Source: Burkholderiaceae bacterium (lineage in GTDB: Bacteria; Pseudomonadota; Gammaproteobacteria; Burkholderiales; Burkholderiaceae_C). From it: 64,000 bases of DNA. The translations under genes were made by a program, and so were the position numbers. Location of the stretch: assembly GCA_038125525.1 (NCBI GenBank), contig JAYPEA010000005.1, forward strand, positions 2,207-66,206. Direction: 5' to 3'. The notes below the pieces were generated by a model. It ran no database searches and was not told where the DNA came from. It was given only the letters and a program-made list of their open reading frames with translations. Position 1 is the first letter of the stretch, and the number at the start of each line of letters is the position of its first letter. Shown piece after piece: positions 1 to 64,000 of the stretch.

Positions 1-1
1 C

Positions 2-958
2 CCTGGCTTGGGCGGTGTGCTGGTACTGGGCGACCGCGGCACCGGCAAAAGCACGGCGGTGCGCGGCTTGGCTGCCTTGCTGCCCACGCAGGCCGTGGTG
101 CCGGGTTGCCGCTACGGCTGCAGCCCGCTTAGCCCACCGCAGGCCTGCCCCGACTGCCGCACGCTGCGCGCTGCGGGCACAAAGGCCAAACGGCCGGTGC
201 AGGCCCCCGTGCCGGTGGTGGATTTGCCGCTGGGCGCCACCGAAGACCGCATTGTGGGGGCGTTGGACTTGGAGCGCGCGTTGGGCAGCGGTGTGAAGGC
301 CTTTGAGCCCGGCCTGCTGGCCCGCGCCAACCGCGGGTTTTTGTACATCGACGAGGTGAACCTGCTGGAAGACCACCTGGTGGACTTGTTGATTGACGTG
401 GCCGCCTCGGGCGAGAACGTGGTGGAGCGCGAGGGCTTAAGCGTACGCCACCCGGCCAAGTTTGTGCTGGTAGGCAGCGGCAACCCCGAAGAGGGCGAGC
501 TGCGCCCGCAGCTGCTGGACCGCTTTGGCCTGGCCGTGGAAGTGCGCACCCCCACCGACTTGCCGACCCGGGTGGAGGTGGTGAAGCGCCGCGACGCGTT
601 TGAGCAAGACCCCGAGGGGTTTTGCACGGCCTGGCAAGACGCCACCCAACAACTGCGCCAGCAACTGCAAAAAGCGCAAAAACGATTGGCCAAGGTGGTG
701 GTGCCCGACGCCGCGCTGGAGCGGGCCGCGGCGCTTTGCACCGTGCTGGGCACCGATGGCCTGCGCGGTGACCTGACCCTGGTGCGTGCCGCACGCGCCT
801 TGGCCGCGTGGCAAGGCAGCAAAACGGTACGCGACAGCCACTTGCGCGACGTGGCCGCGCCTGCCTTACGCCACCGCCTGCGCCGCAACCCGCTGGACGA
901 CACCGGCAGCGGCACGCGGGTGGCGCGCGCCGTGGCCGAGTGCTGGGGTGAAGCCTAA
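2..958 (+). CDS. bchI: Magnesium chelatase ATPase subunit I (5'-truncated by window edge)
   Basis: Walker A GDRGTGKST, FEPGLLARANRGFLYIDEVNLL, GSGNPEEGELRPQLLDRFG; the frame is open to the window start. Confidence 0.96.
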   Translation, partial: PGLGGVLVLGDRGTGKSTAVRGLAALLPTQAVVPGCRYGCSPLSPPQACPDCRTLRAAGTKAKRPVQAPVPVVDLPLGATEDRIVGALDLERALGSGVKAFEPGLLARANRGFLYIDEVNLLEDHLVDLLIDVAASGENVVEREGLSVRHPAKFVLVGSGNPEEGELRPQLLDRFGLAVEVRTPTDLPTRVEVVKRRDAFEQDPEGFCTAWQDATQQLRQQLQKAQKRLAKVVVPDAALERAAALCTVLGTDGLRGDLTLVRAARALAAWQGSKTVRDSHLRDVAAPALRHRLRRNPLDDTGSGTRVARAVAECWGEA

Positions 959-2684
959 CTTGACCAACGCCGACGCGCCGCCACTGACCGGGGCGCTTAA
1001 CCCCGCGGCGCACGCCGCGGCCATGCTGCTGGCAGTAGACCCGCTGGCCTTGGGTGGGGCCGTGTTGCACGCGCCCGCCTCGCCCGTGCGCGACGCCTGG
1101 CTGGCACAGCTGCGCGCGCACCTGCCACCAGAGACGGTGTGGCGGCGCGTGCCGCACCACGCCGACCGCGACGCCCTGCTGGGTGGCCTGGACGTGGCCG
1201 CCACCCTACAAAGCGGGCGCCGGGTGCAACACGTTGGTGTGCTGCAAGCCACCACCGCCCAACTGCTGCTGTGCCCCATGGCCGAGCGCATGCCCCGCGA
1301 CCGCGCGGCGTGGCTAGCCACCGCCCTGGACGACCACGCGCCCACCGCGCTGCTGCTGCTGGACGAACACCACGACGACGAACCCGAACAACAAGTGGTC
1401 CACGCGCTGCGCGACCGGTTGGCGCTGCACGTGACGCTGCACGGCATGGCGCAAGAGGCCCCGGCATGGACCGCAATCGACGTGCAACGCGCGCGCCGCA
1501 CGTGGACCAAGGTGCACGTGGAGGACGCCGTGCGCCACGACGCCTGCGCCTTGGCCACGGCGCTGGGCGTGCCCAGCCTGCGCGCCCCCTTGCAGCTGCT
1601 GCGCGTGGCGCGCATGGTGGCCGCGCTGCAAGGGCAGCCCGCGGTTGACCAAGCCGCGCTGACGCTGGCCATGGTGTGGGTGCTGGCGCCGCGTGCCACG
1701 CAACTGCCCGAGGCACCCGCCGAGCCCGAGGCGCAACAGGCCCCACCACCCCCCAGCCAACCCACCGATCCTGCTAACAACAACGACCTCACCCAAACGG
1801 GCCCAACCGAGGCGCTGCCACCACAGGTGTTGGCCGCGGCGCAGGCGGCGATTCCGCCGGGGCTGCTGGCCATGCTGCAACAAGGCATGCTGCGCGGCGT
1901 GGCCGCAGGCAGCGCACGGCAGCAACCAACCAGCGGCGCCAGCGGGCGTGGCCGGCCTGTGGGTGCACGCCGTGGCACACCCCACGCCAAGGCTCGGCTG
2001 CACGTGCTCGAGACCTTACGCGCTGCGGCGCCGTGGCAAACCCTGAGACGACGAGAAGCGGGTGACGCCGCGCGCGGCCTGCACGTGGTGCGTGACGACC
2101 TGCGCGTGTGGCGCCACAAGCCGCGCGGCCAAACCACCACGGTGTTTGTGGTGGATGCCTCGGGCTCGGCCGCGCTGCACCGCTTGGCCGAGGCCAAGGG
2201 CGCGGTGGAACTGCTGCTGGCCGAGTGCTACGTGCGCCGCGACCGCGTGGCGCTGCTGGCCTTTGGCGGCGCCAGCGCACAAACCTTGCTGCCCCCAACC
2301 CGCGCGCTGGCGCGCGCCAAACGCAGCTTGGCCGCCCTACCCGGTGGCGGCGGCACGCCCTTGGCCAGCGCCATTGAGCACGCGCAAGCCGTGGCGACCG
2401 CCATACGGCGCGAGCAACAACGCCCAGTGGTGGTGATGCTGACCGATGGCCGTGCCAATGTGGCCCGCGACGGCAGCCCTGGGCGCGAACAAGCCAGCGC
2501 CGACGCCCTGGCCGCCGCACGCGCCTTTGCCACGGACGGTGTGTCCGTGCTGTGGCTGGACACCGCCGTACGCCCCCAAGCCGACGCCGTCCAACTGGCC
2601 GCAGCCATGGGCGCGCGCTACCTGCCCATGCCGCACGCCACCGCCGAGCGCATGGCGCAAGCCGTGCAACACGCCAGCGGCTAA
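948..2684 (+). CDS. bchD: Magnesium chelatase subunit D
   Basis: Degenerate AAA-like N-terminus, Pro/Gln-rich linker, C-terminal vWA domain with MIDAS DASGS; follows bchI. The start (GTG 948 or TTG 960) is an estimate. Confidence 0.92.
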   Translation: MKPNLTNADAPPLTGALNPAAHAAAMLLAVDPLALGGAVLHAPASPVRDAWLAQLRAHLPPETVWRRVPHHADRDALLGGLDVAATLQSGRRVQHVGVLQATTAQLLLCPMAERMPRDRAAWLATALDDHAPTALLLLDEHHDDEPEQQVVHALRDRLALHVTLHGMAQEAPAWTAIDVQRARRTWTKVHVEDAVRHDACALATALGVPSLRAPLQLLRVARMVAALQGQPAVDQAALTLAMVWVLAPRATQLPEAPAEPEAQQAPPPPSQPTDPANNNDLTQTGPTEALPPQVLAAAQAAIPPGLLAMLQQGMLRGVAAGSARQQPTSGASGRGRPVGARRGTPHAKARLHVLETLRAAAPWQTLRRREAGDAARGLHVVRDDLRVWRHKPRGQTTTVFVVDASGSAALHRLAEAKGAVELLLAECYVRRDRVALLAFGGASAQTLLPPTRALARAKRSLAALPGGGGTPLASAIEHAQAVATAIRREQQRPVVVMLTDGRANVARDGSPGREQASADALAAARAFATDGVSVLWLDTAVRPQADAVQLAAAMGARYLPMPHATAERMAQAVQHASG

Positions 2685-2690
2685 TTGGCC

Positions 2691-3650
2691 ATGCAAGAGG
2701 CCGCTGCCCCGCCCCACTGGCGCACCGAGGGCCCCACCTGGCCACACCACGCGCGCAGCCGCTTTGTGGCTGCAGGCGGCATGGCTTGGCACGTGCAGCA
2801 CTGGCCCGAGCCCAATCGGCCCACGCCCAACCCACCCACACCAACGCGCGTGTTGCTGCTGCACGGCACCGGCGGCAGTACCCATTGCTGGCGTGGCGTG
2901 GCGCCGTGGTTGGCGCAACACGCCGAGGTGCTGGCGCTGGACTTACCCGGTCACGGCTTTAGCGCGGCACCGGCTAACCCACAAGGCATGAGCCTGCACG
3001 GCATGGCGCAGGGTGTGGCCGCGCTGCTGGCGGATTGGCCTTACACGCCCGACATGGTGGTGGGCCACTCGGCCGGCTGCGCCGTGGCGGTGCGCATGGC
3101 GCTAAACGGGCAACTGCCCAACACCCGGCTGCTGGTGGGCATTGGCGCGGCGCTGCTGCCCTGGCAAGGGTTGCCAGGCAAATGGTTTGGCCCATTGGCG
3201 CGCGGCCTGGCCAGCCTGGGGCCGGTGCCCAAATGGTTTGCGGGTTGGGCCAACAAGCCCGCCGTGCTGCAAAGCCTGGTGGACAGCACCGGCTCAACCT
3301 TGAGCGACGAATCGTTGGCCTTGTGGCAGCGGCTGGTGGCAAGGCCCGAGCACGCGCAAGCCACGCTGCGCATGATGGCCGAGTGGGACTTGCCCGCCCT
3401 GCAACACGACCTGCCCCACCTGGCCACGCCGCTGTGTTTGCTGCACGGCAGCCGCGACACCACCGTGCGCCCGAGTCAGTCGCACCGCGCCGCACAACAC
3501 GTAACACCCGCCGTGCGCGCGGGCGTACACGAGTGGCCCACGCTGGGGCACTTGGCACCCGAAGAGGCGCCCGAGCAAGTGGCGCAAAGCCTATGGGAGG
3601 TGTGGCAGGGGCGGCAGGGGTGGCAGCACGCCAACGCCCGCGGCGCTTAG
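2691..3650 (+). CDS. bchO: Alpha/beta hydrolase BchO (Mg-chelatase accessory)
   Basis: LLLHGTGGSTH, DLPGHGFS, GHSAG nucleophile elbow; bchI-D-O synteny. Confidence 0.88.
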   Translation: MQEAAAPPHWRTEGPTWPHHARSRFVAAGGMAWHVQHWPEPNRPTPNPPTPTRVLLLHGTGGSTHCWRGVAPWLAQHAEVLALDLPGHGFSAAPANPQGMSLHGMAQGVAALLADWPYTPDMVVGHSAGCAVAVRMALNGQLPNTRLLVGIGAALLPWQGLPGKWFGPLARGLASLGPVPKWFAGWANKPAVLQSLVDSTGSTLSDESLALWQRLVARPEHAQATLRMMAEWDLPALQHDLPHLATPLCLLHGSRDTTVRPSQSHRAAQHVTPAVRAGVHEWPTLGHLAPEEAPEQVAQSLWEVWQGRQGWQHANARGA

Positions 3651-4258
3651 CGCGGCAGCTGGGCCAGACGTTGCTGCACGGTTTGCGCCAGCGGCGCATC
3701 GGCCGGTAGCTGCTGCAGCGCGCGCTGCCAGTGGGCTCGGGCCTGCTGGGTTTGCTGCTGCTCAAGCGCGGCCATCCCCGCCAACACCAAAGCCTGCGCG
3801 TGATCGGGGCTGAGTTGCAGCGCGCGCTCAAGCCACCGCGCGGGTTCGCCCGCGAGCGAGCCGCCGCGCGCCATGGCGGTTACGTCGGCACGCATTACCC
3901 ACCAGTCGGCTTGGCTGGCATCGATGGCCACGGCCTTGGCCAAGGCTTCGGCGGCGTCGGCCCAGCGCTGCATGGCGGCGTACGATTTGGCCAGCATATG
4001 CCAGCCTTGGGCGTTGGTTTGACCGTCTGGGCCTTGCAGCTTGGCCTCTAGGCGTTGCACCATGGCTTGCACCAACGGGGTTTGGGTTACGTCGTTGGGT
4101 GGCGCAGCCTCGGCCGCTGCTGGCGCCGGTTGAGCGGGCGTGGCAACAGGCGGGCCGCCGGCCAGCAACCACGCCGGCTGCCCAAGCACGGCGTAAACGG
4201 CAACGGCCAGCGCGGCCACGCCCAGCCACACCGTCCAGCGTAAACCGCGCTCAGTCAT
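3647..4258 (-). CDS. ccmI: TPR-containing cytochrome c maturation chaperone, CcmI/CycH-like (short form)
   Basis: One N-terminal TM segment, then TPR-like repeats (GWHMLAKSY..., ERALQLSPDHAQALVLAG); ATGA-coupled to ccmH. Confidence 0.7.
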   Translation of the reverse strand: MTERGLRWTVWLGVAALAVAVYAVLGQPAWLLAGGPPVATPAQPAPAAAEAAPPNDVTQTPLVQAMVQRLEAKLQGPDGQTNAQGWHMLAKSYAAMQRWADAAEALAKAVAIDASQADWWVMRADVTAMARGGSLAGEPARWLERALQLSPDHAQALVLAGMAALEQQQTQQARAHWQRALQQLPADAPLAQTVQQRLAQLPR

Positions 4259-4662
4259 GACTTACCCGGCTGCGGCTTGGCCCGCGTGACGCGCCACCAG
4301 CCCAGCGCCGCGATCAGCAACAGCGCGGCTGGCAAAAACCACAGCGGCCACGTGCTGGGCTTGAGCGGCGGGCGGTAGCGCACGAAGTCGCCGTAGCGTT
4401 GCGTCATGTACTCAAGCACCTGCGCCTCGCTTTGGCCTTGGGCCAGCATGCGCCTAACCTGGTTGCGCAAGTCCACGGCCAACGGCGCTTGCGAGGCGGC
4501 AATGGTGTCGTTTTGGCACACCAGGCAACGCAGCTCGCTGGCCACGCGTTGCACCTGGTCCTCTAGCGTGGGGTTGGCACGCGCCAAATCGGCGTACCCC
4601 ATGGCCAAGCTCAACACCACGGCCCGTACGCCCAACCCGCGCATAAGACGCGGCCTAGCCAT
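4255..4662 (-). CDS. ccmH: Cytochrome c-type biogenesis protein CcmH
   Basis: LRCLVCQN motif, YGDFVRYRPP, C-terminal TM helix; start ATG 4662 overlaps the ccmG stop by 8 bp. Confidence 0.92.
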   Translation of the reverse strand: MARPRLMRGLGVRAVVLSLAMGYADLARANPTLEDQVQRVASELRCLVCQNDTIAASQAPLAVDLRNQVRRMLAQGQSEAQVLEYMTQRYGDFVRYRPPLKPSTWPLWFLPAALLLIAALGWWRVTRAKPQPGKS

Positions 4663-5197
4663 GGCGTTGCGCCAACAAGGGCAACAGCGTGGATTGCACC
4701 CATTGCGGCGTGACCACACCGGTGTGTTTGTGCCGCACGCGGCCTTGCGGGTCAATCACGTAGGTCTCGGGCACGCCGTACACGCCTAAGTCTATGCCCA
4801 CGCGGCCGTCCACGTCGTGCCATACGGTGTGGTACGGGTTGCCGCGCTGCGCCAGCCATTGTTGCGCGGCGGGGCTGGCGTCTTTGTAGTTCAGCCCCAC
4901 CAACGTAACGCGCTGGCTTTGCGCCAACTGCAGCAACACCGGATGCTCAACCGCGCACGGCGTGCACCACGAGGCCCACACGTTAAGCACCCACCACTGG
5001 CCGCGCCAGGCCTGTGAGCTAACCGCCGCGGCGGGCTTACCCAACGCAGGCAGCGCAAACGCCGGCAAGGGTTGGCCGATGAGTGGCGAGGGCACCTCGC
5101 GCGGGTTCAGCCTAAGCCCCACGCCCAAGGCCACGCACAGCAAGGCAAAGCCCGCCAGCGCCAGCCAAGGCCCCAGGCGGCGCGGTGCCCGTGTCAT
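4655..5197 (-). CDS. ccmG: Thiol:disulfide interchange protein CcmG/DsbE
   Basis: N-terminal TM anchor, LNVWASWCTPC thioredoxin motif, GVYGVPETY. Confidence 0.95.
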   Translation of the reverse strand: MTRAPRRLGPWLALAGFALLCVALGVGLRLNPREVPSPLIGQPLPAFALPALGKPAAAVSSQAWRGQWWVLNVWASWCTPCAVEHPVLLQLAQSQRVTLVGLNYKDASPAAQQWLAQRGNPYHTVWHDVDGRVGIDLGVYGVPETYVIDPQGRVRHKHTGVVTPQWVQSTLLPLLAQRHG

Positions 5198-7134
5198 GCG
5201 GCCTGCGCCGGCGGCAGCGCCGCGCGCCGGTCAAACGCCGCCATGAGGCCGCCCAAGGCCATCATCAAGCAGCCCAGCCATATCCAGTTCACCAGCGGCT
5301 TGTGGTGCACGCGAAAGGCAAAGGCGTCGTTGCCCAGCGATTCGCCCAGGGCCACGTAAACGTCGCGCCACAGGCTGCGGTCAATCGCCACCTCGGTCAT
5401 GGTTTGGCCGTTGGCCAGGTACAAGCGTCGCTCGGGCTCAAGCGTGGTGACCGTTTGGCCGTGTTGCTGCATGGGCAGACGGGCGCGTACCGCAAAGTAG
5501 TTGGGCCCGGGCGCCATGGTGACGCCGTCAAAGCGCAACTCAACGTTGCCCACGGCAATCGCCTGGCCCGGGCGCAGCCGCACGTCTTGCTCGTGCCCCC
5601 AGGTGGAGACCGCCGCCACGCCAAGGGCGAACACCGCAACACCCAAGTGCGCCAACCACATGCCGCCTTTGGCGCCGCGCAGCGCCCGCCAGCGCGCCGA
5701 GGCGGGCAAACGCTGGCGCCACCACTGCACCATGTGCTGCGCCACGCCAAACGTGAGCCACGCGGCCAAGGCCAACCCGCCCCACGTGGCCCACGACGCG
5801 CCCGGCACCCACCACACCACCGCCGTGGCCGCGCCCACGGCCAACCCGGCCACCAGCATCCACGCGCGCCAAGGCGCCCTGCCAGCGGCGCGGCGCCAAG
5901 CCAGCACCGGGCCGGGCACCATCAGCAACATCACCAGCAGCATCAAGGGCACAAACACGGCTTCAAAGTACGGCGGCCCCACCGACAACTTACCGAGCCC
6001 CATGGCATCAAGCAGCATGGGGTATAGCGTGCCCAGCAGCACACTGGCCGCGGCCACCATGAGCAGCAAGGTTTGGCCAAACAACAAACCCTCGCGCGAC
6101 CAGCCTTGAAAGCTTGCCCCCACGCCCACCGTGGGCGCACGCCAAGCGTAAAGCGCTAGCGCACCGCCCACCACCAGCGCCAAAAAAACCAAAATAAACA
6201 AACCGCGCCCGGGGTCTGAGGCGAACGCGTGCACCGAGCTGAGCACACCCGAGCGCACGATGAACGTGCCAAGCAACGCCAGCGCAAAGCCCAGCAGCGC
6301 CAGCAGCGCCGTCCATAGCCTGAAGCTGCCGCGCGCATCGGCCATGGCCGCGCTGTGCAACAACGCCGTGGCCACCAACCAGGGCATGAACGAGGCGTTT
6401 TCTACCGGGTCCCAAAACCACCAACCACCCCAGCCCAGTTCGTAGTACGCCCAAAAACTGCCCAAGGCAATGCCCACGGTTAAAAACGCCCAAGCCACCA
6501 GCGTCCACGGGCGTATGGCGCGCGCCCAGGCCGAGCCCAACTCGCCTTGCAGCAGCCCGGCCACGGTATAGGCAAAGGCCACCACCAAACCCACGTAACC
6601 CATGTACAGCAGCGGCGGATGCCACACCATGCCGGGGTCTTGCAGCAAGGGATTCATGCCTTGCCCGTCGGCCGGCACCGGCCAGGCGCGCAAAAACGGA
6701 TTGGACGTGAACAGCAAAAACGCCAAAAAGCCCACGCCAATAAGCCCCATTACGCCCAGCACGCGGGCGCGCTGCACGGCGCAAGCGCTGCGCGTGCGCC
6801 ATGCCACGGCCAACGTCCAACCAGCCAGCACCCACACCCACAGCAGCATGGAGCCCTCGTGGTTGCCCCACACCGCGGTGTAGCGGTACACCAGGGGCAG
6901 CGCCGAGTGGGCGTAACCGGCCACCAGCGCAACCGAGAAGTCGGTGTGCACAAACGCCCAGGTGAGCGCGCCAAACGCCAGCGTGACCGTGGCCGCTTGC
7001 ACTGCCACCAGACGCGGGGCAAAGCGCATCCACGCCGCATCGCCGCGCGCCGCACCACCCAAGCCAAGCACGGCCAGCGCCACGCTGGCAGCCAGTGCCA
7101 CGCTGAGGGCCAGATGGCCAAGCTCAACAATCAC
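5194..7134 (-). CDS. ccmF: Heme lyase CcmF
   Basis: MIVELGH start, [34 protein letters not shown] motifs; 646 aa polytopic membrane protein. Confidence 0.97.
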
Positions 7135-7592
7135 GGCTGCGACGCCACCTGCGTGCGCGTGGCTGCACCCGCGGCTTGCAGCGCCGCAGCGGCTTCGGGC
7201 GGCATGTAGTTTTCGTCGTGCTTGGCCAGCACTTGCTGCGCCACAAACCAGCCATCGGCAGCCAACGTGCCTTGCGCCACCACGCCTTTGCCCTCGCGAA
7301 ACAAGTCGGGCAACATACCGGCGTAACGCACCGGCACGTGGTGCGCGCCGTCGGTAACCACAAAACTCACCTGTAAGCCCGAGCCCGAGCCCGCACGCTG
7401 CACGCTGCCTTGCTGCACCAACCCGCCAACACGAAAGGCGCGTGTGGTGGGCGCTTGCTGCGCGGCCACTTGCGTGGGGCTATAAAAAAACACCAAGTTG
7501 CTCTCAAAGGCGCGCAACACCAAGGTGGCTGCCCCGCCCAGTGCCAACAACGCCGCGCCCAACCACAGCATGCGCCAACGCTTGGCCGTCAT
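7131..7592 (-). CDS. ccmE: Heme chaperone CcmE
   Basis: NLVFFYSP, Y[15 protein letters not shown], heme-binding LAKHDENY (HxxxY); ATG 7592 overlaps the ccmD stop. Confidence 0.96.
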
Positions 7593-7765
7593 GACGACTC
7601 CAGCCCGATGTCCCAGGCTTGGTCTTGCGCCGGGCGCTGCAGCGCGCGCCGCTGCCACGCCAGCACCATCCATTCGGCCAGCAGCACCAGCAGCGTCACG
7701 CCCACGGCGCCCCACACGTACCAACCCCGCCCGCCCATGCTGAACCACACTTCCAGCGTGCTCAT
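7589..7765 (-). CDS. ccmD: Heme exporter protein CcmD
   Basis: 58 aa, [13 protein letters not shown] plus TM helix plus basic tail; ATGA-coupled on both sides, between ccmC and ccmE. Confidence 0.85.
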
Positions 7766-8514
7766 GCTTGACTCTCCTGTTCGTTCAGCGCGCGCTGCGC
7801 CCATGTGGTGTGCCGCTCGCGGCGCAACAAAATCAATCGCAACCTCGCCAACACCGCCGCCAGCGTGTAACACCACGCCGCAGCCACCATGATGAGCATG
7901 GCGTGCAACATGGGCTCGGCCATGCGTGAACCGCTGGGCCCAATCGAGGCGCCCTGGTGCAAGGTGTTCCACCACACCACCGAAAAGTAAATCACCGGCA
8001 CATTGATGGCACCCACAATGGCCAACAAACTCGCCGCGCGGTCGGCGCGGTGCGCGTCTTCGATGCTGGCGTGCAGCGCCATGTAGCCCAGGTACAAAAA
8101 CAACAGCAACAACTCAGAGGTTAGGCGCGCGTCCCACACCCACCAGGTGCCCCAGGTGGGTTGGCCCCACAGCGCGCCGGTCCATAGCGCCACAAAGGTC
8201 ATGAGCGCGCCAGTGGGCGCCAAGGCCTGCGCCATCATGTGCGACAGGCGCGACTGCCAAATCAAACCCGCCGCTGCCCAGCCCGCCATGGCCAGGTAAA
8301 TCACCATGGACATCCACGCCGCGGGCACGTGCACAAACACAATGCGGTACACCTCGCCTTGTTGCGCGTCGGTTGGCGCTTGCCACAAGCCCAGGTAAAA
8401 GCCCCAGGCACCCAGCACCACGGCAGCGCCCAGCAACCACGGCTGCAAGGTTTGCGCCAAGCGGTAGCAGCGCGACGGCGCAGCAAAATAAAACCAGTTG
8501 ATACGGGTGCCCAT
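7762..8514 (-). CDS. ccmC: Heme ABC transporter permease CcmC
   Basis: HVPAAW, WWD domain [24 protein letters not shown]. Confidence 0.96.
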
Positions 8515-8516
8515 GC

Positions 8517-9233
8517 CTAGCCCTCCACCGCCATGCGTACCGCGCTGGCCACCGCCCACGGCAAGCCCACCACAGCCAACAACGCCATGGCCGCCAGCAG
8601 CGACAAGTGCGCCGCCACCACCTCGGGTGGCTGCCCCACGGCGCCCGCACCCAGCACCAACAAAGGCACCGTAAGCGGCAGCACCAACAAGGCCAACAAC
8701 ACCGCGCCACTGCGTACGCCCAGCACCAGCGCGGCGGCCACCGCGCCCAGCAAACACAACACCGGCAGCCCCAACAACAAGCCCGCCACCAACACCACCA
8801 GGGCCGAGGCCGAAAGCCCATACGGCACAGCCAACAACGGGCTGAGCGCCACCAGCGGCAGCAAAGCCAACGCGCCGTGCGTGGCCACCTTAACCAACAT
8901 CAACAACGCCAACGGGTGCGGCGACAACACCATTTGCTCCAAGGTGCCGTCTTGCCAATCGTCGTGAAACCAGCGCGGCAACGTGCCCAGCGTGGCCAAC
9001 ACGGCGGCCACCCAAATCACGCCCGGGCCCATGCGCTGCAGCAGCTGCGGCTCAGGCCCCACGGCCAGCGGAAACAACGCCGCCACCACCAAGAAAAAAC
9101 ACCACGCCGCGGCCAAATCGGCGCGTTGGCGCCACTGGCTGGCCACCGTGGCGCGCAACACCACGCCCAGGCTTACCCAGGCGCTGGCTAACTCGCGTGC
9201 GGGGGCCGCGCCCCAGGCCACCGACGCCGTCAT
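8517..9233 (-). CDS. ccmB: Heme exporter permease CcmB
   Basis: FPLAVGPEPQLL, DDWQDGTLEQ, LLVLPLTVPLLVLG; six-TM character; ATG overlaps the ccmA stop. Confidence 0.94.
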   Translation of the reverse strand: MTASVAWGAAPARELASAWVSLGVVLRATVASQWRQRADLAAAWCFFLVVAALFPLAVGPEPQLLQRMGPGVIWVAAVLATLGTLPRWFHDDWQDGTLEQMVLSPHPLALLMLVKVATHGALALLPLVALSPLLAVPYGLSASALVVLVAGLLLGLPVLCLLGAVAAALVLGVRSGAVLLALLVLPLTVPLLVLGAGAVGQPPEVVAAHLSLLAAMALLAVVGLPWAVASAVRMAVEG

Positions 9234-9847
9234 AGTGCCAACCGCCTCAGCCCGGCGTAGGCGTGGCCGGTTTGCCCATGCGCAGTAAACACCACGGCCC
9301 CACCACCGTGCACGTGGCGCTGCATGAGTTGTTGCAACCAACCGGTGGCGCGCTCGTCCAGCGCGACAAAGGGCTCGTCCAGCAGCCACAGCGCTGGCGC
9401 CCCGGGTAAGCCCAACCGGGCCAGCGCCGCCAAGCGGCGTTGCCCCTGCGACAAGCGTCCTACCGGCCGGCCGGCCACGGCGCTCAGGCCGCAGGCGTCC
9501 AAGGTGGCGTCCATGGCCTGCCGGTTAACCGCTTGCCCAGCCAGCGCGCAACCCAGGGTCAAATTGGCACGCGCATCAAGATTAGCTTTTTGTGCCGGCA
9601 CCGGCCCAATCCACGCCATGTGCTCGCGCATGGCGCGCCAGTTGTCACCCAACAACGGCTGGCCATGCCACAGCATGTGCCCCTGACCCAGCGGAAACAA
9701 ACCCGCCAAGGAGCGCAGCAACGTGGTTTTGCCCGCGCCGTTGGCCCCTTCAATCTGCCAGGTTTGCCCGCCCAGCACCTGCAAGCCCAGGCCACGCACC
9801 AACCAGCGGTGGCCGCGTTGCAGACCCACATCAATTAAAGCGAGCAT
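9230..9847 (-). CDS. ccmA: Heme ABC exporter ATP-binding protein CcmA
   Basis: Walker A GANGAGKTT, signature LSQGQRR, Walker B LWLLDEP; heads the ccm operon. Confidence 0.93.
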   Translation of the reverse strand: MLALIDVGLQRGHRWLVRGLGLQVLGGQTWQIEGANGAGKTTLLRSLAGLFPLGQGHMLWHGQPLLGDNWRAMREHMAWIGPVPAQKANLDARANLTLGCALAGQAVNRQAMDATLDACGLSAVAGRPVGRLSQGQRRLAALARLGLPGAPALWLLDEPFVALDERATGWLQQLMQRHVHGGGAVVFTAHGQTGHAYAGLRRLAL

Positions 9848-9862
9848 GGAATCACCGGTCAG

Positions 9863-9880
9863 TGTCAACTAATAGTGACA
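9863..9880. promoter_or_regulatory. PpsR/CrtJ box, 15 bp upstream of the ccmA start
   Basis: TGTCAACTAATAGTGACA, an exact TGT-N12-ACA palindrome. Confidence 0.8.
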
Positions 9881-9918
9881 CTTGTAGCACATTCATATAA
9901 ATGACACAAGCGAACGAC

Positions 9919-9951
9919 TTGACATTCTAAGGTGTCGTGTTAAATTGACAC
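9919..9951. promoter_or_regulatory. Putative overlapping divergent sigma70 promoters (crtE rightward, ccmA leftward)
   Basis: Plus strand: TTGACA(9919-24)-N16-TAAATT(9941-46). Minus strand: GTGTCA(9951-46)-N16-TAGAAT(9929-24). Motif match only. Confidence 0.45.
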
Positions 9952-9976
9952 TACGTGATGTCACACTCTTTTTACA
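9933..9976. promoter_or_regulatory. Tandem PpsR/CrtJ boxes 8 bp apart, upstream of crtE
   Basis: TGTCGTGTTAAATTGACA (9933-9950) and TGTCACACTCTTTTTACA (9959-9976), both exact TGT-N12-ACA with the classic 8-bp spacing. Confidence 0.88.
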
Positions 9977-9997
9977 ACTGTACCGATCGGGGGCCCC

Positions 9998-10888
9998 ATG
10001 GACATGCGCAAACGGATTGAGCAGGCGCTGGCGCGCCAGCTGGCCCCAGCACCCCACCACGGGGCGCCACCCAAGTTGCTGCAGGCCATGCGGCATGCGG
10101 TGTTTCCCGGCGGGGCGCGCATACGGCCCCAGCTTTGCTTGGCGGTGGCGCAGGCCTGCGCCTGCGATGCCCCGGGCTTGGCCTTGGGCGGCGCGGTGGG
10201 GGTCGAGCTGTTGCACTGCGCCTCGTTGGTGCACGACGACATGCCCTGCTTTGATGACGCCGACACCCGACGCGGCCGCCCCAGCGTGCAGCGCCAATAC
10301 GGTGAGCCGCTGGCCCTGCTCACAGGGGATGCCTTGATTGTGCTGGCTTTTGAGGTGCTTACTGACCCCGATGTTGGCCATGCCGAGCGCGCCTTGGCCA
10401 TGCAACGCACGCTGGCGCAAGCGGCCGGCTCGCCCGCGGGTGTGGTGGCTGGTCAGGCCTGGGAGTGCGAAACGGAAGTGGATTTGTCTCAGTACCAGCG
10501 CGCCAAAACCGGGGCGCTATTTGTGGCCGCCACCACGTTGGGCGCGCAAGCCGCCGGCGCCCCGCCCGAGCCCTGGCAAGCGCTGGGTGAGCAGCTGGGC
10601 GAGGCGTATCAGGTGGCCGACGACATTCGCGACGTGGTGGGCGACGCGGCCGAGTTGGGCAAACCGGTGGGCCAAGACCAAGCCCACGACCGGCCCAACG
10701 CGATGCAAACGCTGGGCTTGTCGGGGGCGCTTAAGCGCTTTGAATCGCTCATGCAAGACGCCGTGGCCGCCGTGCCCGCCTGCCCGCAGCAAAGCGCCAT
10801 GCGCGAGCTGGTGCGGCACGAGGCATTGCGCTTGGTGCCACAGCTGTCGATTGCCTGGCGCCACCCCAACCCTCGCGCCACCGCGTAG
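9998..10888 (+). CDS. crtE: Geranylgeranyl diphosphate synthase
   Basis: FPGGARIRPQL, ASLVHDDMPCFDDADTRRG (FARM), QVADDIRD (SARM). Confidence 0.96.
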   Translation: MDMRKRIEQALARQLAPAPHHGAPPKLLQAMRHAVFPGGARIRPQLCLAVAQACACDAPGLALGGAVGVELLHCASLVHDDMPCFDDADTRRGRPSVQRQYGEPLALLTGDALIVLAFEVLTDPDVGHAERALAMQRTLAQAAGSPAGVVAGQAWECETEVDLSQYQRAKTGALFVAATTLGAQAAGAPPEPWQALGEQLGEAYQVADDIRDVVGDAAELGKPVGQDQAHDRPNAMQTLGLSGALKRFESLMQDAVAAVPACPQQSAMRELVRHEALRLVPQLSIAWRHPNPRATA

Positions 10889-10892
10889 GCCG

Positions 10893-12092
10893 ATGCAACA
10901 AGTTCATGCCTCTGCCGGCGGCGCGGCGTTGAGCTGGTGGCAACGGCTGCAGCAAGCGCGGGGCGACTGGCTGGTCAACCCGCGGCTGCACCAATGGGCC
11001 AGCCGTAGCGTGCTGACGCGCTGGCTGGTACGGCGCCGGGCGCATCAACTGTTTGACGTGATGGCGGGCTTTGTGCACACGCAGGTGCTGCTGGCGTGCC
11101 TGGAGCTTGACCTGCTGGTGCGCCTGCAACGCAGCGGTGCGCAGGGTGCCGAAGCGCTAGCCAAAACGCACGACATACCGCTCGAGGCCATGACTGCCCT
11201 GCTCGACAGCGCGGTGCAGCTGGGCTTGCTACGCCGCCGTGGCCAGCGCTACACCCTTGGCCCCTTGGCCACGCCGCTGCTAACCCACGCCGGCATACGC
11301 GACATGGTGCAGCACAACGCGTTGCTGTACGCGGACATGCAACACCCCGTGGCGCTGATGCGCCAACCCCATACCAGCGCCATGCATCGGTTTTGGCTTT
11401 ATACCGATGGCAGCGACGGCCAGGACGCGCCATCGGCCGCGCCAAACCAGTGGTCAGCCCAAGGCGTGGCCGCTTACTCGGGGCTAATGGCCAGTTCGCA
11501 AAGCTTTTTGCGAGAGCAACTGCTGCAGGTGTACCCGTTTGCTCAGCACCAACACGTGATGGACGTGGGCGGTGGACAAGGCGCTTGGGTGGCCACCTTA
11601 GCCCAACGCGTGCCGAGTTTGCAGCTGACGCTGGTGGACTTGCCACCGGTGGCGGAGTTGGCCGAACAACGCCTAAATAGCGTGGGTTTGAAGGGCCGCG
11701 TGCAATGCCACGGCCTGCACTTTGCCCACGACAACCTGCCCGTAGGGGCCGACCTGATTACGCTGCTGCGCGTGGCACACGACCACCCCGACGAGGTGGT
11801 GCGCCAACTGATGCAAGCCTGCTGGCGCGCCCTGCCCGCCGGCGGCACGCTGCTGCTGGCCGAACCCATGGCCGAGCAGCCCGGCGGCGCCGCGCGCGTT
11901 GACCCCTACTACCACTTTTACCTGTTGGCCATGGGGCAAGGGCGCCTGCGCACGGCCAATCGCATTGCGCTGCTGATGTCTGAAGCAGGTTTTGTTCACA
12001 TTGAAAGCCTCCCTACGCCACTTCCGATGCACGGAGGCGTGGTGATTGGCCGAAAGCCCCTAGACAAAATCCAAACAAAACGGCCGAAATAA
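10893..12092 (+). CDS. crtF: Hydroxyneurosporene/demethylspheroidene O-methyltransferase
   Basis: LFDVMAGFVHTQVL, SAM motif MDVGGGQG, LLLAEPM; crtE-crtF-bchC synteny; ATG 5 nt after the crtE stop. Confidence 0.92.
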   Translation: MQQVHASAGGAALSWWQRLQQARGDWLVNPRLHQWASRSVLTRWLVRRRAHQLFDVMAGFVHTQVLLACLELDLLVRLQRSGAQGAEALAKTHDIPLEAMTALLDSAVQLGLLRRRGQRYTLGPLATPLLTHAGIRDMVQHNALLYADMQHPVALMRQPHTSAMHRFWLYTDGSDGQDAPSAAPNQWSAQGVAAYSGLMASSQSFLREQLLQVYPFAQHQHVMDVGGGQGAWVATLAQRVPSLQLTLVDLPPVAELAEQRLNSVGLKGRVQCHGLHFAHDNLPVGADLITLLRVAHDHPDEVVRQLMQACWRALPAGGTLLLAEPMAEQPGGAARVDPYYHFYLLAMGQGRLRTANRIALLMSEAGFVHIESLPTPLPMHGGVVIGRKPLDKIQTKRPK

Positions 12093-12105
12093 GGGTAAAC
12101 CCTAT

Positions 12106-12149
12106 GGTAAATTTTAATTGACACTTCATAATGTCAACAAATAAATACA
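12106..12149. promoter_or_regulatory. bchC promoter with tandem PpsR boxes 8 bp apart
   Basis: GGTAAATTTTAATTGACA (12106-23, one mismatch) and TGTCAACAAATAAATACA (12132-49, exact); TTGACA at 12118-23. Confidence 0.88.
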
Positions 12150-12150
12150 T

Positions 12151-13104
12151 ATGATGCTCGCCCCAGCCATTGTTTTCCAACAACCCTGCACCCTATCGGT
12201 GCAGCGGTTGGCGCTACGCCCCACGGAGCCCAGCGATGCGGTGATTCAGGTGCAACACAGCGGCATCAGCACGGGCACCGAACGCCTGCTCTGGGATGGC
12301 AGCATGCCGCCCTTTCCGGGGATGGGCTACCCCTTGGTGCCGGGTTACGAGAGCGTCGGCGTGGTGACTCAAGCCGATAAAGCGGGCCAGGTGGCGGTGG
12401 GTCAAACGGTGTTTGTACCAGGCTCGCGCAGCTTTGCCGACGTACACAACCTGTTTGGCGGCGCCGGCGGCACCTTGGTGGCCCCAGCCGACAAGCTGGT
12501 GGCCGTGCCCCCAGCCATGGGCGCCGATGCGCTGCTGCTGGCGCTGGCAGCTACGGCGTACCACAGCGTTTCGCGCGGCGGTAAAGAAACGCCGGCGGCC
12601 CCGCCCCAGTTGATTGTGGGGCACGGCGTAATGGGCCGGTTGCTCGCGCGCCTGACGGTGGCCGCTGGTGCCCCAGCACCCACGGTGTGGGAGACCCAAA
12701 CCGCGCGCATGGGCGGCGCCCAAGGCTACCGCGTATGCCACCCCAACGACGACGACCGCCACGACTACGCGAGCATTTACGACGTCAGCGGCGACCACGC
12801 CATGCTCAATCGCTTGATCGCGCGCTTAGCACATGGTGGCGAGGTGGTGCTGGCGGGGTTTTATCACGCGCCGCTGGCGTTTGATTTTGCGCCCGCGTTC
12901 ATGCGCGAAGCCCGCGTGCGCGTGGCTGCCGAGTGGAGCCGCTCGGACATGCGCGCCGTGTCGCAATTGCTGCAAGAGCGCCGCCTTGACCTTAGCGGTT
13001 TGGTGACGCATCACGCCACGCCTGCGCAGGCCCAACAAGCCTATGCCACCGCGTTTTCGGACGCCGACTGCCTGAAGATGGCCCTTGACTGGAGCAACAC
13101 ATGA
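12151..13104 (+). CDS. bchC: Chlorophyllide hydroxyethyl dehydrogenase BchC
   Basis: SGISTGTERLLWDGSMPPFPGMGYPLVPGYE; the start may be the second ATG at 12154. Confidence 0.96.
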   Translation: MMLAPAIVFQQPCTLSVQRLALRPTEPSDAVIQVQHSGISTGTERLLWDGSMPPFPGMGYPLVPGYESVGVVTQADKAGQVAVGQTVFVPGSRSFADVHNLFGGAGGTLVAPADKLVAVPPAMGADALLLALAATAYHSVSRGGKETPAAPPQLIVGHGVMGRLLARLTVAAGAPAPTVWETQTARMGGAQGYRVCHPNDDDRHDYASIYDVSGDHAMLNRLIARLAHGGEVVLAGFYHAPLAFDFAPAFMREARVRVAAEWSRSDMRAVSQLLQERRLDLSGLVTHHATPAQAQQAYATAFSDADCLKMALDWSNT

Positions 13105-14108
13105 GCCCCACCCCACAACAGCCGGTGCAGTTTGTTGAACGCTTACGCCGTGAAGCCGCGCAAGCACCCGACCCGGTACAAGCCACGGCCGTTACCAAAG
13201 AAACACAAATCATTGCCATCTACGGCAAAGGCGGCATAGGCAAGAGCTTTACGCTGGCCAACCTAAGCTACATGATGGCGCAGCAAGGCAAAAAAGTGCT
13301 GCTGATTGGCTGCGACCCCAAAAGCGACACCACCAGTTTGCTGTTTGGCGGCAAGGCCTGCCCCACCATCATCGAGACCTCATCGCGCAAAAAACTCGCC
13401 GGTGAGCCGGTGGCCATTGGCGACGTGTGCTTTAAACGTGACGGCGTGTACGCCATGGAACTGGGCGGCCCCGAAGTGGGCCGCGGCTGCGGCGGACGCG
13501 GCATCATTCACGGCTTTGAAACGTTAGAGAAGCTCGGCTTTCACGACTGGGGCTTTGACTACGTGCTGCTGGACTTTTTGGGCGACGTGGTGTGCGGCGG
13601 CTTTGGCCTGCCCATTGCGCGCGACATGTGCCAAAAAGTGATTGTGGTGGGCAGCAACGATTTGCAGTCGCTGTACGTGGCCAACAACGTGTGCTCGGCA
13701 GTGGAGTATTTTCGTAAGCTCGGCGGCAACGTGGGCGTGGCCGGCTTGGTGATTAACAAAGACGACGGCACCGGCGAGGCGCAAGCGTTTGCCAACGCCG
13801 CAGGGATTCCGGTGCTGGCCTCGATTCCGGCACACGAAGACATTAGGCGCAAGAGCGCCAGCTACGAAATCATTGGTCGCCCCGACGGCGAGTGGGGCGA
13901 TTTGTTTGCCGGCTTGGCCACGCAGGTGGCCGAGGCCCCACCCCAGCGGCCCTCGCCCTTATCGCAGGACGAACTGCTTGGCTTGTTTAGCGGCGACAGC
14001 GTAGGCCGCGACGTGGTGCTGCAACCCGCCACCGAAGAAGACATGCTGGGCCAGGCAGTGGTTGCCAAGCCCTCGCTTGAAGTGATTTACGAACAACAGG
14101 CGGCCTAA
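13101..14108 (+). CDS. bchX: Chlorophyllide a reductase iron protein X
   Basis: [40 protein letters not shown]. Confidence 0.97.
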   Translation: MSPTPQQPVQFVERLRREAAQAPDPVQATAVTKETQIIAIYGKGGIGKSFTLANLSYMMAQQGKKVLLIGCDPKSDTTSLLFGGKACPTIIETSSRKKLAGEPVAIGDVCFKRDGVYAMELGGPEVGRGCGGRGIIHGFETLEKLGFHDWGFDYVLLDFLGDVVCGGFGLPIARDMCQKVIVVGSNDLQSLYVANNVCSAVEYFRKLGGNVGVAGLVINKDDGTGEAQAFANAAGIPVLASIPAHEDIRRKSASYEIIGRPDGEWGDLFAGLATQVAEAPPQRPSPLSQDELLGLFSGDSVGRDVVLQPATEEDMLGQAVVAKPSLEVIYEQQAA

Positions 14109-14113
14109 ACCCC

Positions 14114-15637
14114 ATGGCCGCGCGCACCATTGCCATCACCCCCAGCGACCAAGCGCAAGCCTTGGGTTGCCACGGTGACGCCAGCGCGCGCGCCGCGGCA
14201 CAACAAGCCGCACAAGCACACAACCCCGACTTGGCGCAGTACGCCAAAGACTACCCCATGGGCCCACACGACCAGCCACAGAGCATGTGTCCGGCGTTTG
14301 GCTCGTTGCGCGTGGGACTGCGCATGAAGCGCACCGCCACCGTGCTCTCGGGCTCGGCCTGTTGTGTGTATGGCCTAACGTTTACCTCGCACTTTTACGG
14401 CGCGCGGCGCAGCGTGGGCTACGTGCCGTTCAACAGCGAAACGCTGGTGACGGGCAAACTGTTTGAGGACATTCGCGAAGCGGTGTACGCCCAAGCCAAC
14501 CCCACTGAGTTGGACGCGATTGTGGTGATTAACTTATGCGTGCCCACCGCCAGTGGTGTGCCGCTTAAGCTGCTACCCAGCCACATCGACGGCGTGCGCA
14601 TCATTGGCATTGACGTACCCGGCTTTGGCGTGCCCACCCACGCCGAGGCCAAAGACGTGTTGGCCGCGGCCATGCTACGCGTGGCACGCCAAGAGGTACT
14701 GGCCGGGCCGGTGCCCGCGCCACAACAAGGCCGCGCCGCCCTGCCCACCCTTACTTTGTTGGGCGAGATGTTTCCGGCCGACCCCATGCTGGTGGGCCAA
14801 ATGATTGCACCCATGCAACTGGCCGTGGGCGCCACCGTGCCCACGCGCGAATGGCGCGAGTTGTATGCCGCGCTCGACGGCGCGGCGGTGGCGGCGATTC
14901 ACCCCTTTTACACCGCCAGCGTGCGTGAGTTTGAACACGCTGGACGCCCGGTAATTGGCTCGGCCCCGGTGGGCCACTCGGCCACGCAAGACTGGTTGGG
15001 GCAACTGGGCGACACGCTGGGCATTGCCAGCGATCGCGTGGCCACTGCAAAAAATCAAGCGCACCAGGCGTGGAAGCAAGCGATGGATCAAGGCGCCAAG
15101 CTTGATGGGCGCATCACGCTCAGCGGCTACGAAGGCTCGGAGCTGCTGGTGGGCCGGCTGCTGGTGGAGCTGGGCGCCGACTTGCGCTACGTGGGCAGCG
15201 CCTGCCCAGCCACGCCGCACAACGCCCAAGACGCCGCATGGCTGCAAGCGCACGGGGTGCACGTACAGTTTCGCGCCTCGCTTGAGCAAGACCTGCAAGC
15301 CATGCACGCCTTTGCCCCGCAACTGGCCATTGGCACCACGCCGGTGGTGCAAGCGGCCAAAGAGGCGCGCATCCCCTCGCTGTACTTCACCAACCTCATT
15401 TCGGCAAGGCCACTGATGGGCGCAGCGGGTGCGGGCTCGCTGGTGCAAGTGATGCAAGCGGCCATGGCCAACCAGGCCCGCTTTGACACCATGCACGCCT
15501 TTTTTGGTGACGTGGGTCAAGGCGATCGTGCCGGTGTATGGCGCGAGCCCCCTACCGAGCACGCGAGCTTTCGCAAAGAGCAACGCCGCCTGCGCGACAA
15601 AGCCGCCAAGCGGCGCAAAGCCGAGGAGATGGTCTGA
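14114..15637 (+). CDS. bchY: Chlorophyllide a reductase subunit Y
   Basis: [38 protein letters not shown]. Confidence 0.96.
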
Positions 15638-17103
15638 TGCTGGTGCTGGACCACGACCGAGCAGGCGGCTACTGGGGCGCGGTGTACGTGTTCACCGCAA
15701 TCAAGGGCTTGCAAGTGGTCATCGATGGTCCGGTGGGTTGCGAGAACTTGCCCGTGACCTCGGTGCTGCACTACACCGATGGCTTGCCGCCGCACGAGTT
15801 ACCGATTGTGGTAACCGGCTTGGCCGAAGAAGAGCTTGGCCGCGAAGGCACCGAGGGTGCCATGAAACGCGCCCATGCCACGCTGGACCCCGACCTTCCA
15901 GCCGTGGTGGTGACCGGCTCGATTGCCGAGATGATTGGCGGCGGCGTGACCCCCGAGGGCACTGGGCTGATGCGATTTTTGCCGCGCACCATTGACGAAG
16001 ACCAGTGGCAATGCGCCAACCGCGCCCTGCTTTGGTTGTGGCAACAGTACGGCGAAAAAACCCCCAGCCCGCGGGTGCGACAAGCCGGTGACAAACCACG
16101 CGTGAACATCATTGGGCCGAGCTACGGCGTGTTTAACAGTGCCTCGGACGTGGCCGAGGTGTGCCGCTTGGTTGAGGGCCTCGGTGCCGAGGTCAACATG
16201 GTGTTCCCACTGGGCAGCCACCTAGAAGACGTGGCCCAACTGAGTCAAGCTGATGTGAACATTTGCATGTACCGCGAGTTTGGCCGCTTGCTGTGCGAGG
16301 CGCTGGAGCGGCCTTACCTGCAAGCACCCATGGGGCTGCACAACACCACAGCGTTTTTGCGCAAACTGGGTGAGCTGCTGGGGCTTGACCCCGAGCCGTT
16401 TATAGAACGCGAGCGCCACACCACGCTCAAGCCGCTGTGGGACTTGTGGCGCTCGGTCACACAAGACTTTTTTGCCACCGCCAGCTTTGCCGTGGTCGCC
16501 AGCGACACTTACACACGCGGCCTGCGCGCCTTACTACAAGACGACTTGGGTCTGCCGTGTCGCTTTGCGGTGTCACGCCATGCGGGGGCCAAAACCGACA
16601 ACGCGGCGGTGCGCGAACTGGTGCACAAGCAAACCCCGTTGATTATGTTTGGTAGTGTCAACGAGCGCATGTACCTAGCCGAGGCCGCGCAAGGCGGGGC
16701 CATGCGCGCCACCTTCATCGCTGCGTCGTTTCCCGGGGCCATTATTCGGCGCGCCACCGGCACCCCGTTTATGGGCTACGCCGGCGCCACCTATGTGGTG
16801 CAAGAGGTGTGCAACGCGCTGTTTGACGCCTTGTTTCACATTCTGCCGCTGGGCACCGCCATGGATGCCCAAGCCCAAGCCACGCCAGCGCGCGACGGCC
16901 AAGCGCCGCTGGCCTGGGATCAAGGCGCTCAAGCGCTGCTGGCACGACTGGTGGCCAAGCAGCCGGTGCTGGTGCAAATTTCAACGGCCAAGCGACTGCG
17001 CGACGACGCCGAGCAGCGCGCCCGCGCCCAAGGTAACGAGGCGGTGCAGGCCAATCACGTGGATCAAGCCAGCCACACGCTGGGGCTAGGCGAGCCGGCA
17101 TGA
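15637..17103 (+). CDS. bchZ: Chlorophyllide a reductase subunit Z
   Basis: [32 protein letters not shown]; TGATG overlap with bchY. Confidence 0.96.
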
Positions 17104-17237
17104 CCACGTGGCGATTCACCCCATTGGTGTTTACCGTGCCGACTGCGGCGCGGTGGCACCCCCCGACGTTCTGGTGCTCGGCCAGAACTGCCCAAGCTGC
17201 GCGGGCCGTGCGCAGCAACGGCCGCAAGGCCATTTGA
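17100..17237 (+). CDS. Possible 45-aa ORF between bchZ and pufB (may be non-coding)
   Basis: ATG overlaps the bchZ stop (ATGA) and TGA falls just before the pufB RBS; [22 protein letters not shown]...; no recognisable motif. Confidence 0.2.
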
Positions 17238-17251
17238 GAAGGAGCGTTCGT

Positions 17252-17395
17252 ATGTCAACTCGGACTTCAATTTCCGGCCTGACCGACGATGAGGCTCAGG
17301 AGTTCCACCAGTACTGGATACAGGGGACCGTGGCGTTTACGGCTGTTGCCGTGATCGCGCACCTGCTGGTCTGGGCCTGGAAACCCTGGTTCTAA
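17252..17395 (+). CDS. pufB: LH1 antenna beta polypeptide
   Basis: [11 protein letters not shown]...[12 protein letters not shown]; RBS AAGGAG at 17239-44. Confidence 0.97.
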
Positions 17396-17424
17396 GTAGC
17401 TTCGTGTTGCAAGGAGGTTAAACC

Positions 17425-17649
17425 ATGCCTGCTACGTCTTTGGTTTCGCACAAGCCACCACGCGCAAACGACAAGTTGGCGTCGTGGTTGATTTTTGCGC
17501 CCTGCTTTGTGCTGGTGCTCTCGGTTGCTTTGCTCGGTCAACTCGCCGGCATGCACTGGAAGGACTGGTTACCGGGTGCCGAGCATGCCCACGGCATGTT
17601 GGGCGGCGTCAAGGCGGCGGTCTACACCTTCATGTCCCACATCATTTAG
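17425..17649 (+). CDS. 74-aa single-TM membrane protein between pufB and pufA (unassigned; PufQ-like size and topology)
   Basis: Strong RBS AAGGAGGT; hydrophobic stretch [23 protein letters not shown]; the stop TAG overlaps the pufA RBS (AGGAG). Confidence 0.75.
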
Positions 17650-17660
17650 GAGAAACCACT

Positions 17661-17861
17661 ATGTGGAGAATCTGGCGTCTTTACGACCCGCTCAGGGCCA
17701 TGGTCGTGCAGGGCATCTTCCTGTTCGGTCTGGCAGCGATGATTCATCTCATCTTGCTGAGCACCAACAAGTTCAATTGGCTAGACGGCCCGAAGAAGTC
17801 GGCGGCAGCATCGGCGCAGTACAGCCCGTTGCCCGCGGTCACTCCGGCCCGCAAGGCTTAG
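17661..17861 (+). CDS. pufA: LH1 antenna alpha polypeptide
   Basis: [10 protein letters not shown]...[13 protein letters not shown]; RBS AGGAG. Confidence 0.97.
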
Positions 17862-17874
17862 GAACGATGCAAAC

Positions 17875-17915
17875 GCAGGCGTTGCGCTCAGCCTTAGGTT
17901 GTGTGCAGCGCCTGC
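17875..17915 (+). other. Intercistronic RNA stem-loop between pufA and pufL
   Basis: GCAGGCGTTGCGC pairs with GTGCAGCGCCTGC (13 bp, 2 G-U pairs), plus inner CAGCC/GGTTG; no U-tract. Confidence 0.7.
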
Positions 17916-17954
17916 TCAGAATAAGTTATTCACTCGATGCAGGAGGGCCTCGCA

Positions 17955-18794
17955 ATGGCCATGCTCAGCTTTGAAAAGAAATACCGAGTACGCGGTGGCA
18001 CGCTGTTGGGCGGGGACCTGTTTGACTTCTGGGTCGGCCCGTTTTACGTCGGCTTCTTTGGCGTGACCACGGCGTTCTTCGCGTTCTTGGGAACCGCGCT
18101 GATTTTGTGGGGCGCCTCGCAAGGGCCTACGTGGAATCTTTGGCAAATCAATATTGCGCCGCCCGATTTGTCTTACGGCTTGGCGCTGGCTCCGCTGATG
18201 GAAGGCGGCCTGTGGCAGCTGATTACGGTGTGCGCCATTGGCGCGTTTGTCTCGTGGTTGCTGCGCGAGGTAGAAATTTGTCGCAAGTTGGGCATGGGTT
18301 ACCACGTGCCGTTTGCCTTTGGTGTGGCAATTTTGGCCTATGTGACGTTGGTGGTGGTGCGCCCGGTACTCATGGGCGCTTGGGGCCACGGCTTTCCGTA
18401 CGGCATTTTCAGTCACTTGGACTGGGTCTCCAACGTGGGCTACCAGTACCTGCACTTTCATTACAACCCCGCACACATGCTGGCGGTAAGTTTTTTCTTT
18501 GCCACGGTGTTTGCGCTGTCGCTGCACGGGTCGCTGATTTTGTCGGCCACCAACCCAGCCCCAGGCACCGAGGTCAAAACCCCTGAGCACGAGGACACGT
18601 TCTTCCGTGACTTCATTGGCTACTCGATTGGCACGTTGGGCATTCACCGCTTGGGCTTGTTTTTGGCGCTGGCGGCGGTGTTGTTTAGCGCGCTTTGTAT
18701 CGTCATCAGCGGACCGTTTTGGAGCCTGGGTTGGCCCGAGTGGTGGAGCTGGTGGCTTAACCTGCCCATCTGGTCGCAATGGCCTTTGAGCTAA
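17955..18794 (+). CDS. pufL: Photosynthetic reaction centre L subunit
   Basis: [49 protein letters not shown]; RBS AGGAGG. Confidence 0.99.
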
Positions 18795-18813
18795 GCCTGT
18801 AGGAGAGCACATC

Positions 18814-19788
18814 ATGGCGCAATACCAAAATTTGTTCACCACCGTGCAGGCCACTGGGCCGGTGCACAGTGGCGTGCCGCTGGGCCCAGGCAACAGCGCG
18901 CGTACCGGCAACCAACCGTGGGTTTCGTACTGGCTGGGTAAGCTAGGCAACGCCCAAATCGGGCCGATTTACTTGGGCGGCCTGGGGCTGGCCTCGTTAA
19001 TTCTTGGTCTGTTTGCCTTTACCTTAATCGGCTTGAATATGTTGGCCTCGGTGGGCTGGGACCCGATTCAGTTTGTGCGGCAACTGTTTTGGTTGTCGCT
19101 TGAGCCACCACCACCGATATACGGCCTAGAGATTCCACCGCTCAACCAAGGCGGCTGGCATTTGATTGTGGGCTTGTTCCTCACGGCGTCGCTGGCGTTT
19201 TGGTGGGCCCGCACCTACCGCCGCGCCCGCGCCTTGGGCATGGGCACGCACGTGGCGTGGGCGTTTGCCGCGGCGCTGTGGCTGTACCTGTGCCTGGGCT
19301 TGTTTCGCCCGATTTTGATGGGCTCGTGGAGCGAGGGCGTGCCTTATGGCATCTTCCCGCACCTCGACTGGACCGCCGCGTTCTCGCTGCGCTACGGTAA
19401 CTTGTTCTACAACCCGTTCCACGCCTTGTCGATTGCCTTTTTGTACGGCGCCACGCTGTTGTTTGCCATGCACGGCGCCACCATTTTGGCTGTGACCCGC
19501 TTTGGTGGGGAGCGCGAGATTGAGCAAATTATTGACCGCGGCACGGCCAGCGAGCGCGCTGGGCTGTTTTGGCGCTGGACGATGGGCTTTAACGCCACCA
19601 TGGAGTCGATTCACCGCTGGGCGTGGTGGTTTGCGGTGTTGTGCCCCATTACCGGCGGCATTGGCATTTTGCTCACTGGCACGGTGGTGGACAACTGGTA
19701 TTTGTGGGCACTCAAGCACGGCGTGGCACCACCCTACCCCGATATGTACCCCGCTGCGGTCGACCCCGCGCTTAGCTCAGGAGGCTGA
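18814..19788 (+). CDS. pufM: Photosynthetic reaction centre M subunit
   Basis: [46 protein letters not shown]. Confidence 0.99.
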
Positions 19789-19790
19789 AC

Positions 19791-20816
19791 ATGTTGCAAT
19801 CATCCACACATTGGTTGGCGCGTGGTGCCAAGCTCGCGGCGTTGGCCTCACTGGTCACACTTGCCGCCTGCGAGCGCCCCCCCATGCAAAGCGAACAAAA
19901 CGGCTTTCGTGGCACGGGCATGGTGCAAGTGGTCAACCCACGCGCGCTGGAGGACAAGGTTGCCTTAAACGCTGTGCCCATGGCCACGCCGCAGGCTCCG
20001 GCTGAGGGGCCCAAGGCCTCGCAGATTTACCAAAACGTGCAAGTGCTGGGCGACTTGAGCGTGGGCCAGTTCACCCGCTTAATGGTGGCCATTACCAGCT
20101 GGATTGCACCACAAGAGGGCTGTAACTACTGCCACAACCCGGCCAATTTGGCCGAGGACAGCAAGTACACCAAGGTGGTGTCGCGGCGCATGATTGAGAT
20201 GACGCAAAACATCAACGCCAACTGGAAGACCCACGTGGCCGACACCGGGGTGACGTGCTACACCTGTCACCGGGGCCAGGCGGTGCCGTCTCAGGTTTGG
20301 TTTAAAGCCGACCAAGAGCCCAAAGGCGCAAACTTTATTGGCGACAAAGCTGGGCAAAACAGTCCGGCAGCCAGCGTCAAGTTGGCCTCGTTGCCCAACG
20401 ACCCGTTTACGCCGTTTTTGCTGGGCGATCATGCCATTCGCGTGAATGGCACCACCGCCTTGCCCACGGGCAACCGCAGCTCAATTAAGCAAACCGAGTG
20501 GACGTATGGGTTGATGGTGCACATGTCGGCCTCGCTGGGGGTGAACTGCACGTACTGCCACAACACGCGAGCGTTTTCGAGCTGGGAGGACGCCGCGCCA
20601 CAACGCGTGAAGGCTTGGCACGGCATTCGCATGGCGCGCGACGTGAACAATCAATACATCGCGCCGCTCACCGAGGTGTTTCCGGCCAACCGCAAGGGCG
20701 TGTTGGGCGACTTGGCCAAGGTCAATTGCGCCACCTGCCATCAGGGCGTGAACAAGCCGTTGTTGGGCGCCTCTATGCTTAAAGACTACCCCTCGCTGGC
20801 CAGCGGGGCCAAGTAA
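19791..20816 (+). CDS. pufC: RC-bound tetraheme cytochrome c subunit
   Basis: Lipobox-like LAAC/ERPP; four CxxCH motifs (CNYCH, CYTCH, CTYCH, CATCH). Confidence 0.98.
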   Translation: MLQSSTHWLARGAKLAALASLVTLAACERPPMQSEQNGFRGTGMVQVVNPRALEDKVALNAVPMATPQAPAEGPKASQIYQNVQVLGDLSVGQFTRLMVAITSWIAPQEGCNYCHNPANLAEDSKYTKVVSRRMIEMTQNINANWKTHVADTGVTCYTCHRGQAVPSQVWFKADQEPKGANFIGDKAGQNSPAASVKLASLPNDPFTPFLLGDHAIRVNGTTALPTGNRSSIKQTEWTYGLMVHMSASLGVNCTYCHNTRAFSSWEDAAPQRVKAWHGIRMARDVNNQYIAPLTEVFPANRKGVLGDLAKVNCATCHQGVNKPLLGASMLKDYPSLASGAK

Positions 20817-20817
20817 A

Positions 20818-21567
20818 TTGACCGCCCACCCCTCCCCCACGGCGCCCGGCGACGGCGCACTGTCGGGGGTGGTGGTGGTGCTTTTGGTTGATTTTCATCC
20901 CGATCACCAAAGCTGGGGCTGGCGGCGCCTCATACGAGGCGGCGGTGTGTGGCGCGAGCAAGCCGGGGCAAGCTTTGCCAAGGTCATGGGCAGCGGTCAC
21001 GACGGCGGCTTCACCCTTCGCCCCAGCGCCAGCCATCAAGGCGTGCTGGCGTTGGTGCCCAACCAGGCCAGCGCCGACGCGTTGCTCGACAGTGAATTGG
21101 CGCAAGCCTACCGGCAGCGGGCGCGCCAATGGTGGGCTGGCATCATGACGATTCAATCGGCCCGCGGTAGCTGGGACGGGCACAACTGGCTGCCTTCGCC
21201 CGCGCAAAGTTTTGCCCAGCCGCTGACGCGACAAAAAATGCCGCTGGCGGTGCTCACCCGCGCCAGCATCAGGCCAGCCAAGGCGATGGCGTTTTGGCGT
21301 CATGCGCCGGCGGCGCAGTCTGACTTGCAAGGCAGCAACGGCTGCTTGTTGGCCATGGGGCTGGGCGAGGCGCCGCTGGTGCGGCAGTGTACGTTTAGCC
21401 TGTGGCGTGATACCCAAGCCATGGAGGACTACGCGCAAGACGGCGCGCACCAGCGCGCGGCGGCCGCCGCGTACAAAAACGACTTTTTCTCTGAGTCGCT
21501 GTTCGTGCGGCTGGGCTTGCTGAGCCAGCGCGGCGTATGGCGCCACCCTGCCCCAGCCCATGCCTGA
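20818..21567 (+). CDS. crtA: Spheroidene monooxygenase
   Basis: FAKVMGSG..GGF, LTRASIRP, GLGEAPLVRQCTFSLW, GAHQRA, FFSESLFVR; puf-crtA-D-C synteny. Confidence 0.88.
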   Translation: MTAHPSPTAPGDGALSGVVVVLLVDFHPDHQSWGWRRLIRGGGVWREQAGASFAKVMGSGHDGGFTLRPSASHQGVLALVPNQASADALLDSELAQAYRQRARQWWAGIMTIQSARGSWDGHNWLPSPAQSFAQPLTRQKMPLAVLTRASIRPAKAMAFWRHAPAAQSDLQGSNGCLLAMGLGEAPLVRQCTFSLWRDTQAMEDYAQDGAHQRAAAAAYKNDFFSESLFVRLGLLSQRGVWRHPAPAHA

Positions 21568-23098
21568 GACGCGCGTGGTGGTGGTGGGCGCGGGCGTGGC
21601 TGGCCTAAGCTGCGCGGCCGAGCTGGCGCACGCGGGCATGCGAGTCACGCTGTGCGAATCGGCGCCCACCGTGGGCGGCAAAATGCGCACGCTGCACGTG
21701 GATGGTGCGGCGATTGACGCCGGCCCCACCGTGATGACCATGCGCTGGGTGTTTGACGCGTTGTTTACGCGCTGTGGCCAGCGCTTGGGCGACGCCGTGA
21801 CGCTGCAGCCGCTACCGGTGCTGGCGCGGCACTTTTGGGGCGACGGCAGCACACTGGATTTGTTTGCCGATCGTCGTGCCAGCGAGGACGCCGTGGGCCG
21901 CTTTGCGGGTGCCGCTGAGGCGCGCCGCTTTGCCGCGTTTTGCCGCCAGGCCGCACAGGTGTACCGCGCACTCGAAGGGCCATACATACGCGCAGCCGCA
22001 CCCAGCATGGCGCAACTGACGCAGGCCATGGGCTGGCAAGGCCTAGCCAGCCTCACCCGCATTGGCCCCATGCGCAGCCTCATGAGCAGCTTGCAGCGTC
22101 AGCTGCACCACCCCAAACTGCAGCAATTGTTTGGCCGCTACGCCACGTACTGTGGCTCGTCTCCGTGGCAGGCGCCGGCCACGCTGATGCTGATTGCCGA
22201 AGTGGAAATGCAAGGCGTGTGGGCCGTGCAAGGCGGCATGGCCGCGCTGGCCGAGGCCCTAGCCACCTTGGCCACCAGCCAAGGCGTGGATTTGCGCTGC
22301 GCCACGGCGGTGCAACGCATTGAGCTTACGGGTGGACGCGTCAGCGGCGTACGACTGCAAGACGGCACCCGCCTTGAGGCCGACGCTGTGGTGTTTAACG
22401 GCGACCCCAATGCCCTACGCCAGGGCTTGTTGGGCGAGCCCGCGCGCGCCGCGGTGGAGCGCACGCCACCACCGCGCTCGCTCTCGGCCGTGACGTGGGC
22501 GGTACACACCGCCACGGCCGGCGTGGTGCTGGACAGGCACAACGTTTTTTTTGACGACGACTACGCCAGCGAATTTGAGGCGATTTTTGGCGCTGGGACG
22601 CTGCCGCCCAAACCTACGGTCTACCTGTGTGCCCAAGACCGTGGCGTGGGCAACGACCCAGCCCCAAGCCAAGCCGAACGCGCGCTGTGCCTGGTTAATG
22701 CACCGGCGCGCGGCGACTGGCCCGGCTGGCAGGAGGAGGACTGGCAAACATGCGAAGACCACACCATGAAACTGCTGCAACGCTGTGGCCTGCGCTGGCA
22801 GCCGCAGCCACACCAAATGCAGCGCTGCACACCGGTGACCTTTCACCAACGCTTTGCGGCCTCGGGCGGCGCCCTGTACGGCCAGGCCACGCATGGATGG
22901 ATGGCGGCGTTCAGCCGCCCGGGGGCGAGCAGTCCGATCGAGGGGTTGTTTTTAGCCGGGGGCAGCGTGCACCCGGGCCCGGGGGTGCCCATGGCGGCGC
23001 TGTCGGGACGACAGGCGGCCGCGGCCCTGATGGCCAGCCCCGCTTTGACCAAGCGGTTCCATCCGGTGGCTACCTCTGGTGGTACCTTGACGCACTAA
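21560..23098 (+). CDS. crtD: 1-hydroxycarotenoid 3,4-desaturase
   Basis: VVVGAGVAGL FAD motif, IDAGPTVMTMRWVF, FGRYATYCGSSP, HPGPGVPMAALSG. Confidence 0.95.
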   Translation: MPETRVVVVGAGVAGLSCAAELAHAGMRVTLCESAPTVGGKMRTLHVDGAAIDAGPTVMTMRWVFDALFTRCGQRLGDAVTLQPLPVLARHFWGDGSTLDLFADRRASEDAVGRFAGAAEARRFAAFCRQAAQVYRALEGPYIRAAAPSMAQLTQAMGWQGLASLTRIGPMRSLMSSLQRQLHHPKLQQLFGRYATYCGSSPWQAPATLMLIAEVEMQGVWAVQGGMAALAEALATLATSQGVDLRCATAVQRIELTGGRVSGVRLQDGTRLEADAVVFNGDPNALRQGLLGEPARAAVERTPPPRSLSAVTWAVHTATAGVVLDRHNVFFDDDYASEFEAIFGAGTLPPKPTVYLCAQDRGVGNDPAPSQAERALCLVNAPARGDWPGWQEEDWQTCEDHTMKLLQRCGLRWQPQPHQMQRCTPVTFHQRFAASGGALYGQATHGWMAAFSRPGASSPIEGLFLAGGSVHPGPGVPMAALSGRQAAAALMASPALTKRFHPVATSGGTLTH

Positions 23099-23958
23099 GC
23101 GACTGCGGCGGCTACGGCCTGAGCATCATTGCCTTTGTGGGCAGCGTGTTTTCGCCCTACTACGCGTGGGCGCAACGCCGCGGCGCGCGGCCCGATGCCA
23201 ACGATTACTGCTGCCTCAATGTGTCGCTGTACGGCCCGGCGCGCCGCTGGACCATGACCGAGCGCGGCGCGCGCTGGTGCGGGCGCGACGCCACGCGCTT
23301 TGAGTTGGGCCCCAGTGCGCTGCAATGGCACGGCGACCATTTGTCGATTGACATCAACGAGCGTGCCGTGCCGCTGCCGTGGCCGGTGCGCGGCCAAGTA
23401 CGGGTGTACCCCAAGCAGTTGTTTACGCTGAGCACACCCCTAGACGTACGCGGCGCGCACCGCTGGGGCCCCTTGGCGCCCAGCGCCCGCGTGGAGGTGG
23501 CGCTTGAGCAGCCAGCGCTGCGCTGGCAAGGGCAAGGCTACCTTGACAGCAACGAGGGCGACGAGCCGATTACGCAGGGCTTTGAGGCTTGGGACTGGTC
23601 ACGCTGCCAGCTGCGCGACGGCAGCAGCGCAGTGATTTACGACACCGAACCCTGGCTGGCCGATGGCAACGTATTGGCGCTGCGGTTTTTGCCCAACGGG
23701 CAGGTGGAGCCCTTTGCGCCACCGCCGCAGCAGCGCATGCGGCGCACCGCCTGGTGGATTGAGCGGCGCTTGCGCAGCGATTCAGCGGTGACGGTACGCG
23801 ACCAACTGGAGGACACGCCGTTTTATCAACGCGCGGTGGTGCAAAGCCAACTGCTGGGCGAGCCGGTCACGAGTTTTCACGAAACGCTGTATGTGCCGCG
23901 GCTGCGCTCATCGGTGGTGCAGGCCATGCTGCCTTGGCGCATGCCGCGCCGCTCGTGA
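22897..23958 (+). CDS. crtC: Carotenoid 1,2-hydratase
   Basis: PRFDQAVPSGGYLWWYLDALSD, FVGSVFSPYY, YLDSNEGDEP, WDWSR, EDTPFY. The start is uncertain; the N-terminus overlaps the crtD 3' end. Confidence 0.92.
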   Translation: MDGGVQPPGGEQSDRGVVFSRGQRAPGPGGAHGGAVGTTGGRGPDGQPRFDQAVPSGGYLWWYLDALSDCGGYGLSIIAFVGSVFSPYYAWAQRRGARPDANDYCCLNVSLYGPARRWTMTERGARWCGRDATRFELGPSALQWHGDHLSIDINERAVPLPWPVRGQVRVYPKQLFTLSTPLDVRGAHRWGPLAPSARVEVALEQPALRWQGQGYLDSNEGDEPITQGFEAWDWSRCQLRDGSSAVIYDTEPWLADGNVLALRFLPNGQVEPFAPPPQQRMRRTAWWIERRLRSDSAVTVRDQLEDTPFYQRAVVQSQLLGEPVTSFHETLYVPRLRSSVVQAMLPWRMPRRS

Positions 23959-24962
23959 GCCAAGCGCTCAAACAACTCAAGCATCCACGCCACACGCTGC
24001 TCGGGGTTGCGCTTGATACGCAAGCCCGCTGGCAGCGCATCGGGCAAATTGGGTGGAACCGTGTCCAGCAAAAACTGCACCGCCGCCGGCGCCTGGGGGG
24101 GCTCAACTGCCGCGCTTGAAGTGCTTTGCGCGTCAATCCACGCGCGGGTAAGCAGCCAGGCTTTGCGCGCGCGCGGCACCACGGCGCGGCGCGAGACCGA
24201 ATCCAAGCCGTGGCGCCTGACTTCGGCGCCGATTTCGGCGTACACCCAGCGCGCTGCCCAAATGGCTTGCCGGCAGTCCGGCGGCAGCGCCGCAATGCCG
24301 CTGCTGGCGCGGGCATAAAGTCGGTTGGCTTCGTCGAGCAAGCGCGCGGTGACGCGCTGCAACGGCGCCGAGGTATGCGTGCTGGCCAGCACGTCGGTGG
24401 CGCACAGCCCCTCTTGGGCTAGCCACTGCTCGGGCAAGTACACGCGCCCGCGTGCGGCGTCTTCGCCGACATCGCGCGCGATGTTGGTGAGCTGCATGGC
24501 CAGGCCCAGCTCAGCGGCGCGTGCCAGCGTGGCTTGGCTGCGCGCGCCCATCAGCCACGCCATCATGGTGCCCACACTGCCGGCCACACGCGCGGCGTAG
24601 GCGTGCACATCGTGCAGCGTGTCGTAGCGTCGGCCAGCGGCGTCCCAGGCAAAGCCCTCGAGTAAGGCATCGAGCCACGCACGCGGCAAGTCGTGGTGCT
24701 TGACCACCAACGCCAGCGCCTGGTCCTCCACAAAGTGGCGCGGCGTTTGCGCGTAAATGGCATCCAGCCTTTGCTGCAACAGCGTCAGCGCCAAGCGGCA
24801 GTCTTCGCCCTCGTCTACCAAATCATCGGCCACGCGGCAAAACGCGTACAACACCACCGCCGCGCTGCGCACCCGCGGCGGCAACCAACGGCTGGCGGCA
24901 AAAAAGGTTTTGGAGCCCCCGCGCATGAGCTCGAGGCAGGCCTGTAACTCGGGGGCCATCAT
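23877..24962 (-). CDS. crtB: Phytoene synthase
   Basis: GSKTFFAAS, LYAFCRVADDLVD, ARVAGSVG, AMQLTNIARDVGEDA; ATGA-coupled to crtI. Confidence 0.96.
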   Translation of the reverse strand: MMAPELQACLELMRGGSKTFFAASRWLPPRVRSAAVVLYAFCRVADDLVDEGEDCRLALTLLQQRLDAIYAQTPRHFVEDQALALVVKHHDLPRAWLDALLEGFAWDAAGRRYDTLHDVHAYAARVAGSVGTMMAWLMGARSQATLARAAELGLAMQLTNIARDVGEDAARGRVYLPEQWLAQEGLCATDVLASTHTSAPLQRVTARLLDEANRLYARASSGIAALPPDCRQAIWAARWVYAEIGAEVRRHGLDSVSRRAVVPRARKAWLLTRAWIDAQSTSSAAVEPPQAPAAVQFLLDTVPPNLPDALPAGLRIKRNPEQRVAWMLELFERLAHERRGMRQGSMACTTDERSRGTYSVS

Positions 24963-26515
24963 GCGGTAGCCCGCGCTTGCGCCTGTTGCCAAGCCTGTAC
25001 CGTGGGCACCACGGTTTGCAGGGCTTTAGCGGACATTAACACCCCCGGCACCCCGGCCCCGGGATGCGTGGCCGCGCCAACCAAGTACAGTCCTTGCACG
25101 TCCTCGCTGCGGTTGTGCGGCCTAAACCACGCACTTTGCAACAGCAGCGGCTCAAGGCCAAACCCCGCGCCTTTGTAGCTGGCCAAGCGGTCTTGAAAGT
25201 CCAGCGGCGTCATGAGGCGCGAGGTGGTGAGCCGAGCGCCCAAGCCGGGCAACACGGTGGCCTCGAGTCGCGCCTGAATCGCTTGCCGATATGTCTCGGC
25301 ATGGGTGCGCCAGTCGGTGCCGCTGTCTAGGTGTGGCACCGGCGACAACGCGTAAAACGTGTCGCACCCCGGTGGCGCCAGTGAGGGGTCGGTGGCGGTT
25401 GGGCGGTGCAGGTACAGGCTGAAATCGTCAGCCAAGTGCTTGCGCTTAAAAATATCGCGCAGCAGCCCGCGATAACGCGGCCCCAACACCAGCATGTGGT
25501 GTGGCACATCTTCGTAGCGGCGGTCGCAACCAAAGTACCAAACAAACAAGCCCATCGAGTAACGCCCGCGCTCGATGCGGCTGTCGCTCCAGTGGCGCCG
25601 GTGTTCGGGTCGAACCAGGTGCTTGTACGTCCAGGCCGAGTCGGCGTTGCTCACCACAATATCGGCGCTAAGCCGCTCGCCATTGGCCAGCCGTACCCCC
25701 GTGGCGCGACCGTCCTGCACCGTGATTTCGGCCACCCGCGCGTGGTAGCGAATCGGCACGCCGCGCTGCTGCAGCAAGTTCACCATACCGCGCACCAAGG
25801 CGCCGGTGCCGCCCATAACAGAGTGCACGCCCCAGCGCCGCTCAAGCGAGTGAATCAGCGCATACGCGCTGGTGACAGAAAACGGGTTGCCGCCAATGAG
25901 CAGGGTATGAAAGCTAAACGCAATGCGTAACTGCGGGTGCCGCAGGTGCTTGGCCACCACCCCATAGATGGTGCGCCACGCCTGCATGCGTGCAAAGCCG
26001 GGTAAGGCCTTAACCAAGTCAATCACGCGGTCAAACGCAATCGACCCCATGCCCTCAAAACCAATACGCCGGCAACGCTCGGCCACCTCAATCAAACGCC
26101 GAAACCCCTTGACGTCGCGCTTGTCAAACGTGGCAATTTGCCGCTCCATTTGCTCGTCGTTGGCGTTGTAGTCAAATACCCGCCCGTCGTCAAAACGAAT
26201 ACGGTAAAACGGGTCCATCAAACGCAAGTCCACGTCGTCTTGCAAGCGTCGGCCGCACAAGCGCCACAACTCTTCGAGCAAAAACGGCGCGGTGATGATG
26301 GTGGGGCCGGCGTCAAAGGTGTAGCCGTCTTGGGCAAACACGTAGGCACGTCCGCCGGGGCCGTCGAGTTGCTCGAGTACCTGCACCTCGTAGCCCATGA
26401 CGCTAAGCCGTATGGCCGCAGCCAAACCGCCAAAGCCGCTGCCAATCACCAGTGCACGCGGCACCGGCGTGCGCTCGCCACCTGCGCGCGACTCATCGGT
26501 GTAGTAAGCGTTCAT
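24959..26515 (-). CDS. crtI: Phytoene desaturase
   Basis: VIGSGFGGLAAAIRL, FDAGPTIITAP, THPGAGVPGVLMSAK; ATGA-coupled to puhE. Confidence 0.96.
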   Translation of the reverse strand: MNAYYTDESRAGGERTPVPRALVIGSGFGGLAAAIRLSVMGYEVQVLEQLDGPGGRAYVFAQDGYTFDAGPTIITAPFLLEELWRLCGRRLQDDVDLRLMDPFYRIRFDDGRVFDYNANDEQMERQIATFDKRDVKGFRRLIEVAERCRRIGFEGMGSIAFDRVIDLVKALPGFARMQAWRTIYGVVAKHLRHPQLRIAFSFHTLLIGGNPFSVTSAYALIHSLERRWGVHSVMGGTGALVRGMVNLLQQRGVPIRYHARVAEITVQDGRATGVRLANGERLSADIVVSNADSAWTYKHLVRPEHRRHWSDSRIERGRYSMGLFVWYFGCDRRYEDVPHHMLVLGPRYRGLLRDIFKRKHLADDFSLYLHRPTATDPSLAPPGCDTFYALSPVPHLDSGTDWRTHAETYRQAIQARLEATVLPGLGARLTTSRLMTPLDFQDRLASYKGAGFGLEPLLLQSAWFRPHNRSEDVQGLYLVGAATHPGAGVPGVLMSAKALQTVVPTVQAWQQAQARATA

Positions 26516-27312
26516 CCGCCCTCCGCCTTGGCTACGGCCAGCGGCTGCGTGCGCCCCATGGCCCAACCCCACAGCCGCTGCACCGGTGCGGCCAGCACCA
26601 TCAACACGTGCTCCACAATCGCCAACCCAAGCAACGACGCCAACAGCGTCCAGCCCGGCGTAACCTCAATGGCCGCAGCCTGCGCCTGCCATATGAGCCA
26701 CGCCAAGGTGGCCCCAGCCAAGCCCACCGAAACATAAAAAAACCAACTCGGCGGGCTGCTGCGAAAGTAACTACCCAAGTACACCAAGTGCGGCGGCAAA
26801 AACTGTGCACCCACTTGCGGCACGCCTAAAAACAAATTGATCTTGGCGCTAAAACGCATGCACCACAACACCGCAAAGGTGCACAGCGCGGTGTGATTGG
26901 GCAAGCCCTGCTGCAGTACCATCAGCACGGCAAAGTTAAGCACCAGCGCCACTTCGTGCCACGCCACGGCCGCCACGCCCTGGCGCCAACGCTGCCACCC
27001 CGCGGCGTGGCGCTCTTGCGGCTGGCGGCGCGGGCCGGTGAGCCAGCCGGTTAAAAACATCAACTCGTGCCATGCCCACATCACCATGGCGGCGCCAAAA
27101 CCAAGGTAAGCGTGGGCCGTGCCCACCGCTTGCATGGAGTGCCAGGCCAGCACCAGCGAGGCCAAGGCCAGCGCCGTAAGCCATAAATTGCTGCGACCAA
27201 AGGTGGGCTGGGCGCGTCGCACCAGCCACAAAATCACGCCTGTGCCCAGCCACCAGCTCGCCACCGCGAACAGTAAGGCCAGCCAGGGCGATTGCCACAC
27301 GGCACCGCTCAT
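26512..27312 (-). CDS. puhE: Photosynthetic complex assembly protein PuhE
   Basis: WWLGTGVILWL, WAWHELMFLTG, RFSAKINLFLGVP, LAIVEH. Confidence 0.9.
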   Translation of the reverse strand: MSGAVWQSPWLALLFAVASWWLGTGVILWLVRRAQPTFGRSNLWLTALALASLVLAWHSMQAVGTAHAYLGFGAAMVMWAWHELMFLTGWLTGPRRQPQERHAAGWQRWRQGVAAVAWHEVALVLNFAVLMVLQQGLPNHTALCTFAVLWCMRFSAKINLFLGVPQVGAQFLPPHLVYLGSYFRSSPPSWFFYVSVGLAGATLAWLIWQAQAAAIEVTPGWTLLASLLGLAIVEHVLMVLAAPVQRLWGWAMGRTQPLAVAKAEGG

Positions 27313-27316
27313 GCGT

Positions 27317-28432
27317 TCACCATGTAGGTTGCACCCGTACATGTGCCGGCAAGCGTTGCGATTTCACCGGCAAGCAATACACCCGAGCAAAAACCGCAGC
27401 GGCTTGAACGGCACACCAGCCCTGGCGCAGCTTACCCACCACACCGCCTTGCGCACGGGCCACAGCCATGCGGTTGTTTATTTCAACCAAGCGCGTCATG
27501 CCACGCCGAAACGCCGGATGGTCGGTGTCAATTTCCACCGGAAACACCTGCTTGGCAATGTCCGAGGTGATGCGAAACACGGTGTAATCGAATTCGGTGG
27601 GCGCCAAACCCATGGCCTGATGCATCGCCGGGCGCTGATGGTCGCGCACGTACATGGTGGCGTACACCGCCAAAATAAAAAACCGAATCCACCACAGGTT
27701 GTGGCCACGCAGCAACTTGGGGTTGGCGCGCATGATGAGGGCAAACGACTCGCCGTGCCGAAACTCGTCGTTGCACCAGCGCTCAAACCATTTAAATATC
27801 GGGTGAAAGCGCTTGTCCGGGTGGCGCTGCAACTGCCGGTAAATGGTGATGTAACGCGCGTAACCGATTTTTTCAGACAAATACGTGGCATAAAAAATAA
27901 ACTTGGGCTTAAAAAACGTATACCGCTTGGTGCGCTTGAGCTGACCCAAATCGACACCCAAGTCAAAGTCGCGTAACGACTGGTTGATAAACCCGGCGTG
28001 ACGGGACTCGTCACGCGCCATAAAGGTCATGAGCTTCTTAATATCGGGGTTGGTCACGTGCTTGCGCACCTCGTTGTACAAAATGCAGCCTGAGAATTCC
28101 GAGGTGAGTGAGCCGATTAAAAAGTCCAAAAACTCTTGCCGCAGCGCCGGCGGCAACTGCGCGACCTGCTGCTTGGCTTCGTGGGCAAAACCCGCGTCGC
28201 GCTGAAAGTGATCATGGTTGTTGTCGCCTTCGTACTCGGCCATCATGACGTCCCACTCAGCACGCACCGGCTCGACGTCAAGTTGATCCATCGCGGCGTA
28301 ATCGGTGGTGTAAAAGCGCGGGGCAATCACCGTGTCGTGCAAGGCCTTGGCTTGCGCATCGGCGGCGCTCTCTACCCGCGCCATTAAGTGCGCCAAGGGG
28401 TCATCGTCCAGCGTCATCGGTGCATGGCTCAT
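27317..28432 (-). CDS. acsF: Aerobic Mg-protoporphyrin IX monomethyl ester cyclase
   Basis: [40 protein letters not shown] di-iron motifs. Confidence 0.97.
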
Positions 28433-28863
28433 CGCAGGTCTCCGTCGGGGTTGGGTGCTAGGGCGGCAAACTCGGCCCAATTACTCGGACCAAAACTCTC
28501 TAAGTCAATGCGGGTGTCGGTTGCGTCATCAGCCAGTTGCAAGCGGCTACCCTGGCGCCCCACCAGCTGGTAGGGGCCACCGGGCGGCAGGCCGTGCGCT
28601 GCGCGCGCGCGCGCCATGGTGCGAATCACACCGCGTACAAAGCCCTGCTCGCCTTGCCAGCGCCGCAGCACTTCGCCGGTGCCAGGCTCAATCGCCAACA
28701 CGCTGCCGTCAGCGGCTTGGTCAAACATCACCGGCCGTTGCCACTGCGCCGGCGCGGTATCTTGCGAGGCACCAGCGGCCACCCAAAGGGTCAGCGCCAA
28801 CAACGCCACAACCACAGTCAACATCCGCCAAGGCGGACCGCGGCGCGTGCGCATGGGGTTCAC
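28429..28863 (-). CDS. puhC: Photosynthetic complex assembly protein PuhC
   Basis: [24 protein letters not shown]; GTG start overlapping the puhB stop (alternative ATG 28854). Confidence 0.88.
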
Positions 28864-29522
28864 GACATCACCACCGTAGGCTGCTGCGCGTCGCCGCTGC
28901 GTGAGGCCTCGGGCTGCTCCCCCATGGACGCCACCACGTCCGGGTTGGCCACGCGCCACGCCTGCTGTAGCAGTTGGCTGACGCGCTGCACATCGGCCAC
29001 GCCGCGCAAACTGGGCTGGGGCTGCTTGAGTCGCCACGGACGCGCATGCGGCCACAAATGCAGCCAGCCCATACGGTCGTCACCGGCCAAGGCCAGCGAC
29101 ACGTCGCCCACGCCGTGTGCGCCATGGCGCACCGCTGCGCCGGCTAAGCGACGCAGCGGCAGGTTGAGCGTGAGCGTAAGCACAATGCCAATGCGCATGA
29201 CCACGCGCTTATTGGTTAGGGTGTACAGCGTGGTACGCGCACTCAACCACGCCCACCAGCACAACACACCCCACGCCACGAGCGCAAGCACGCCACTGAC
29301 GGCCAGCCCTTGCCAGTACGCCGCGGTGGTGGTAGCGACACCGGCGCTGGCCTGTAAGGCCAACATCGCCACCAAGTACAGCGCCACGCCACGCACATGA
29401 AACACCTGAGTGGCTAGGGTGCGCCACTCAGGCGCGCCTTGCCACAGCACGCGCTCATCAGCGGGCAGCGGCTCGGGCAAGCCCGGCGCGGCTTCAAACT
29501 CGTGCTCGTGCACCGTGCTCAT
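28860..29522 (-). CDS. puhB: Photosynthetic complex assembly protein PuhB
   Basis: HEFEAAPGLPEPLP, LWQGAP, YTLTNKRVVMRIGIVL, LWPHARPW. Confidence 0.93.
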   Translation of the reverse strand: MSTVHEHEFEAAPGLPEPLPADERVLWQGAPEWRTLATQVFHVRGVALYLVAMLALQASAGVATTTAAYWQGLAVSGVLALVAWGVLCWWAWLSARTTLYTLTNKRVVMRIGIVLTLTLNLPLRRLAGAAVRHGAHGVGDVSLALAGDDRMGWLHLWPHARPWRLKQPQPSLRGVADVQRVSQLLQQAWRVANPDVVASMGEQPEASRSGDAQQPTVVMS

Positions 29523-30277
29523 AGCAGCGGTTCTTGCCGCTCGGGAGTGGCGTACAAGGTGCCGGCACCAAAGTAAGCGGTGATTTTTTCTTCCTCGAGC
29601 AGGGTAATCTCTTCGGGGCTGCGCGTGGCCGGCACACCTTCAAACTGGTCGGCCAACAGTGCGTGCACCGTGATCCCCTGCCGGGTGATACGCGCAAAGG
29701 TCATGGGCACCAACACCTGACGCCCACCCGATGTGCTCACCTCGAGATAACGGAACATCATCTCCATGCGATCCACCCACAGGTCATGCACGGTGCCGGC
29801 CACCTGACCCTGCGCGTCGTGCACCGTCATACCGCGCGGGTCCACGTCTTTGCTGGCCACGCCGTGATCGGGTGCGCGACGTAGCGGCACAATCTTGGCC
29901 TCGCCGTGCAAGGTACGGTCCACCTCGTCGGCACGGGCGGCCCAGGCCCCGGGGCCAACGCCAGCGGTTAGTGGGTTACCCACAGGCTCAAGCGGTGCGC
30001 CGTTAAGCCCCGTGACTGGCTGCGCCTGGTAGCTGCCGTCGGCCCGATTGAAGTCGGGCGCTTGCACCTCGCGGCCATTGGCCAAGCGATAGGTTTTGGG
30101 CTCGGGCATGGGCCAGCCCGTGATCACCGGCCCGTTCTCTCGCCCCGAATCCATGGGGTAGCCCTCGCGATGCCCCTCACGGATAAGGTAATAAATTAAC
30201 CCGGCAAAAAATATCCAGAACATGTACAACACGATCTGGGCCACATCAACGTACTGCGTGATTGCTCCTGTTCCCAT
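29519..30277 (-). CDS. puhA: Photosynthetic reaction centre H subunit
   Basis: MGTGAITQYVDVAQIVLY.FW, REGYP, GVGPGAW, ITLLEEEKITAYFGAG; RBS AGGAG. Confidence 0.97.
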   Translation of the reverse strand: MGTGAITQYVDVAQIVLYMFWIFFAGLIYYLIREGHREGYPMDSGRENGPVITGWPMPEPKTYRLANGREVQAPDFNRADGSYQAQPVTGLNGAPLEPVGNPLTAGVGPGAWAARADEVDRTLHGEAKIVPLRRAPDHGVASKDVDPRGMTVHDAQGQVAGTVHDLWVDRMEMMFRYLEVSTSGGRQVLVPMTFARITRQGITVHALLADQFEGVPATRSPEEITLLEEEKITAYFGAGTLYATPERQEPLL

Positions 30278-30310
30278 CACCGTTTCTCCTTCTAAAAACA
30301 ACACACACCC

Positions 30311-31731
30311 TTAACCTGGCATTTCAGCCAGACCAAACCTTGACGCCGAGGGCATAAGCCCGCGGCGACGCCGCACCAGTGGCCCCAACGCAATGAGCAC
30401 CACAAAGAGCAAATAAATCTCGACATGAAACACAAAGCTGTAGCCCGTGACGGGCGACTGCAGTGGTACACCGAGGTGCCCGGCCATGGCCAAGTAGCCC
30501 ACGCCGTCGCGCAGTGCCCCGCCCAGCGCCATCGCCACGCCTGCGGCGCTGGCTTGCACCGCGCCCCAGGCGCCCAGCACCAAGCCGCTGGCACCACCTT
30601 GCACAAACTCCATGGCCGTGAGCAACATGCCCACGGCAAACAAACCGCCGGCCATGCCAATCAAAAACGCCCCGGCCTGAAACAACCACGGCGCCTGCAA
30701 CGGGGCGGCAAACACCACCAAGGCAAAGGCTGGTAAACCAAGCAGCACCCCGCGGGCGCCCAGGCGGCAGGTGTCGGTGCCGCGCGCCACCTGGTGCGCC
30801 GACCACGCAAACGCCAGCATCGCACCCATGGCGCTGAGCGCCGTCAAGGCACTGGTGTGTCCCACGGCCAAACCCAGCACCTCGCCGCCATAGGGCTCGA
30901 GCACAATGTCTTGCATGCTAAAAGCGCAGGTGCCTAGCCCCACCGTCCATAAAAAGCGCCGCATGCCGGGCATGGCCATTAGGGCGCGCCACTGCGCGCC
31001 AAACCCACCCACAGGCCGCGCCCCTCGGCGCGTGCCGCGCGCCTCTTGGCGCCACAATGCCGTAAGGTTAAGCACCATCACCGCCACCGCGCAACCTTGC
31101 ACCACCTGAATCAAACGCTTAGGCGAAAACTCCGCCAGCATCCACCCCAAGCCAGCGGCCCCTACCAGCAGCCCCACCAGCAACGCCGTGTACAAAAACG
31201 CCACCACACGCGGACGCGTCTCGGGGGTAGCCAAATCCGAGGCCAACGCCATGCCCGCGGTTTGGGTGATTTGAATGCCCGCACCGGCGAGCACAAAGGC
31301 CAAGCCAGCACCCACACGGCCCAACCACAGCGTTCCCGGTGGCGGGTCAGCCAACAGCAGCAAAGCAAAGGGCATGATGGCCAAGCCACCAAACATCAAC
31401 AAATTGCCCATCCACAAATACGGCAAGCGACGCAAGCCCAGGGCCGAGGGATGGGTGTCGCTGCGGTAGCCAATCATGGCGCGCATGGGGGCAAACACCA
31501 GCGGCAACGCCACCGACAACGCCACCCACCAAGCCGGTACACCCAACTCCACAATCATCACCCGGTTGAGCGTGCCCACCAACAGCGCGGTCGCCAAGCC
31601 AATGGCCACTTGAAACAACGACAAACGCCAAAGCCGCCTCAGCGGCAGCTCGGCCGAAGCGGCGTCGGCAAATGGCACGTAACGTGCCATCCAGGCCTGC
31701 GCCCACGGGGGTGGCTGCATACGCCACGCCT

Positions 31732-31735
<4 letters not shown>
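30311..31735 (-). CDS. lhaA: LH1 assembly protein LhaA (PucC/BCD-family MFS)
   Basis: RLSLFQVAIG, GTLNRVMIVEL, GYRSDTH, DIVLEPYGG; lies between bchM and puhA. Confidence 0.88.
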
Positions 31736-37031
<5,296 letters not shown>

Positions 37032-37057
<26 letters not shown>

Positions 37058-38558
37058 CGTATAGCGTCTCAACGGTGATGCGATTAAGCCCATGCTCGCG
37101 CGCAAAGCGCTCGGTGTTGCGTCGGGCTTTGCCGCGCACAAAAAACGGCACCTTACGCAGCTCGCGTTCTGCGTCGTCCCCCCATATGCTGCCCTCGGCG
37201 CTGGCCGGCACCGGTGCTTGGGCGGCGCGCGCGCCATGCCCAAGGTGTGAAGGCGCGGCGTCCTCGTGAAACTCATGGTCACCGCGAAACATACCAATCA
37301 GATGCTCTTCTAGGCCCATCATCAGCGGGTGTACCCAGGTGTCAAACAGCACGTTGGCGCCCTCTTCACCCATTTGCGGGGCGTAGCGAGCCGGAAAATC
37401 CTGCACGTGCACCGGCGCCGAAATCACCGCACACGGCAACCCCAAACGCTTGGCGATATGCCGCTCCATTTGGGTGCCCAGCACCAACTCGGGCTGCAGC
37501 TCGGCGATGGCGGCTTCCACCTCCAAGTAATCGTCCGTAATCAGTGCCTGCAAACCCAGGCGCGAGGCGGCCTCGCGCACGTCCCTGGCTTGCTCGCGGC
37601 TGTAGGTGCCCAGCCCCACCACCTCAAAGCCCATCTCCTCGGTGGCCACCCGCGCCGCGGCCATGGCGTGTGTGGCGTCGCCAAACACAAACACGCGTTT
37701 GCCGGTTAGGTAGGTGCTGTCCACCGACGCCGCGTACCACCGTGCGCGCTCGGCCAAGCCGTCCAACACGGGCTGGGCGTCCACCTCGGCCAAGGCGGCG
37801 ACCTCGCGCACAAAGTCGGCGGTGGCGCCACGCCCAATCGGCACGGTGCGGGTGTAAGGCTGCCCAAAGCGGCGCCATAGCCATTGTGCCGTGGTACCGG
37901 CCAACTCGGGGTACATCACCACGTTGAAGTTGGCCTGCGGCAAGCGCGCCAAGTCGTTGGGCGTGGCCTCCCACGGCGCCACGGTAAGCACGGTAATACC
38001 CAAGCGCTGCAGCAACTGGGTGATTTCTTTGACATCGTCGCGATGCCTAAAACCGAGGGCCGTCGGCCCCAGCAGGTTACAAGTGGCCTTGGCCACACTG
38101 GCGCGGTCTACCGTTACCGGTTCGGCCATGGCGCGCACCATGCGGTAAAGCGTCTCGGCCGCGCCCCAGTTTTCTTTGCGCTGATACGCCGGCAACTCCA
38201 GCGGCACCACCGGTATGGGCAACTGCAGCGCCTGCGCCAGGCCGCCCGGGTCGTCTTGAATCAACTCAGCCGTGCACGAGGCCCCCACCATCATCGCCTG
38301 TGGCGCAAAGCGTGCGTGCGCGTCGCGCACTGCATCTTTAAATAGCTGCGCGGTATCGCTCCCCAAATCGCGCGCTTGAAAGGTGGTGTACGTCACCGGT
38401 GGGCGCCGCGGCAACCGCTCAATCATGGTAAATAACAAATCGGCGTAGGTGTCACCTTGCGGTGCGTGCAACACGTAGTGCACATCGCGCATGGCCGTGG
38501 CCACGCGCATGGCACCCACGTGGGGCGGGCCTTCGTATGTCCAAAGCGTCAACTGCAT
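37032..38558 (-). CDS. bchB: Dark protochlorophyllide reductase subunit B
   Basis: [30 protein letters not shown]-terminal PCP_red [10 protein letters not shown]. Confidence 0.97.
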
Positions 38559-38563
38559 GGGGT

Positions 38564-40356
<1,793 letters not shown>

Positions 40357-40385
40357 GACGCCAATTTAGTCGGGTCCAGCGATTG

Positions 40386-40419
40386 TGTCAACTTTTTATG
40401 ACGTCAATTATTATTTACA
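40386..40419. promoter_or_regulatory. Two degenerate PpsR boxes in the bchF/aerR divergent region
   Basis: TGTCAACTTTTTATGACG (40386-403) and CGTCAATTATTATTTACA (40402-419), one mismatch each, overlapping by 2 bp; minus-strand TTGACA-N17-TAAATT points at bchF. Confidence 0.7.
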
Positions 40420-40562
40420 TATTGTGAATCGGCTCCATTGGCTTTTTTGTAGTTTATTGGTATTACATAATGCATATTTAACTTGACGCTTAAACGACAC
40501 AGGAGTAGAACGTCAACACTCCCTGGTGCTGCACCAGCCACCAAACCAACCAAGGCAACCAC

Positions 40563-41366
40563 ATGCCCACCTCACGACCATCGCACGATGCGGGCAGCGG
40601 GCAATCCCACGTCCCTAGGGAGTTACTGCGTCAAGCCATCACGCACCGCGTGGTGCCGGCGTTGCTGGGGCGGGCGGCCAATGGTGACAAGGCCCGCGTC
40701 CTACCCAGCGAGTCCTCGGTGTTGGCTCTGGCCCAGCACATCTTGGGTGAATCCATCGAGCCCGCCCGCCAACTGATGCGCGGGCAGCTAAGCGCGGGCG
40801 TCAGCACAGAAGACCTCTACCTGCACCTGTTGGCGCCAGCTGCTCGCGTACTGGGGCGACACTGGGAGAGTGACGCCTGCGACTTTGTTGAGGTGACGTG
40901 GGGCATGGGCCAACTGCACCAGCTGCTGCGCGAGCACCCGCTAAGCCGCCCCGCTGCTGGCACCGCCGCTGTGGGTCAGGTGCTGCTGTGTCCCTTACCG
41001 GGCGAGCAACACACCTTTGGCTTGGCCATGGTGGCCGAGTTTTTGCTGCAAGCCGGCTGGCTGGTGCAACGCCAGCAGTTTGCCAGTCAGGCCGAGGCTG
41101 TGGTGTGGATCAAACAACACCACGTGCACGTGGCGGCCTTGAGCGTGGGCCACACCGGCAGCGCCGCCGCTTTGGCCGAACTCACCCGTGCCCTGCGCCG
41201 GGCCAGTGCCAACCCCAGCGTGGCCCTGCTCGCCGGCGGCGCCGGCCTAAACGCCAGCCAAACACCCGCAACCACTCTGGGGCTGGACGCCGTAGTCGAA
41301 GCCGCACCCGACGTCCCGCGTTTGGCGGCACAATACCTCCCACCTAACCGAATTGTCAAAAGTTAA
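40563..41366 (+). CDS. aerR: Cobalamin-binding antirepressor AerR/PpaA
   Basis: RHWESDACDF, B12-binding EQHTFG (ExHxxG); directly upstream of ppsR. Confidence 0.88.
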   Translation: MPTSRPSHDAGSGQSHVPRELLRQAITHRVVPALLGRAANGDKARVLPSESSVLALAQHILGESIEPARQLMRGQLSAGVSTEDLYLHLLAPAARVLGRHWESDACDFVEVTWGMGQLHQLLREHPLSRPAAGTAAVGQVLLCPLPGEQHTFGLAMVAEFLLQAGWLVQRQQFASQAEAVVWIKQHHVHVAALSVGHTGSAAALAELTRALRRASANPSVALLAGGAGLNASQTPATTLGLDAVVEAAPDVPRLAAQYLPPNRIVKS

Positions 41367-41380
41367 TTGTTTTGCCAGAC

Positions 41381-42823
41381 ATGACCGCGCGACAACCCCA
41401 ACCCAGTTTGAACTTCAGTCTGGCTGAACGCCACTTGGGCGGCTTGCACGCGTCCTCGGCGGCTTCGTTGCTTGCCGCCAGCGGCGACTTGGTGCTGCTG
41501 CTCGCCGCCAACGGTGACATTCTCGACCTCGCCTGCAGCCGTGAAGACCTGGCCAGTTGGAACTTAAGCGACTGGATAGGCCAGCCCTGGGAGCGCACCG
41601 TCACCGGTGAGAGCGTGCCCAAAATTCAAGCCATGCTGCAAGACGCCCAACGCGGCCAACCCGCGCAGTCGCGGCAAGTCAACCACCCCAGTCCCATGGG
41701 CAGCGACCTGCCAGTTGCCTACCGCGTGGTGCCGTTAGGCGATCGCGAGCACGCCGCGCAGTTTGCCGCCATTGGGCGAGACCTGCGCGACACCACACGC
41801 ATGCAGCAACGGCTGGTGGCCGCGCAAACCCAAATGGAGCGCGACCACTGGCAGGCGCAAGCCATTCAAACCCGCGCCCAAGCCATGATTGAGCTCAGCG
41901 GCGAGGCGCTGCTGGTGCTCGAGGCCGACCAATGGAGCCTGGTGCAAGCCAACACCGCAGCGCACCAGCTGCTGGGCCCCACCCTTGAGCAATCGGGCTG
42001 GACGCTGCTGGGGCAGCTGGGCCCAGCGGCCCGGCAAACCCTTATGCAACACGCCGCGCAGTTGCAATCAGGCGCCGGCCCACGCGTGGCGCACTTTAAT
42101 CTCGATCACCACGGCAACGTGTGGCAAGCCGCCTTGCAGCGCGCTGACGTGGGCGCCAGCAGCCAATGGCTGCTGCGCTTATCTGGCCACCCCACCGCCA
42201 CCGGCGAAACCGACCAAACCTGGGCGCCCATGGCCACCAGCGCGCCCGATGCGCTGCTGATCACCAACCCGTTGGGCATCATCGAGCACGCCAACCCCAG
42301 TTTTTTACGCGCCGTGCAGTGCACCAGCCCCGAGCAGGTGCTGGGTACCTCGCTTGAGACCTGGCTGGGGCGGCAAGAAGTCGATCAAAGCGTGCTGCTG
42401 TCCAACCTCAAACAACACGGCAGCGTGCGCTTGTTTGCCACCGAACTGCATGGCGCCCTGGGCACCAGCACAGAGGTAGAAATCTCCGCAGCCGCCATTG
42501 GCGAGAACCGCCCGGCTCGCTATGGCTTTGTGCTGCGCGACGTCAGCCGCCGCCTGGACGAAACCCCGAAAGAATTGCCGCGCACCGCCAGCGAAATGAC
42601 CGAACTCGTGGGGCGCCTGCCGCTCAAAGACATCGTGCGTGAAACCACCGACCTCATCGAGCAGTTGTGCATTCAGGCCGCGCTCGAGCTCACCGGCGAC
42701 AACCGCGCCTCAGCGGCCGAAATGCTCGGCCTGTCCCGACAAAGCCTCTACATCAAGCTGCGCCGCTTTCAACTGGGCGACGGCGTGGACGACACCACCG
42801 TGAAGACTGAAAGTCAAACCTAG
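41381..42823 (+). CDS. ppsR: Photosynthesis gene repressor PpsR/CrtJ
   Basis: PAS-type repeats, LVGRLPLKDIVRETTD.IE..CI..AL, Fis-type HTH NRASAAEMLGLSRQSLYIKLRR. Confidence 0.95.
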   Translation: MTARQPQPSLNFSLAERHLGGLHASSAASLLAASGDLVLLLAANGDILDLACSREDLASWNLSDWIGQPWERTVTGESVPKIQAMLQDAQRGQPAQSRQVNHPSPMGSDLPVAYRVVPLGDREHAAQFAAIGRDLRDTTRMQQRLVAAQTQMERDHWQAQAIQTRAQAMIELSGEALLVLEADQWSLVQANTAAHQLLGPTLEQSGWTLLGQLGPAARQTLMQHAAQLQSGAGPRVAHFNLDHHGNVWQAALQRADVGASSQWLLRLSGHPTATGETDQTWAPMATSAPDALLITNPLGIIEHANPSFLRAVQCTSPEQVLGTSLETWLGRQEVDQSVLLSNLKQHGSVRLFATELHGALGTSTEVEISAAAIGENRPARYGFVLRDVSRRLDETPKELPRTASEMTELVGRLPLKDIVRETTDLIEQLCIQAALELTGDNRASAAEMLGLSRQSLYIKLRRFQLGDGVDDTTVKTESQT

Positions 42824-42836
42824 TTGATTTTTTGAG

Positions 42837-42877
42837 TGTAAATATAAATTGACACACCCTGGCCCGCGCCACACAAT
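42837..42877 (+). promoter_or_regulatory. bchG promoter with PpsR box
   Basis: TGTAAATATAAATTGACA (42837-54, exact TGT-N12-ACA); TTGACA-N17-CACAAT ends 6 nt before the ATG. Confidence 0.82.
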
Positions 42878-42883
42878 GCGGGC

Positions 42884-43762
42884 ATGGCGATTCCGTCACT
42901 GTCGGCTGTAACCGAGCTTCTTAAACCCGTCACTTGGTTTCCTCCCATGTGGGCCTTTGCCTGCGGTGTGGTTGCCTCAGCGGCGCCGATGGCCGAGCGC
43001 TGGCACATTTTGGTGCTGGGAGTGCTGTTGGCTGGGCCCCTGGTATGCGCCACCAGTCAGGCCGTAAACGACTGGTTTGATCGGCACGTCGACGCCATCA
43101 ACGAACCGCAGCGCCCCATTCCCTCGGGCCGTATGCCCGGCCGCTGGGGGCTATACCTGGCGCTGCTGTGGACCGCTCTGTCCTTGGGCGTGGGCAGCAC
43201 CCTAGGCCCCGTGGGCCTGCTGGCCACGGTGTTGGCGCTGTTGCTGGCCTGGGCTTACAGCGCGCCGCCACTGCGCCTAAAAGCCAACGGCTGGTGGGGC
43301 AACGCCGCGTGCGGCCTCAGCTACGAAGGAATTGCCTGGCTCACCGGCGCGGCCATCATGGCCGGCGGCGTGTGGCCTGAGAGCCGCTCGCTGCTGCTGG
43401 CGGCGCTGTACAGCGCCGGCACGCACGGCATCATGACGTTGAACGATTTCAAGGCAATCGAGGGTGATCGGCGCATGGGCGTGCGCTCGCTGCCGGTGCA
43501 ATTGGGGCCACAGCGCGCCGCGCGTGTGGCCTGTGCCTTTATGCTCGTGCCCCAAGTGGCGGTGGTGGCACTGCTGCTGCACTGGGGCCAAAGCGGCCAC
43601 GCGCTGGCCGTGACGGCTTTGATTGCGGCGCAGATCGCACTGATGTGGCGGTTTTTGCAGCACGTCATGACGCGCGCGCGCTGGTACAGCGGCGTGGGGG
43701 TACCCTTGTTCGTGGCCGGCATGATGGTCAGCGCCTTTGCCCTGCGCGGGGTTCACGGATGA
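42884..43762 (+). CDS. bchG: Bacteriochlorophyll synthase
   Basis: LLKPVTWFPPMWAFACG, NDWFDRHVDAINEPQRPIPSG, NDFKAIEGD. Confidence 0.97.
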   Translation: MAIPSLSAVTELLKPVTWFPPMWAFACGVVASAAPMAERWHILVLGVLLAGPLVCATSQAVNDWFDRHVDAINEPQRPIPSGRMPGRWGLYLALLWTALSLGVGSTLGPVGLLATVLALLLAWAYSAPPLRLKANGWWGNAACGLSYEGIAWLTGAAIMAGGVWPESRSLLLAALYSAGTHGIMTLNDFKAIEGDRRMGVRSLPVQLGPQRAARVACAFMLVPQVAVVALLLHWGQSGHALAVTALIAAQIALMWRFLQHVMTRARWYSGVGVPLFVAGMMVSAFALRGVHG

Positions 43763-43769
43763 GCGCCCC

Positions 43770-45149
43770 ATGCTGAGCTGGTGGGGCATTGTGCGCCTGG
43801 GCCTGGTGCAAATGGCCTTGGGCGCCGTGGTGGTGCTTACCACCTCCACCCTGAACCGGGTGATGGTGATCGAGCTGGCCCTACCGGCCTTGCTGCCCGG
43901 CGCATTGGTGGCCTTGCATTACGTGGTGCAGTTGTCACGCCCCACCATGGGTTACGGCTCGGACGTGTGGCAGCGCCGCACGCCGTGGATCGTGGGCGGC
44001 ATGACGTGCCTAGCGGCCGGAGGCGCGCTGGCCGCGGCCTCGGTGGTATGGATGACCACGCGGCCCGGTGCCGGCATGGCGCTGGCGGCCATCGCCTTTG
44101 CGTTGATCGGGCTGGGCGTCTCAGCCGCCGGCACCTCATTGCTGGCCTTACTGGCCAAGCACGTGGCCCCCGCGCGGCGCGGTGCAGCCGCTGCCGTGGT
44201 ATGGATGATGATGATCGCCGGATTTGCTGTAACGGCTGGCCTTGCCGGCCATTTTCTCGACCCCTACAGCCCGGCACGCTTGCTCGCGGTGGCCAGCACA
44301 GTCTCGGCGCTGGCGTGGCTGCTGGCCGTCGTGGCCTTGGTCGGATTGGAGCGCGGCATCACGTCCACGCCAGCGGCGCCGGCAACGGCAACCGAGACCG
44401 AAACCGGCCTGTCGTGGCACGCTTTCGGCGGGGCACTGGCCCAAGTCTGGCGTGAGCCCCAGGCGCGTCACTTCACCATTTTCGTCTTTGTCTCTATGCT
44501 GGCCTACAGCTCGCAAGACTTGATTTTGGAGCCCTTTGCCGGCGCCGCCTTTGGCATGACGCCCGGTCAGTCCACCCAACTCGCCGGGGTGCAGCACGGC
44601 GGCGTGTTGCTCGGCATGGTTGCCGTGGCGCTGGCCACAGCCTGGGGCGCACGCCACCGACAACACCGCTTCGGGCCTGCCATGGCCTCGCTGCGCGGCT
44701 GGACGCTACTGGGCTGCGCGGCCTCGGCGTTGGCGTTGCTGGCGTTGGTGGCCGCCGGTGCGGTGGGCCCAGCCTGGCCTTTACGCCCCACCGTGTTTGC
44801 TTTGGGCGTGGCCAACGGCGCATTCTCGATTGGGGCCATTGGCTCCATGATGATGCTTGCCGACCAAGGCCGCCGCGCCCGCGAGGGCACGCGCATGGGG
44901 TTGTGGGGCGCCGCACAAGCCATGGCCTTTGCCCTGGGCGGGCTGGTGGGAACCGGCGCGGCCGATTTGGCGCGGGCCTTGTGGGCCGACCCTGGCACCG
45001 CGTACGCCAGCGTGTTCGCGATGGAGGCCATGCTTTTTGCCCTATCGGCGTGGTTGGCCATGCACATCACCTCCGGCCCTGCTGCTGCCCCGGCCACCCG
45101 CGCTTACCCCCACCACCCCGCCTTGCCGGCACAAGGAGACCATGCATGA
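43770..45149 (+). CDS. pucC: BCD-family (PucC-like) MFS chlorophyll transporter
   Basis: RLGLVQMALGAVVVLTTSTLNRVM, RRTPWIVGG, QDLILEPFAG, GLWGAAQA; lies between bchG and bchP. Confidence 0.82.
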   Translation: MLSWWGIVRLGLVQMALGAVVVLTTSTLNRVMVIELALPALLPGALVALHYVVQLSRPTMGYGSDVWQRRTPWIVGGMTCLAAGGALAAASVVWMTTRPGAGMALAAIAFALIGLGVSAAGTSLLALLAKHVAPARRGAAAAVVWMMMIAGFAVTAGLAGHFLDPYSPARLLAVASTVSALAWLLAVVALVGLERGITSTPAAPATATETETGLSWHAFGGALAQVWREPQARHFTIFVFVSMLAYSSQDLILEPFAGAAFGMTPGQSTQLAGVQHGGVLLGMVAVALATAWGARHRQHRFGPAMASLRGWTLLGCAASALALLALVAAGAVGPAWPLRPTVFALGVANGAFSIGAIGSMMMLADQGRRAREGTRMGLWGAAQAMAFALGGLVGTGAADLARALWADPGTAYASVFAMEAMLFALSAWLAMHITSGPAAAPATRAYPHHPALPAQGDHA

Positions 45150-46336
45150 ACCCCGAGCGCCCCATTTTTGACGCCGTGGTTGTCGGCGGCGGCCCCGCCG
45201 GCGCCACCGCCGCACAAACACTTGCCCAAGCCGGTCACCGCGTTTTGCTGCTGGACCGAGGTGGACGCATCAAACCCTGCGGCGGTGCCATTCCGCCGCG
45301 TTTAATCCGCGACTTCGCGATACCCGAGCACATGCTGGTGGCGCGTGCACGCTGCGCCCGCATGGTTGCACCCAGCCGCAAGCACGTGGATATTCCTATA
45401 GACAACGGCTTTGTTGGCATGGTCGATCGCGAACACTTTGACGAATGGCTGCGCCAGCGTGCTGCCCAGGCGGGCGCGCAGCGCGCCACCGGCACCTTTG
45501 TTGGCATTGACCGCAGCACGCCCGGTCAACCGGTGGTGCGCTACCGCTTGGCCGATGGCAGCATGGGTGAGGCGCAAACCCGCGTTGTGGTTGGTGCCGA
45601 TGGCGCACGCTCGGCCGTGGCCAAACAAAATATCGCCCACGCCGAGCGTATGCCCTGCGTGTTTGCGTATCACGAAATCCTGCGCACCCCCAGCCAAGCG
45701 CCCGCTGGCTACCACCCCGAACGCTGCGACGTGGTGTACCAAGGCCATATCTCGCCGGACTTTTACGGCTGGGTGTTTCCGCACGGCCACACCATGAGCG
45801 TGGGCACCGGCAGCGCCAACAAAGGGTTTTCGCTGCGCGACGCAGTGGCCACGCTACGCGCCCAAAACGGCCTGCAACACGCCACCACTGTGCGCCGTGA
45901 GGGTGCACCCATTCCCATGAAGCCGTTGCCCCGATGGGACAATGGCCGCGACGTGGTGCTCGCCGGCGACGCCGCCGGTGTGGTGGCGCCGGCCTCTGGC
46001 GAAGGCATTTACTACGCCATGCTGGGCGGCCAATTGGCCGCCGAGGCTGCCCATGCGTACGTGCGTGGCGGCAACCCTGCCGCACTGCGCCAGGCACGTA
46101 AAAAGTTCATGCGCGCCCACGGCAAAATTTTCTGGGTGCTGGGTATCATGCAAGCGTTTTGGTACCGCAACAACGCACGCCGAGAAAGGTTTGTCAAAAT
46201 TTGCGAAGATCATGACGTGCAGCAAATTACCTTTGACGCCTACATGAACAAACGCTTGGTGCGCCGCCAACCCATGGCGCACATCAAAATCTTCTTTAAA
46301 GACTTGGCCCACCTGCTTGGTTTGGCCCGCGTATGA
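45146..46336 (+). CDS. bchP: Geranylgeranyl reductase
   Basis: VVVGGGPAG, KPCGGAIP, YGWVFP, GDAAGVVAPASGEGIYYA. Confidence 0.96.
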   Translation: MNPERPIFDAVVVGGGPAGATAAQTLAQAGHRVLLLDRGGRIKPCGGAIPPRLIRDFAIPEHMLVARARCARMVAPSRKHVDIPIDNGFVGMVDREHFDEWLRQRAAQAGAQRATGTFVGIDRSTPGQPVVRYRLADGSMGEAQTRVVVGADGARSAVAKQNIAHAERMPCVFAYHEILRTPSQAPAGYHPERCDVVYQGHISPDFYGWVFPHGHTMSVGTGSANKGFSLRDAVATLRAQNGLQHATTVRREGAPIPMKPLPRWDNGRDVVLAGDAAGVVAPASGEGIYYAMLGGQLAAEAAHAYVRGGNPAALRQARKKFMRAHGKIFWVLGIMQAFWYRNNARRERFVKICEDHDVQQITFDAYMNKRLVRRQPMAHIKIFFKDLAHLLGLARV

Positions 46337-46812
46337 CGCACCCAGCACGCCACTGGTGGCTGGGTGCCGCCTGGGCGCTGGGCGTGGCCGCCTTGGGCGG
46401 GGCGCTCACTACCCTAGACGCTTGGTACGCCGGTTTGCAACAGCCGCCGTGGAAACCAGCCGACGCCTGGTTTGGCCCCGTTTGGACCACCATTTTTGCC
46501 CTGTGCGTGGTGGCTGGCGTGCACGCGTGGCGTGGTGCGCCAAACATGGCGGCGCAGCGCGGCGTGTTGCGCGCCTACGCCATGAACAGCGTGGCCAACG
46601 TGGCGTGGAGTGCCTTGTTTTTTTATGCCCAACGACCCGATTGGGCGCTGGCCGAGGTGGGGGTGCTGTGGGCCTCGGTGCTGCACCTGTGGTGGGTCAC
46701 ACGGCAAAACCACCGCCGCGCGGCGTGGTGCTTGGTGCCCTACTGGCTATGGGTGACTTTCGCCGCGGCGCTCAATGCCGCGGTGGTCAACGCCAACGCC
46801 CCGTTTGCTTAA
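46333..46812 (+). CDS. tspO: Tryptophan-rich sensory protein TspO/CrtK
   Basis: WYAGLQQPPWKPADAWFGPVWT, LVPYWLWVTFAAALN; ATGA-coupled to bchP. Confidence 0.93.
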   Translation: MTHPARHWWLGAAWALGVAALGGALTTLDAWYAGLQQPPWKPADAWFGPVWTTIFALCVVAGVHAWRGAPNMAAQRGVLRAYAMNSVANVAWSALFFYAQRPDWALAEVGVLWASVLHLWWVTRQNHRRAAWCLVPYWLWVTFAAALNAAVVNANAPFA

Positions 46813-46816
46813 TGTC

Positions 46817-46841
46817 CTGCAGCCACACGGGGCGTGGCTTG
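46817..46841. terminator. Possible weak hairpin between the convergent tspO and HiPIP genes
   Basis: GCAGCCAC...GTGGCTTGC imperfect inverted repeat; no clear U-tract. Confidence 0.25.
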
Positions 46842-46849
46842 CGCGCGCT

Positions 46850-47161
46850 TTAGGCTTTTTTCACCCACGCACTGCACCAGCCATTGGCCGTCACTTGTTT
46901 GCCCGGAAACAACGGGCAAGCGCCCGCTTTGCTGCCCGCAGCGCCCTGATACAACTGGCAGTTTGCGCATTTTTGCGTGGCTTGATGCTTGGCGTACTTG
47001 GTGTTGTCTACCTTGGTGGTGTCGGCTTTGTAGCCCAAACCCAACGCGGTGGGCTCGGTCTCCGAAACCATGGGTGCCGCCTGCGCCACCCCGATGCCGC
47101 ACAGCGCGGCGCCGCCTACGGCAACTTGCATCATGAACACACGGCGTGGGGTTTGCTTCAT
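46850..47161 (-). CDS. High-potential iron-sulfur protein (HiPIP), Tat-exported
   Basis: Twin-arginine TPRRVF signal with AQA cleavage; LGYKAD, C-x2-C-x13-C-x13-C (CANC...ACPLFPGK.V...GWCSAW); RBS GGAG. Confidence 0.93.
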   Translation of the reverse strand: MKQTPRRVFMMQVAVGGAALCGIGVAQAAPMVSETEPTALGLGYKADTTKVDNTKYAKHQATQKCANCQLYQGAAGSKAGACPLFPGKQVTANGWCSAWVKKA

Positions 47162-47212
47162 AAGAATCTCCAAAACAGGTAAGCGTGAAGCGCCGCATTA
47201 TATGATTCGCCC

Positions 47213-48490
47213 ATGACCCCCCACGTTTCCCAAACATCGGCAACGCCCCCTCCTGCGGTTGCCTCCGATTCGTATCGCATGACGGCAGCCGAGCGGCGTG
47301 CGAGCTTCTCACTCAGCGGGCTTTATGCGTTACGCATGCTTGGCCTATTTATTGTGCTGCCCGTGTTTGCGCTGCAAGCCGCAAACTACCCCGGTGGCAA
47401 CGACCCGGCCATGGTGGGCCTGGCCATGGGAGCCTATGGGCTTACCCAGGCATGCCTGCACTTGGTCTTTGGTGCGGCGTCTGACCGCTGGGGCCGAAAG
47501 CGGGTGATTGTGGGCGGCTTATTGATTTTTATTGCGGGCAGTTTGGTCGCGGCCATGGCACAAAGCGTCACTGGTCTCATCGTGGGTCGCATGCTGCAGG
47601 GCGCGGGCGCGGTCTCGGCCGTTATCAGCGCGCTGCTGGCCGACCAAACCCGCCCCGAGGTACGCACCAAAGCGTTGGCCATGGTGGGCGCCAGCATTGG
47701 GCTGATGTTTGCTTTGTCCTTGGTGCTGGCGCCACCGCTGGCCGCGGTTGCCGGTTTGCCTGGCTTGTTCGTGCTCACCGCCGCGCTCGCCGTGGTGGGT
47801 ATTTGGTTGCTTCTCAAACGCGTCCCGCCCGAGCCGTCGCGCCAAGCCTCCCACGCAAGCGCCGGTATGCGCGCCTTGCTTACGCACGGGCCCACGCTTC
47901 GCCTTAACGCCGGGGTGTTCATCATGCACGCCATGTTGCTGGCGCTATGGGTGGCCGTGCCCGGCATGCTGGTTCAAGCCGGGGTCGCACCGGCGGCACA
48001 TTGGCAGGTGTATCTGCCAGCCATGGCGGCATCGTTTGGCGTCATGGCGGTCACGCTGTTTCCCTTAGAGCGGCGCGGCTACACCCGAGCGGTATTTTTG
48101 TGCGCTATTGGCGTGGTGGCGCTGGTCTTGCTTGGCTTGGCCTGGGCCGCTTCGGCGGGGGTGGGCGCCGTCACGCTTGGCATGTTGTTGTTTGCCTTTT
48201 TTTGTTGCTCCAACATTCTCGAGGCCTGCCAGCCCAGCATTGCCTCGCGCGCCGCACCGCCCCATGCCCGTGGCGCCGCCATGGGTTTTTACAACACCTT
48301 GCAGTCGTTGGGGTTCTTTGCCGGGGGCGCCGTGGGCGGTTTGCTGATGCGGCAGTTGGGCGCGGTGGGGCTGTTTGTTACGTTAGCCGGCTTTACCCTG
48401 CTGTGGCTGCTGTTGGCGTGGCCCATGGCACCCCTGGGGGCCCGGGGCGAGGTGCAAGACGCAGCCACCGCACCAGCAACCGGCGCCTAG
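47213..48490 (+). CDS. MFS transporter (YajR-like)
   Basis: YALRMLGLFIVLPV, ASDRWGRKRV, GRMLQGAGA; ~12 TM segments. Confidence 0.88.
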   Translation: MTPHVSQTSATPPPAVASDSYRMTAAERRASFSLSGLYALRMLGLFIVLPVFALQAANYPGGNDPAMVGLAMGAYGLTQACLHLVFGAASDRWGRKRVIVGGLLIFIAGSLVAAMAQSVTGLIVGRMLQGAGAVSAVISALLADQTRPEVRTKALAMVGASIGLMFALSLVLAPPLAAVAGLPGLFVLTAALAVVGIWLLLKRVPPEPSRQASHASAGMRALLTHGPTLRLNAGVFIMHAMLLALWVAVPGMLVQAGVAPAAHWQVYLPAMAASFGVMAVTLFPLERRGYTRAVFLCAIGVVALVLLGLAWAASAGVGAVTLGMLLFAFFCCSNILEACQPSIASRAAPPHARGAAMGFYNTLQSLGFFAGGAVGGLLMRQLGAVGLFVTLAGFTLLWLLLAWPMAPLGARGEVQDAATAPATGA

Positions 48491-49200
48491 GCCAGTTGCG
48501 CCAATTCCTCATCGCTCAGCCAGCGCCAGGCCGACGGCGCCAACCCCTCAAGCGTTAGCCCACCCACTTGCGAACGGTGCAAGGCCACCACGCGGTTGCC
48601 CAGGGCAGCCACCATGCGCTTGACTTGGTGGTACCTGCCTTGAGTTAGCGTCAGGGCTAACTCATGTTCCCCCGTCCTCTGCGCGGCCTCGGCATGCAGC
48701 GCGCGTGGCTCGCCGCGTAGCACCACCCCAGCGCACAACGCGCGGCACAGCGCTTCGGTCACAGGGTCGCGGGTACACACCTGGTATACCTTGGGCACGC
48801 GATGCTTGGGCGAGGCCAAGCGGTGCAGCAGCGCGCCGTCGTCGGTGAGCAGCAGCAGCCCGGTGGTGTCGGCGTCGAGTCGCCCCACGCTTTGCACCCC
48901 AAGCTGCCCACCGGTAGGCCGCTGCCGCAGCGGTACTGGCAGCAACGCGTACACGCTGGGGTAGGCCGTTGGCCGTTGCGAACATTCGTAGCCTGCGGGT
49001 TTGTGCAGCATCACGGTGGCGTGGCGGCACACCGGCCAGCGCTGGCCGTTTACCTCCAAAACCAAACCAGCCAAGGGCAACGTAACAAACGGGTCGTGCT
49101 GCACCTGTGCGGCCACCCGCACGGCCCCGCTGCTGGCTAAGGCATGGCACGCGCGTCGCGAGCCAAAGCCCTGCCGGTAAAGCACCTCGTGCAGCGCCAT
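48487..49200 (-). CDS. rsuA: RsuA-family 16S rRNA pseudouridine synthase
   Basis: QGFGSRR S4-like start, LHKPAGY, GRLDADTTGLLLLTDDG, GRYHQVKRM. Confidence 0.85.
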   Translation of the reverse strand: MALHEVLYRQGFGSRRACHALASSGAVRVAAQVQHDPFVTLPLAGLVLEVNGQRWPVCRHATVMLHKPAGYECSQRPTAYPSVYALLPVPLRQRPTGGQLGVQSVGRLDADTTGLLLLTDDGALLHRLASPKHRVPKVYQVCTRDPVTEALCRALCAGVVLRGEPRALHAEAAQRTGEHELALTLTQGRYHQVKRMVAALGNRVVALHRSQVGGLTLEGLAPSAWRWLSDEELAQLA

Positions 49201-49234
49201 CTCGGTGGCCTGCGGCGCGTGGCGCACGAGCGCG

Positions 49235-49873
49235 CTACCTCAGCGTCACGCCGGTTTTGCTTTGTATGAATTCGCGCGTCACACCTGGCGCGGTTTCAAT
49301 CAGTTTTAAGCCCTCCGGCGTCACGTCCATCACCCCCAAATCGGTGATGATTTGATCCACCACGCCCACGCCCGTGAGCGGCAGCGTGCACTGGGGCAAG
49401 ATTTTGAGGTCTTCGGTCCCGTCCTTTTTACGCGCCACGTGCTCCATCAAAATCACCACGCGCCCCACCCCAGCCACCAAGTCCATGGCGCCGCCCATGC
49501 CCTTAATCATCTTGCCTGGAATCATCCAGTTGGCCAAATCGCCGTGCTCGCTGACTTGCATGGCGCCCAAAAACGACAAATTAATTTTGCCGCCGCGAAT
49601 CATGGCAAAACTGTCGTGGCTGCCAAAAATGGACGTGCCGGCAATGGTGGTCACGGTTTGTTTGCCGGCATTAATCAAATCTGCGTCCACCTCGTCTTCG
49701 GTCGGAAACGGCCCAATGCCGAGCATACCGTTCTCAGACTGCAGCCACACCTCCATGTGATCAGGCACGTGATTGGCCACCAACGTGGGCAGGCCAATAC
49801 CCAGGTTCACGTAAAAACCATCTTGCAACTCTTGCGCCGCGCGTGCGGCCATCTCGTCGTGACTCCAGCTCAT
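49235..49873 (-). CDS. scoB: 3-oxoacid CoA-transferase subunit B
   Basis: [18 protein letters not shown] (catalytic Glu), GMGGAMDLV. Confidence 0.9.
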
Positions 49874-50580
49874 GCGTGGGCTCCCTCGCGCGTGGTGCGC
49901 TTTTCAATGCGTTTTTCTGGGTTGGGGTTGCACACCAGGCGGTGCACGTACACACCGGGCAGGTGCACCGAGTCCGGGTGAATCGCACCAAGCTCTACGA
50001 CTTCCTCTACCTCGGCCACACAAACCTTGCCTGCCATGGCCGCGGCAGGGTTAAAGTTGCGCGCGGTGTAACGAAACTGCAAATTACCCGAATGGTCGGC
50101 GCGCCACGCCTTGACCAGCGACACATCGGGCACCAAGGCGCGCTCCATGATGTAGCGCTTGCCGTCAAACTCGCGCTCTTCTTTGCCCTCGGCCACCACG
50201 GTACCCACCCCTGTGCGCGTAAAAAACGCCGGAATGCCGGCGCCACCAGCGCGCAGCTTCTCGGCCAGCGTGCCTTGTGGGGTAAATTCCAGCTCAAGCT
50301 CGCCCGCCAAGTACTGACGCTCAAACTCTTTGTTTTCGCCCACGTAAGACGAAATCATCTTCTTCACCTGACGTGTCTCAAGCAGTTTACCCAACCCAAA
50401 GCCGTCCACGCCGGCGTTGTTGGAGATCACCGTCAGGCCTTTCTTGCCCGAGTCACGCACCGCGTCAATCAACGCCTCAGGAATGCCGCACAGCCCAAAC
50501 CCACCCACAGCCATCAAGATGTCATCGGCCAGCAAGTCGCGTAGGGCTTGCGTTGCGTCAGAATACACTTTGTTCAACAC
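49870..50580 (-). CDS. scoA: 3-oxoacid CoA-transferase subunit A
   Basis: [34 protein letters not shown]. Confidence 0.9.
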
Positions 50581-50651
50581 TTTCTCCCGTTAACAACGTA
50601 AAGTCGTAGTTTCGCACACCTTGTTGCACTCTGCGGCCCAGGAGCCTCACC

Positions 50652-51242
50652 ATGTCTCACGCCCGTTACCCCGTGCCCGATGTGCTTGATTTGCCCGACG
50701 ACATGCGCGCACGCATTCTGGAGGTGCAAGAAAAAAGCGGCTTCATCCCTAACGTTTTCTTAGCCCTGGCGCGCCGGCCCGACGAGTGGCGCGCTTTTTT
50801 TGCCTACCACGACGCATTGATGCTCAAAGACGGCGGCAACCTTAGCAAAGGCGACCGCGAGATGATTGTGACGGCCACCAGCGCAGCGAATCACTGCCTG
50901 TACTGCGTGGTGGCTCATGGCGCGTTGCTGCGCATTTACGAAAAAAAACCCTTGGTCGCCGACCAAGTCGCCACCAATTACCGCAAGGCCGACATCACGC
51001 CTCGCCAGCGCGCCATGCTGGACTTTGCCATGAAAGTCTGTTTGCAATCGCACGCCGTTGACGACGCGGATTTTGCGGCCTTGGCCGCACACGGCTTTGA
51101 CGACGAAGACGCCTGGGACATCGCCGCCATCACGGCTTTTTTTGGGCTTAGCAATCGGATGGCCAGTTTCAGCGCCATGCAACCCAACCCCGAGTTTTAC
51201 CTGCTCGGCCGGGTGCCAAAAGGTCAATCCGCCAAGGGCTAA
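50652..51242 (+). CDS. AhpD/CMD-family peroxidase-related enzyme
   Basis: EKSGFIPNVF, EMI..ATS.ANHCLYCVVAH (CxxC), NRMASF; RBS AGGAG. Confidence 0.88.
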   Translation: MSHARYPVPDVLDLPDDMRARILEVQEKSGFIPNVFLALARRPDEWRAFFAYHDALMLKDGGNLSKGDREMIVTATSAANHCLYCVVAHGALLRIYEKKPLVADQVATNYRKADITPRQRAMLDFAMKVCLQSHAVDDADFAALAAHGFDDEDAWDIAAITAFFGLSNRMASFSAMQPNPEFYLLGRVPKGQSAKG

Positions 51243-51664
51243 ACGCTGACCAATTCGCGCAGCCAATCCGGCAGCGCCTTGGCTTTGCGCTGTTGGTAGT
51301 CCACCCACATGGTGGTGGCGCCACCGGCGGCGTAAACGGTCTCGGGGTCATCGCCCCGGTGCATGGTGACCCACGACTCAAACGTGGTGCGCGCGGGATC
51401 ACTGGCGTACATGCGCAATTGCACCTCGCAGGGGTAGCTCAACTCACGATAAAAATTACAAAACGCGTTGACGATTAAGGGCCCCTCGTCGCCTTGGCCG
51501 CTGGTGTTCACACCCAAGCCCGTTAACCAATCGATGCGGGCGGTCTCGAAATAGCGGAAGTAGTACGCGTTGTTCAGGTGCCCCATGGCGTCCATGTCGC
51601 CCCAACGCATGGGAAAGTTGCAGGTGTATACCAGTTTCTTACGTTCGGGTAGTTCGATTCGCAT
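51239..51664 (-). CDS. Acyl-CoA thioesterase (4HBT/YbgC-like)
   Basis: MRWGDMDAMGHLNNAYYFRYFE hot-dog motif. Confidence 0.88.
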   Translation of the reverse strand: MRIELPERKKLVYTCNFPMRWGDMDAMGHLNNAYYFRYFETARIDWLTGLGVNTSGQGDEGPLIVNAFCNFYRELSYPCEVQLRMYASDPARTTFESWVTMHRGDDPETVYAAGGATTMWVDYQQRKAKALPDWLRELVSV

Positions 51665-51721
51665 CGCGACATCCTAAAATGAAACGCGGTATTTCCCAAG
51701 CCAGCCCCCTCCAAGTTCACC

Positions 51722-53401
51722 ATGTCCACCACCCCCCCCACCCTTCTTGAGCAATTCGGCCCGCGCGAGGCCATGGACTATGACGTGGTCATCGTGGGCG
51801 CTGGGCCAGCGGGCTTAGCCGCGGCCATCCGCATCAAGCAGCAAGCCGCCGCCAGCGGTCAAGAGGTTTCGGTGGTGGTGCTAGAAAAAGGCGCCGAGCC
51901 CGGCGCGCATATCTTATCGGGCGCCATCATGGACCCGCGCGCGCTTACCGAACTGCTGCCCGAGTGGGCCGCCAGCGGGGCGCCGCTGACGCAGCCGGTC
52001 ACGCGCGACGAATTTTGGTTTCTCACCGAATCGGGCATGCGCCGCACCCCGTCGTGGCTGCTGCCCAAATGTTTTGACAACCACGGCAACTACATCATTA
52101 GCCTGGGGCAGCTGGTACGCTGGCTGGCCGAGCAAGCCGAAGCCCTGGGGGTAGAAATTTTTCCCGGATTCGCCGCCGCCGAGGTGCTGTACCGAGACGA
52201 CGGCGCCGTGGCCGGCGTGGCCACGGGCAACATGGGGGTAGGCAAAGACGGCCAACCCAGCGAGCAGTTTCAATTGGGCATGGCGCTGCACGGTAAGTAC
52301 ACCTTGTTTGCCGAAGGCGCGCGTGGTCATTTGGGCAAGCAACTCATTGCGCACTTTGCGCTAGACGCAGGGCGTGACCCGCAGAGCTACGGCATCGGCA
52401 TCAAGGAACTGTGGGAGGTTGACCCCGCCCAACACCGCGCGGGCTTTGCGCTGCACAGCGCGGGTTGGCCGCTGGCCTCAGACACCTACGGCGGCGCGTT
52501 TTTGTATCACATGGCCAACAATCAAGTGGCCGTGGGCATGGTGGTGGGGTTGGACTACGCCAACCCCTGGCTCAGCCCGTTTGAAGAAATGCAACGCTTC
52601 AAAACCCACCCCGCCATCGCCCCCCTGTTTGCGGGCGGCCGTCGCCTGGCCTACGGCGCCCGCGCCCTCACCGCCGGGGGCTTGTTGTCGCTACCTAAGC
52701 TTGCCTTTGCTGGCGGCGCCCTGCTTGGCTGCGACGCTGGCACACTTAACGCCAGCCGCATCAAGGGCAGCCACGCGGCCATCAAAACCGGCATGCTGGC
52801 GGCCGACGCCGTGGTGCAGGCCCTAGGCCAAGGGCGCAGCCACGATGCCCTGCACGCCTACCCCGAGGCGTTTGAGCGGTCATGGCTACGCGACGAGTTG
52901 CACCAGGCGCGTAACTTCAAAACCTGGTTCAAAAAAGGCCGCGCTGTGGGCACCGTCATGACTGGGGTCGAGCAATGGTTGCTGCGCGGGCGCTTTCCGT
53001 GGACGGTGCACCGCAACCAACCCGACCACGTGGCGCTCAAGCCCGCGGCGCAATGTCCACGCATCGACTACCCCAAGCCCGACGGCGTGCTCACCTTCGA
53101 CCGGCTCTCCAGCGTGTTCATCAGCAACACCAACCACGAAGAAAACCAGCCGGCCCACCTCACGCTGCGCAACGCCGAGGTACCGCTGCAGGTCAACCTG
53201 CCCACCTACGCCGGGCCCGAGGCACGCTACTGCCCGGCTGGGGTCTACGAATACGTGGCCGACGACCAAGGTGGGCAACGCCTGCAAATCAACGCACAAA
53301 ACTGCGTGCACTGCAAAACCTGCGACATCAAAGACCCCACCCAAAACATCGTATGGGTCACCCCCGAAGGCGGCGGCGGACCGGTGTACAGCGGCATGTA
53401 A
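51722..53401 (+). CDS. Electron-transfer flavoprotein-ubiquinone oxidoreductase
   Basis: DVVIVGAGPAGL, HILSGA, C-terminal Fe-S motifs YCPAGVYE and NCVHCKTCDIKDP. Confidence 0.95.
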   Translation: MSTTPPTLLEQFGPREAMDYDVVIVGAGPAGLAAAIRIKQQAAASGQEVSVVVLEKGAEPGAHILSGAIMDPRALTELLPEWAASGAPLTQPVTRDEFWFLTESGMRRTPSWLLPKCFDNHGNYIISLGQLVRWLAEQAEALGVEIFPGFAAAEVLYRDDGAVAGVATGNMGVGKDGQPSEQFQLGMALHGKYTLFAEGARGHLGKQLIAHFALDAGRDPQSYGIGIKELWEVDPAQHRAGFALHSAGWPLASDTYGGAFLYHMANNQVAVGMVVGLDYANPWLSPFEEMQRFKTHPAIAPLFAGGRRLAYGARALTAGGLLSLPKLAFAGGALLGCDAGTLNASRIKGSHAAIKTGMLAADAVVQALGQGRSHDALHAYPEAFERSWLRDELHQARNFKTWFKKGRAVGTVMTGVEQWLLRGRFPWTVHRNQPDHVALKPAAQCPRIDYPKPDGVLTFDRLSSVFISNTNHEENQPAHLTLRNAEVPLQVNLPTYAGPEARYCPAGVYEYVADDQGGQRLQINAQNCVHCKTCDIKDPTQNIVWVTPEGGGGPVYSGM

Positions 53402-53439
53402 CGGCGGCTTGGGCTGACCCCCGATTGCTGCTACACTGC

Positions 53440-53615
53440 CAATCGCGTCAGGAGAGTGCCACCCCGAGTGGCCGCCGAAGGCCGAACGCTCAGGCAAAAG
53501 GACTGTCGCCGTCAATTCTGTTGGAGAGAGAAGCCAGCCTCATGGCTTCCACCGAAGGGGCAAGCCGGCCACCACCTTGGACGGCGAATCTCTCAGGTAA
53601 AGCGGACAGCAGGGT
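53440..53615 (+). ncRNA. Tandem glycine riboswitch
   Basis: Two aptamer-type repeats GGAGAG...CCGAAGG...CTCAGG-AAA-GGAC directly upstream of gcvT; boundaries approximate. Confidence 0.87.
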
Positions 53616-53659
53616 TACCCAGCAGGCACGGGCCTGTTGTGGTTAACGCCGAGCCCTGC

Positions 53660-54802
53660 ATGACCCACGACCCGTCCAACCCCGCCCCTTTACTTCGCAC
53701 CGCACTGCACGATTTGCATGTGGCCGCCCAGGCACGCATGGTGCCGTTTGCCGGCTACGACATGCCTGTGCAATACCCGGCGGGCTTGCTGGCCGAGCAC
53801 GCCCACTGCCGCGCGGCTGCGGCGTTGTTCGACGTCTCGCACATGGGGCAAATCGTGGTCAGCGGTAACGAAGCCGCGCAAGCCCTTGAGCATGCCTTAC
53901 CCATCGATGCCCAGGGCATGGCCGTGGGCCAACAACGCTATGCCTTAATGCTCAACGACGCCGGGGGCATCATCGACGACCTGATGGTCACGCGTCGCGC
54001 CCACGATTGGCTGCTGGTGGTCAACGGCGCGTGTAAACACACCGACCTCGCCCACTTGCAACGCGTGCTGGCGCCCTATGCGGTGCATCTGCAACCGCAA
54101 TTTGGGCACGCCTTGCTGGCACTGCAAGGCCCACAGGCGGCGGCGGCCCTGGCGCCCTTGCTGCCCCCAAGCCAAGCCTTGGTATTCATGACGGGCGCGC
54201 CCGCCGACTGGCAAGGGCACACGCTGCACGTCACGCGTAGTGGCTACACCGGCGAAGACGGATTTGAAATCTCGGCGCCCGCCGAGGCCGCCCAAGCGCT
54301 GGCGCAAGCCTTGCTGGCGCAGCCCACGGTGCAATGGGCGGGGCTGGGCGCGCGCAACGCGTTGCGCCTTGAGGCCGGCCTGTGCTTGTACGGCAACGAC
54401 ATTGACGCCACCACCACCCCAAGCGAAGCGGGCTTGGTGTGGTCCATACAAAAGGTTAGGCGCCCGGGGGGCGAGCGCGCCGGTCAATTCATCGGCGCGG
54501 ACACCGTGTTGGCGCAACTCGCCGGCACCCAGGCGCTGACTCGGCGCCGCGTTGGGCTGCTGGGGCTGGCGCGCGTACCGGTGCGCGAGGGCTGTACGCT
54601 GCTTGAGGCCGATGGCGCCGAGTGCGGCCAGGTGGTCAGCGGCTTGCTTTCGCCCCAGCTTAACCAACCGATTGCCATGGCATATGTGCGCCCCGAAGTT
54701 GCCAGCGCCCAAACCGCGCTCACCGCCATGGTGCGCGGTAAGCCCGTGCCCATGCAGGTGGCGGCCATGCCGTTTGTTCCCCATCGTTACTTTCGCGGCT
54801 AA
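53660..54802 (+). CDS. gcvT: Glycine cleavage system T protein
   Basis: MVPFAGYDMP, LFDVSHMGQ, TRSGYTGEDGFEI, GLGARNALRLEAGLCLYG. Confidence 0.95.
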   Translation: MTHDPSNPAPLLRTALHDLHVAAQARMVPFAGYDMPVQYPAGLLAEHAHCRAAAALFDVSHMGQIVVSGNEAAQALEHALPIDAQGMAVGQQRYALMLNDAGGIIDDLMVTRRAHDWLLVVNGACKHTDLAHLQRVLAPYAVHLQPQFGHALLALQGPQAAAALAPLLPPSQALVFMTGAPADWQGHTLHVTRSGYTGEDGFEISAPAEAAQALAQALLAQPTVQWAGLGARNALRLEAGLCLYGNDIDATTTPSEAGLVWSIQKVRRPGGERAGQFIGADTVLAQLAGTQALTRRRVGLLGLARVPVREGCTLLEADGAECGQVVSGLLSPQLNQPIAMAYVRPEVASAQTALTAMVRGKPVPMQVAAMPFVPHRYFRG

Positions 54803-54826
54803 GCCGCCTAGCCCAGGAGACCACAC

Positions 54827-55195
54827 ATGCTCAAGTTCACCACCGACCACGAATGGATACGCCAAGACGGCGATACCGTCACCGTGGGTATCACCCATCA
54901 CGCCCAGGACGCTTTGGGCGATGTGGTGTTTGTTGAGTTACCTGAGGTGGGCAGCACACTGCCAGCCAAAGCCACCGCCGGTGTGGTGGAGTCGGTCAAG
55001 GCCGCCGCCGATGTCTACATGCCAGTCAGTGGCGAGATCACCGAGGTGAACGAGGCGCTGCGCGCCGACCCCGCCTTGGCCAACAACAACCCCATGGACG
55101 AAGGCTGGTTTTTTAAGGTGCGCCTAAGCCAACCCGCCGAGCTCGATGGCCTCATGGACGAGGCTGCCTACCAAGCCTTTGCCCAAAACGCCTAA
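54827..55195 (+). CDS. gcvH: Glycine cleavage system H protein
   Basis: [21 protein letters not shown], lipoyl motif VESVKAA. Confidence 0.96.
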
Positions 55196-55233
55196 TCCAG
55201 CTCCAAACCCTCTCACCCTTTTGCGGGCCACCC

Positions 55234-58125
55234 ATGCTCAAGTCCACCGCTGAACCCCTGCATCAACTCGAACCCGACCACGAATTCGCCAGCCGCCACA
55301 TTGGGCTAAGCGAAGCCGACCAGCAGCACATGCTGCAAACACTTGGCCTGCCTTCGCGCCAAGCCTTGGTTGAACAGGTGGTGCCGACAAACATTGCCCG
55401 CAAGCAACCCATGCAGTTGCCTCAGCCTGTAAGCGAGGCGCAGGCTCTGGCCGAACTGCGCGCGCTGGCCGCACGCAACCGAGTGCTCAAGAGTTGCATC
55501 GGACAAGGCTACCACGGCACCCTCACGCCCACCGTGATTTTGCGCAACGTGCTAGAAAACCCCGCGTGGTACACGGCGTACACGCCCTACCAGGCCGAGA
55601 TTTCTCAAGGCCGCATGGAGGCGCTGATTAACTTTCAAACCATGGTGTGTGACCTTACCGCCATGCCCATTGCCAACGCCTCCATGCTGGACGAAGCCAC
55701 CGCCGTGGCCGAAGCAATGACGCTGGCGCGGCGCAGCGTCAAAGCCAGCAGCCAAACCGTGCTGGTGTCTCAAGACTGCCACCCGCAAACGCTGGAGGTG
55801 TTGCAAACCCGTGCCGAACCCCTGGGCCTCACGCTGCGCGTGCTGCCGGCCAGCGCATGGCACGAAGCCCTCACGCAGGGCGACTACTTTGCCGCCATTA
55901 CCCAATACCCCGCCACCTGCGGGGCGGTGCGCGATTGGCACGACGTGGCCGAGGTGGTGCACCAACACCAAGCGGCGTTGGTGGTGGCCGCCGATTTGTT
56001 GGCGCTCACGCTGCTTGCGCCGCCCGGCGAATGGGGCGCTGACATCGTGGTGGGCAGCACCCAGCGCTTTGGCATGCCCATGGGCAACGGCGGCCCGCAC
56101 GCCGCTTACCTCGCCTGTCGCGACGAATACAAACGCTCACTGCCCGGGCGCTTGGTGGGCGTGAGCGTGGACGCCCACGGCAACCCCGCCTATCGTTTGG
56201 CCCTGCAAACGCGCGAGCAACACATTCGCCGCGAAAAAGCCACCTCTAACATTTGCACCGCGCAGGTGCTGCCCGCGGTGGTGGCCAGCATGTATGCGGT
56301 GTACCACGGTGCCGAGGGCCTCAAACGCATCGCACGGCGCGTGGCCAGCTACACGGCGATCTTGGCCGATGCGCTACAACGCGCCGGCGTTGCCCCCACC
56401 GCCCAGGCGAGGTTTGACACCCTAACCCTGCCCATGACCGCAGCCGACGCCAGCGCCGTCATGGCGCGCGCGCTGGCCGCGGGCTACAACCTGCGCGCCA
56501 TGCCCGAGCACGCCTTGGGCATCACCCTAGACGAAACCACCACCCGCGCCGACCTCAATGCCTTGCTCAACGCGGTGGTGCCCGGTGCCACCATCGACTG
56601 GGAGCAAGCCAACAAAGGCGTGTGGTTGCAATGGCCCGATGCGCTGCAACGCCACAGCGGCTTTTTGCAACACCCGGTGTTTCAACAGCACCGCAGCGAA
56701 ACCGCCATGCTGCGTTACCTGCGGCGCTTGTCTGACAAAGACATCGCGCTAGACCGCAGCATGATTCCGCTGGGCAGTTGCACCATGAAGCTCAACGCCA
56801 CCAGCGAGATGATTCCCATCACCTGGCCCGAATTTGCGCACATTCACCCGTTTGCCCCTACCGATCAACGCGCAGGCTACACCGCCATGGCCGAACAACT
56901 CAGCCAGTGGTTGTGCCAAGCCACGGGTTACGCCGGCGTGAGCCTCCAGCCCAACGCTGGCTCGCAAGGCGAGTACGCCGGGCTGCTGGTGATTCAAGCC
57001 TGGCAACGCGGGCGTGGGCAAGGCCAGCGCAACGTCTGCCTGATTCCGGCCAGCGCGCACGGCACCAACCCGGCCTCAGCACAAATGGTGGGCATGCAGG
57101 TGGTGGTGGTCACGTGCGACGACCACGGCAACATCGACCTCGATGATTTGCGCGCCAAATGCCAAGCGCACGCCGATGACTTGGCCGCCCTCATGATCAC
57201 CTACCCCAGCACACATGGCGTATTTGAAAGCCACGTGCAACAGGTATGCGAACTGGTGCACGCCCACGGTGGCCGGGTTTATGTCGATGGCGCCAACCTC
57301 AACGCCTTGGTGGGGCTGGCCGCGCCAGGGGCGTTTGGGGGCGATGTAAGCCACCTGAACTTGCACAAAACCTTTTGCATTCCGCACGGCGGCGGCGGCC
57401 CCGGTGTGGGCCCGGTGTGCGTGGTTGAGGACTTGGTGCCCTACCTACCCGGCCACCGCAGCGGTGGGGTCGCCGGTGGCGTGGGTGCGGTGTCGGCCGC
57501 CCCGCTGGGCAACGCAGCGGTGCTGCCCATTTCATGGATGTACTGCCGCATGATGGGCACCGCCGGCTTACAAAGCGCCACCGAGTGCGCCATTTTGGCG
57601 GCCAACTACATCAGCGCGCGGCTCAAACCGCACTTTCCTACGCTTTACACCGGCGCCAACGGATGGGTGGCGCACGAGTGCATTCTCGACTGCCGCGACC
57701 TCAAAGCACGCTGCGGCGTGACCGCTGAGGACATTGCCAAGCGCCTCATGGACTACGGCTTTCACGCGCCCACGCTGTCTTTTCCGGTGGCCAACACCTT
57801 AATGGTGGAGCCCACCGAGAGCGAACCATTGGTGGAAATTGAACGTTTCATCCAAGCCATGCAATCGATTGCAGGCGAGATTCAAACCATCGAACAGGGC
57901 GACTGGCCACGAGACGATAATCCCCTCAAGCATGCGCCGCATACCGCGGCGCAAGTCACGGCCGAGGCCTGGTCCCACCCATACAGCCGCGAGGTTGCCG
58001 CGTTCGCGCTGCCAACCTTGCAGCAACACAAGGTGTGGCCAGCGGTGGGCCGGGTGGACAACGTCCATGGGGACCGCCACTTGTTTTGCAGCTGTATTCC
58101 ACTTTCCGAGGGAGATTTCACATGA
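55234..58125 (+). CDS. gcvP: Glycine dehydrogenase (decarboxylating), P protein
   Basis: [32 protein letters not shown]-lysine [18 protein letters not shown]. Confidence 0.97.
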
Positions 58126-59561
58126 ATACCAAACAGTTTTACATCAACGGCCAATGGGTCAACCCAGCACAGGCCAACGACTTGGCCGTTACCAACCCAT
58201 CCACCGAGGCCACCGTTGCGACCATTTCGTTAGGTGGTCAAGCCGACGTCAACGCCGCCGTGGCTGCCGCCAAAGCCGCCTTTGCGGCCTGGGCAACCAT
58301 GCCATTGGCCCAGCGTTTGGTCTACCTAGACAAGTTACTGGCCATTTACCTGGAGCGCGCCGAAGACATGGCGCAAGCCATTAGCCAAGAGATGGGTGCG
58401 CCCATTGCCCTGGCGCGCGCCGCGCAGGTGGCCGCCGGCGCCGGGCACCTCAAAAATGCCATTCGGGCGGCCAAGTCTTTTGCCTTTGAGCAACCGCTGG
58501 GCGCACACGCCCCCAGCACGATGATTTTGCGCGAGCCCATTGGCGTGTGCGCGCTTATTACGCCGTGGAATTGGCCCATGAACCAAGTGATGCTCAAGGT
58601 GGCCCCCGCCTTGGCAGTGGGCTGCACCGTGGTACTCAAGCCCTCTGAGCTCTCGCCCATGTCTTCGCTGTTGCTGGCGGAATATGCCGAGGCTGCCGGC
58701 CTGCCCGCGGGCGTTTTTAACCTGGTCAACGGCGACGGTGCAACGGTTGGTGCTGCCCTTACGCAGCACCCCGATGTGGACATGGTGAGCTTTACCGGCT
58801 CCACCCGCGCCGGTACCGCCATCTCCATCGCCGCGGCCCCCACAGTCAAGCGCGTATCGCTTGAGCTTGGTGGCAAAGGCGCCAACTTGGTGTTTGCCGA
58901 CGCCGACGAAAAAGCCGTCACGCGAGGGGTACGCCACTGCTTTAACAACTCGGGGCAGTCGTGCAACGCCCCCACCCGCATGCTGGTTGAGCGCAGCGCG
59001 TACGACGCGGCGGTTGCCACCGCCACCAAGGTGGCGCAGCAAACCACGGTGGGTCTGGCAGCCGAAGAGGGGCGACACATTGGCCCGGTGGTCTCTGAGA
59101 CGCAATTCAACAAAATCCAGGCACTGATTCAAAAGGGCATCGACGAAGGCGCCCGCTTGGTAGCCGGCGGCCTGGGCCGTCCCGAGGGCATGAGCAGCGG
59201 CTGGTTTGTTCAACCCACGGTATTTGCCGACGTGACGCCCGAGATGACGATTTGGCGCGAAGAAATCTTCGGCCCGGTGCTGGTCATGGCGCCCTTTGAT
59301 GACGAGGCGCAGGCCGTTGCCATGGCCAACGACACCCCGTACGGCCTGACCAACTACGTGCAAACCCAAGACGCTGAGCGTGTGCGGCGTGTGTCGCGTC
59401 AATTGCGCAGCGGTATGGTAGAGGTCAACGGCGAATCGCTGGGCTCTGGCTCACCCTTTGGCGGCTACAAGCAATCGGGCAACGGTCGCGAGAGCGGCGT
59501 GTGGGGGCTAGAGGAATACCTAGAGACCAAAGCCGTGAGCGCTTGGCAGGCACCCGCTTAA
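58122..59561 (+). CDS. NAD(P)-dependent aldehyde dehydrogenase
   Basis: [29 protein letters not shown] (catalytic Cys), EEIFGPV; ATGA overlap with the gcvP stop. Confidence 0.93.
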
Positions 59562-59613
59562 ATTCTTTAAACGCCGGCGTGCGCCCGCTCTTAAGTGCAG
59601 GTTGTACGCCGCA

Positions 59614-60693
59614 TCAAAACGGCGCGGGCACCTCAACGTCACCGCATTGCGCGCGGTGCGCCAAGGCCGCGTCGGCCAACACCAAGGCCAGCATGGCCTC
59701 AAGAATCGGTGTGGCGCGCAAACCCACACAAGGGTCGTGACGGCCCTTGGTTGTCACCTCAACCGCTTGGCCCGCGGTGTCTAGGCTGGGGCGTGGCACC
59801 AAAATCGAACTCGTGGGTTTAACTGCCACCCGCACCTCAATGTCCTGGCCCGAACTGATGCCGCCCAACACCCCGCCAGCGTGATTGCTGGCAAAGCCGT
59901 CGGGGCTCATGGCGTCACCGTGCACACTGCCGCGTTGAGGCACGCAGGCAAAGCCGGCACCGATTTCCACACCCTTGACGGCGTTGACCCCCATCATGGC
60001 GTAGGCAATGCGCGCGTCGAGCTTGTCAAACAAGGGTTGTCCCCACCCCACGGGCAGGCCGTGCGCCACCACACGCAAGGCCGCGCCACACGAGTCGCCT
60101 TGCTTGCGCAACCCGGCAAGGTAAGCCTCTAGCGCCGAGACGTCGGCGATGGGAGCAAAAAACGGGTTATGGGCCACGTGGGACCAATCTTCAAATCCCA
60201 CGGGCATCTCACCCACCTGCGTCATGCAGCCACGCACCTGCACACCATGGCGTTGTGCCAGCCACTTTTTGGCCACTGCACCCGCGGCCACCATGGGCGC
60301 GGTGAGCCTCGCGGACGAGCGGCCACCGCCACGCGGGTCACGCACCCCGTACTTGTGGTGGTAGGTAAAGTCAGCGTGCCCAGGCCGAAAGCGCTGTGCG
60401 ATTTCGGCGTAGTCTTTGCTGCGTTGGTCGGTGTTTCGAATCAACAGCGCAATGGGGGTGCCAGTGGTGTGGCCTTGGTACACGCCACTAAGAATCTCAA
60501 CTCGGTCGGCCTCTTGGCGCTGCGTAACGTAAACCGAGGTACCCGGGCGCCGCTTGTCCAGGTCGGGCTGAATGTCGTCTTCAGACAGGGCCATCCCGGG
60601 CGGGCAGCCGTCAATCACGCAGCCCACGGCCGGGCCGTGCGACTCGCCAAAATTGGTCACGGCAAACAGCTGCCCAAAGGTATTGCCACTCAT
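59614..60693 (-). CDS. aroC: Chorismate synthase
   Basis: MSGNTFG, FGESHG, RPGHAD, RSSARLT, GRHDPCV. Confidence 0.96.
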
Positions 60694-60793
60694 GGCTGGC
60701 ATTATGGCCTAGCGTCGCAAAGGCGTCGGCGCCGCGCTTGACGCCATGACGCTGGGTCAAAATAATGGCCTTTTGCCACACAAGGACAAGCCC

Positions 60794-61732
60794 GTGACCC
60801 AACCAGCCTTTGTCCCCGAGGGCGTGATTCCAGCGATTGTGCTGCCCTTTCACGACGATTTTTCCATTGATACGCAGGCTTTTGCCCACCACGTGCAAGA
60901 CGTGGGCGCTACCCCTGGCATCAGCGCGCTGACCATCAACGCACACTCCACCGAGGTGGGCTCGTGCACGTTTGAAGAGCAACGCGAGGTGCTGGCCATT
61001 GCCCGCGCCCACACCGATTTGCCTTTGGTCAACGGCATCTACGCCGAAGGCAGCTTAGAGGCCGCCCGCTTGGCGCGCATGGCCACCGAGGGCGGGGCCA
61101 ACGCCTTGTTGGTGTTTCCGCCCGGGCCCTTCACCATGGGGCACCGACCGGCCATGGTGATTGATCACTACCGGCGCATCGCCGACGCCAGCGGTCTGCC
61201 CATCATTTGCTTTCAGTACAGCACGGCGTCGCCGCAAAGTTACCCGTGGGAGACCTTGCAAGCCCTATGCGACGCGGTACCCCAGGTGCGCGCCATTAAA
61301 GACTGGATCGCCAACCCACAAACCCACCAACAGCAAATCACCCGGCTGCAGCAACGCCCCCAGCCGGTGCACGTGCTTACCACGCACAGCGCGTGGCTTT
61401 ACCCGTCGCTGGCCATGGGTTGCCACGGCCTGCTCTCGGGCAGCGGCTCGGTGATTGCCACGCTGCAAGCGCAGCTGTTTGCCGCCGTGCAGGCACAAGA
61501 CGCCGCCACGGCGCGAGCCTTGCACGCGCGCATCACCGCCACGGCCGATGTGTTTTACGCCCCCCCCTGGGTGGACATGCATAACCGCATGAAAGAAGCC
61601 CTGGTGATGCAAGGCCGACTGCCACGCGCCGTGGTGCGTCCGCCGTTGGTCAAAATTGAAGAGGCTGAGCGCCAACGCATTCGCCAAGCCATGGTGCAGG
61701 CCGGGCTACTGCCCCAACGCCTGGCGGCATAA
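60794..61732 (+). CDS. DapA/DHDPS-family (class I aldolase-like) protein
   Basis: GVIPAIVLPF, AIKD Schiff-base lysine, VRPPL; the usual GTTGE is replaced by NAHSTE; GTG start with AAGGA RBS (alternative ATG 60746). Confidence 0.8.
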   Translation: MTQPAFVPEGVIPAIVLPFHDDFSIDTQAFAHHVQDVGATPGISALTINAHSTEVGSCTFEEQREVLAIARAHTDLPLVNGIYAEGSLEAARLARMATEGGANALLVFPPGPFTMGHRPAMVIDHYRRIADASGLPIICFQYSTASPQSYPWETLQALCDAVPQVRAIKDWIANPQTHQQQITRLQQRPQPVHVLTTHSAWLYPSLAMGCHGLLSGSGSVIATLQAQLFAAVQAQDAATARALHARITATADVFYAPPWVDMHNRMKEALVMQGRLPRAVVRPPLVKIEEAERQRIRQAMVQAGLLPQRLAA

Positions 61733-62854
61733 ATGGCAGCGGGCCAGCCCGGAGGCGGCGCCCTACAAGGCATACGGGTGCTGGATTTCAGCACCTTATT
61801 GCCCGGCCCCATGTGCACCTTGCTGCTGGCTGAGGCGGGCGCCGATGTCATTAAAATCGAAAAGCCTGGTGGCGAGGACATGCGCCGCTACGCCCCCGTG
61901 GTGGGCCCGGACAGCGCGCACTTTGTGCTGCTCAATCGCGGCAAGCGTAGCTTGGTGCTAAACCTCAAAGATCCCGCCCAACGCGCCAAGCTCGAGCCTT
62001 TACTCGCCACCGCCGATGTACTGGTGGAGCAATTTCGCCCTGGCGTCATGTCACGCTTGGGTTTGGATTACGCCACCCTAAGCGCCCGGTATCCCCGGTT
62101 AATTTATTGCGCCATTACGGGCTATGGCCAAACCGGGCCGCGCGCGCACACCGCGGCACACGACTTGAATTACGCAGCCGACGCGGGCGTACTGGGCAAC
62201 ACGGCGCAACCGGGCTTACCGCCGGCCTTGGTGGCTGACATCGCCGGCGGTGCGTACCCGGCCTTTGCCAACATCGCCTTGGCGCTGCTGCAGCGTGAGC
62301 GAACCGGCAAGGGCTGCCACCTGGATGTGGCGATGGCCGAGAACCTGTGGCCGTTTCAATACGCAGCCTTGGCCAGCATTGAGGCCACCGGCGCAGCACC
62401 TGAGCCCGGGCAAGGCATCACCGCCGGTGGCAGCCCACGCTATCAGGTGTACCGTTGCGCAGACGGGCAACACCTCGCGGTGGCGCCGCTAGAAGAGAAG
62501 TTTTGGCAAACCTTTTGCCAGAGCATTAACCTGCCTTCGGCCATGCGACACGCCAACGCCAACCCCGCGCTCGTACAGCAGGCCGTGGCCGACTGCCTGG
62601 CCCAACACCCGGCGGCCCATTGGCTGCAACGGTTGGAACCGGTGGACGCTTGCGTGGTGGCGGTGCTCACACCCGATCAAGCCCGCGTCCATCCGCAGTT
62701 TGCCGCGCGCGATGTGTTTGGCCACCGTGTCACGCACGCACACGGCAACTGGGCGGCACTGCCGGTGCCCGTGGCTGCGCCGTTGCGCCAAACGCACGCC
62801 CAGCGCGGCTACGCCGAGCTTGGCGTCTCAACCGAAGTCAACTGGCTGCCCTAA
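61733..62854 (+). CDS. CaiB/BaiF-family (class III) CoA transferase
   Basis: RVLDFSTLLPGP, GADVIKIE, NRGKRSLVLNLK, FRPGVM.RLG, HDLNY. Confidence 0.92.
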   Translation: MAAGQPGGGALQGIRVLDFSTLLPGPMCTLLLAEAGADVIKIEKPGGEDMRRYAPVVGPDSAHFVLLNRGKRSLVLNLKDPAQRAKLEPLLATADVLVEQFRPGVMSRLGLDYATLSARYPRLIYCAITGYGQTGPRAHTAAHDLNYAADAGVLGNTAQPGLPPALVADIAGGAYPAFANIALALLQRERTGKGCHLDVAMAENLWPFQYAALASIEATGAAPEPGQGITAGGSPRYQVYRCADGQHLAVAPLEEKFWQTFCQSINLPSAMRHANANPALVQQAVADCLAQHPAAHWLQRLEPVDACVVAVLTPDQARVHPQFAARDVFGHRVTHAHGNWAALPVPVAAPLRQTHAQRGYAELGVSTEVNWLP

Positions 62855-62855
62855 C

Positions 62856-63521
62856 TCACCCCGCCATTGCGGTGGCTGAGGTCTCAGTAAGCGTGCCGCG
62901 ATCCATCACAAAGATTTTTTGCACCAGGCTTTGCGAGTACTGCAAATCGGATTCCGAAAAAATCACGGCCATGCCCTCCGACTTAAGGCCGCTGATCACC
63001 TCGGCCAGCCGTTGCGCCAGCGCTGGCGCCACGCCCTCAAACGGCTCGTCCAGTAGCAGCAGCTGCCGCCCCGTCATCAGCGCACGGCCCAGGGCCACCA
63101 ACTTTTGCTGTCCGCCAGACAGCTGCGAGCCGCGACGCTGTGCGAAGTCAACCAGCTCAGGGATGATGCGATAGACGTACTGCAGCCTTTGCGCACTGTC
63201 CGGAGCCCGGCTCGCCCACATCGGCAGCAGCACGTTTTCTTCCACCGTCAAATTGGGGATCAAGCGCCTGTCTTCGGGCATGTAGCCGATGCCCAACTGA
63301 TTGCGCTCGTGCACGGGCACCCCTTTGAGGTCGCGCCCATCAAAGTGCAATTGGCCAGCGCTGGCTTTGAGCAAGCCCATGATGCTCTTAATGAACGTGG
63401 TCTTACCGGCCCCATTGCGCCCCACCAGTCCGGCCATTTGGCCTTTTTCCAACGTGAGGTTCACGCCGCGCAAGATGTCAATGGATTGAATCGAAACGTC
63501 AAGGTCACTGATACGCAGCAT
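62856..63521 (-). CDS. Branched-chain-type ABC transporter ATPase (LivF-like)
   Basis: GRNGAGKTT, PEDRR, LSGGQQK, LLLDEPFEGVAP. Confidence 0.9.
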   Translation of the reverse strand: MLRISDLDVSIQSIDILRGVNLTLEKGQMAGLVGRNGAGKTTFIKSIMGLLKASAGQLHFDGRDLKGVPVHERNQLGIGYMPEDRRLIPNLTVEENVLLPMWASRAPDSAQRLQYVYRIIPELVDFAQRRGSQLSGGQQKLVALGRALMTGRQLLLLDEPFEGVAPALAQRLAEVISGLKSEGMAVIFSESDLQYSQSLVQKIFVMDRGTLTETSATAMAG

Positions 63522-63523
63522 GG

Positions 63524-64000
63524 CTATTGTCCTGTCGTCACGTGTTGCGTGTTGCCCACGATATGCTTGAGCACCTGCTCGTGGTTAAGCGCCTCATCGG
63601 GCTTACCATCGGCAATGATGCGCCCATCGTAAAACGCCAACACCCGGTCGGCGTGGCGCGCCACCACCTCCATGTCGTGTTCCACAAAGAGCACCGTGGT
63701 GCCGGCCTCTCGCACCACGCCCATCACCATGTCCATGATGCCAAACTTCTCTTCAGCCGAAACCCCGCTGGTTGGCTCATCGAGCAACAAAATGGTGGGC
63801 TGCACGGCCATGGCCATGGCAATATCCAGCACCTTGCGCACACCACCGGGCAGTACCCGCGTGACCTTGTCACGGTAAGCGGTTAGCTCAAAGCGCTCCA
63901 GCGCCTGTTCAGCCAACTCACGTATCGGCGCGCCGTATCCAGGCACTGGGGTGCGCGGACTCACAAACCAGCCACCACTGGCTGAGTTGAGCAACACAAT
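63524..64000 (-). CDS. Branched-chain-type ABC transporter ATPase (LivG-like), 5'-truncated by window edge
   Basis: LPGGVRKVLDIAMA, LLLDEPTSG, VEHDM. Confidence 0.85.
   Translation of the reverse strand: MVLLNSASGGWFVSPRTPVPGYGAPIRELAEQALERFELTAYRDKVTRVLPGGVRKVLDIAMAMAVQPTILLLDEPTSGVSAEEKFGIMDMVMGVVREAGTTVLFVEHDMEVVARHADRVLAFYDGRIIADGKPDEALNHEQVLKHIVGNTQHVTTGQ

Follow-up and report, generated by a model that had tools for sequence, protein, structure and literature searches.

The window, a stretch of 64,000 nucleotides from a small freshwater-type Burkholderiales genome, carries a photosynthesis gene cluster (PGC) in which nine intact, translationally coupled genes occupy positions 3647-9847 of the minus strand. 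HMM scans identified these genes as a complete System I cytochrome c maturation operon, ccmA-I. The first gene, ccmA (9230-9847; 205 aa), encodes the ABC ATPase of the haem-release complex and matched TIGR01189 at 147.9 bits (cut-off 131.6); its ATG at 9847 is the earliest start past the control region. Its stop codon overlaps ccmB (8517-9233; 238 aa; TIGR01190, 169.8 bits) through an ATGA, and ccmC (7762-8514; 250 aa; TIGR01191, 220 bits) follows, with the WWD motif WGTWWVWD in its product. The short ccmD gene (7589-7765; 58 aa, one hydrophobic helix) was located by hand in the third frame of a three-frame translation; it shares ATGA overlaps with both ccmC and ccmE, and tblastn matched it to ccmD of three other genomes (G007, G201 and G130). 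Downstream lie the genes for the haem chaperone CcmE (7131-7592; 153 aa; NF009729, 201.5 bits; motif HDENY), the haem lyase CcmF (5194-7134; 646 aa; TIGR00353, 685 bits, and PF16327, 357 bits; motif WGGWWFWD), the thioredoxin-like CcmG/DsbE (4655-5197; 180 aa; TIGR00385, 156.3 bits; motif WCTPC) and CcmH (4255-4662; 135 aa; PF03918, 144.6 bits; motif LRCLVC). The ccmH start is placed at 4662, as its signal-like N-terminus suggests. The last gene, ccmI (3647-4258; 203 aa; PF23914, 50.8 bits), encodes one helix and a TPR core. This TPR protein is a trimmed version of CcmI, aligning with residues ~120-311 of the 400-470 aa proteins of relatives. Of the eight junctions within the operon, six are 4-bp overlaps (ATGA or GTGA); the other two are an overlap of 8 bp and a gap of 2 nt.

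The block is wedged between bchIDO and crtEF-bchCXYZ-pufBALMC, in the opposite orientation to both. On one side, bchO (2685-3650, plus strand; TIGR03056, 218.6 bits), the last gene of bchIDO, converges on ccmI; the ccmI stop codon (3647-3649) and the bchO stop overlap tail to tail by 4 bp (TTAG). On the other, crtE (9998-10888, plus strand), which gave polyprenyl synthase matches including NF045685 CrtE and holds the same position in relatives, opens the crtEF-bchCXYZ-puf run and diverges from ccmA. Flanking repeats above chance, tRNA genes and other insertion scars were all absent around the block. Further along the cluster are pufC (19791-20816, plus strand; NF040706, 500.7 bits), for the tetrahaem lipoprotein cytochrome of the reaction centre, and the repressor gene ppsR/crtJ (41372-42823, plus strand; TIGR02040, 397.7 bits, cut-off 275.4). 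PufC, with CxxCH motifs at residues 111, 156, 253 and 313, is the sole canonical c-type cytochrome within the window. The layout bchD-bchO<ccmI..A>crtEF-bchCXYZ-puf recurs in six relatives (G007, G172, G321, G201, G183, which is Burkholderiales bacterium PBB1, and G330); four genera have bchO<ccm>crtE in exactly this arrangement, and at least nine have PGC-linked variants. A preliminary description of this DNA had proposed a complete, scar-free and long-integrated operon with overlapping junctions and PufC as the one cytochrome nearby. These results bear it out on each point, and mark the ccm genes as an old, integral part of the PGC rather than a one-off rearrangement. Our literature search did not find a paper describing the bchO-ccm-crtE arrangement.

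The genome, which is 95.7% complete, also encodes System II, which the preliminary description had proposed looking for: ResB lies at C33:10584-12740, and CcsB (TIGR03144, 252 bits) adjoins a gene for dihaem cytochrome c4. Searches of the 16 genomes of the genus (g1) detected ResB in 13 and missed it only in those 66-90% complete; all near-complete genomes had a detectable System II. Two systems in one genome could be a false impression left by assembly or binning, were the PGC contig to come from another, System-I-only organism. The assembly does comprise 116 contigs, with ccm and resB on separate ones (C5 and C33), and the bchD-ccm stretch has a GC3 of ~0.82 against a genome median of 0.75. 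However, estimated contamination is 0.62%, a sister assembly (G007) carries the same PGC-ccm block together with ResB, and a non-PGC gene on the window's contig is 90% identical to the G007 copy. In each of the relatives G118 and G201, one multi-megabase contig carries both systems, so binning does not account for the pairing, and we consider this origin extremely improbable.

The signature motifs of CcmC, CcmE, CcmF, CcmG and CcmH are all intact, and DsbD, the supplier of reductant, is encoded in the genome. Comparison of G000, from the window lineage, with G007 gave dN/dS values of 0.08-0.18 for eight ccm genes at dS of 0.5-1.2, the trimmed ccmI standing at 0.18, and 0.32 for ccmD; the values for bchO (0.12) and bchD (0.14) were similar. 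Values this low show that the ccm genes are in use. We found it very unlikely that the operon is a hitch-hiker that came along with the PGC, duplicates the work of System II and persists only through its wedged position between two essential PGC operons. Such a passenger might be expected from the tight fit, with the bchO overlap and a promoter region common with crtE, from the very long and compositionally odd branch of the window lineage in the Ccm tree (0.8-1.0 substitutions per site), from the cutting of CcmI to half its length in this lineage, and from the phototroph G148, whose ccmF contains five in-frame TGA codons and demonstrates that decay does happen elsewhere. Purifying selection at near-saturated dS, extending to the trimmed CcmI, argues against it, as do the intact catalytic motifs and the translational coupling and dedicated promoter that have been kept across genera.

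Phylogenies were informative about how the block came to this host. In a tree of concatenated CcmC, CcmE, CcmF and CcmG, the window lineage (G000, G008) is sister to G172/G321 (support 98/96) inside a 100/99 clade that includes G201 and G227, all with PGC-embedded operons in System II hosts. The PufLM tree likewise groups the window lineage with G128 and G172/G321 (support 97). RpoB, in contrast, recovers a monophyletic genus (support 98). AU tests, for which the groups were named once the first trees had been seen, rejected a monophyletic genus with both PufLM (p = 1e-51) and CcmCEFG (p = 0.002); CcmF alone did not reject it (p-AU 0.10). The window groups with one and the same set of foreign genera in the Ccm tree and in the PufLM tree, and a single origin within the genus is rejected for each; the block has thus moved with the PGC. 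Distribution within the genus agrees: CcmF was present in 7/7 PufM-positive genomes and in one of nine PufM-negative genomes, that one being 75% complete. These results fit the suggested transferable phototrophy module, and a lone, vertically inherited ccm locus next to the PGC through a single rearrangement does not describe what was found.

Since the preliminary description had also cast the operon as possibly dedicated machinery for PufC, we asked which cytochromes track it. Four small c-type cytochromes were tested, and all have orthologues in non-phototrophic congeners that carry System II only; alongside these four, and with cytochrome c1 and the ResB-adjacent c4 gene counted in advance as housekeeping, PufC is the only c-type cytochrome that tracks ccm in the genus. 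PufC is therefore most likely the main client of the PGC-borne operon. A dedicated or needed role is nevertheless not supported. Among 48 family genomes bearing PufM/PufC, 15 had ResB with CcmF not found, and their PufC is the same lipoprotein with the same four-haem layout; PufC can thus do without System I, its maturation in these relatives evidently being achieved by System II alone. Three further genomes (G183, G330 and G024) have no maturation system besides the operon embedded in the PGC, which must there serve all cytochromes, so a dedicated role does not follow from location in the PGC alone. It was also too strong to treat System I as unusual in this family, where 121 of 300 genomes have it; among phototrophs with both systems, the ccm operon is PGC-linked in 12 of 14. 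Overall, the earlier reading is partly supported. The sole-system genomes and the 15 CcmF-less relatives would also suit a general-purpose second system, which acts on all c-type cytochromes in parallel with System II, with PufC as one client among several and the place in the PGC owed to historical chance, the donor lineage having had its sole ccm operon there. Consistent with such a donor, the operons of System II hosts form a Ccm clade nested within a set of lineages that have System I only (G154/G308, G183/G330, G024/G237 and G099/G274). On the other hand, the same small cytochromes are handled without ccm in the non-phototrophic congeners.

The region upstream of ccmA also bears on this question. 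The divergent ccmA/crtE control region (9848-9997) has promoter-like sites on both strands and three TGT-N12-ACA palindromes of the PpsR type (9863-9880, 9933-9950 and 9959-9976); the window holds ten matches to this pattern, and ~0.03 would be expected in these 150 bp. On the ccm-sense strand, a -35-like TTGTGT is separated by a 17-nt spacer from a -10-like TACAAG, which directly adjoins the proximal palindrome. This promoter and its palindrome are kept in G007, G172, G321, G201 and G227, and palindromes of the same type precede bchC (12132-12149) and bchG (42837-42854) in the window. In 8/8 PGC-embedded operons of System II hosts, a count that leaves out G020 and the second (type B) lineage of the genus, a TGTCA-N8-TGACA-type palindrome precedes the ccmA match by 14-92 nt. 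No PpsR palindrome was found upstream of ccmA in that second PGC/ccm lineage (G002, G003, G009 and G015) or in G020, nor was one present at 34 non-PGC ccm operons or in G183 and G330, which have no system but ccm. The operons with a conserved promoter and PpsR palindrome before ccmA were thus all embedded in a PGC and all in System II hosts. Its retention there and absence where ccm acts alone point to expression that is conditional and tied to photosynthesis, rather than to constitutive use for general purposes, and we regard the general-purpose explanation as rather unlikely. The promoter sequence suggests that PpsR, the repressor of photosynthesis genes, switches the ccm operon, and it would do so by binding the predicted palindromes and repressing ccm; as a palindrome abuts the -10 box, ccm would be switched on with reaction-centre synthesis. 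To our knowledge, and in the literature we searched, no report names ccm genes among the targets of PpsR.

Together, we consider it probable, with some reserve, that this is a functional System I operon resident in a betaproteobacterial PGC, inherited and horizontally transferred with it, and serving as a PpsR-switched accessory whose principal extra client is PufC. Housekeeping cytochromes (c1, c4 and small monohaem c) would be served by the genus-wide System II (ResB/CcsB), and the PGC-borne operon would form an accessory system with its own promoter. CcmABCD would load haem onto CcmE, and CcmFH with the trimmed CcmI would then attach it to CxxCH sites held reduced by DsbD and CcmG, chiefly those of the four-haem lipoprotein PufC. 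The benefit may lie in additional capacity under regulation, or in the stronger affinity of System I for haem at times when tetrapyrroles are being directed to bacteriochlorophyll. The setting amid tetrapyrrole genes, adjoining the Mg-chelatase genes bchIDO, could instead point to a role other than cytochrome c maturation, with CcmABCDE exporting or buffering haem to balance it against bacteriochlorophyll, or protecting against free tetrapyrroles; Baker et al. 2022 (mBio, PMC8805035) cite literature in which System I is discussed as a haem reservoir and in roles beyond cytochromes. Yet the lyase half (CcmF, G, H and I), which mere haem buffering could dispense with, is under purifying selection, and direct evidence of such a role was not found; we judge it highly improbable.

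The operon predicted to serve PufC has the nine components and E. coli-type single-operon gene order of canonical System I (ccmABCDEFGH-I/cycHJKL; E. coli, Rhodobacter capsulatus), as well as its motifs: WWD in CcmC and CcmF, HxxxY in CcmE, CxxC in CcmG and LRCxxC in CcmH. It differs in lying inside a PGC, alongside System II and downstream of a PpsR-type palindrome, and in its CcmI of only 203 aa. The ccm genes of Rhodobacter are found at several separate loci outside the PGC. The PpsR/CrtJ-repressed bch, crt and puc promoters of purple bacteria also have TGT-N12-ACA palindromes overlapping or abutting the -10 region, with paired sites 8 bp apart and a ppsR gene within the cluster. A lineage that gains a haem-rich metabolic module and carries System I, unlike its System II relatives, is also seen in comammox versus canonical Nitrospira, for which higher haem or iron economy has been proposed as the advantage of System I (Palomo et al. 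preprint, 10.1101/138586); that case is a replacement or contrast between lineages, whereas here the module itself carries a second system, predicted to be regulated, and its host has System II. A similar layout is known from the complete ccmA-I operons described as passengers of horizontally transferred mtrCAB extracellular-electron-transfer clusters, largely in Comamonadaceae-type Betaproteobacteria, where no System I was duplicated, four strains had System II elsewhere and the authors inferred linked mobility of ccm and client (Baker et al. 2022, PMC8805035). Both operons adjoin a multihaem client module, but the module here is the PGC with PufC rather than MtrCAB, the operon is wedged between PGC operons rather than merely placed at a cluster edge, and a predicted site for a module-specific regulator (PpsR) precedes ccmA. 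Passenger ccm modules were therefore already known from mtrCAB, and the PGC-embedded version is a new variation on them.

Large metabolic modules can move between bacteria, a textbook case being the photosynthesis gene cluster (PGC), which is usually described as made up of genes for pigments, reaction centre, antenna, assembly and regulation. The PGC of the window is typical of proteobacteria, with bchI, bchD and bchO upstream of the block considered here, crtE, crtF, bchCXYZ, pufB, pufL, pufM, pufC, crtA and crtD downstream of it, and crtB, crtI, puhE, acsF, puhA, bchM, bchL, bchH, bchN, bchF, ppsR, bchG and bchP further on. Between bchO and crtE lie nine genes on the minus strand (3647-9847), eight of which were assigned by HMM scan to CcmA, CcmB, CcmC, CcmE, CcmF, CcmG/DsbE, CcmH and a TPR-containing CcmI, the scores exceeding the curated cut-off for each gene that has an equivalog model. 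The CcmABCD haem-release module is complete, comprising the ABC ATPase CcmA (9847-9230; TIGR01189, above cut-off), CcmB (9233-8517; TIGR01190, above cut-off), CcmC (8514-7762; TIGR01191, above cut-off), which bears the WWD motif as WGTWWVWD, and the small CcmD (7765-7589), a protein of 58 aa with one hydrophobic helix encoded by the remaining frame between ccmC and ccmE. CcmE (7592-7131; NF009729 at 201.5 bits, cut-off 171) carries the HxxxY motif of the covalent-haem histidine as KHDENY. All expected motifs of the CcmF/CcmH haem lyase and its thioreduction partner CcmG are present in the translations, namely the WWD motif in CcmF as WGGWWFWD (7134-5194; TIGR00353 at 685 bits), LRCLVC in CcmH (4662-4255; PF03918 at 144.6 bits) and WCTPC in CcmG/DsbE (5197-4655; TIGR00385 at 156.3 bits). 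The last gene, ccmI (4258-3647), encodes 203 aa with a TPR_CcmH_CycH domain (PF23914 at 50.8 bits). Neighbouring genes overlap as ATGA or GTGA at six of the eight junctions and by 8 bp at a seventh, and are 2 nt apart at the remaining one; the stop codons of ccmI and bchO share 4 bp, tail to tail. No direct or inverted repeats above chance flank the block, and no tRNA genes were found around it. As nine intact, coupled genes sit in typical PGC surroundings, the preliminary description of a cytochrome c maturation (ccm) operon inside the PGC was borne out in every detail, from HMM assignments and junctions to motifs and scar-free flanks, and, apart from its CcmI, the operon agrees with System I on all sequence criteria. 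The block shares a mild compositional offset with its upstream neighbours, in that GC3 is ~0.82-0.83 in bchD, bchO and ccmF/G/H (window 786-9868), compared with a genome median of 0.75 for long ORFs and 0.74-0.79 in other PGC genes. A 74-aa ORF with no NCBIfam match (17425-17649, plus strand) lies between pufB and the later puf genes.

The apocytochrome chaperone CcmI/CycH consists of two helices, a cytoplasmic loop and a large periplasmic TPR domain. The 203-aa CcmI of the window aligns to residues ~120-311 of the 400-470 aa proteins of all relatives outside its own lineage, and is thus without the first helix, the loop and the C-terminal ~150 aa that these contain; CcmI of the sister assembly from the same genus (G007) is also short (199 aa). 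This mini-CcmI resembles the TPR tail of E. coli CcmH. Its dN/dS between the window's genome (G000) and G007 is 0.18, which indicates purifying selection. In the same comparison (dS 0.5-1.2), eight ccm genes have dN/dS values of 0.08-0.18 and the very small ccmD one of 0.32, and PGC genes fall in the same range (bchO 0.12, bchD 0.14, crtF 0.19). The low dN/dS values, together with the intact motifs and the kept translational coupling, argue against the operon being a decaying passenger.

The operon also appears to be tied to the PGC through its control region. The 150-bp spacer between ccmA and crtE (9848-9997) contains three of the window's ten matches to TGT-N12-ACA, where ~0.03 would be expected. 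Since the motif is not enriched over the whole window (10 matches vs 12.7 expected), only the clustering of palindromes in intergenic control regions is meaningful. Further matches lie directly upstream of bchC (12132-12149) and bchG (42837-42854), consistent with a PpsR regulon that would extend across the PGC, and the window encodes PpsR itself (397.7 bits on TIGR02040). Promoter-like elements are present on both strands of the spacer, and the proximal palindrome (9863-9880) abuts a -10-like box in an arrangement conserved across genera: in the ccm sense, before ccmA, TTTGTGT is followed after 17 nt by TATAAG (TACAAG in the window, at 9887-9882) and then at once by TGTCA-N8-TGACA. This unit is conserved in six genomes (G000, G007, G172, G321, G201 and G227), with a similar palindrome in G118 and G128. 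Such an architecture of palindrome and promoter is that of the PpsR-repressed bch, crt and puc promoters in Rhodobacter. In 34 ccm operons that lie outside PGCs, no upstream palindrome of this kind was found. It is likewise absent upstream of ccmA in G183 (Burkholderiales bacterium PBB1) and G330, in which ccm is the sole maturation system, in the second phototrophic lineage of the window's genus and in G020. We infer from these motifs that PpsR binds the spacer and represses the ccm operon.

The preliminary description had raised the question of whether System II or a second ccm set is encoded elsewhere in the genome. A search of the whole G000 assembly (1.87 Mb in 116 contigs, 95.7% complete, 0.62% contamination) recovered ResB (PF05140, 420.6 bits, positions 10584-12740) and CcsB (TIGR03144, 252 bits) on contig C33, where their genes come after a dihaem cytochrome c gene and engB adjoins, and found no second ccm set. 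Full-length DsbD is encoded in the genome as well. The inventory of c-type cytochromes is small, consisting of PufC with four haems, cytochrome c1, the c4-type dihaem protein encoded next to ResB, another dihaem and three monohaem proteins. Mis-binning does not account for the two systems, since two relatives (G118 and G201) encode both on one multi-megabase contig, and the window's contig shares with G007 a gene from outside the PGC at 90% identity. Two further features of the assembly were recorded. The rpoB gene is split over two contig ends (C83 and C105), so gene absences in this metagenome-assembled genome (MAG) need to be treated with care, and a third Cytochrom_C_asm gene (PF01578; ~277 aa, C77:2747-3409), outside both maturation systems, probably encodes a YpjD-like protein.

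To place this arrangement among relatives, 10-20 kb around CcmF were taken from 60 genomes and the window proteins mapped onto them. The synteny search confirmed that the layout is shared: the exact order bchD-bchO<ccmI..ccmA>crtE-crtF-bchCXYZ-pufLMC occurs in four genera, represented by G007 from the window's own genus, G172 and G321, G201, and G183 and G330. PGC-linked variants, in which ccm lies by crtIB, bchIDO or a bchC-like gene, occur in five further genera (G227, G118, G024, G128 and G020) and in the second phototrophic lineage of the window's genus (G002, G003, G009 and G015). Among phototrophs with both systems, ccm is PGC-linked in 12 of 14. Those with System I only mostly keep ccm elsewhere; G183, G330 and G024 differ in that they have no maturation system other than the PGC-embedded operon. 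The ccm operon is thus located between core PGC operons and kept there across independent phototroph lineages. In the second lineage and G020, the bchC-like gene a few kb from ccm (at ~14313 in locus L114 of G003, ~1032 in L153 of G015, ~272 in L152 of G009 and ~18638 in L115 of G020) is 55-62% identical to BchC of the window and lies far from pufLM or on a different contig; it may be either the true bchC or a paralogue.

A common history of ccm and PGC is suggested by their trees. In an unrooted tree of concatenated CcmC, CcmE, CcmF and CcmG (36 taxa, LG+C20+F+G4, ultrafast bootstrap and SH-aLRT), with which a 54-taxon quick tree was concordant, the window lineage (G000, G007 and G008) is sister to G172/G321 (98/96), and both fall in a clade with G201 and G227 (100/99) whose members are all PGC-embedded and reside in System II hosts. 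Next to this clade come lineages with System I only (G154/G308, G183/G330, G024/G237 and G099/G274). In the PufL+M tree, the window lineage groups with G128 and G172/G321 (97), and the genus's second lineage with G167 (100); the Ccm tree places that second lineage with G167 and G128. RpoB unites the genus in one clade (98), within which the two phototrophic lineages occupy separate sub-clades, each beside non-phototrophs. With groups named once the first trees had been seen, AU tests rejected a single clade of genus sequences for PufLM (p = 1e-51) and for CcmCEFG (p = 0.002), while CcmF alone did not reject it (p = 0.10). The comparison of Ccm with PufLM trees suggested in the preliminary description therefore gave concordant placements, with genus monophyly rejected for both, unlike RpoB. 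The simplest reading of these topologies is that the block of PGC plus ccm was acquired at least twice within the genus, with joint horizontal transfer on at least one occasion. Discordant placements of the Ccm genes of G128 and of PufLM of G227 indicate that recombination can affect the block. The window lineage has a very long Ccm branch (0.8-1.0 substitutions per site) and a deviant amino-acid composition. As its ResB has likewise diverged, being only ~57% identical to that of congeners where RpoB is 86-91% identical, the acceleration is judged to be lineage-wide and not ccm-specific; its membrane proteins seem to change at an unusually high rate. The block may have originated in a donor lineage whose only ccm operon lay inside its PGC, as in G183 and G330, and would afterwards have been transferred into System II hosts, with a PpsR site recruited. 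Since the trees are unrooted, the direction from System-I-only donor to System II host is offered as a suggestion.

As candidate clients, we compared the four small cytochromes of G000 and PufC (pufC, 19791-20816, plus strand), with cytochrome c1 and the c4 protein encoded next to ResB assumed to be housekeeping. Searches of 16 genomes of the genus recovered ResB from 13, the remainder being assemblies 66-90% complete, and CcmF occurred in all seven PufM-bearing genomes vs one of nine lacking PufM, that one being 75% complete. Orthologues of the four small cytochromes occur in non-phototrophic congeners that carry System II alone. Only PufC therefore follows ccm, and with c1 and c4 taken as housekeeping it is the sole c-type cytochrome that tracks the operon in the genus. 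Multihaem or Mtr-like clients were also sought near the ccm operons of the closest non-phototrophic relatives, and none was found. Many of the assemblies compared are fragmented MAGs, and the counts from relatives are not independent of one another. Across an even sample of 300 genomes from the family, CcmF was present in 121, PufM in 48 and PufC in those same 48. CcmF was found in 33 of the 48 phototrophs; the other 15, many of them 98-100% complete, lack it and encode ResB and PufC. A search for a feature of PufC that separates the genomes with ccm from those without found none, as all share one lipobox and CxxCH layout with four sites in the same positions. Since these 15 phototrophs have ResB and a PufC of the same layout, System I is enriched among the phototrophs of the family, yet is not needed for making PufC. 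With ~20 other phototrophs keeping the ccm operon away from any PGC gene, ccm is neither universal in PGCs nor required for phototrophy.

Two side observations concern PufC-like cytochromes and ccm decay in this sample. In locus L118 (G068:C394), a PufC-like fragment at 1-843 lies ~5 kb from a ccm operon (5922-11863); it is 48-50% identical to PufC, with two CxxCH visible before the contig end, and the real pufC of this phototroph is on another contig. A second PufC-like gene is also present in G024, G240 and G145. In the PufM-positive G148 (66% complete), ccmF (C17:28121-29341, locus L130) contains five in-frame TGA codons and is a probable pseudogene, or else reflects recoding or an assembly problem.

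PufC is most likely the reason for System I being in the PGC. The preliminary description had proposed that the PGC carries its own, possibly dedicated machinery for PufC. A System I of its own, co-transferred and apparently co-regulated, is indeed carried by the PGC; it serves as an accessory without being required, and may not be dedicated to PufC alone. We propose that the oxygen and light conditions that lift PpsR repression would yield reaction centres and extra haem-attachment capacity from one control region. CcmABCD would load CcmE, and CcmFH(I) would then attach haem to PufC, which demands four haems per reaction centre. The benefit could lie in regulated capacity, in resistance to interference by Mg-branch intermediates, or in the lower haem requirement of System I (Richard-Fogal et al. 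2007, as cited in PMC8805035). A stronger proposal, which we consider unlikely, is that in a System II host the efficient assembly of four-haem PufC during bacteriochlorophyll synthesis specifically needs System I. Tetrapyrrole flux to the Mg branch might make haem scarce, so that the CcmE reservoir and higher haem affinity would win, or Mg- or Zn-porphyrin intermediates might inhibit System II. On this view the PGC would form a self-contained phototrophy cassette with a PpsR-controlled haem-attachment machine of its own, which would widen its transfer range, and the trimmed CcmI would be specialised for a membrane-anchored client.

In several Burkholderiales genera the PGC includes, beyond its usual genes, all that is needed for cofactor attachment, most likely to its own cytochrome subunit, and brings System I into hosts that use the other maturation system, under the apparent control of the PGC's own repressor. 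This widens the notion of what makes a phototrophy module transferable. It also provides a natural test bed for Systems I and II in one cell, with respect to client choice, haem economy and regulation, as every combination required is represented among relatives: some have both systems, some have PufC and System II without System I, and some have PGC-borne System I only. Full-text searches of the literature returned no description of ccm genes inside a PGC, and a figure in work on the Limnohabitans PGC may yet depict them. A looser parallel is the contrast between comammox Nitrospira, which carry System I, and canonical Nitrospira, which use System II (10.1101/138586). The closest described phenomenon is the passenger ccmA-I operon carried by horizontally transferred mtrCAB clusters, mostly in Comamonadaceae-type Betaproteobacteria, with System II encoded elsewhere in four strains (Baker et al. 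2022, PMC8805035). The window operon is like these passengers in its adjacency to a client, in the presence of System II elsewhere in the genome and in a history common with the client, and the parallel suggests that multihaem modules of Comamonadaceae-type bacteria may follow a general rule.

What the first reader, a model, noticed from the sequence alone, without database searches (positions are those of the whole stretch)
9848..9997. ccmA and crtE share a 150-bp divergent promoter with three perfect PpsR boxes, so heme attachment may belong to the photosynthesis regulon
Seen: three exact TGT-N12-ACA palindromes at 9863-80, 9933-50 and 9959-76, the last two 8 bp apart. One box is only 15 bp from the ccmA ATG, on the ccm side. 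A minus-strand TAGAAT (9929-24) overlaps the plus-strand TTGACA (9919-24), suggesting interlocked promoters. Known: PpsR/CrtJ represses bch/crt/puc promoters through paired boxes, including the divergent crtD/crtE promoter of Rhodobacter capsulatus. Inference: ccm has taken the divergent slot and is redox/light-regulated by PpsR-AerR. That would be odd for a housekeeping maturation system needed for respiration, and it supports a dedicated role.
Basis: partly seen in the sequence, partly recalled or inferred. Interest (0 to 1): 0.72.

Follow-up and report, generated by a model that had tools for sequence, protein, structure and literature searches.

The report
PpsR-gated cytochrome c maturation operon
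A second, complete heme-attachment (Ccm) operon sits inside the photosynthesis gene cluster of a freshwater betaproteobacterium, and its own promoter carries a conserved binding site for the photosynthesis repressor PpsR, so heme attachment to cytochromes is probably switched on together with the photosystem.

Summary
Three exact TGT-N12-ACA palindromes lie in the 150-bp ccmA-crtE spacer, at 9863-80, 9933-50 and 9959-76. This is far more than chance gives: 4 of 200,000 shuffles reach three boxes.

ppsR and aerR are in the same window, and the bchC, bchG and bchI promoters carry the same kind of site.

The ccm-proximal box is the operator of ccmA's own promoter, not only a helper for crtE. On the ccmA strand, TTGTGT-N17-TA(C/T)AAG directly abuts the box. 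That composite recurs upstream of ccmA in at least five genera, including genomes where the divergent partner is crtI. In a sixth genus the box sits at ccmA behind a terminator, with no divergent partner. It was found 7 times in 401 family genomes and never in the reversed control.

The genome also has System II (ResB/CcsA), so this System I operon is a second, cluster-resident system. In the genomes sampled, a promoter-proximal box at ccmA occurs only where System II is also present.

System II-only relatives still have pufC, so Ccm is a booster rather than an absolute requirement.

I found no paper describing ccm inside a photosynthesis cluster. The nearest precedent is ccm riding with mtrCAB clusters.

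The parts
9863..9880 (.). Box 1, the ccm-proximal PpsR-type palindrome (TGTCA-N8-TGACA). Proposed operator of the ccmA promoter, covering about -6 to +12.
   Evidence: Exact match. Both half-sites are invariant in G007, G008, G209, G180 and G329. The same box abuts TAYAAG upstream of ccmA in G235 and G343, where crtI is the divergent partner.
9881..9886 (-). Proposed -10 of PccmA (TACAAG on the minus strand, preceded by TGC as an extended -10).
   Evidence: The TA(C/T)AAG hexamer directly abuts box 1 in own, G007, G008, G209, G180, G329, G235 and G343. This is inferred from conservation. The hexamer lacks the consensus final T.
9904..9909 (-). Proposed -35 of PccmA (TTGTGT on the minus strand), 17 nt from the -10.
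   Evidence: TTGTGT at exactly 17 nt is also present in G007, G180, G329 and G235. G209 has TTGTTC.
9919..9946 (+). PcrtE: -35 TTGACA (9919-24), 16-nt spacer, -10 TAAATT (9941-46) with a TG upstream.
   Evidence: Consensus scan, 10 of 12 matches. TTGACA and the -10 inside box 2 are invariant in five genomes of three genera.
9933..9950 (.). Box 2, a PpsR-type palindrome overlapping the -10 of PcrtE.
   Evidence: Exact match. Nearly invariant, spacer included, across three genera.
9959..9976 (.). Box 3, a PpsR-type palindrome 8 bp from box 2, over about +6 to +23 of the crtE transcript.
   Evidence: Exact match. Exact in G007, G008 and G209, degenerate in G180 and G329. An 8-bp spacing of paired sites was shown to bind PpsR in Rubrivivax gelatinosus (PMC4452267).
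9924..9951 (-).
   Evidence: Found by the scan, 9 of 12 matches. TAGAAT becomes GAGAAT in G007 and G209 and is absent in G180. It is therefore not the favoured promoter.
9230..9847 (-). ccmA, the heme exporter ATPase and first gene of the operon.
   Evidence: TIGR01189 at 148 bits (cut-off 131.6). Walker A, signature and Walker B motifs are present.
3647..9847 (-). Complete System I operon ccmABCDEFGHI, lying between bchO and crtE.
   Evidence: Pfam and NCBIfam hits for CcmB, C, E, F, G, H and I. A CcmD-like ORF lies between ccmC and ccmE. Functional motifs are present: WWD in CcmC and CcmF, HDENY in CcmE, CxxC in CcmG, LRCxxC in CcmH. It is the only CcmF in the genome.
9998..10888 (+). crtE (geranylgeranyl diphosphate synthase), first gene of crtEF-bchCXYZ-puf.
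   Evidence: PF00348 at 156 bits. Downstream come crtF, bchC and bchX.
19791..20816 (+). pufC, the tetraheme reaction-centre cytochrome and the likely client of the cluster-resident Ccm.
   Evidence: PF02276 at 489 bits. It has four CxxCH motifs and is the only multi-CxxCH frame (four motifs) in the window; three other frames hold a single CxxCH.
40563..42823 (+). aerR (40563-41366, B12-binding) and ppsR (41372-42823), the regulator pair proposed to act on the boxes.
   Evidence: PF02310 at 36.5 bits. TIGR02040 at 398 bits.
12106..12149 (.). bchC promoter site pair: one box with 1 mismatch at 12106-23 and one exact at 12132-49, 8 bp apart. An internal reference for the motif in this genome.

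Best explanation
The 150-bp spacer holds two back-to-back sigma-70-type promoters, each covered by PpsR operators.

- PcrtE (-35 at 9919-24, -10 at 9941-46) is overlapped by the classical pair of palindromes 8 bp apart (boxes 2 and 3).
- PccmA (-35 at 9909..9904, -10 at 9886..9881, minus strand) is followed at once by box 1. Box 1 would cover the transcription start, at about 9874.

PpsR, modulated by the B12 protein AerR encoded 30 kb downstream, would therefore shut off the ccmABCDEFGHI operon together with the pigment and reaction-centre genes, and release both together.

The operon is not the cell's only heme-attachment machinery. System II (ResB/CcsA) is encoded elsewhere and can serve housekeeping cytochromes such as c1. 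The cluster-resident System I is an accessory line. It adds heme-attachment capacity when the four-heme PufC subunit is being made, possibly because System I works at lower heme levels.

Shown here: the sequence elements, their conservation, the gene content, and the co-occurrence pattern. Inferred: PpsR binding, repression, the transcription starts, and the physiological role.
For: - Three exact palindromes sit in 150 bp. This is rare by shuffling.
- ppsR and aerR are present.
- The same motif lies before bchC (a pair, 8 bp apart), bchG, bchI, and bchF/aerR.
- Phylogenetic footprint: across three genera the spacer is only 49% identical overall, yet box 1, box 2, TTGACA and the TAYAAG/ACACAA elements are invariant.
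- Box 1 with its adjoining -10 follows ccmA, not crtE. It is present where crtI is the divergent partner (G235, G343). In G136 a box sits in front of ccmA behind a HiPIP gene with a terminator, with no divergent cluster gene.
- The distance from box 1 to the crtE boxes varies (70, 85 and 166 bp centre to centre). Its distance to TAYAAG is always 0.
- The composite TAYAAG+TGTCA-N8-TGACA has 7 hits in 401 genomes and 0 in the reversed control. Six of the seven lie upstream of ccmA.
- 78 ccm loci without crtE or bch neighbours (6 kb of flank, six cluster proteins as probes), and 17 ccm loci more than 6 kb from cluster genes in phototrophs, have no promoter-proximal box.
- crtE keeps its own boxes where ccm is not adjacent.
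- System II is present in the same genome, and cytochrome c1 is present.
- Every genome with a proximal box at ccmA for which ResB was found has both systems: G000, G007, G209, G180, G329, G235, G343, G126 and G136. In G008, which carries the same boxes, ResB was not found (90% complete). The cluster-type ccm operons without a proximal box (G024, G191, G107) are in System I-only genomes.
- Paired TGT-N12-ACA sites 8 or 9 bp apart bind purified PpsR in Rubrivivax gelatinosus, a related betaproteobacterium (PMC4452267).
Against: - There is no binding, transcript-start or expression evidence.
- The proposed -10 (TACAAG or TATAAG) lacks the highly conserved final T and the -35 is weak. The AAG before the box could instead be part of the protein-DNA contact.
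- The consensus scan prefers another minus-strand promoter.
- The correlation between box and System II rests on few independent events. The three box-less genomes form one subclade. G003 has both systems and no box; there ccm follows dxs-hemA.
- Five System II-only phototrophs keep pufC, so Ccm is not needed for PufC in principle.
- CrtJ/PpsR can also activate genes (PMC5362033), so the sign of control is not certain.
Confidence: 0.65

Rival explanations
1. Box 1 is only an auxiliary operator for crtE. PpsR bound there contacts PpsR at boxes 2 and 3 by looping and strengthens crtE repression, while ccm is transcribed constitutively.
For: Distant CrtJ palindromes cooperate in Rhodobacter capsulatus: 76 bp apart at crtI and 240 bp at puc, as quoted in PMC4452267. 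Box 1 is 70 bp centre to centre from box 2. Promoter-proximal boxes at ccmA are seen only where ccm is linked to the cluster.
Against: Box 1 keeps a fixed position next to TAYAAG on the ccmA side while its distance to the crtE boxes varies between 70, 85 and 166 bp with no constant helical phase. It persists with crtI as partner (G235, G343), and a box sits in front of ccmA behind a terminator with no divergent partner in G136. crtE has its own boxes where ccm is elsewhere.
Confidence: 0.12
2. ccmA is transcribed from TAGAAT (9929-24), interlocked with the crtE -35. Box 2 is then the real ccm operator, and box 1 is a roadblock in a 70-nt leader.
For: The scan finds GTGTCA-16-TAGAAT with 9 of 12 matches and a proper final T.
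Against: TAGAAT is GAGAAT in G007 and G209 and is absent in G180 and G329. The nearer TTGTGT-17-TAYAAG is conserved.
Confidence: 0.1
3. PpsR, possibly together with AerR, activates ccmA from box 1 rather than repressing it.
For: CrtJ activates ccoNOQP in R. capsulatus (PMC5362033). The weak -35 and -10 elements could need help.
Against: A site that starts directly after the -10 and spans the start point is the usual position of a repressor. Activator sites normally lie upstream of or at the -35.
Confidence: 0.08
4. The palindromes are chance products of an AT-rich spacer, or are bound by a different regulator.
For: The bare motif is not enriched in the whole window: 10 found against 12.7 expected.
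Against: The shuffles. The strict form is concentrated in the cluster. The sites are conserved across genera in an otherwise diverged spacer. The N8 spacing between the 5-mers differs from the N6 (CRP) or N4 (FNR) spacing of those site types, which I give from my own knowledge.
Confidence: 0.03

Closest known systems
PpsR/CrtJ operators of purple bacteria: bchC, crtA-crtI and puc in Rhodobacter capsulatus; crtI and pucB in Rubrivivax gelatinosus
   Same: The TGT-N12-ACA palindromes. A pair 8 bp apart overlapping the core promoter. A further single site at a distance in a divergent spacer. ppsR preceded by aerR/ppaA inside the cluster (PMC4452267; PMC5362033).
   Different: The gene behind the third site is not a pigment or antenna gene but the first gene of a cytochrome c maturation operon. 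No ccm gene is named in the main text of the R. capsulatus CrtJ ChIP-seq/RNA-seq paper (its supplementary tables of peaks were not searched).
ccmA-I operons as passenger genes next to mtrCAB clusters in Burkholderiales (Baker et al. 2022, PMC8805035)
   Same: A complete System I operon is physically attached to a gene cluster whose product depends on multiheme cytochromes. This occurs in betaproteobacteria that often also carry System II elsewhere.
   Different: There the client is the Mtr electron conduit and no regulator site was described. Here the host cluster is the photosynthesis cluster and the operon carries the operator of that cluster's master repressor.
Escherichia coli ccm genes, expressed only anaerobically
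   Same: System I is not constitutive but tied to the condition in which its clients are made (abstract of PMC10937671). From my own knowledge, the E. coli genes lie downstream of the nap operon.
   Different: A different regulator and signal. E. coli has no second maturation system.

Membership tests
PpsR/CrtJ operator | Palindrome TGT-N12-ACA | tested here: met
   Three exact copies, at 9863-80, 9933-50 and 9959-76. Boxes 1 and 2 fit TGTC(A/G)-N8-TGACA; box 3 ends TTACA.
PpsR/CrtJ operator | Sites occur in pairs, either 8-9 bp apart or with a distant partner | tested here: met
   Boxes 2 and 3 are 8 bp apart. Box 1 is 52 bp from box 2 edge to edge. These spacings are as described in PMC4452267.
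PpsR/CrtJ operator | Overlap with a core promoter | tested here: inconclusive
   The sites overlap consensus-scan promoters and a conserved TTGTGT-17-TAYAAG element. No transcript start was mapped.
PpsR/CrtJ operator | Cognate regulator encoded in the genome | tested here: met
   ppsR matches TIGR02040 at 398 bits. aerR has a B12-binding domain.
PpsR/CrtJ operator | Conservation in orthologous regions | tested here: met
   Boxes 1 and 2 are invariant in five genomes of three genera, although the spacer is 49% identical overall.
PpsR/CrtJ operator | Physical binding by PpsR | not testable with these tools
   Needs EMSA, footprinting or ChIP.
PpsR regulon (ccm as a member) | The operator belongs to the gene's own promoter | tested here: met
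   The box with its -10 follows ccmA whether the partner is crtE or crtI; with no partner (G136) a box still sits in front of ccmA. The composite is found 7 times in 401 genomes, 6 of them at ccmA.
PpsR regulon (ccm as a member) | Expression changes with PpsR, oxygen or light | not testable with these tools
System I cytochrome c maturation (Ccm) | Full gene set ccmA-I | tested here: met
System I cytochrome c maturation (Ccm) | Functional motifs: WWD in CcmC and CcmF, His/Tyr in CcmE, CxxC in CcmG and CcmH | tested here: met
   All read directly from the translations.
Accessory (non-housekeeping) maturation system | A second, independent maturation system in the same genome | tested here: met
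   ResB at 421 bits, with CcsA beside it, on contig C33.
Accessory (non-housekeeping) maturation system | The client (PufC) cannot be matured without it | tested here: not met
   Five System II-only phototrophs of the family keep pufC. This is a genome-content argument only.

The most novel reading that the evidence does not exclude
Cytochrome c maturation is a regulated, cluster-borne part of the photosystem assembly line. In a clade of Burkholderiaceae phototrophs, the photosynthesis gene cluster carries its own System I operon under direct PpsR/AerR control. This makes the cluster self-sufficient for building the tetraheme reaction-centre cytochrome when heme is scarce or being diverted to bacteriochlorophyll. 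The PpsR operator at ccmA is kept only while a housekeeping System II frees Ccm from constitutive duty. It has arisen at least twice, in the main clade and in G136.
Probability: 0.35. Interest if true: 0.75.

Novelty: new variant of a known kind. Interest (0 to 1): 0.62.

Why it matters
PpsR is the textbook master repressor of pigment and antenna genes. Placing a post-translational cofactor-attachment machine under it would extend the photosynthesis regulon from making pigments and apoproteins to finishing the reaction-centre cytochrome.

It would also give a concrete reason why some betaproteobacteria keep both System I and System II, which is an open question in cytochrome biogenesis. It would show that the photosynthesis gene cluster can carry accessory modules that make it more self-contained, which bears on how phototrophy spreads between lineages.

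The comparative pattern makes the idea directly testable in cultured relatives: the box is present only where System II is also present.

Tried and rejected
- RNA element in the spacer. Rfam gives only a sub-threshold CRISPR-repeat hit inside crtE. Rejected.
- The arrangement as a peculiarity of three near-identical MAGs. This was my first impression. It was rejected after the family-wide search showed ccmF 14-19 kb from pufM in five further genera.
- The box as a general feature of ccmA upstream regions. Rejected.
- A plus-strand promoter using the right half of box 1 as its -35 (GTGACA-15-TATAAA). Not conserved in G007. Dropped.
- Constant helical phasing between box 1 and box 2 as a sign of looping. 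The distances of 70, 85 and 166 bp show no constant phase.
- Literature. No paper in the library holds both 'photosynthesis gene cluster' and ccm or cytochrome c maturation terms. The Rhodoferax antarcticus genome paper, the Roseateles depolymerans transcriptome paper and an AAP review do not mention ccm. The Limnohabitans cluster paper is not held.
- Organism names for the G-handles could not be obtained.

Full report
THE SEQUENCE

The spacer between ccmA and crtE is 150 bp (9848-9997) and about 44% G+C, in a window of about 66% G+C. ccmA runs on the minus strand from 9847 to 9230; crtE runs on the plus strand and starts at 9998. The spacer holds three exact TGT-N12-ACA palindromes, at 9863-80, 9933-50 and 9959-76.

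The bare motif is not rare in the window: 10 found against 12.7 expected. A cluster of three is rare. It was reached in 4 of 200,000 mononucleotide shuffles and 50 of 50,000 first-order Markov simulations of the spacer. Across the whole 1.87-Mb assembly only 6 sites fit the stricter TGTNA-N8-TNACA form. Four of them lie in the photosynthesis cluster and two in this spacer.

GENES AROUND IT

The minus strand carries a complete System I operon, ccmA, B, C, (D), E, F, G, H, I, at 3647-9847. All the usual functional motifs are present. It is flanked by bchI-bchD-bchO on one side and by crtE-crtF-bchCXYZ-pufBALMC on the other.

- pufC (19791-20816) is the tetraheme reaction-centre cytochrome. It is the only multi-CxxCH frame (four motifs) in the window; three other frames hold a single CxxCH.
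- aerR (B12-binding) and ppsR lie at 40563-42823.
- The same motif stands before several classical promoters: bchC (a pair, 12106 with one mismatch plus 12132 exact, 8 bp apart), bchG (42837), bchF/aerR (40386 and 40402, one mismatch each), and bchI just upstream of the window.

The three boxes are therefore of the kind that marks the classical PpsR targets of this very genome.

PROMOTERS

The consensus scan finds two candidates:
- PcrtE, TTGACA(9919-24)-16-TAAATT(9941-46), 10 of 12 matches. Box 2 lies over its -10 and box 3 just downstream of the start.

Comparison with relatives changes the picture for ccmA. On the ccmA strand, TTGTGT (9909..9904), 17 nt, then TACAAG (9886..9881) is followed without a gap by box 1. 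This arrangement appears with TACAAG in G007 and G008 and with TATAAG plus an upstream TG in G209, G180, G329, G235 and G343. By contrast, TAGAAT is already lost in G007 and G209.

A five-genome alignment over three genera is 49% identical overall. Its invariant columns are concentrated in box 1 with the adjoining CTTRTAGCA, in ACACAA, in TTGACA and in box 2.

With this promoter, transcription would start near 9874, inside box 1. That is a repressor position.

HOW FAR THE ARRANGEMENT REACHES

At first only two close relatives seemed to share it: G008 (98% CcmA identity) and G007 (77%). A family-wide sample of 200 further genomes (199 other genera, plus G003 of the window's own genus) gave a broader picture:
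- CcmF is present in 81 of 201 genomes.
- pufL/M is present in 35 of 201.
- ResB (System II) is present in 155 of 201.

My cross-tabulation: 27 of 35 phototrophs have System I, against 54 of 166 non-phototrophs. These genomes are related to one another, so the figures are descriptive only.

In G024, G126, G209, G180 and G191, ccmF lies 14-19 kb from pufM. In G235 the distance is 31 kb, and in G003 (same genus as the window) it is 42 kb. Fetching these regions shows three layouts:
- ccmA<>crtE: own, G007, G008, G209, G180, G329, G191, and G024 with a 2.8-kb insert.
- ccmA<>crtI, with crtE<>crtD kept intact: G126, G235, G343, and probably G121.
- ccm a few kb from bchIDO: G003 and G136.

A tree of CcmC plus CcmF puts own, G008, G180, G209, G235, G126, G024, G191 and G107 in one clade with SH-aLRT 100. 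G003 and G136 fall elsewhere. Cluster-linked ccm is thus mostly one lineage, with at least one independent linkage event.

WHOSE BOX IS BOX 1?

Four results point to ccmA.
1. The box with its -10 stays with ccmA when the divergent partner is crtI (G235, G343). In G136 a box sits in front of ccmA where the upstream neighbour is a co-directional HiPIP gene ending in a clear terminator, so no divergent cluster promoter is present.
2. The distance from box 1 to the crtE boxes varies (70, 85 and 166 bp centre to centre), while its distance to TAYAAG is always zero.
3. An unbiased pattern search for TAYAAG+TGTCA-N8-TGACA in 401 family genomes gave 7 hits and none for the reversed control. Six of the seven lie upstream of ccmA.
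4. crtE keeps its own boxes where ccm is not next to it. Conversely, 78 ccm loci without crtE or bch neighbours and 17 ccm loci more than 6 kb from cluster genes in phototrophs have no promoter-proximal box.

HOUSEKEEPING OR ACCESSORY?

This is the only System I in the genome. System II (ResB plus CcsA, open frames without stops) is on contig C33, and cytochrome c1 is present. A repressed ccm operon would therefore not leave the cell without heme attachment.

Across relatives, System II was found in nine of the ten genomes with a promoter-proximal box at ccmA: G000, G007, G209, G180, G329, G235, G343, G126 and G136. ResB was not found in G008, which is 90% complete. The members of the same ccm clade without such a box (G024, G191, G107) are System I-only. 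This fits the idea that PpsR control is tolerable only when Ccm is relieved of housekeeping.

There are caveats. The three box-less genomes form one subclade, so they count as one event. G003 has both systems and no box; there ccmA directly follows dxs-hemA. And five System II-only phototrophs of the family all have pufC, so System I is not required for PufC in principle. 'Booster' is a safer word than 'dedicated'.

COMPARISON WITH WHAT IS KNOWN

- Purified PpsR of Rubrivivax gelatinosus binds paired TGT-N12-ACA sites 8 bp (crtI) or 9 bp (pucB) apart. In R. capsulatus the partner sites can be 76 or 240 bp apart (PMC4452267).
- The main text of the R. capsulatus CrtJ ChIP-seq/RNA-seq study lists photosystem, cco and cyd targets and does not mention ccm (PMC5362033; its supplementary peak tables were not searched).
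- I found no paper in the library that describes ccm inside a photosynthesis cluster.
- The nearest precedent is the report of complete ccmA-I operons as passengers next to mtrCAB clusters in Comamonadaceae-type bacteria, several of which have System II elsewhere. That paper also summarises evidence that System I works at lower heme or iron levels and can hold a heme reservoir (PMC8805035).

VERDICT

The core of the interpretation, that ccm is wired into the PpsR regulon, is supported as far as sequence comparison can go. Binding, the sign of control and the physiological role remain to be shown.

This is a new variant of a known regulatory system: a new class of target gene, and a new accessory module of the photosynthesis cluster.

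Noticed in passing
G003 (same genus), L121:15000-20000 and L122:1-1200: In the same-genus isolate-like genome, ccmA directly follows hemA in a dxs-hemA-ccmABC... string. This string is divergent from hemE-bchIDO at the edge of the photosynthesis cluster. Heme-precursor, isoprenoid-precursor and heme-attachment genes thus appear to form one transcription unit, without a TGT-N12-ACA box at ccmA.
   Followed up: partly
G136, L133:5770-6420: A HiPIP gene with a strong intrinsic terminator lies immediately upstream of ccmA. Between the terminator and ccmA sits a PpsR-type box (TGTCAATCTATCGTTACA). This ccm operon belongs to a different Ccm clade, so its box looks like an independent acquisition.
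   Followed up: partly
G126, L143:1380-1540: The same TACAAG+box composite, with a second imperfect box beside it, lies next to the 3' end of bchO, 46 kb from that genome's ccmA. The gene it serves was not identified.
   Followed up: no
window 12106-12149: The bchC promoter has a site pair (one box with 1 mismatch, one exact) with the same 8-bp gap as boxes 2 and 3. The exact box ends 1 nt before the annotated bchC ATG, so the true bchC start or the leader needs checking.
   Followed up: no
contig C5:2099-2116 (107 nt before the window start): A perfect TGTCA-N8-TGACA box lies just upstream of bchI, outside the window.
   Followed up: no
L034 (RFXW01000002.1): A record titled 'Candidatus Fonsibacter lacus' carries this Burkholderiaceae-type photosynthesis cluster with ccm (CcmF 94% identical). 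The label or the binning of that MAG looks wrong.
   Followed up: no
whole genome G000: No cbb3-oxidase CcoO (FixO, PF02433) was found in the 95.7%-complete assembly, while cytochrome c1 is present. The set of c-type cytochromes in this small genome may be very short, which would make PufC a large share of the heme-c demand.
   Followed up: partly
window 20817-21559: A gap of about 740 bp lies between pufC and the relocated crtD-crtC / crtB-crtI block (21560-26572). It has no exact PpsR box. How these crt genes are controlled after losing their usual divergent partners is unclear.
   Followed up: no

What the first reader, a model, noticed from the sequence alone, without database searches (positions are those of the whole stretch)
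9848..9997. ccmA and crtE share a 150-bp divergent promoter with three perfect PpsR boxes, so heme attachment may belong to the photosynthesis regulon
Seen: three exact TGT-N12-ACA palindromes at 9863-80, 9933-50 and 9959-76, the last two 8 bp apart. One box is only 15 bp from the ccmA ATG, on the ccm side. A minus-strand TAGAAT (9929-24) overlaps the plus-strand TTGACA (9919-24), suggesting interlocked promoters. Known: PpsR/CrtJ represses bch/crt/puc promoters through paired boxes, including the divergent crtD/crtE promoter of Rhodobacter capsulatus. Inference: ccm has taken the divergent slot and is redox/light-regulated by PpsR-AerR. That would be odd for a housekeeping maturation system needed for respiration, and it supports a dedicated role.
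Basis: partly seen in the sequence, partly recalled or inferred. Interest (0 to 1): 0.72.

Follow-up and report, generated by a model that had tools for sequence, protein, structure and literature searches.

The report
PpsR-gated spare cytochrome-c maturation operon
Inside the photosynthesis gene cluster of a small freshwater betaproteobacterium sits a complete second heme-attachment (Ccm) system whose promoter carries a binding box for the photosynthesis repressor PpsR, so this copy appears to be switched on together with the photosystem while a separate system serves everyday respiration.

Summary
Three exact TGT-N12-ACA palindromes lie in the 150-bp gap between ccmA and crtE. The window is a full photosynthesis gene cluster (PGC) that also encodes PpsR and AerR.

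The box next to ccmA is conserved across several Comamonadaceae genera. It always directly follows an extended -10 element (TGnTATAAG) that points at ccmA. This holds whether the divergent neighbour is crtE, a bciB-like gene or crtI. So it is a promoter-operator of ccm, not just a looping site for crtE.

The "housekeeping" puzzle dissolves. The genome also has an intact System II (ResB/CcsA). In this genus System II was found in every member at least 91% complete, while System I (Ccm) was found only in PGC-bearing genomes plus one incomplete one.

PGC-embedded ccm operons form one CcmC clade. All 17 genomes tested that have a box at ccmA also have System II. The five PGC-embedded ccm operons that lack a box and do not follow other PGC genes come from genomes without System II.

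PpsR binding and regulation remain untested. The closest precedent is ccm operons that travel with mtrCAB islands. I rate this a new variant of known kinds and moderately interesting.

The parts
9863..9880 (.). Box 1. A perfect PpsR-type palindrome (TGTCAAC-N4-GTGACA) and the proposed operator of the ccm promoter.
   Evidence: Exact match. It is one of only two strict TGTCA-N8-TGACA sites in the genome. It is conserved next to ccmA in all PGC-embedded crtE/bciB/crtI-divergent loci.
9881..9889 (-). Candidate extended -10 of the ccm promoter (TGCTACAAG on the minus strand). It directly abuts box 1, so the predicted transcription start (~9874) falls inside the box.
   Evidence: The block CTTATA(G/T)CA on the plus strand (TGnTATAAG on the minus strand) is the only conserved sequence besides the box in 19 loci. 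The same module points at ccmA in crtI-divergent loci. The transcription start itself is inferred.
9904..9909 (-). Candidate -35 (TTGTGT) of the ccm promoter, 17 nt upstream of the -10.
   Evidence: Conserved block AATGACACAAG in the 91%-identical relative and in Hydrogenophaga-type loci. Weak match to consensus; inferred.
9919..9924 (+). -35 hexamer (TTGACA) of the crtE promoter. It is the remnant right half of an 'upper' PpsR box seen intact in relatives.
   Evidence: Consensus scan. TTGACA lies 16 nt before the hexamer in box 2 in 26 related loci. In others a full box ends with this TTGACA 8 bp before box 2.
9933..9950 (.). Box 2, a PpsR palindrome whose centre (TAAATT, 9941-9946, preceded by TG) is the crtE -10.
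   Evidence: The sequence TGTCATGTTA(A/G)ATTGACA is conserved at about -68 of crtE across genera.
9959..9976 (.). Box 3, a PpsR palindrome 8 bp downstream of box 2. It covers about +6 to +23 of the predicted crtE transcript.
   Evidence: A tandem pair with an 8-bp gap occurs in 61 of 80 related crtE loci. Same geometry as the bchC operators of R. capsulatus (PMC5362033).
9924..9929 (-). Present but poorly supported.
   Evidence: Called by the scan together with GTGTCA at 9951-9946. It reads GAGAAT in L010, and the region cannot be aligned in other genera.
3647..9847 (-). Complete System I operon ccmABCDEFGHI: ccmA 9230-9847, B 8517-9233, C 7762-8520, D 7589-7765, E 7131-7592, F 5194-7134, G 4655-5197, H 4255-4755, I 3647-4258.
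   Evidence: Pfam and NCBIfam matches. Catalytic motifs are intact: CcmC and CcmF WWD, CcmE HDENY, CcmG and CcmH CxxC, CcmA Walker A. It is the only CcmF and CcmE in the genome.
9998..12092 (+). crtE (9998-10888) and crtF, the first genes of the crtEF-bchCXYZ-puf transcription block.
   Evidence: Identified as crtE by context; it scores below NCBIfam's CrtE cut-off.
40563..42823 (+). aerR/ppaA (40563-41366, B12-binding domain) and ppsR (41372-42823), the proposed regulator pair.
   Evidence: PpsR matches TIGR02040 (equivalog) at 397.7 bits, cut-off 275.4. AerR carries Pfam B12-binding.
12106..12149 (.). bchC promoter pair: a 1-mismatch box at 12106-12123, an 8-bp gap, then an exact box at 12132-12149. 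This is an internal reference for the PpsR operator layout in this genome.
42837..42854 (.). Exact A+T-rich box upstream of bchG.
19791..20816 (+). pufC, the tetraheme reaction-centre cytochrome (4 CXXCH motifs). It is the obvious PGC-encoded client for heme attachment.
   Evidence: Pfam CytoC_RC; motifs.

Best explanation
The 150-bp gap is a compact two-way control region run by PpsR.

On the crtE side there is a sigma-70 promoter (-35 TTGACA at 9919-24, -10 TAAATT at 9941-46). It is covered by two tandem PpsR palindromes 8 bp apart: box 2 over the -10 and box 3 just downstream of the start. This is the classical bchC-type layout.

On the ccm side, an extended -10 (TGCTACAAG, 9889-9881, minus strand) directly abuts box 1. 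RNA polymerase would therefore start inside the operator, and bound PpsR would block it. PpsR at box 1 may also contact PpsR at boxes 2 and 3 by looping.

Consequently the nine-gene System I operon ccmABCDEFGHI would be repressed and released together with the pigment and reaction-centre genes, by oxygen and light acting through PpsR and its B12-binding partner AerR.

This is affordable because this ccm is not the cell's basic machinery. An intact System II (ResB/CcsA) elsewhere in the genome serves respiration. The Ccm system is an accessory module that belongs to the photosynthesis gene cluster and is inherited with it. Presumably it provides extra or higher-affinity heme attachment for PufC and other photosynthetic c-type cytochromes while tetrapyrrole flux is diverted to bacteriochlorophyll.

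Shown: the sequence features, their conservation, the gene content and the co-occurrence patterns. Inferred: PpsR binding, the transcription start sites, the direction of regulation and the physiological reason.
For: Regulator and operators:
- PpsR (TIGR02040 equivalog, 397.7 bits) and a B12-domain AerR are encoded in the same cluster.
- Boxes 2 and 3 reproduce the 8-bp tandem geometry of the experimentally footprinted bchC operators (PMC5362033). That geometry is conserved in 61 of 80 related crtE loci.
- Betaproteobacterial PpsR binds TGT-N12-ACA pairs in vitro (PMC4452267).

Box 1 belongs to ccm:
- It is kept beside ccmA in 22 of 22 related loci, including 10 where a bciB-like gene separates it from crtE by 1.5-2.1 kb.
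- In a 19-locus alignment, the only blocks conserved in every locus are the box and the adjacent TGnTATAAG (minus strand). In loci without bciB the plus-strand promoter has decayed, while this minus-strand element persists.
- The same [TG(A/C)TATAAG][box] then ccmA module occurs where the divergent partner is crtI (G204, G292, G384) and in G157.
- ccmA is the first gene of the operon and faces a divergent gene, so its promoter must lie in this gap.

Specificity:
- No such box lies before ccmA in 20 PGC-minus genomes and 9 PGC-plus genomes whose ccm is unlinked, nor in 5 further PGC-minus genomes.

Accessory status:
- The genome has one Ccm system plus ResB and CcsA.
- In the genus, CcmF was found in all 7 PGC-plus genomes. 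It was found in none of the 9 genomes where neither reaction-centre genes nor CcmF turned up. ResB was found in every member at least 91% complete.
- All 29 PGC-embedded ccm operons sampled fall in one CcmC clade with no PGC-minus member (SH-aLRT 88; monophyly not rejected, p-AU 0.415). Grouping the window's CcmC with its congeners' CcmC is rejected (p-AU 0.022).
- All 17 genomes tested that have a box at ccmA have ResB. The 5 PGC-embedded ccm operons with no box, not preceded by other PGC genes, come from genomes in which ResB was not found.
- A second, unrelated ccm lineage in the same genus is fused into a dxs-hemA-ccm operon at the PGC border. Near-consensus boxes lie in its promoter gap.
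Against: - There are no expression or binding data. Transcription starts are predicted only.
- The window's own -10 is a weakened variant (TACAAG rather than TATAAG), and the -35 is poor.
- Box 1 stands alone, whereas PpsR/CrtJ normally binds two sites cooperatively. Its distance to the crtE pair (70-188 bp among relatives) and to the ccmA start codon (15-158 nt) varies and is not helically phased.
- In bciB-containing relatives the same box also overlaps a good plus-strand promoter (TTGTCA-N17-TATCAT). The box may therefore have arisen as a bciB operator.
- With 8-bp spacing, Rubrivivax gelatinosus PpsR binding was not redox-dependent (PMC4452267).
- System I is not strictly needed for PufC: G034 has a PGC with pufC, has ResB and has no CcmF.
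- Across the family the PGC-Ccm association is only moderate: 45/67 against 124/334.
- The genomes compared are related, so the counts overstate independence. The box-negative, ResB-negative set covers just two genera.
- The main CcmC clade is not strongly supported, and the window's branch is long (0.85).
Confidence: 0.65

Rival explanations
1. Box 1 does not control ccm. It is an auxiliary distant operator that strengthens repression of crtE by looping, or a leftover of a former bciB promoter. Under this reading ccm is transcribed constitutively.
For: - Cooperative binding of CrtJ/PpsR to palindromes 76-240 bp apart is established in Rhodobacter capsulatus (as summarised in PMC4452267).
- In bciB-containing relatives the box overlaps a good plus-strand promoter.
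- Box 1 is solitary.
Against: - The box stays with ccmA when crtE is 1.5-2.1 kb away.
- Spacing to the crtE pair is neither conserved nor phased.
- In bciB-less loci the plus-strand promoter has decayed, while the minus-strand TGnTATAAG and the box remain.
- The same module precedes ccmA where the neighbour is crtI.
- Any ccm promoter in a 150-bp gap carrying three operators lies within about 70 bp of a box.
Confidence: 0.15
2. This Ccm system is the organism's main cytochrome c maturation pathway and System II is redundant or specialised. The location beside the PGC is a historical accident of island insertion, and the box only trims expression.
For: - In Rubrivivax gelatinosus a ccmF mutant lacks all c-type cytochromes (PMC4600104).
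- In relatives without ResB (G024, G319, G166, G287, G380) a PGC-embedded ccm must be the general system.
- All Ccm motifs are intact.
Against: - ResB and CcsA are intact here.
- Nine congeners manage without CcmF, and the five of them that are at least 97% complete all have ResB.
- Exactly those relatives that depend on Ccm alone lack the box at ccmA.
- The window's CcmC sits on a long branch.
Confidence: 0.1
3. PpsR, together with AerR, acts at box 1 as an activator rather than a repressor. The outcome (co-expression with the photosystem) would be the same but the mechanism different.
For: - PpsR of Rubrivivax gelatinosus is thought to be both repressor and activator.
- AerR-CrtJ complexes activate bchC under photosynthetic conditions (PMC5362033).
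Against: The box lies directly downstream of the conserved -10 and over the predicted start site. That is a repressor position; activator sites normally lie upstream of the -35.
Confidence: 0.08
4. The three palindromes are chance matches in an A+T-rich gap.
For: The window as a whole has no excess of TGT-N12-ACA: 10 against 12.7 expected.
Against: - Three or more sites arose in only 124 of 200,000 shuffles of the gap.
- The strict form occurs twice in 1.87 Mb.
- All three boxes are conserved in relatives, while flanking sequence diverges.
Confidence: 0.01

Closest known systems
CrtJ/PpsR operators of the Rhodobacter capsulatus bchC and crtD/crtE promoters (PMC5362033)
   Same: - The TGT-N12-ACA palindromes.
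- The tandem pair 8 bp apart covering promoter elements.
- A divergent promoter at crtE.
- The regulator is encoded in the same cluster next to a B12-binding AerR.
   Different: - The divergent partner is ccmA, not crtD. crtD lies after pufC here.
- In this family the -10 sits in the centre of the middle box, and a third box lies downstream of the start.
- The ccm side has a single operator over the predicted start site.
- Nothing has been tested experimentally.
PpsR of the betaproteobacterium Rubrivivax gelatinosus at crtI and pucB (PMC4452267)
   Same: - A betaproteobacterial PpsR binding pairs of TGT-N12-ACA.
- 8-bp spacing at a carotenoid gene promoter.
   Different: - In Rubrivivax the Ccm system is the only maturation pathway (a ccmF mutant lacks all c-type cytochromes, PMC4600104). 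It is not reported there as a PpsR target.
- Redox dependence there needed 9-bp spacing.
ccmA-I operons that travel as passenger genes with mtrCAB electron-conduit islands in Betaproteobacteria (PMC8805035)
   Same: - A complete System I operon sits beside a cluster that encodes multiheme cytochromes, in Comamonadaceae such as Ramlibacter and Polaromonas.
- It is absent from relatives lacking the island.
- System II is found elsewhere in several of those genomes.
   Different: - The island here is the photosynthesis gene cluster.
- The ccm promoter carries the island's own repressor box.
- Whether that box is present tracks whether System II is present.
Dedicated maturation paralogues such as NrfEFG and NrfI/CcsA1 (PMC3601427)
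   Same: Heme-attachment components are encoded next to, and presumably expressed with, a particular cytochrome client.
   Different: - Those systems handle non-standard heme motifs (CXXCK, CX15CH) and are partial sets. Here a full nine-gene system is present, and PufC has four ordinary CXXCH motifs.
- CcmF passes the general CcmF/NrfE model but not the NrfE-specific cut-off.
CrtJ/PpsR control of heme synthesis and respiratory cytochrome genes in Rhodobacter (from my own knowledge, not checked here: Smart & Bauer 2006; Swem & Bauer 2002)
   Same: The regulon reaches beyond pigment genes into the heme branch and cytochromes.
   Different: Cytochrome c maturation genes are not, to my knowledge, among the reported targets. 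The R. sphaeroides PpsR ChIP-seq summary gives 15 operons, 13 of them photosynthetic (PMC4263372).

Membership tests
PpsR/CrtJ operator site | Palindrome TGT-N12-ACA | tested here: met
   Three exact sites in the gap. Box 1 is the fuller TGTCA-N8-TGACA form, found only twice in the genome.
PpsR/CrtJ operator site | Two sites placed for cooperative binding: tandem with an 8-9 bp gap over promoter elements, or a distant pair | tested here: met
   Boxes 2 and 3 are 8 bp apart and lie over the predicted -10 and +6 of crtE. Box 1 is solitary, 52 bp from box 2, so for box 1 alone the feature is met only through a possible loop.
PpsR/CrtJ operator site | The cognate regulator is present in the genome | tested here: met
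   TIGR02040 PpsR-CrtJ equivalog at 397.7 bits against a cut-off of 275.4, full length including the HTH. An aerR-like B12-binding gene lies directly upstream.
PpsR/CrtJ operator site | Conserved at orthologous promoters | tested here: met
PpsR/CrtJ operator site | Bound by PpsR, with expression changed in a ppsR mutant | not testable with these tools
   Needs EMSA, footprinting, ChIP and RNA measurements.
System I cytochrome c maturation (Ccm) | Full gene set ccmABCDEFGH(I) | tested here: met
   Pfam and NCBIfam matches for A, B, C, E, F, G, H and I, plus a 58-aa ccmD ORF.
System I cytochrome c maturation (Ccm) | Catalytic motifs: WWD in CcmC and CcmF, heme-binding His in CcmE, CxxC in CcmG and CcmH, Walker A in CcmA | tested here: met
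System I cytochrome c maturation (Ccm) | Attaches heme to apocytochromes c in vivo | not testable with these tools
   Needs a mutant and heme staining.
Accessory (passenger) ccm operon of a metabolic gene island | Physically inside or adjacent to the island | tested here: met
   ccm lies between bchIDO and crtEF. ccmF lies within 45 kb of pufM in at least 15 family genomes from at least 9 genera.
Accessory (passenger) ccm operon of a metabolic gene island | Not found in close relatives that lack the island | tested here: met
   In the genus, CcmF was found in 7 of 7 PGC-plus genomes. Among the 10 genomes where no reaction-centre genes were found, it turned up only in G006 (75% complete). At family level the link is only moderate: 45/67 against 124/334.
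Accessory (passenger) ccm operon of a metabolic gene island | A separate general maturation system exists in the same genome | tested here: met
   ResB (722-aa open frame) and CcsA on contig C33.
Accessory (passenger) ccm operon of a metabolic gene island | Gene tree follows the island rather than the host | tested here: inconclusive
   All PGC-embedded CcmC fall in one clade (SH-aLRT 88, not starred). Grouping the window with its congeners is rejected at p-AU 0.022, but that grouping was chosen after seeing the tree, and the window's branch is long.
Dedicated heme lyase for a non-standard motif (NrfEFG type) | The client carries a non-CXXCH heme motif, and the lyase is a specialised paralogue | tested here: not met
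   PufC has four standard CXXCH motifs. CcmF scores 673 against the NrfE-specific model, below its cut-off of 927.3, but passes the general CcmF/NrfE model.

The most novel reading that the evidence does not exclude
Comamonadaceae photosynthesis gene clusters carry their own System I as a PpsR-gated second heme-attachment line. This line is transferred together with the cluster. It is what lets hosts that run System II load PufC and its electron donors with heme while protoporphyrin is being drained into bacteriochlorophyll; System I is reported to work at lower heme levels. The repressor box at ccmA evolves or persists only where System II can cover respiration. That would be a natural case of division of labour between the two bacterial cytochrome c maturation systems.
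Probability: 0.4. Interest if true: 0.72.

Novelty: new variant of a known kind. Interest (0 to 1): 0.62.

Why it matters
Why some bacteria keep both cytochrome c maturation systems, and what System I offers over the simpler System II, is an open question. So far it has been addressed mostly with recombinant E. coli.

Here nature provides matched genomes:
- congeners with System II only (no photosynthesis cluster);
- congeners with System II plus a cluster-borne System I;
- relatives in which a cluster-borne System I is the only system.

The repressor box at ccmA is present only in the second group. That makes a division of labour directly testable in culturable relatives such as Hydrogenophaga and Polaromonas isolates.

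It also extends the PpsR regulon from pigment and heme synthesis to heme attachment. It further suggests that Ccm should be counted among the accessory genes that travel with photosynthesis gene clusters, which matters for annotating freshwater aerobic phototroph genomes assembled from metagenomes and for understanding what a recipient needs after horizontal transfer of the cluster.

Tried and rejected
1. PufC needs System I: rejected as a strict rule. G034 has pufC and ResB but no CcmF.
2. Fixed helical phasing between box 1 and the crtE pair, as evidence for looping: spacing is 70-188 bp and unphased.
3. Fixed distance from box 1 to the ccmA start codon: it varies from 15 to 158 nt. The constant feature is instead the abutting -10.
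5. An alternative crtE layout with TTGACA at 9945-50 as the -35 and a -10 inside box 3: dropped, because TTGACA-16-TA(A/G)ATT is what is conserved.
6. Exclusive PGC-Ccm co-occurrence at family level: not so; 37% of PGC-minus genomes have CcmF.
7. Same ccm lineage throughout the genus: no. G003-type congeners carry a different lineage in a dxs-hemA-ccm operon.
8. Literature: six full-text searches found no paper linking ccm to a photosynthesis gene cluster or to PpsR. The held library is incomplete, so this is not proof of novelty.
9. The primary source for 'System I works at lower heme' (Richard-Fogal 2007) and the Kranz 2009 review could not be opened. The statement rests on its citation in PMC8805035.
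Full report
**1. The observation**

Exact TGT-N12-ACA palindromes lie at 9863-9880, 9933-9950 and 9959-9976, and the last two are 8 bp apart. The minus-strand ORF to the left starts with ATG at 9847 and is CcmA (Pfam ABC_tran; TIGR01189 at 148 bits, cut-off 131.6). The plus-strand ORF from 9998 is a polyprenyl synthase in the crtE position. The gap is therefore 9848-9997, 150 bp, and box 1 lies 15 nt from the ccmA ATG. TTGACA (9919-24, plus strand) and TAGAAT (9929-24, minus strand) are present, and a consensus scan also calls them.

Across the whole window the motif is not enriched: 10 sites against 12.7 +/- 3.8 expected. Three or more sites in this gap arose in only 124 of 200,000 dinucleotide-preserving shuffles of the gap. 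The fuller palindrome TGTCA-N8-TGACA occurs only twice in the 1.87-Mb genome: at box 1, and 10-18 nt before the bchI start just left of the window.

**2. Context**

The window is a complete photosynthesis gene cluster (PGC). Its order is:
- bchI-bchD-bchO (plus strand);
- ccmIHGFEDCBA (minus strand, 3647-9847);
- crtE-crtF-bchCXYZ-pufBALMC-crtD-crtC;
- crtB-crtI-puhE-acsF-puhCBA-lhaA-bchMLHBNF (minus strand);
- aerR-ppsR-bchG-pucC-like-bchP-tspO.

ccm therefore lies inside the cluster. PpsR is a full-length TIGR02040 equivalog (397.7 bits, cut-off 275.4), preceded by a B12-domain AerR. bchC has the classical pair of boxes 8 bp apart (12106, with one mismatch, and 12132), and bchG has an exact box. 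The Ccm system is complete, including a 58-aa ccmD, and all catalytic motifs are intact. PufC has four CXXCH motifs.

The nearest records are Comamonadaceae/Burkholderiaceae assembled genomes (MAGs), with one at 99% and one at 91% CrtE identity. The next nearest, at 66% or less, are Hydrogenophaga, Polaromonas, Limnohabitans and Ramlibacter.

**3. Two maturation systems in one genome**

The genome is 95.7% complete. It has one CcmF and one CcmE, both in this operon, and in addition an intact System II (ResB with a 722-aa open frame, plus CcsA) on another contig. The same 61 relatives were searched for reaction-centre genes, CcmF and ResB.

| Genus set (own genome plus 16 relatives) | Genomes | CcmF found |
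|---|---|---|
| PGC present | 7 | 7 |
| Neither reaction-centre genes nor CcmF found (five are 97% or more complete) | 9 | 0 |
| Reaction-centre genes not found (75% complete) | 1 | 1 |

ResB was found in every genus member at least 91% complete, with or without a PGC. System II is therefore the general system of the genus, and Ccm comes and goes with the photosynthesis cluster.

**4. How general is the arrangement?**

In 401 family genomes at least 90% complete, 67 have reaction-centre genes. CcmF is present in 45 of those 67 (67%), against 124 of 334 (37%) without a PGC. ccmF lies within 45 kb of pufM in at least 15 genomes from at least 9 genera.

Among the 80 crtE loci fetched, ccmA is divergent from crtE in 12 (the 99%-identical and 91%-identical relatives plus ten others). 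In 10 more it is separated from crtE only by a plus-strand FrhB-family (bciB-like) gene. In other genomes ccmA is divergent from crtI, or follows a pucC-like gene, or follows bchP-tspO. Alphaproteobacterial loci in the same search keep crtD opposite crtE.

A CcmC tree of 63 rows puts all 29 PGC-embedded operons, plus one unlinked operon, in a single clade that contains no PGC-minus genome. Support is moderate (SH-aLRT 88), and monophyly of the 29 is not rejected (p-AU 0.415). Most ccm operons that are unlinked to the PGC cluster with those of non-phototrophic kin.

The window's congeners of the G003 type carry a different ccm lineage. Forcing the window's CcmC together with theirs is rejected (p-AU 0.022). 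That grouping was chosen after seeing the tree, and the window's branch is long. In those congeners ccm is fused into a dxs-hemA-ccmABC... operon, divergent from hemE-bchIDO at the PGC border, with a near-consensus box and TGTCAA half-sites in the gap. So two independent ccm lineages have become attached to the PGC in this one genus.

**5. Whose box is box 1?**

The findings are:
- Box 1 (TGTCAAC-N4-GTGACA type) is present next to ccmA in all 22 crtE/bciB-type loci. That includes the 10 loci where crtE, with its own pair at about -68/-42, is 1.5-2.1 kb away.
- In a MAFFT alignment of 19 loci from several genera, the flanks cannot be aligned. The only blocks shared by every locus are the box and the adjoining CTTATA(G/T)CA.
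- On the ccmA strand that block reads TG(C/A)TATAAG followed immediately by the box. This is an extended -10 whose transcription start would fall inside the operator. The window has the variant TGCTACAAG (9889-9881), with TTGTGT 17 nt upstream.
- Where bciB is present, the plus strand also has a good TTGTCA-N17-TATCAT promoter. Where bciB is absent that promoter has decayed (TAGCAC), yet the minus-strand -10 and the box persist.
- The same [TGATATAAG][box] then ccmA module is found where the divergent gene is crtI (G204, G292, G384) and in G157.
- No comparable box precedes ccmA in 20 PGC-minus genomes, in 9 PGC-plus genomes with unlinked ccm, or in 5 further PGC-minus genomes.

I conclude that box 1 plus the abutting -10 is the promoter-operator of the PGC-embedded ccm operon. 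Box 1 may still also loop to boxes 2 and 3. Distant cooperative CrtJ sites are known (PMC4452267), and the two roles are compatible.

**6. The crtE side**

Tandem boxes with an 8-bp gap occur in 61 of 80 crtE loci. TTGACA lies 16 nt upstream of a TA(A/G)ATT hexamer in the centre of the upper exact box. In many relatives that TTGACA is the right end of a further box 8 bp upstream.

The window therefore has a -35 at 9919-24 (a half-box remnant), a -10 at 9941-46 inside box 2, and box 3 at about +6. This matches the footprinted bchC layout, in which the palindromes span -47..-30 and -21..-4 (PMC5362033).

**7. A correlation that fits the logic**

I asked whether genomes with a PGC-embedded ccm also have System II.

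| Type of PGC-embedded ccm | Genomes | ResB found |
|---|---|---|
| Box at ccmA | G000, G111, G157, G180, G204, G292, G384, and the genomes holding L012, L013, L016, L022, L029, L031, L033, L035, L040, L068 | 17 of 17 |
| No box, and not preceded by PGC genes other than the pucC-like gene | G024, G319 (pucC-ccm); G166, G287, G380 (only the crtE pair; ccmA has its own TTGACC-N18-GATAAT about 200 bp away) | 0 of 5 |

The ResB results come, and the promoter layouts. Repressing Ccm together with the photosystem thus appears only where another pathway can serve respiration. Two caveats apply. The genomes are related, and the box-negative set spans only two genera. The classification was also made after the data were seen.

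**8. Mechanism and its limits**

The most likely reading is as follows. Under oxic or bright conditions PpsR occupies all three boxes and shuts off both divergent promoters. When AerR and redox signals release it, crtEF-bch-puf and the accessory Ccm system are made together.

Why a second system would help is inferred. System I is reported to work at lower heme levels and to hold a heme reservoir (cited in PMC8805035; I could not open the primary paper). That would suit a cell diverting protoporphyrin to bacteriochlorophyll.

The limits are these:
- System I is not strictly required for PufC. G034 has pufC and ResB but no CcmF.
- No binding, transcription-start or expression data exist.
- The window's -10 and -35 are weak.
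- With 8-bp spacing, Rubrivivax gelatinosus PpsR binding was not redox-dependent.

**9. Comparison with what is known, and novelty**

The boxes themselves are ordinary members of the PpsR/CrtJ operator family. Complete ccm operons travelling with a cytochrome-rich island in System II-bearing Betaproteobacteria have been described for mtrCAB (PMC8805035). Dedicated maturation paralogues encoded beside their clients are known (NrfEFG, NrfI; PMC3601427), but they serve non-standard heme motifs, which PufC lacks.

I found no paper in the held library that links ccm to a photosynthesis gene cluster or to PpsR. In Rubrivivax gelatinosus, Ccm is the sole system (PMC4600104).

I therefore classify the finding as a new variant of known kinds: an accessory System I embedded in the PGC and wired to the cluster's own repressor. 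Interest is moderate. The finding is real, general across a family, apparently undescribed, and makes the question of System I versus System II experimentally approachable. The regulatory claim is still sequence-based.

Noticed in passing
Own genome contig C5:2099-2116, 107 nt left of window position 1: This is the only other strict TGTCA-N8-TGACA site in the genome. It is of the same TGTCAAC-N4-GTGACA subtype as box 1. It sits 5 nt after the stop of the upstream ORF and 10-18 nt before the bchI ATG. bchIDO therefore seems to have a single tight operator like ccmA.
   Followed up: partly
L099 (G003:C7) 10988-17001; also L094-L096, L098, L100: Congeners of the G003 type carry a different ccm lineage, fused into a dxs-hemA-ccmABC... 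operon with 4 nt between the hemA stop and the ccmA ATG. The operon is divergent from hemE-bchIDO at the PGC border. Near-consensus PpsR boxes lie in the hemE|dxs gap. The window's genome has single hemA, dxs and hemE copies outside the PGC.
   Followed up: partly
L101 (G007:C2) 8302-9028; same contig as L010: In the 91%-identical relative the ccmC match is split into two reading frames, so there is a frameshift or an assembly error. The ccm operon of that assembled genome may be decaying or mis-assembled.
   Followed up: no
Record titles of L010, L030, L041, L051, L054, L062, L069-L073: Several public assembled genomes that carry Comamonadaceae-type photosynthesis clusters are titled 'Candidatus Fonsibacter lacus', 'Bordetella parapertussis', 'Synechococcus sp.', 'Rhizobium sp.' or 'Labrys sp.'. 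These are probably mislabelled or mis-binned records.
   Followed up: no
window 7762-8520 (ccmC): The window's CcmC sits on a long terminal branch (0.85 changes per site; at most 72% identity to any relative), and CcmA is only about 45% identical to Hydrogenophaga-type CcmA. Evolution of this accessory operon in a 1.9-Mb streamlined genome may be accelerated or relaxed, yet the motifs are intact.
   Followed up: partly
L015, L016, L020, L029, L033, L034, L040, L041, L052, L055, about 1.3 kb upstream of crtE: A 424-455-aa FrhB/FdhB-family gene (bciB-like 8-vinyl reductase) lies between ccmA and crtE in Hydrogenophaga and Polaromonas relatives. It is missing at that position in the window. I did not look for the window genome's 8-vinyl reductase.
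   Followed up: no
window 40386-40419 (bchF|aerR gap): Two one-mismatch boxes (TGTCAACTTTTTATGACG and CGTCAATTATTATTTACA) overlap by 2 nt instead of being 8 bp apart. This is an unusual operator layout in front of aerR-ppsR and bchF.
   Followed up: no
window 3647-3650: bchO (plus strand, ends at 3650) and ccmI (minus strand, ends at 3647) converge, and their ends overlap by 4 nt with no room for terminators. Convergent transcription of bchIDO and ccm could therefore collide.
   Followed up: no
window 47213-64000: Right of tspO the cluster ends. The genes that follow are ordinary metabolism: an MFS transporter, ETF-ubiquinone oxidoreductase (51722-53401), and glycine cleavage T and P proteins (53456-58125).
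   Followed up: no
G006 (L097): This is the one genus member with CcmF but no reaction-centre genes found. It is only 75% complete, and its ccmA is not preceded by hemA. It is either an incomplete bin or a real exception to the PGC-Ccm co-occurrence.
   Followed up: partly

What the first reader, a model, noticed from the sequence alone, without database searches (positions are those of the whole stretch)
9848..9997. ccmA and crtE share a 150-bp divergent promoter with three perfect PpsR boxes, so heme attachment may belong to the photosynthesis regulon
Seen: three exact TGT-N12-ACA palindromes at 9863-80, 9933-50 and 9959-76, the last two 8 bp apart. One box is only 15 bp from the ccmA ATG, on the ccm side. 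A minus-strand TAGAAT (9929-24) overlaps the plus-strand TTGACA (9919-24), suggesting interlocked promoters. Known: PpsR/CrtJ represses bch/crt/puc promoters through paired boxes, including the divergent crtD/crtE promoter of Rhodobacter capsulatus. Inference: ccm has taken the divergent slot and is redox/light-regulated by PpsR-AerR. That would be odd for a housekeeping maturation system needed for respiration, and it supports a dedicated role.
Basis: partly seen in the sequence, partly recalled or inferred. Interest (0 to 1): 0.72.

Follow-up and report, generated by a model that had tools for sequence, protein, structure and literature searches.

The report
PpsR-gated cytochrome c maturation operon
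A complete haem-attachment (System I ccm) operon sits inside the photosynthesis gene cluster of a small coastal betaproteobacterium, behind its own promoter carrying a binding site for the photosynthesis repressor PpsR. The genome also holds a second (System II) pathway elsewhere, so the cell probably runs one haem-attachment line specifically with its photosystem.

Summary
Three exact TGT-N12-ACA palindromes lie in the 150-bp ccmA|crtE spacer. This is the only such triplet in the 1.87-Mb genome (shuffle P about 7e-4).

1. The genome also has a complete System II (ResB/CcsB).
2. In its genus (RS62/BAL58), System I ccm was found only in genomes that carry the photosynthesis gene cluster (PGC), and it lies inside that cluster.
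3. The layout bchO>, <ccmI..A | crtE> recurs in three other genera.
4. Box 1 belongs to ccm, not crtE. It directly abuts a promoter conserved across four genera (TTGTGT, 17 bp, TGnTAYAAG, then the box). One of these is a genus where ccmA faces crtI instead of crtE. A fifth genus keeps the box but only part of the promoter.
5. The ccmA-proximal box is present in the five genera that also have System II. It is missing in the two genera where ccm is the only system.

PpsR binding, the transcription starts and the redox/light response are untested. No paper found in the searched library links ccm to PpsR or the PGC.

The parts
3647..9847 (-). Complete System I operon ccmABCDEFGHI. Gene coordinates: ccmA 9230-9847, ccmB 8517-9233, ccmC 7762-8514, ccmD 7589-7765, ccmE 7131-7592, ccmF 5194-7134, ccmG/dsbE 4655-5197, ccmH 4255-4662, ccmI-like TPR 3647-4258.
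   Evidence: NCBIfam and Pfam matches. Catalytic motifs are intact: Walker A, CcmE HDENY, CcmG CTPC, CcmH LRCLVC, and the WWD motifs of CcmC and CcmF. ccmD was found by frame reading. Four-nucleotide ATGA overlaps at A/B, C/D and D/E indicate translational coupling.
9863..9880 (.). Box 1, a perfect PpsR-type palindrome TGTCA-N8-TGACA. It is predicted to span about -6 to +12 of the ccm promoter.
   Evidence: It is one of only two 10/10 sites in the genome. It is conserved in genera g1, g157 and g186. An equivalent box precedes ccmA in g103 and g212.
9881..9889 (-). Predicted extended -10 element of the ccm promoter. It reads TGC TACAAG on the ccmA-reading strand and directly abuts box 1.
   Evidence: Conserved as TGnTA(C/T)AAG in G000, G008, G007, G321, G172 and G201 and in G227. 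It is unique in the genome. The transcription start at about 9874 is inferred, not measured.
9904..9909 (-). Predicted -35 element of the ccm promoter. It reads TTGTGT on the ccmA-reading strand, 17 bp upstream of the -10.
   Evidence: The hexamer and the 17-bp spacing are the same in g1, g157 and g212. In g186 the hexamer is TTGTTC.
9919..9946 (+). Predicted crtE promoter: TTGACA (9919-24), 16 bp, TAAATT (9941-46), with TG upstream of the -10.
   Evidence: Promoter scan, 10 of 12 matches. The TTGACA-N8-box 2 layout is conserved in g1, g157 and g186.
9924..9951 (-). It is present but not conserved.
   Evidence: scores it 9 of 12. The TAGAAT hexamer is absent in G321 and G172.
9933..9950 (.). 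Box 2, a PpsR palindrome over the crtE -10 (about -20 to -3).
   Evidence: It is almost invariant, spacer included, across g1, g157 and g186.
9959..9976 (.). Box 3, a PpsR palindrome 8 bp after box 2 (about +7 to +24 of crtE).
   Evidence: The half-sites are conserved in G007 and G201. The site is degenerate but in register in g157.
9998..10888 (+). crtE (geranylgeranyl diphosphate synthase type), the first gene of crtEF-bchCXYZ-puf.
40563..42823 (+). AerR-like B12-binding protein (40563-41366) and PpsR (41372-42823), the presumed trans-acting regulators.
   Evidence: TIGR02040 at 397.7 bits, cut-off 275.4. PF02310 B12-binding domain.
19791..20816 (+). pufC, the tetrahaem reaction-centre cytochrome. 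It has four CXXCH motifs and a lipobox. No other c-type cytochrome match fell on this contig.
   Evidence: NF040706 at 500 bits. Motifs. All other cytochrome c matches in the genome lie on other contigs.

Best explanation
The 150-bp spacer holds two back-to-back sigma-70-type promoters, each with its own PpsR operator.

- The ccm promoter is TTGTGT, 17 bp, TGcTACAAG. Its predicted start is near 9874 and box 1 lies directly over that start site.
- The crtE promoter is TTGACA, 16 bp, TAAATT. Its predicted start is near 9953. Box 2 covers its -10 and box 3 lies just downstream.

When PpsR, a tetramer in relatives, occupies the boxes, both operons are shut. When PpsR is relieved, presumably through the neighbouring AerR-like B12 protein, the nine-gene System I ccm operon comes on together with crtEF-bchCXYZ-puf.

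The genome also carries a complete System II (ResB/CcsB), which all photosynthesis-less congeners use alone. System I here is therefore an accessory haem-attachment line tied to photosystem production. Its most likely purpose is to supply the tetrahaem PufC and the other c-type carriers when haem demand jumps and protoporphyrin is diverted to bacteriochlorophyll.

Shown: sequence features, their conservation, gene content and phyletic pattern.
Inferred: PpsR binding, transcription starts, co-regulation and the client cytochromes.
For: 1. Box statistics: three boxes in 150 bp has P about 7e-4, and this is the only such cluster in the genome. Box 1 is one of two perfect TGTCA-N8-TGACA sites genome-wide; the other sits 10 bp from the bchI ATG.

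2. Regulators are present: PpsR and an AerR-like protein.

3. Phylogenetic footprint:
- Within the genus (G007 and G008), the boxes and hexamers are conserved while the other spacer positions diverge.
- Across genera g1, g157 and g186 (CcmA only 42-47% identical), the module -35 / 17 bp / TGnTAYAAG / box 1 is kept at fixed spacing.
- The same module precedes ccmA in G227, where the divergent partner is crtI. A perfect box lies 3 bp from the ccmA ATG in G118, also opposite crtI.

4. Control set: 77 ccmA upstream regions outside this clade have no box cluster.

5. A second pathway exists: ResB and CcsB on contig C33.

6. Genus pattern:
- ResB was found in 14 of 17 genomes.
- CcmF was found in 8 genomes. 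Seven of these have BchY and the eighth is only 75% complete.
- All 9 genomes without BchY lack CcmF.

7. Layout and phylogeny:
- The layout bchO>, <ccm | crtE> occurs in five more genomes of three genera.
- The window's CcmF nests inside a 13-member clade of which 12 are linked to the PGC.
- A second, separate lineage (LSUCC0117 type) has dxs-hemA-ccm inside the PGC behind a conserved promoter with a 9/10 box. One origin for all PGC-linked ccm operons is rejected (p-AU 2e-42).

8. Box versus System II: the ccmA-proximal box is present in the five genera with ResB (g1, g157, g186, g103, g212). It is absent in the two without ResB (g168, g9).

9. All Ccm catalytic motifs are intact.
Against: - No measurement of binding, transcription starts or expression exists for this organism or any relative.
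- The proposed -35 (TTGTGT) and -10 (TACAAG) are only 3/6 and 4/6 matches to consensus, and the automatic scan did not call this promoter.
- Known PpsR/CrtJ repression normally uses two palindromes. Box 1 is single, 52 bp from box 2, and in G118 and G227 it has no nearby partner.
- In R. gelatinosus, 8-bp-spaced sites were bound without redox dependence (PMC4452267), so the signal sensed is uncertain.
- In relatives without System II (g168, g9; R. gelatinosus ccmF mutant, PMC4600104), a PGC-adjacent ccm is the general pathway. Linkage alone therefore does not prove a dedicated role.
- PufC has only canonical CXXCH motifs, so there is no obvious reason why System II could not mature it.
- The box/ResB correlation rests on 7 genera that are not independent.
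Confidence: 0.7

Rival explanations
1. Box 1 is only an auxiliary operator for crtE, acting as a looping partner of boxes 2 and 3. The ccm operon is transcribed constitutively from an unrecognised promoter.
For: CrtJ is known to act cooperatively through distant palindromes: spacings of 76 and 240 bp in R. capsulatus are cited in PMC4452267. Box 1 lies only 52 bp from box 2. No transcription start has been mapped.
Against: The box-plus-promoter module stays with ccmA when the neighbour is crtI rather than crtE (G227 and G118). The box-1 to box-2 distance varies (70, 85 and 166 bp between box starts), while the box-1 to -10 junction is invariant. Genomes with the same ccmA|crtE layout but no System II keep the crtE boxes and lack box 1.
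Confidence: 0.08
2. The boxes are real and ccm is co-regulated, but ccm has no photosystem-specific job. On this view it is a general second maturation system that travels with the PGC as a passenger of horizontal transfer.
For: The PGC and ccm are gained and lost together as one block in the genus. In R. gelatinosus, System I matures all c-type cytochromes (PMC4600104). PufC carries only standard CXXCH motifs.
Against: ccm is linked to the PGC in at least two independent CcmF lineages with different architectures. The operon is complete with all motifs intact in a streamlined 1.87-Mb genome. The PpsR box occurs only where System II is also present, which suggests selection on its regulation.
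Confidence: 0.17
3. The three palindromes are chance products of an AT-rich spacer, or they bind some other regulator.
For: The window-wide count of TGT-N12-ACA is at chance level. AT-rich spacers do raise the local expectation.
Against: The local shuffle P is 0.0007. The cluster is unique in the genome. The best sites are concentrated at PGC operon starts. Half-sites are conserved across genera while the spacers vary.
Confidence: 0.03

Closest known systems
CrtJ/PpsR operators of Rhodobacter capsulatus (bchC promoter; divergent crtD|crtE region)
   Same: TGT-N12-ACA palindromes occur in pairs 8 bp apart and overlap core promoter elements. An AerR-type B12 protein is encoded next to the repressor (PMC5362033).
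   Different: At R. capsulatus bchC the two palindromes cover -47..-30 and -21..-4. Here the crtE pair lies at about -20..-3 and +7..+24. A third, single palindrome sits on a separate promoter for a ccm operon. The term ccm does not occur in the main text of that ChIP-seq/RNA-seq study.
Rubrivivax gelatinosus PpsR at the crtI and pucB promoters
   Same: Same bacterial order. PpsR is a tetramer binding two TGT-N12-ACA sites 8 or 9 bp apart, and crtI is a target (PMC4452267). In G118 and G227, ccmA is divergent from crtI.
   Different: There, 8-bp-spaced sites showed no redox dependence. ccm was not examined as a target. In R. gelatinosus a ccmF mutant loses all c-type cytochromes, so System I is general there (PMC4600104).
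Client-linked cytochrome c maturation genes: E. coli nap-ccm operon; NrfEFG and Shewanella SirEFG haem lyases
   Same: Maturation genes are placed under the regulation of one respiratory or energy module. E. coli ccm is expressed only anaerobically (PMC10937671 abstract). Dedicated lyases are described in PMC6976685.
   Different: NrfEFG and SirEFG exist for non-standard haem motifs. Here the CcmF scores below the NrfE-specific cut-off (673 against 927 bits) and the candidate client PufC has standard CXXCH motifs. Here the whole nine-gene System I is duplicated in function by a System II in the same cell.
Known non-pigment members of the PpsR/CrtJ regulon (cbb3 oxidase ccoNOQP; ubiquinol oxidase; hem genes)
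   Same: There is precedent that PpsR/CrtJ reaches beyond pigment genes into cytochrome and tetrapyrrole supply (PMC5362033). hemC and hemE in R. sphaeroides are cited from my own knowledge and were not checked here.
   Different: Those targets are enzymes or oxidase subunits. A cytochrome c maturation machine as a target was not found in the searched literature.

Membership tests
PpsR/CrtJ operator | Palindrome TGT-N12-ACA | tested here: met
   Three exact sites. They score 10/10, 9/10 and 9/10 against TGTCA-N8-TGACA.
PpsR/CrtJ operator | Two palindromes acting together (8-9 bp apart, or distant) | tested here: inconclusive
   Boxes 2 and 3 are 8 bp apart, so the feature is met for crtE. Box 1 is single, 52 bp from box 2, and has no partner in G118 or G227.
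PpsR/CrtJ operator | Overlap with core promoter elements | tested here: met
   Box 2 lies over the predicted crtE -10. Box 1 abuts the conserved extended -10 of ccm. The promoters are predicted, not mapped.
PpsR/CrtJ operator | Cognate PpsR, and an anti-repressor, encoded in the genome | tested here: met
   TIGR02040 at 397.7 bits. A B12-binding protein lies immediately upstream.
PpsR/CrtJ operator | Physical binding and PpsR-dependent transcription | not testable with these tools
   No RNA run holding the locus was listed.
System I cytochrome c maturation (CcmABCDEFGHI) | All components present with catalytic motifs | tested here: met
Dedicated haem lyase of the NrfEFG type | NrfE-specific sequence, and a client with a non-CXXCH site | tested here: not met
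   TIGR03145 scores 673 bits against a 927-bit cut-off. PufC has four standard CXXCH motifs.
Accessory (second) maturation system in one genome | An independent complete pathway elsewhere in the genome | tested here: met
   ResB scores 420.6 bits and CcsB 252 bits, both on contig C33. Congeners without the PGC have only ResB.

The most novel reading that the evidence does not exclude
Two cytochrome c maturation systems divide the work within one cell. System II serves respiration constitutively. A PpsR-gated System I, carried inside the photosynthesis gene cluster, serves the photosystem (PufC and its partners) or protects c-haem supply while protoporphyrin is drawn into bacteriochlorophyll. 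This arrangement arose at least twice in the family. The PpsR operator on ccm is kept only where System II frees ccm from housekeeping duty.
Probability: 0.45. Interest if true: 0.75.

Novelty: new variant of a known kind. Interest (0 to 1): 0.62.

Why it matters
It would add haem attachment to the PpsR photosynthesis regulon. It would also give a natural case in which Systems I and II coexist with different regulation. That bears on the old question of why two bacterial cytochrome c maturation systems persist and what each is better at.

It defines a testable cis-module: promoter plus single palindrome, conserved across five genera. It also points to a cultured relative, LSUCC0117 of the BAL58/RS62 group, in which the idea can be tested.

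For genome annotation, ccm genes inside photosynthesis clusters of Burkholderiales aerobic phototrophs should be treated as cluster members, not as boundaries.

Tried and rejected
- RNA evidence: no RNA holder was listed for ccmA-crtE. One metatranscriptome has short contigs on ccmB, ccmA and crtF only. These are contigs, possibly DNA carry-over, and show no starts. They are not used as evidence.
It is demoted.
- The first CcmF tree placed the window's clade alone on a long branch and suggested three origins. With more PGC-linked sequences it nests inside a PGC-linked clade. The claim is reduced to at least two origins. The groups were named after seeing trees, so the AU p-values are indicative only.
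- A 654-aa ORF between crtE and ccmA in G024 has no family match and is probably not a gene. The real gene there is pucC.
- A 9/10 site outside the cluster (contig C9, position 33217) lies upstream of an ORF in an operon that includes an ABC-type ATPase match. It has a GC-rich spacer and was judged chance.
- Most other Comamonadaceae-type ccm loci fetched by CcmA similarity have no PGC genes within 6 kb.
- Complex prediction, structure prediction and the large protein searches were not used. They would not bear on a regulatory claim.

Full report
**Observation**

The spacer between ccmA (ATG at 9847, minus strand) and crtE (ATG at 9998) is 150 bp, at about 40% GC in a roughly 66% GC context. 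It holds exact TGT-N12-ACA palindromes at 9863-80, 9933-50 and 9959-76. Boxes 2 and 3 are 8 bp apart, and box 1 is 15 bp from the ccmA ATG.

The window-wide number of such palindromes is at chance level (10 against 12.7 expected). The local cluster is not:
- Three or more boxes occurred in 0.07% of 200,000 dinucleotide-preserving shuffles of the spacer.
- No other 150-bp stretch of the 1.87-Mb genome has three.
- Against the longer consensus TGTCA-N8-TGACA the boxes score 10, 9 and 9 out of 10.
- Only 17 sites in the genome reach 9. Five are in the photosynthesis cluster part of the window and a sixth is 10 bp before bchI, just left of the window.

**Genes**

The minus-strand genes are a complete System I operon, ccmABCDEFGHI (3647-9847).
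- All hallmark motifs are intact: Walker A, CcmE HDENY, CcmG CTPC, CcmH LRCLVC, and the WWD motifs of CcmC and CcmF.
- Several 4-nt start/stop overlaps indicate translational coupling.

To the left lie bchI-bchD-bchO. To the right lie crtEF-bchCXYZ, puf including the tetrahaem pufC, the crt genes, puh-acsF, bchMLHBNF, then an AerR-like B12-binding gene, ppsR, bchG, pucC, bchP and tspO. The ccm operon is therefore inside the photosynthesis gene cluster (PGC).

Each box-bearing operon start in this cluster has a box no more than 30 bp from its first ATG: bchI 10, ccmA 15, crtE 21, bchC 1, bchG 29 and bchF 29.

**A second maturation pathway**

The genome (95.7% complete) has only this one CcmF and one CcmA. 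It also has a complete System II, ResB plus CcsB, on contig C33, just downstream of a dihaem cytochrome gene.

Counts in the same genus (17 genomes including this one):

| Feature | Genomes |
|---|---|
| ResB found | 14 |
| CcmF found | 8 |
| CcmF genomes that also have BchY | 7 (the eighth is only 75% complete) |
| Genomes without BchY that lack CcmF | 9 of 9 |

The three genomes where ResB was not found are 90% complete or less. One congener is the cultured strain LSUCC0117 of the BAL58 group, GTDB genus RS62 (PMC10652963).

System II is therefore the core pathway of the genus. System I comes and goes with the PGC.

**The arrangement in relatives**

- G007 and G008, two further species of the genus with CcmF 86% and 98% identical to the window's, have the same layout.
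- In a sample of 301 genomes of the family, 45 have BchY and 116 have CcmF. In 10 genomes the two lie on one contig within 50 kb.
- Five genomes of three other genera (G321 and G172; G201; G183 and G330) have exactly bchO>, <ccmI..A | crtE> crtF bchCXY.
- G118 and G227 have crtB<crtI< | >ccmA.
- G024 has crtE< | >pucC, then ccm.
- A different group in the window's own genus (LSUCC0117, G002, G015) has bchD<bchI<hemE< | >dxs>hemA>ccmA..I.

In a CcmF tree the window's sequences sit on a long branch. They nest, with 99 and 97 SH-aLRT support, inside a 13-member clade of which 12 are PGC-linked. The LSUCC0117 group is elsewhere in the tree. A single clade of all PGC-linked ccm operons is rejected (p-AU 2e-42). 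The groups were defined after seeing trees, so this is indicative only. Linkage of ccm to the PGC thus arose at least twice.

**The spacer compared**

Within the genus, the half-sites of all three boxes and the promoter hexamers are conserved, while the other spacer positions vary.

Across genera g1, g157 and g186, where CcmA is only 42-47% identical, the strand reading towards ccmA keeps four elements at fixed spacing:
- TTGTGT (TTGTTC in g186),
- a 17-bp variable spacer ending in TG,
- TA(C/T)AAG,
- and immediately the palindrome.

The same module (TTGTGT, 17 bp, TGaTATAAG, box) precedes ccmA in G227, where the opposite gene is crtI. G118 has a perfect box 3 bp before the ccmA ATG. In the window this string is unique in the genome.

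I read it as an extended -10 promoter:
- -35 at 9909-9904 and -10 at 9886-9881, on the minus strand;
- predicted start near 9874, giving a 27-nt leader;
- box 1 at about -6 to +12.

The crtE side is TTGACA (9919-24), 16 bp, TAAATT (9941-46), with box 2 over the -10 and box 3 at about +7 to +24. This layout is conserved in g1, g157 and g186.

In the LSUCC0117 group, the hemE|dxs spacer has a conserved block with TGTCAATTTAACTTGACG (9/10). This is nearly the reverse complement of the window's box 2, and it overlaps a TTGACG..TAAATT promoter.

Among 77 ccmA upstream regions outside the window's clade, none has a box cluster.

**Box against System II**

| Genera | ResB | ccmA-proximal box |
|---|---|---|
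| g1, g157, g186, g103, g212 | found | present |
| g168, g9 | not found (94-100% complete genomes) | absent |

These are. g168 has the identical ccmA|crtE layout and keeps the crtE boxes, yet lacks box 1.

With seven related genera this is suggestive, not proof. It is what one expects if ccm can be placed under a photosynthesis repressor only when respiration does not depend on it. In Rubrivivax gelatinosus, of the same order, a ccmF mutant lacks all c-type cytochromes including PufC, CcoO and CcoP (PMC4600104).

**Mechanism proposed, and its limits**

PpsR is a tetramer in R. gelatinosus, where it binds pairs of TGT-N12-ACA sites (PMC4452267). In R. capsulatus the bchC palindromes cover the -35 and the -10, and AerR extends the CrtJ footprint (PMC5362033). 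I propose that PpsR represses both divergent promoters here, so that System I is made together with the photosystem.

Untested points:
- binding, transcription starts and the signal sensed. The 8-bp-spaced sites in R. gelatinosus were redox-independent in vitro;
- whether a single palindrome suffices;
- which cytochromes depend on System I. PufC has standard CXXCH motifs, so any specificity would be quantitative (capacity, haem affinity) rather than chemical. That System I works at lower haem than System II is recalled from the literature and was not checked here.

**Novelty**

Searches of the held library found no paper joining PpsR or the photosynthesis gene cluster with ccm genes. Subscription papers are not covered. 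I rate it a new variant of a known kind: a known operator type and a known machine, in a new and conserved combination.

Noticed in passing
contig C5 positions 2099-2116 (107 bp left of window position 1): The only other perfect TGTCA-N8-TGACA site in the genome lies 10 bp upstream of the bchI ATG, right after the stop of the preceding gene. It marks the left edge of the photosynthesis cluster. A run of N (withheld bases) lies about 150 bp further left.
   Followed up: partly
window 12106-12149; 40386-40419; 42837-42854: There are further PpsR-type sites. A pair in 26-bp register ends 1 bp before the bchC ATG. Two sites that overlap by 2 bp (16-bp offset, unusual) lie between bchF and the AerR-like gene. 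A single site lies 29 bp before bchG.
   Followed up: partly
window 40563-41366: The gene upstream of ppsR has a B12-binding domain (PF02310) but matches no NCBIfam model. It is a divergent AerR/PpaA-type protein.
   Followed up: no
window 5194-7134 (ccmF) and the whole operon: The CcmF of this clade (G000, G008, G007) sits on a long stem branch (0.79 in the first tree) with deviant amino-acid composition. This suggests accelerated evolution after it became a second, accessory system.
   Followed up: partly
L049 = RFXW01000002.1 (G007): The public record is titled 'Candidatus Fonsibacter lacus' (an alphaproteobacterium). Yet the contig carries a betaproteobacterial-type PGC 80-95% identical in protein to this window, and the genome is placed in the window's genus. 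The name looks wrong.
   Followed up: no
L035 2988-7346 (LSUCC0117, G003) and L036 (G015): In the other PGC type of the same genus, hemE, dxs and hemA (general tetrapyrrole and isoprenoid supply genes) lie inside the cluster. hemA ends 4 bp before ccmA, so precursor supply and haem attachment form one predicted operon.
   Followed up: partly
window 46333-48490 and beyond: tspO (46333-46812) and an MFS transporter (47213-48490) close the cluster. From about 48.5 kb onward the genes are ordinary housekeeping: rsuA, scoAB, a peroxidase-related gene and gcvT.
   Followed up: no
(runs X1-X19): Near-identical DNA is held by estuary, lagoon, mangrove and coastal seawater metagenomes from about ten studies. 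This fits the brackish BAL58/RS62 habitat. One run carries a strain variant (87 differences over 2.1 kb) spanning the whole ccmA|crtE spacer.
   Followed up: no
contig C9 position 33217 (L135 2718-2735): A 9/10 PpsR-like site with a GC-rich spacer lies 24 bp upstream of the first ORF of an operon that includes an ABC-type ATPase match, outside the cluster. It is probably chance.
   Followed up: partly
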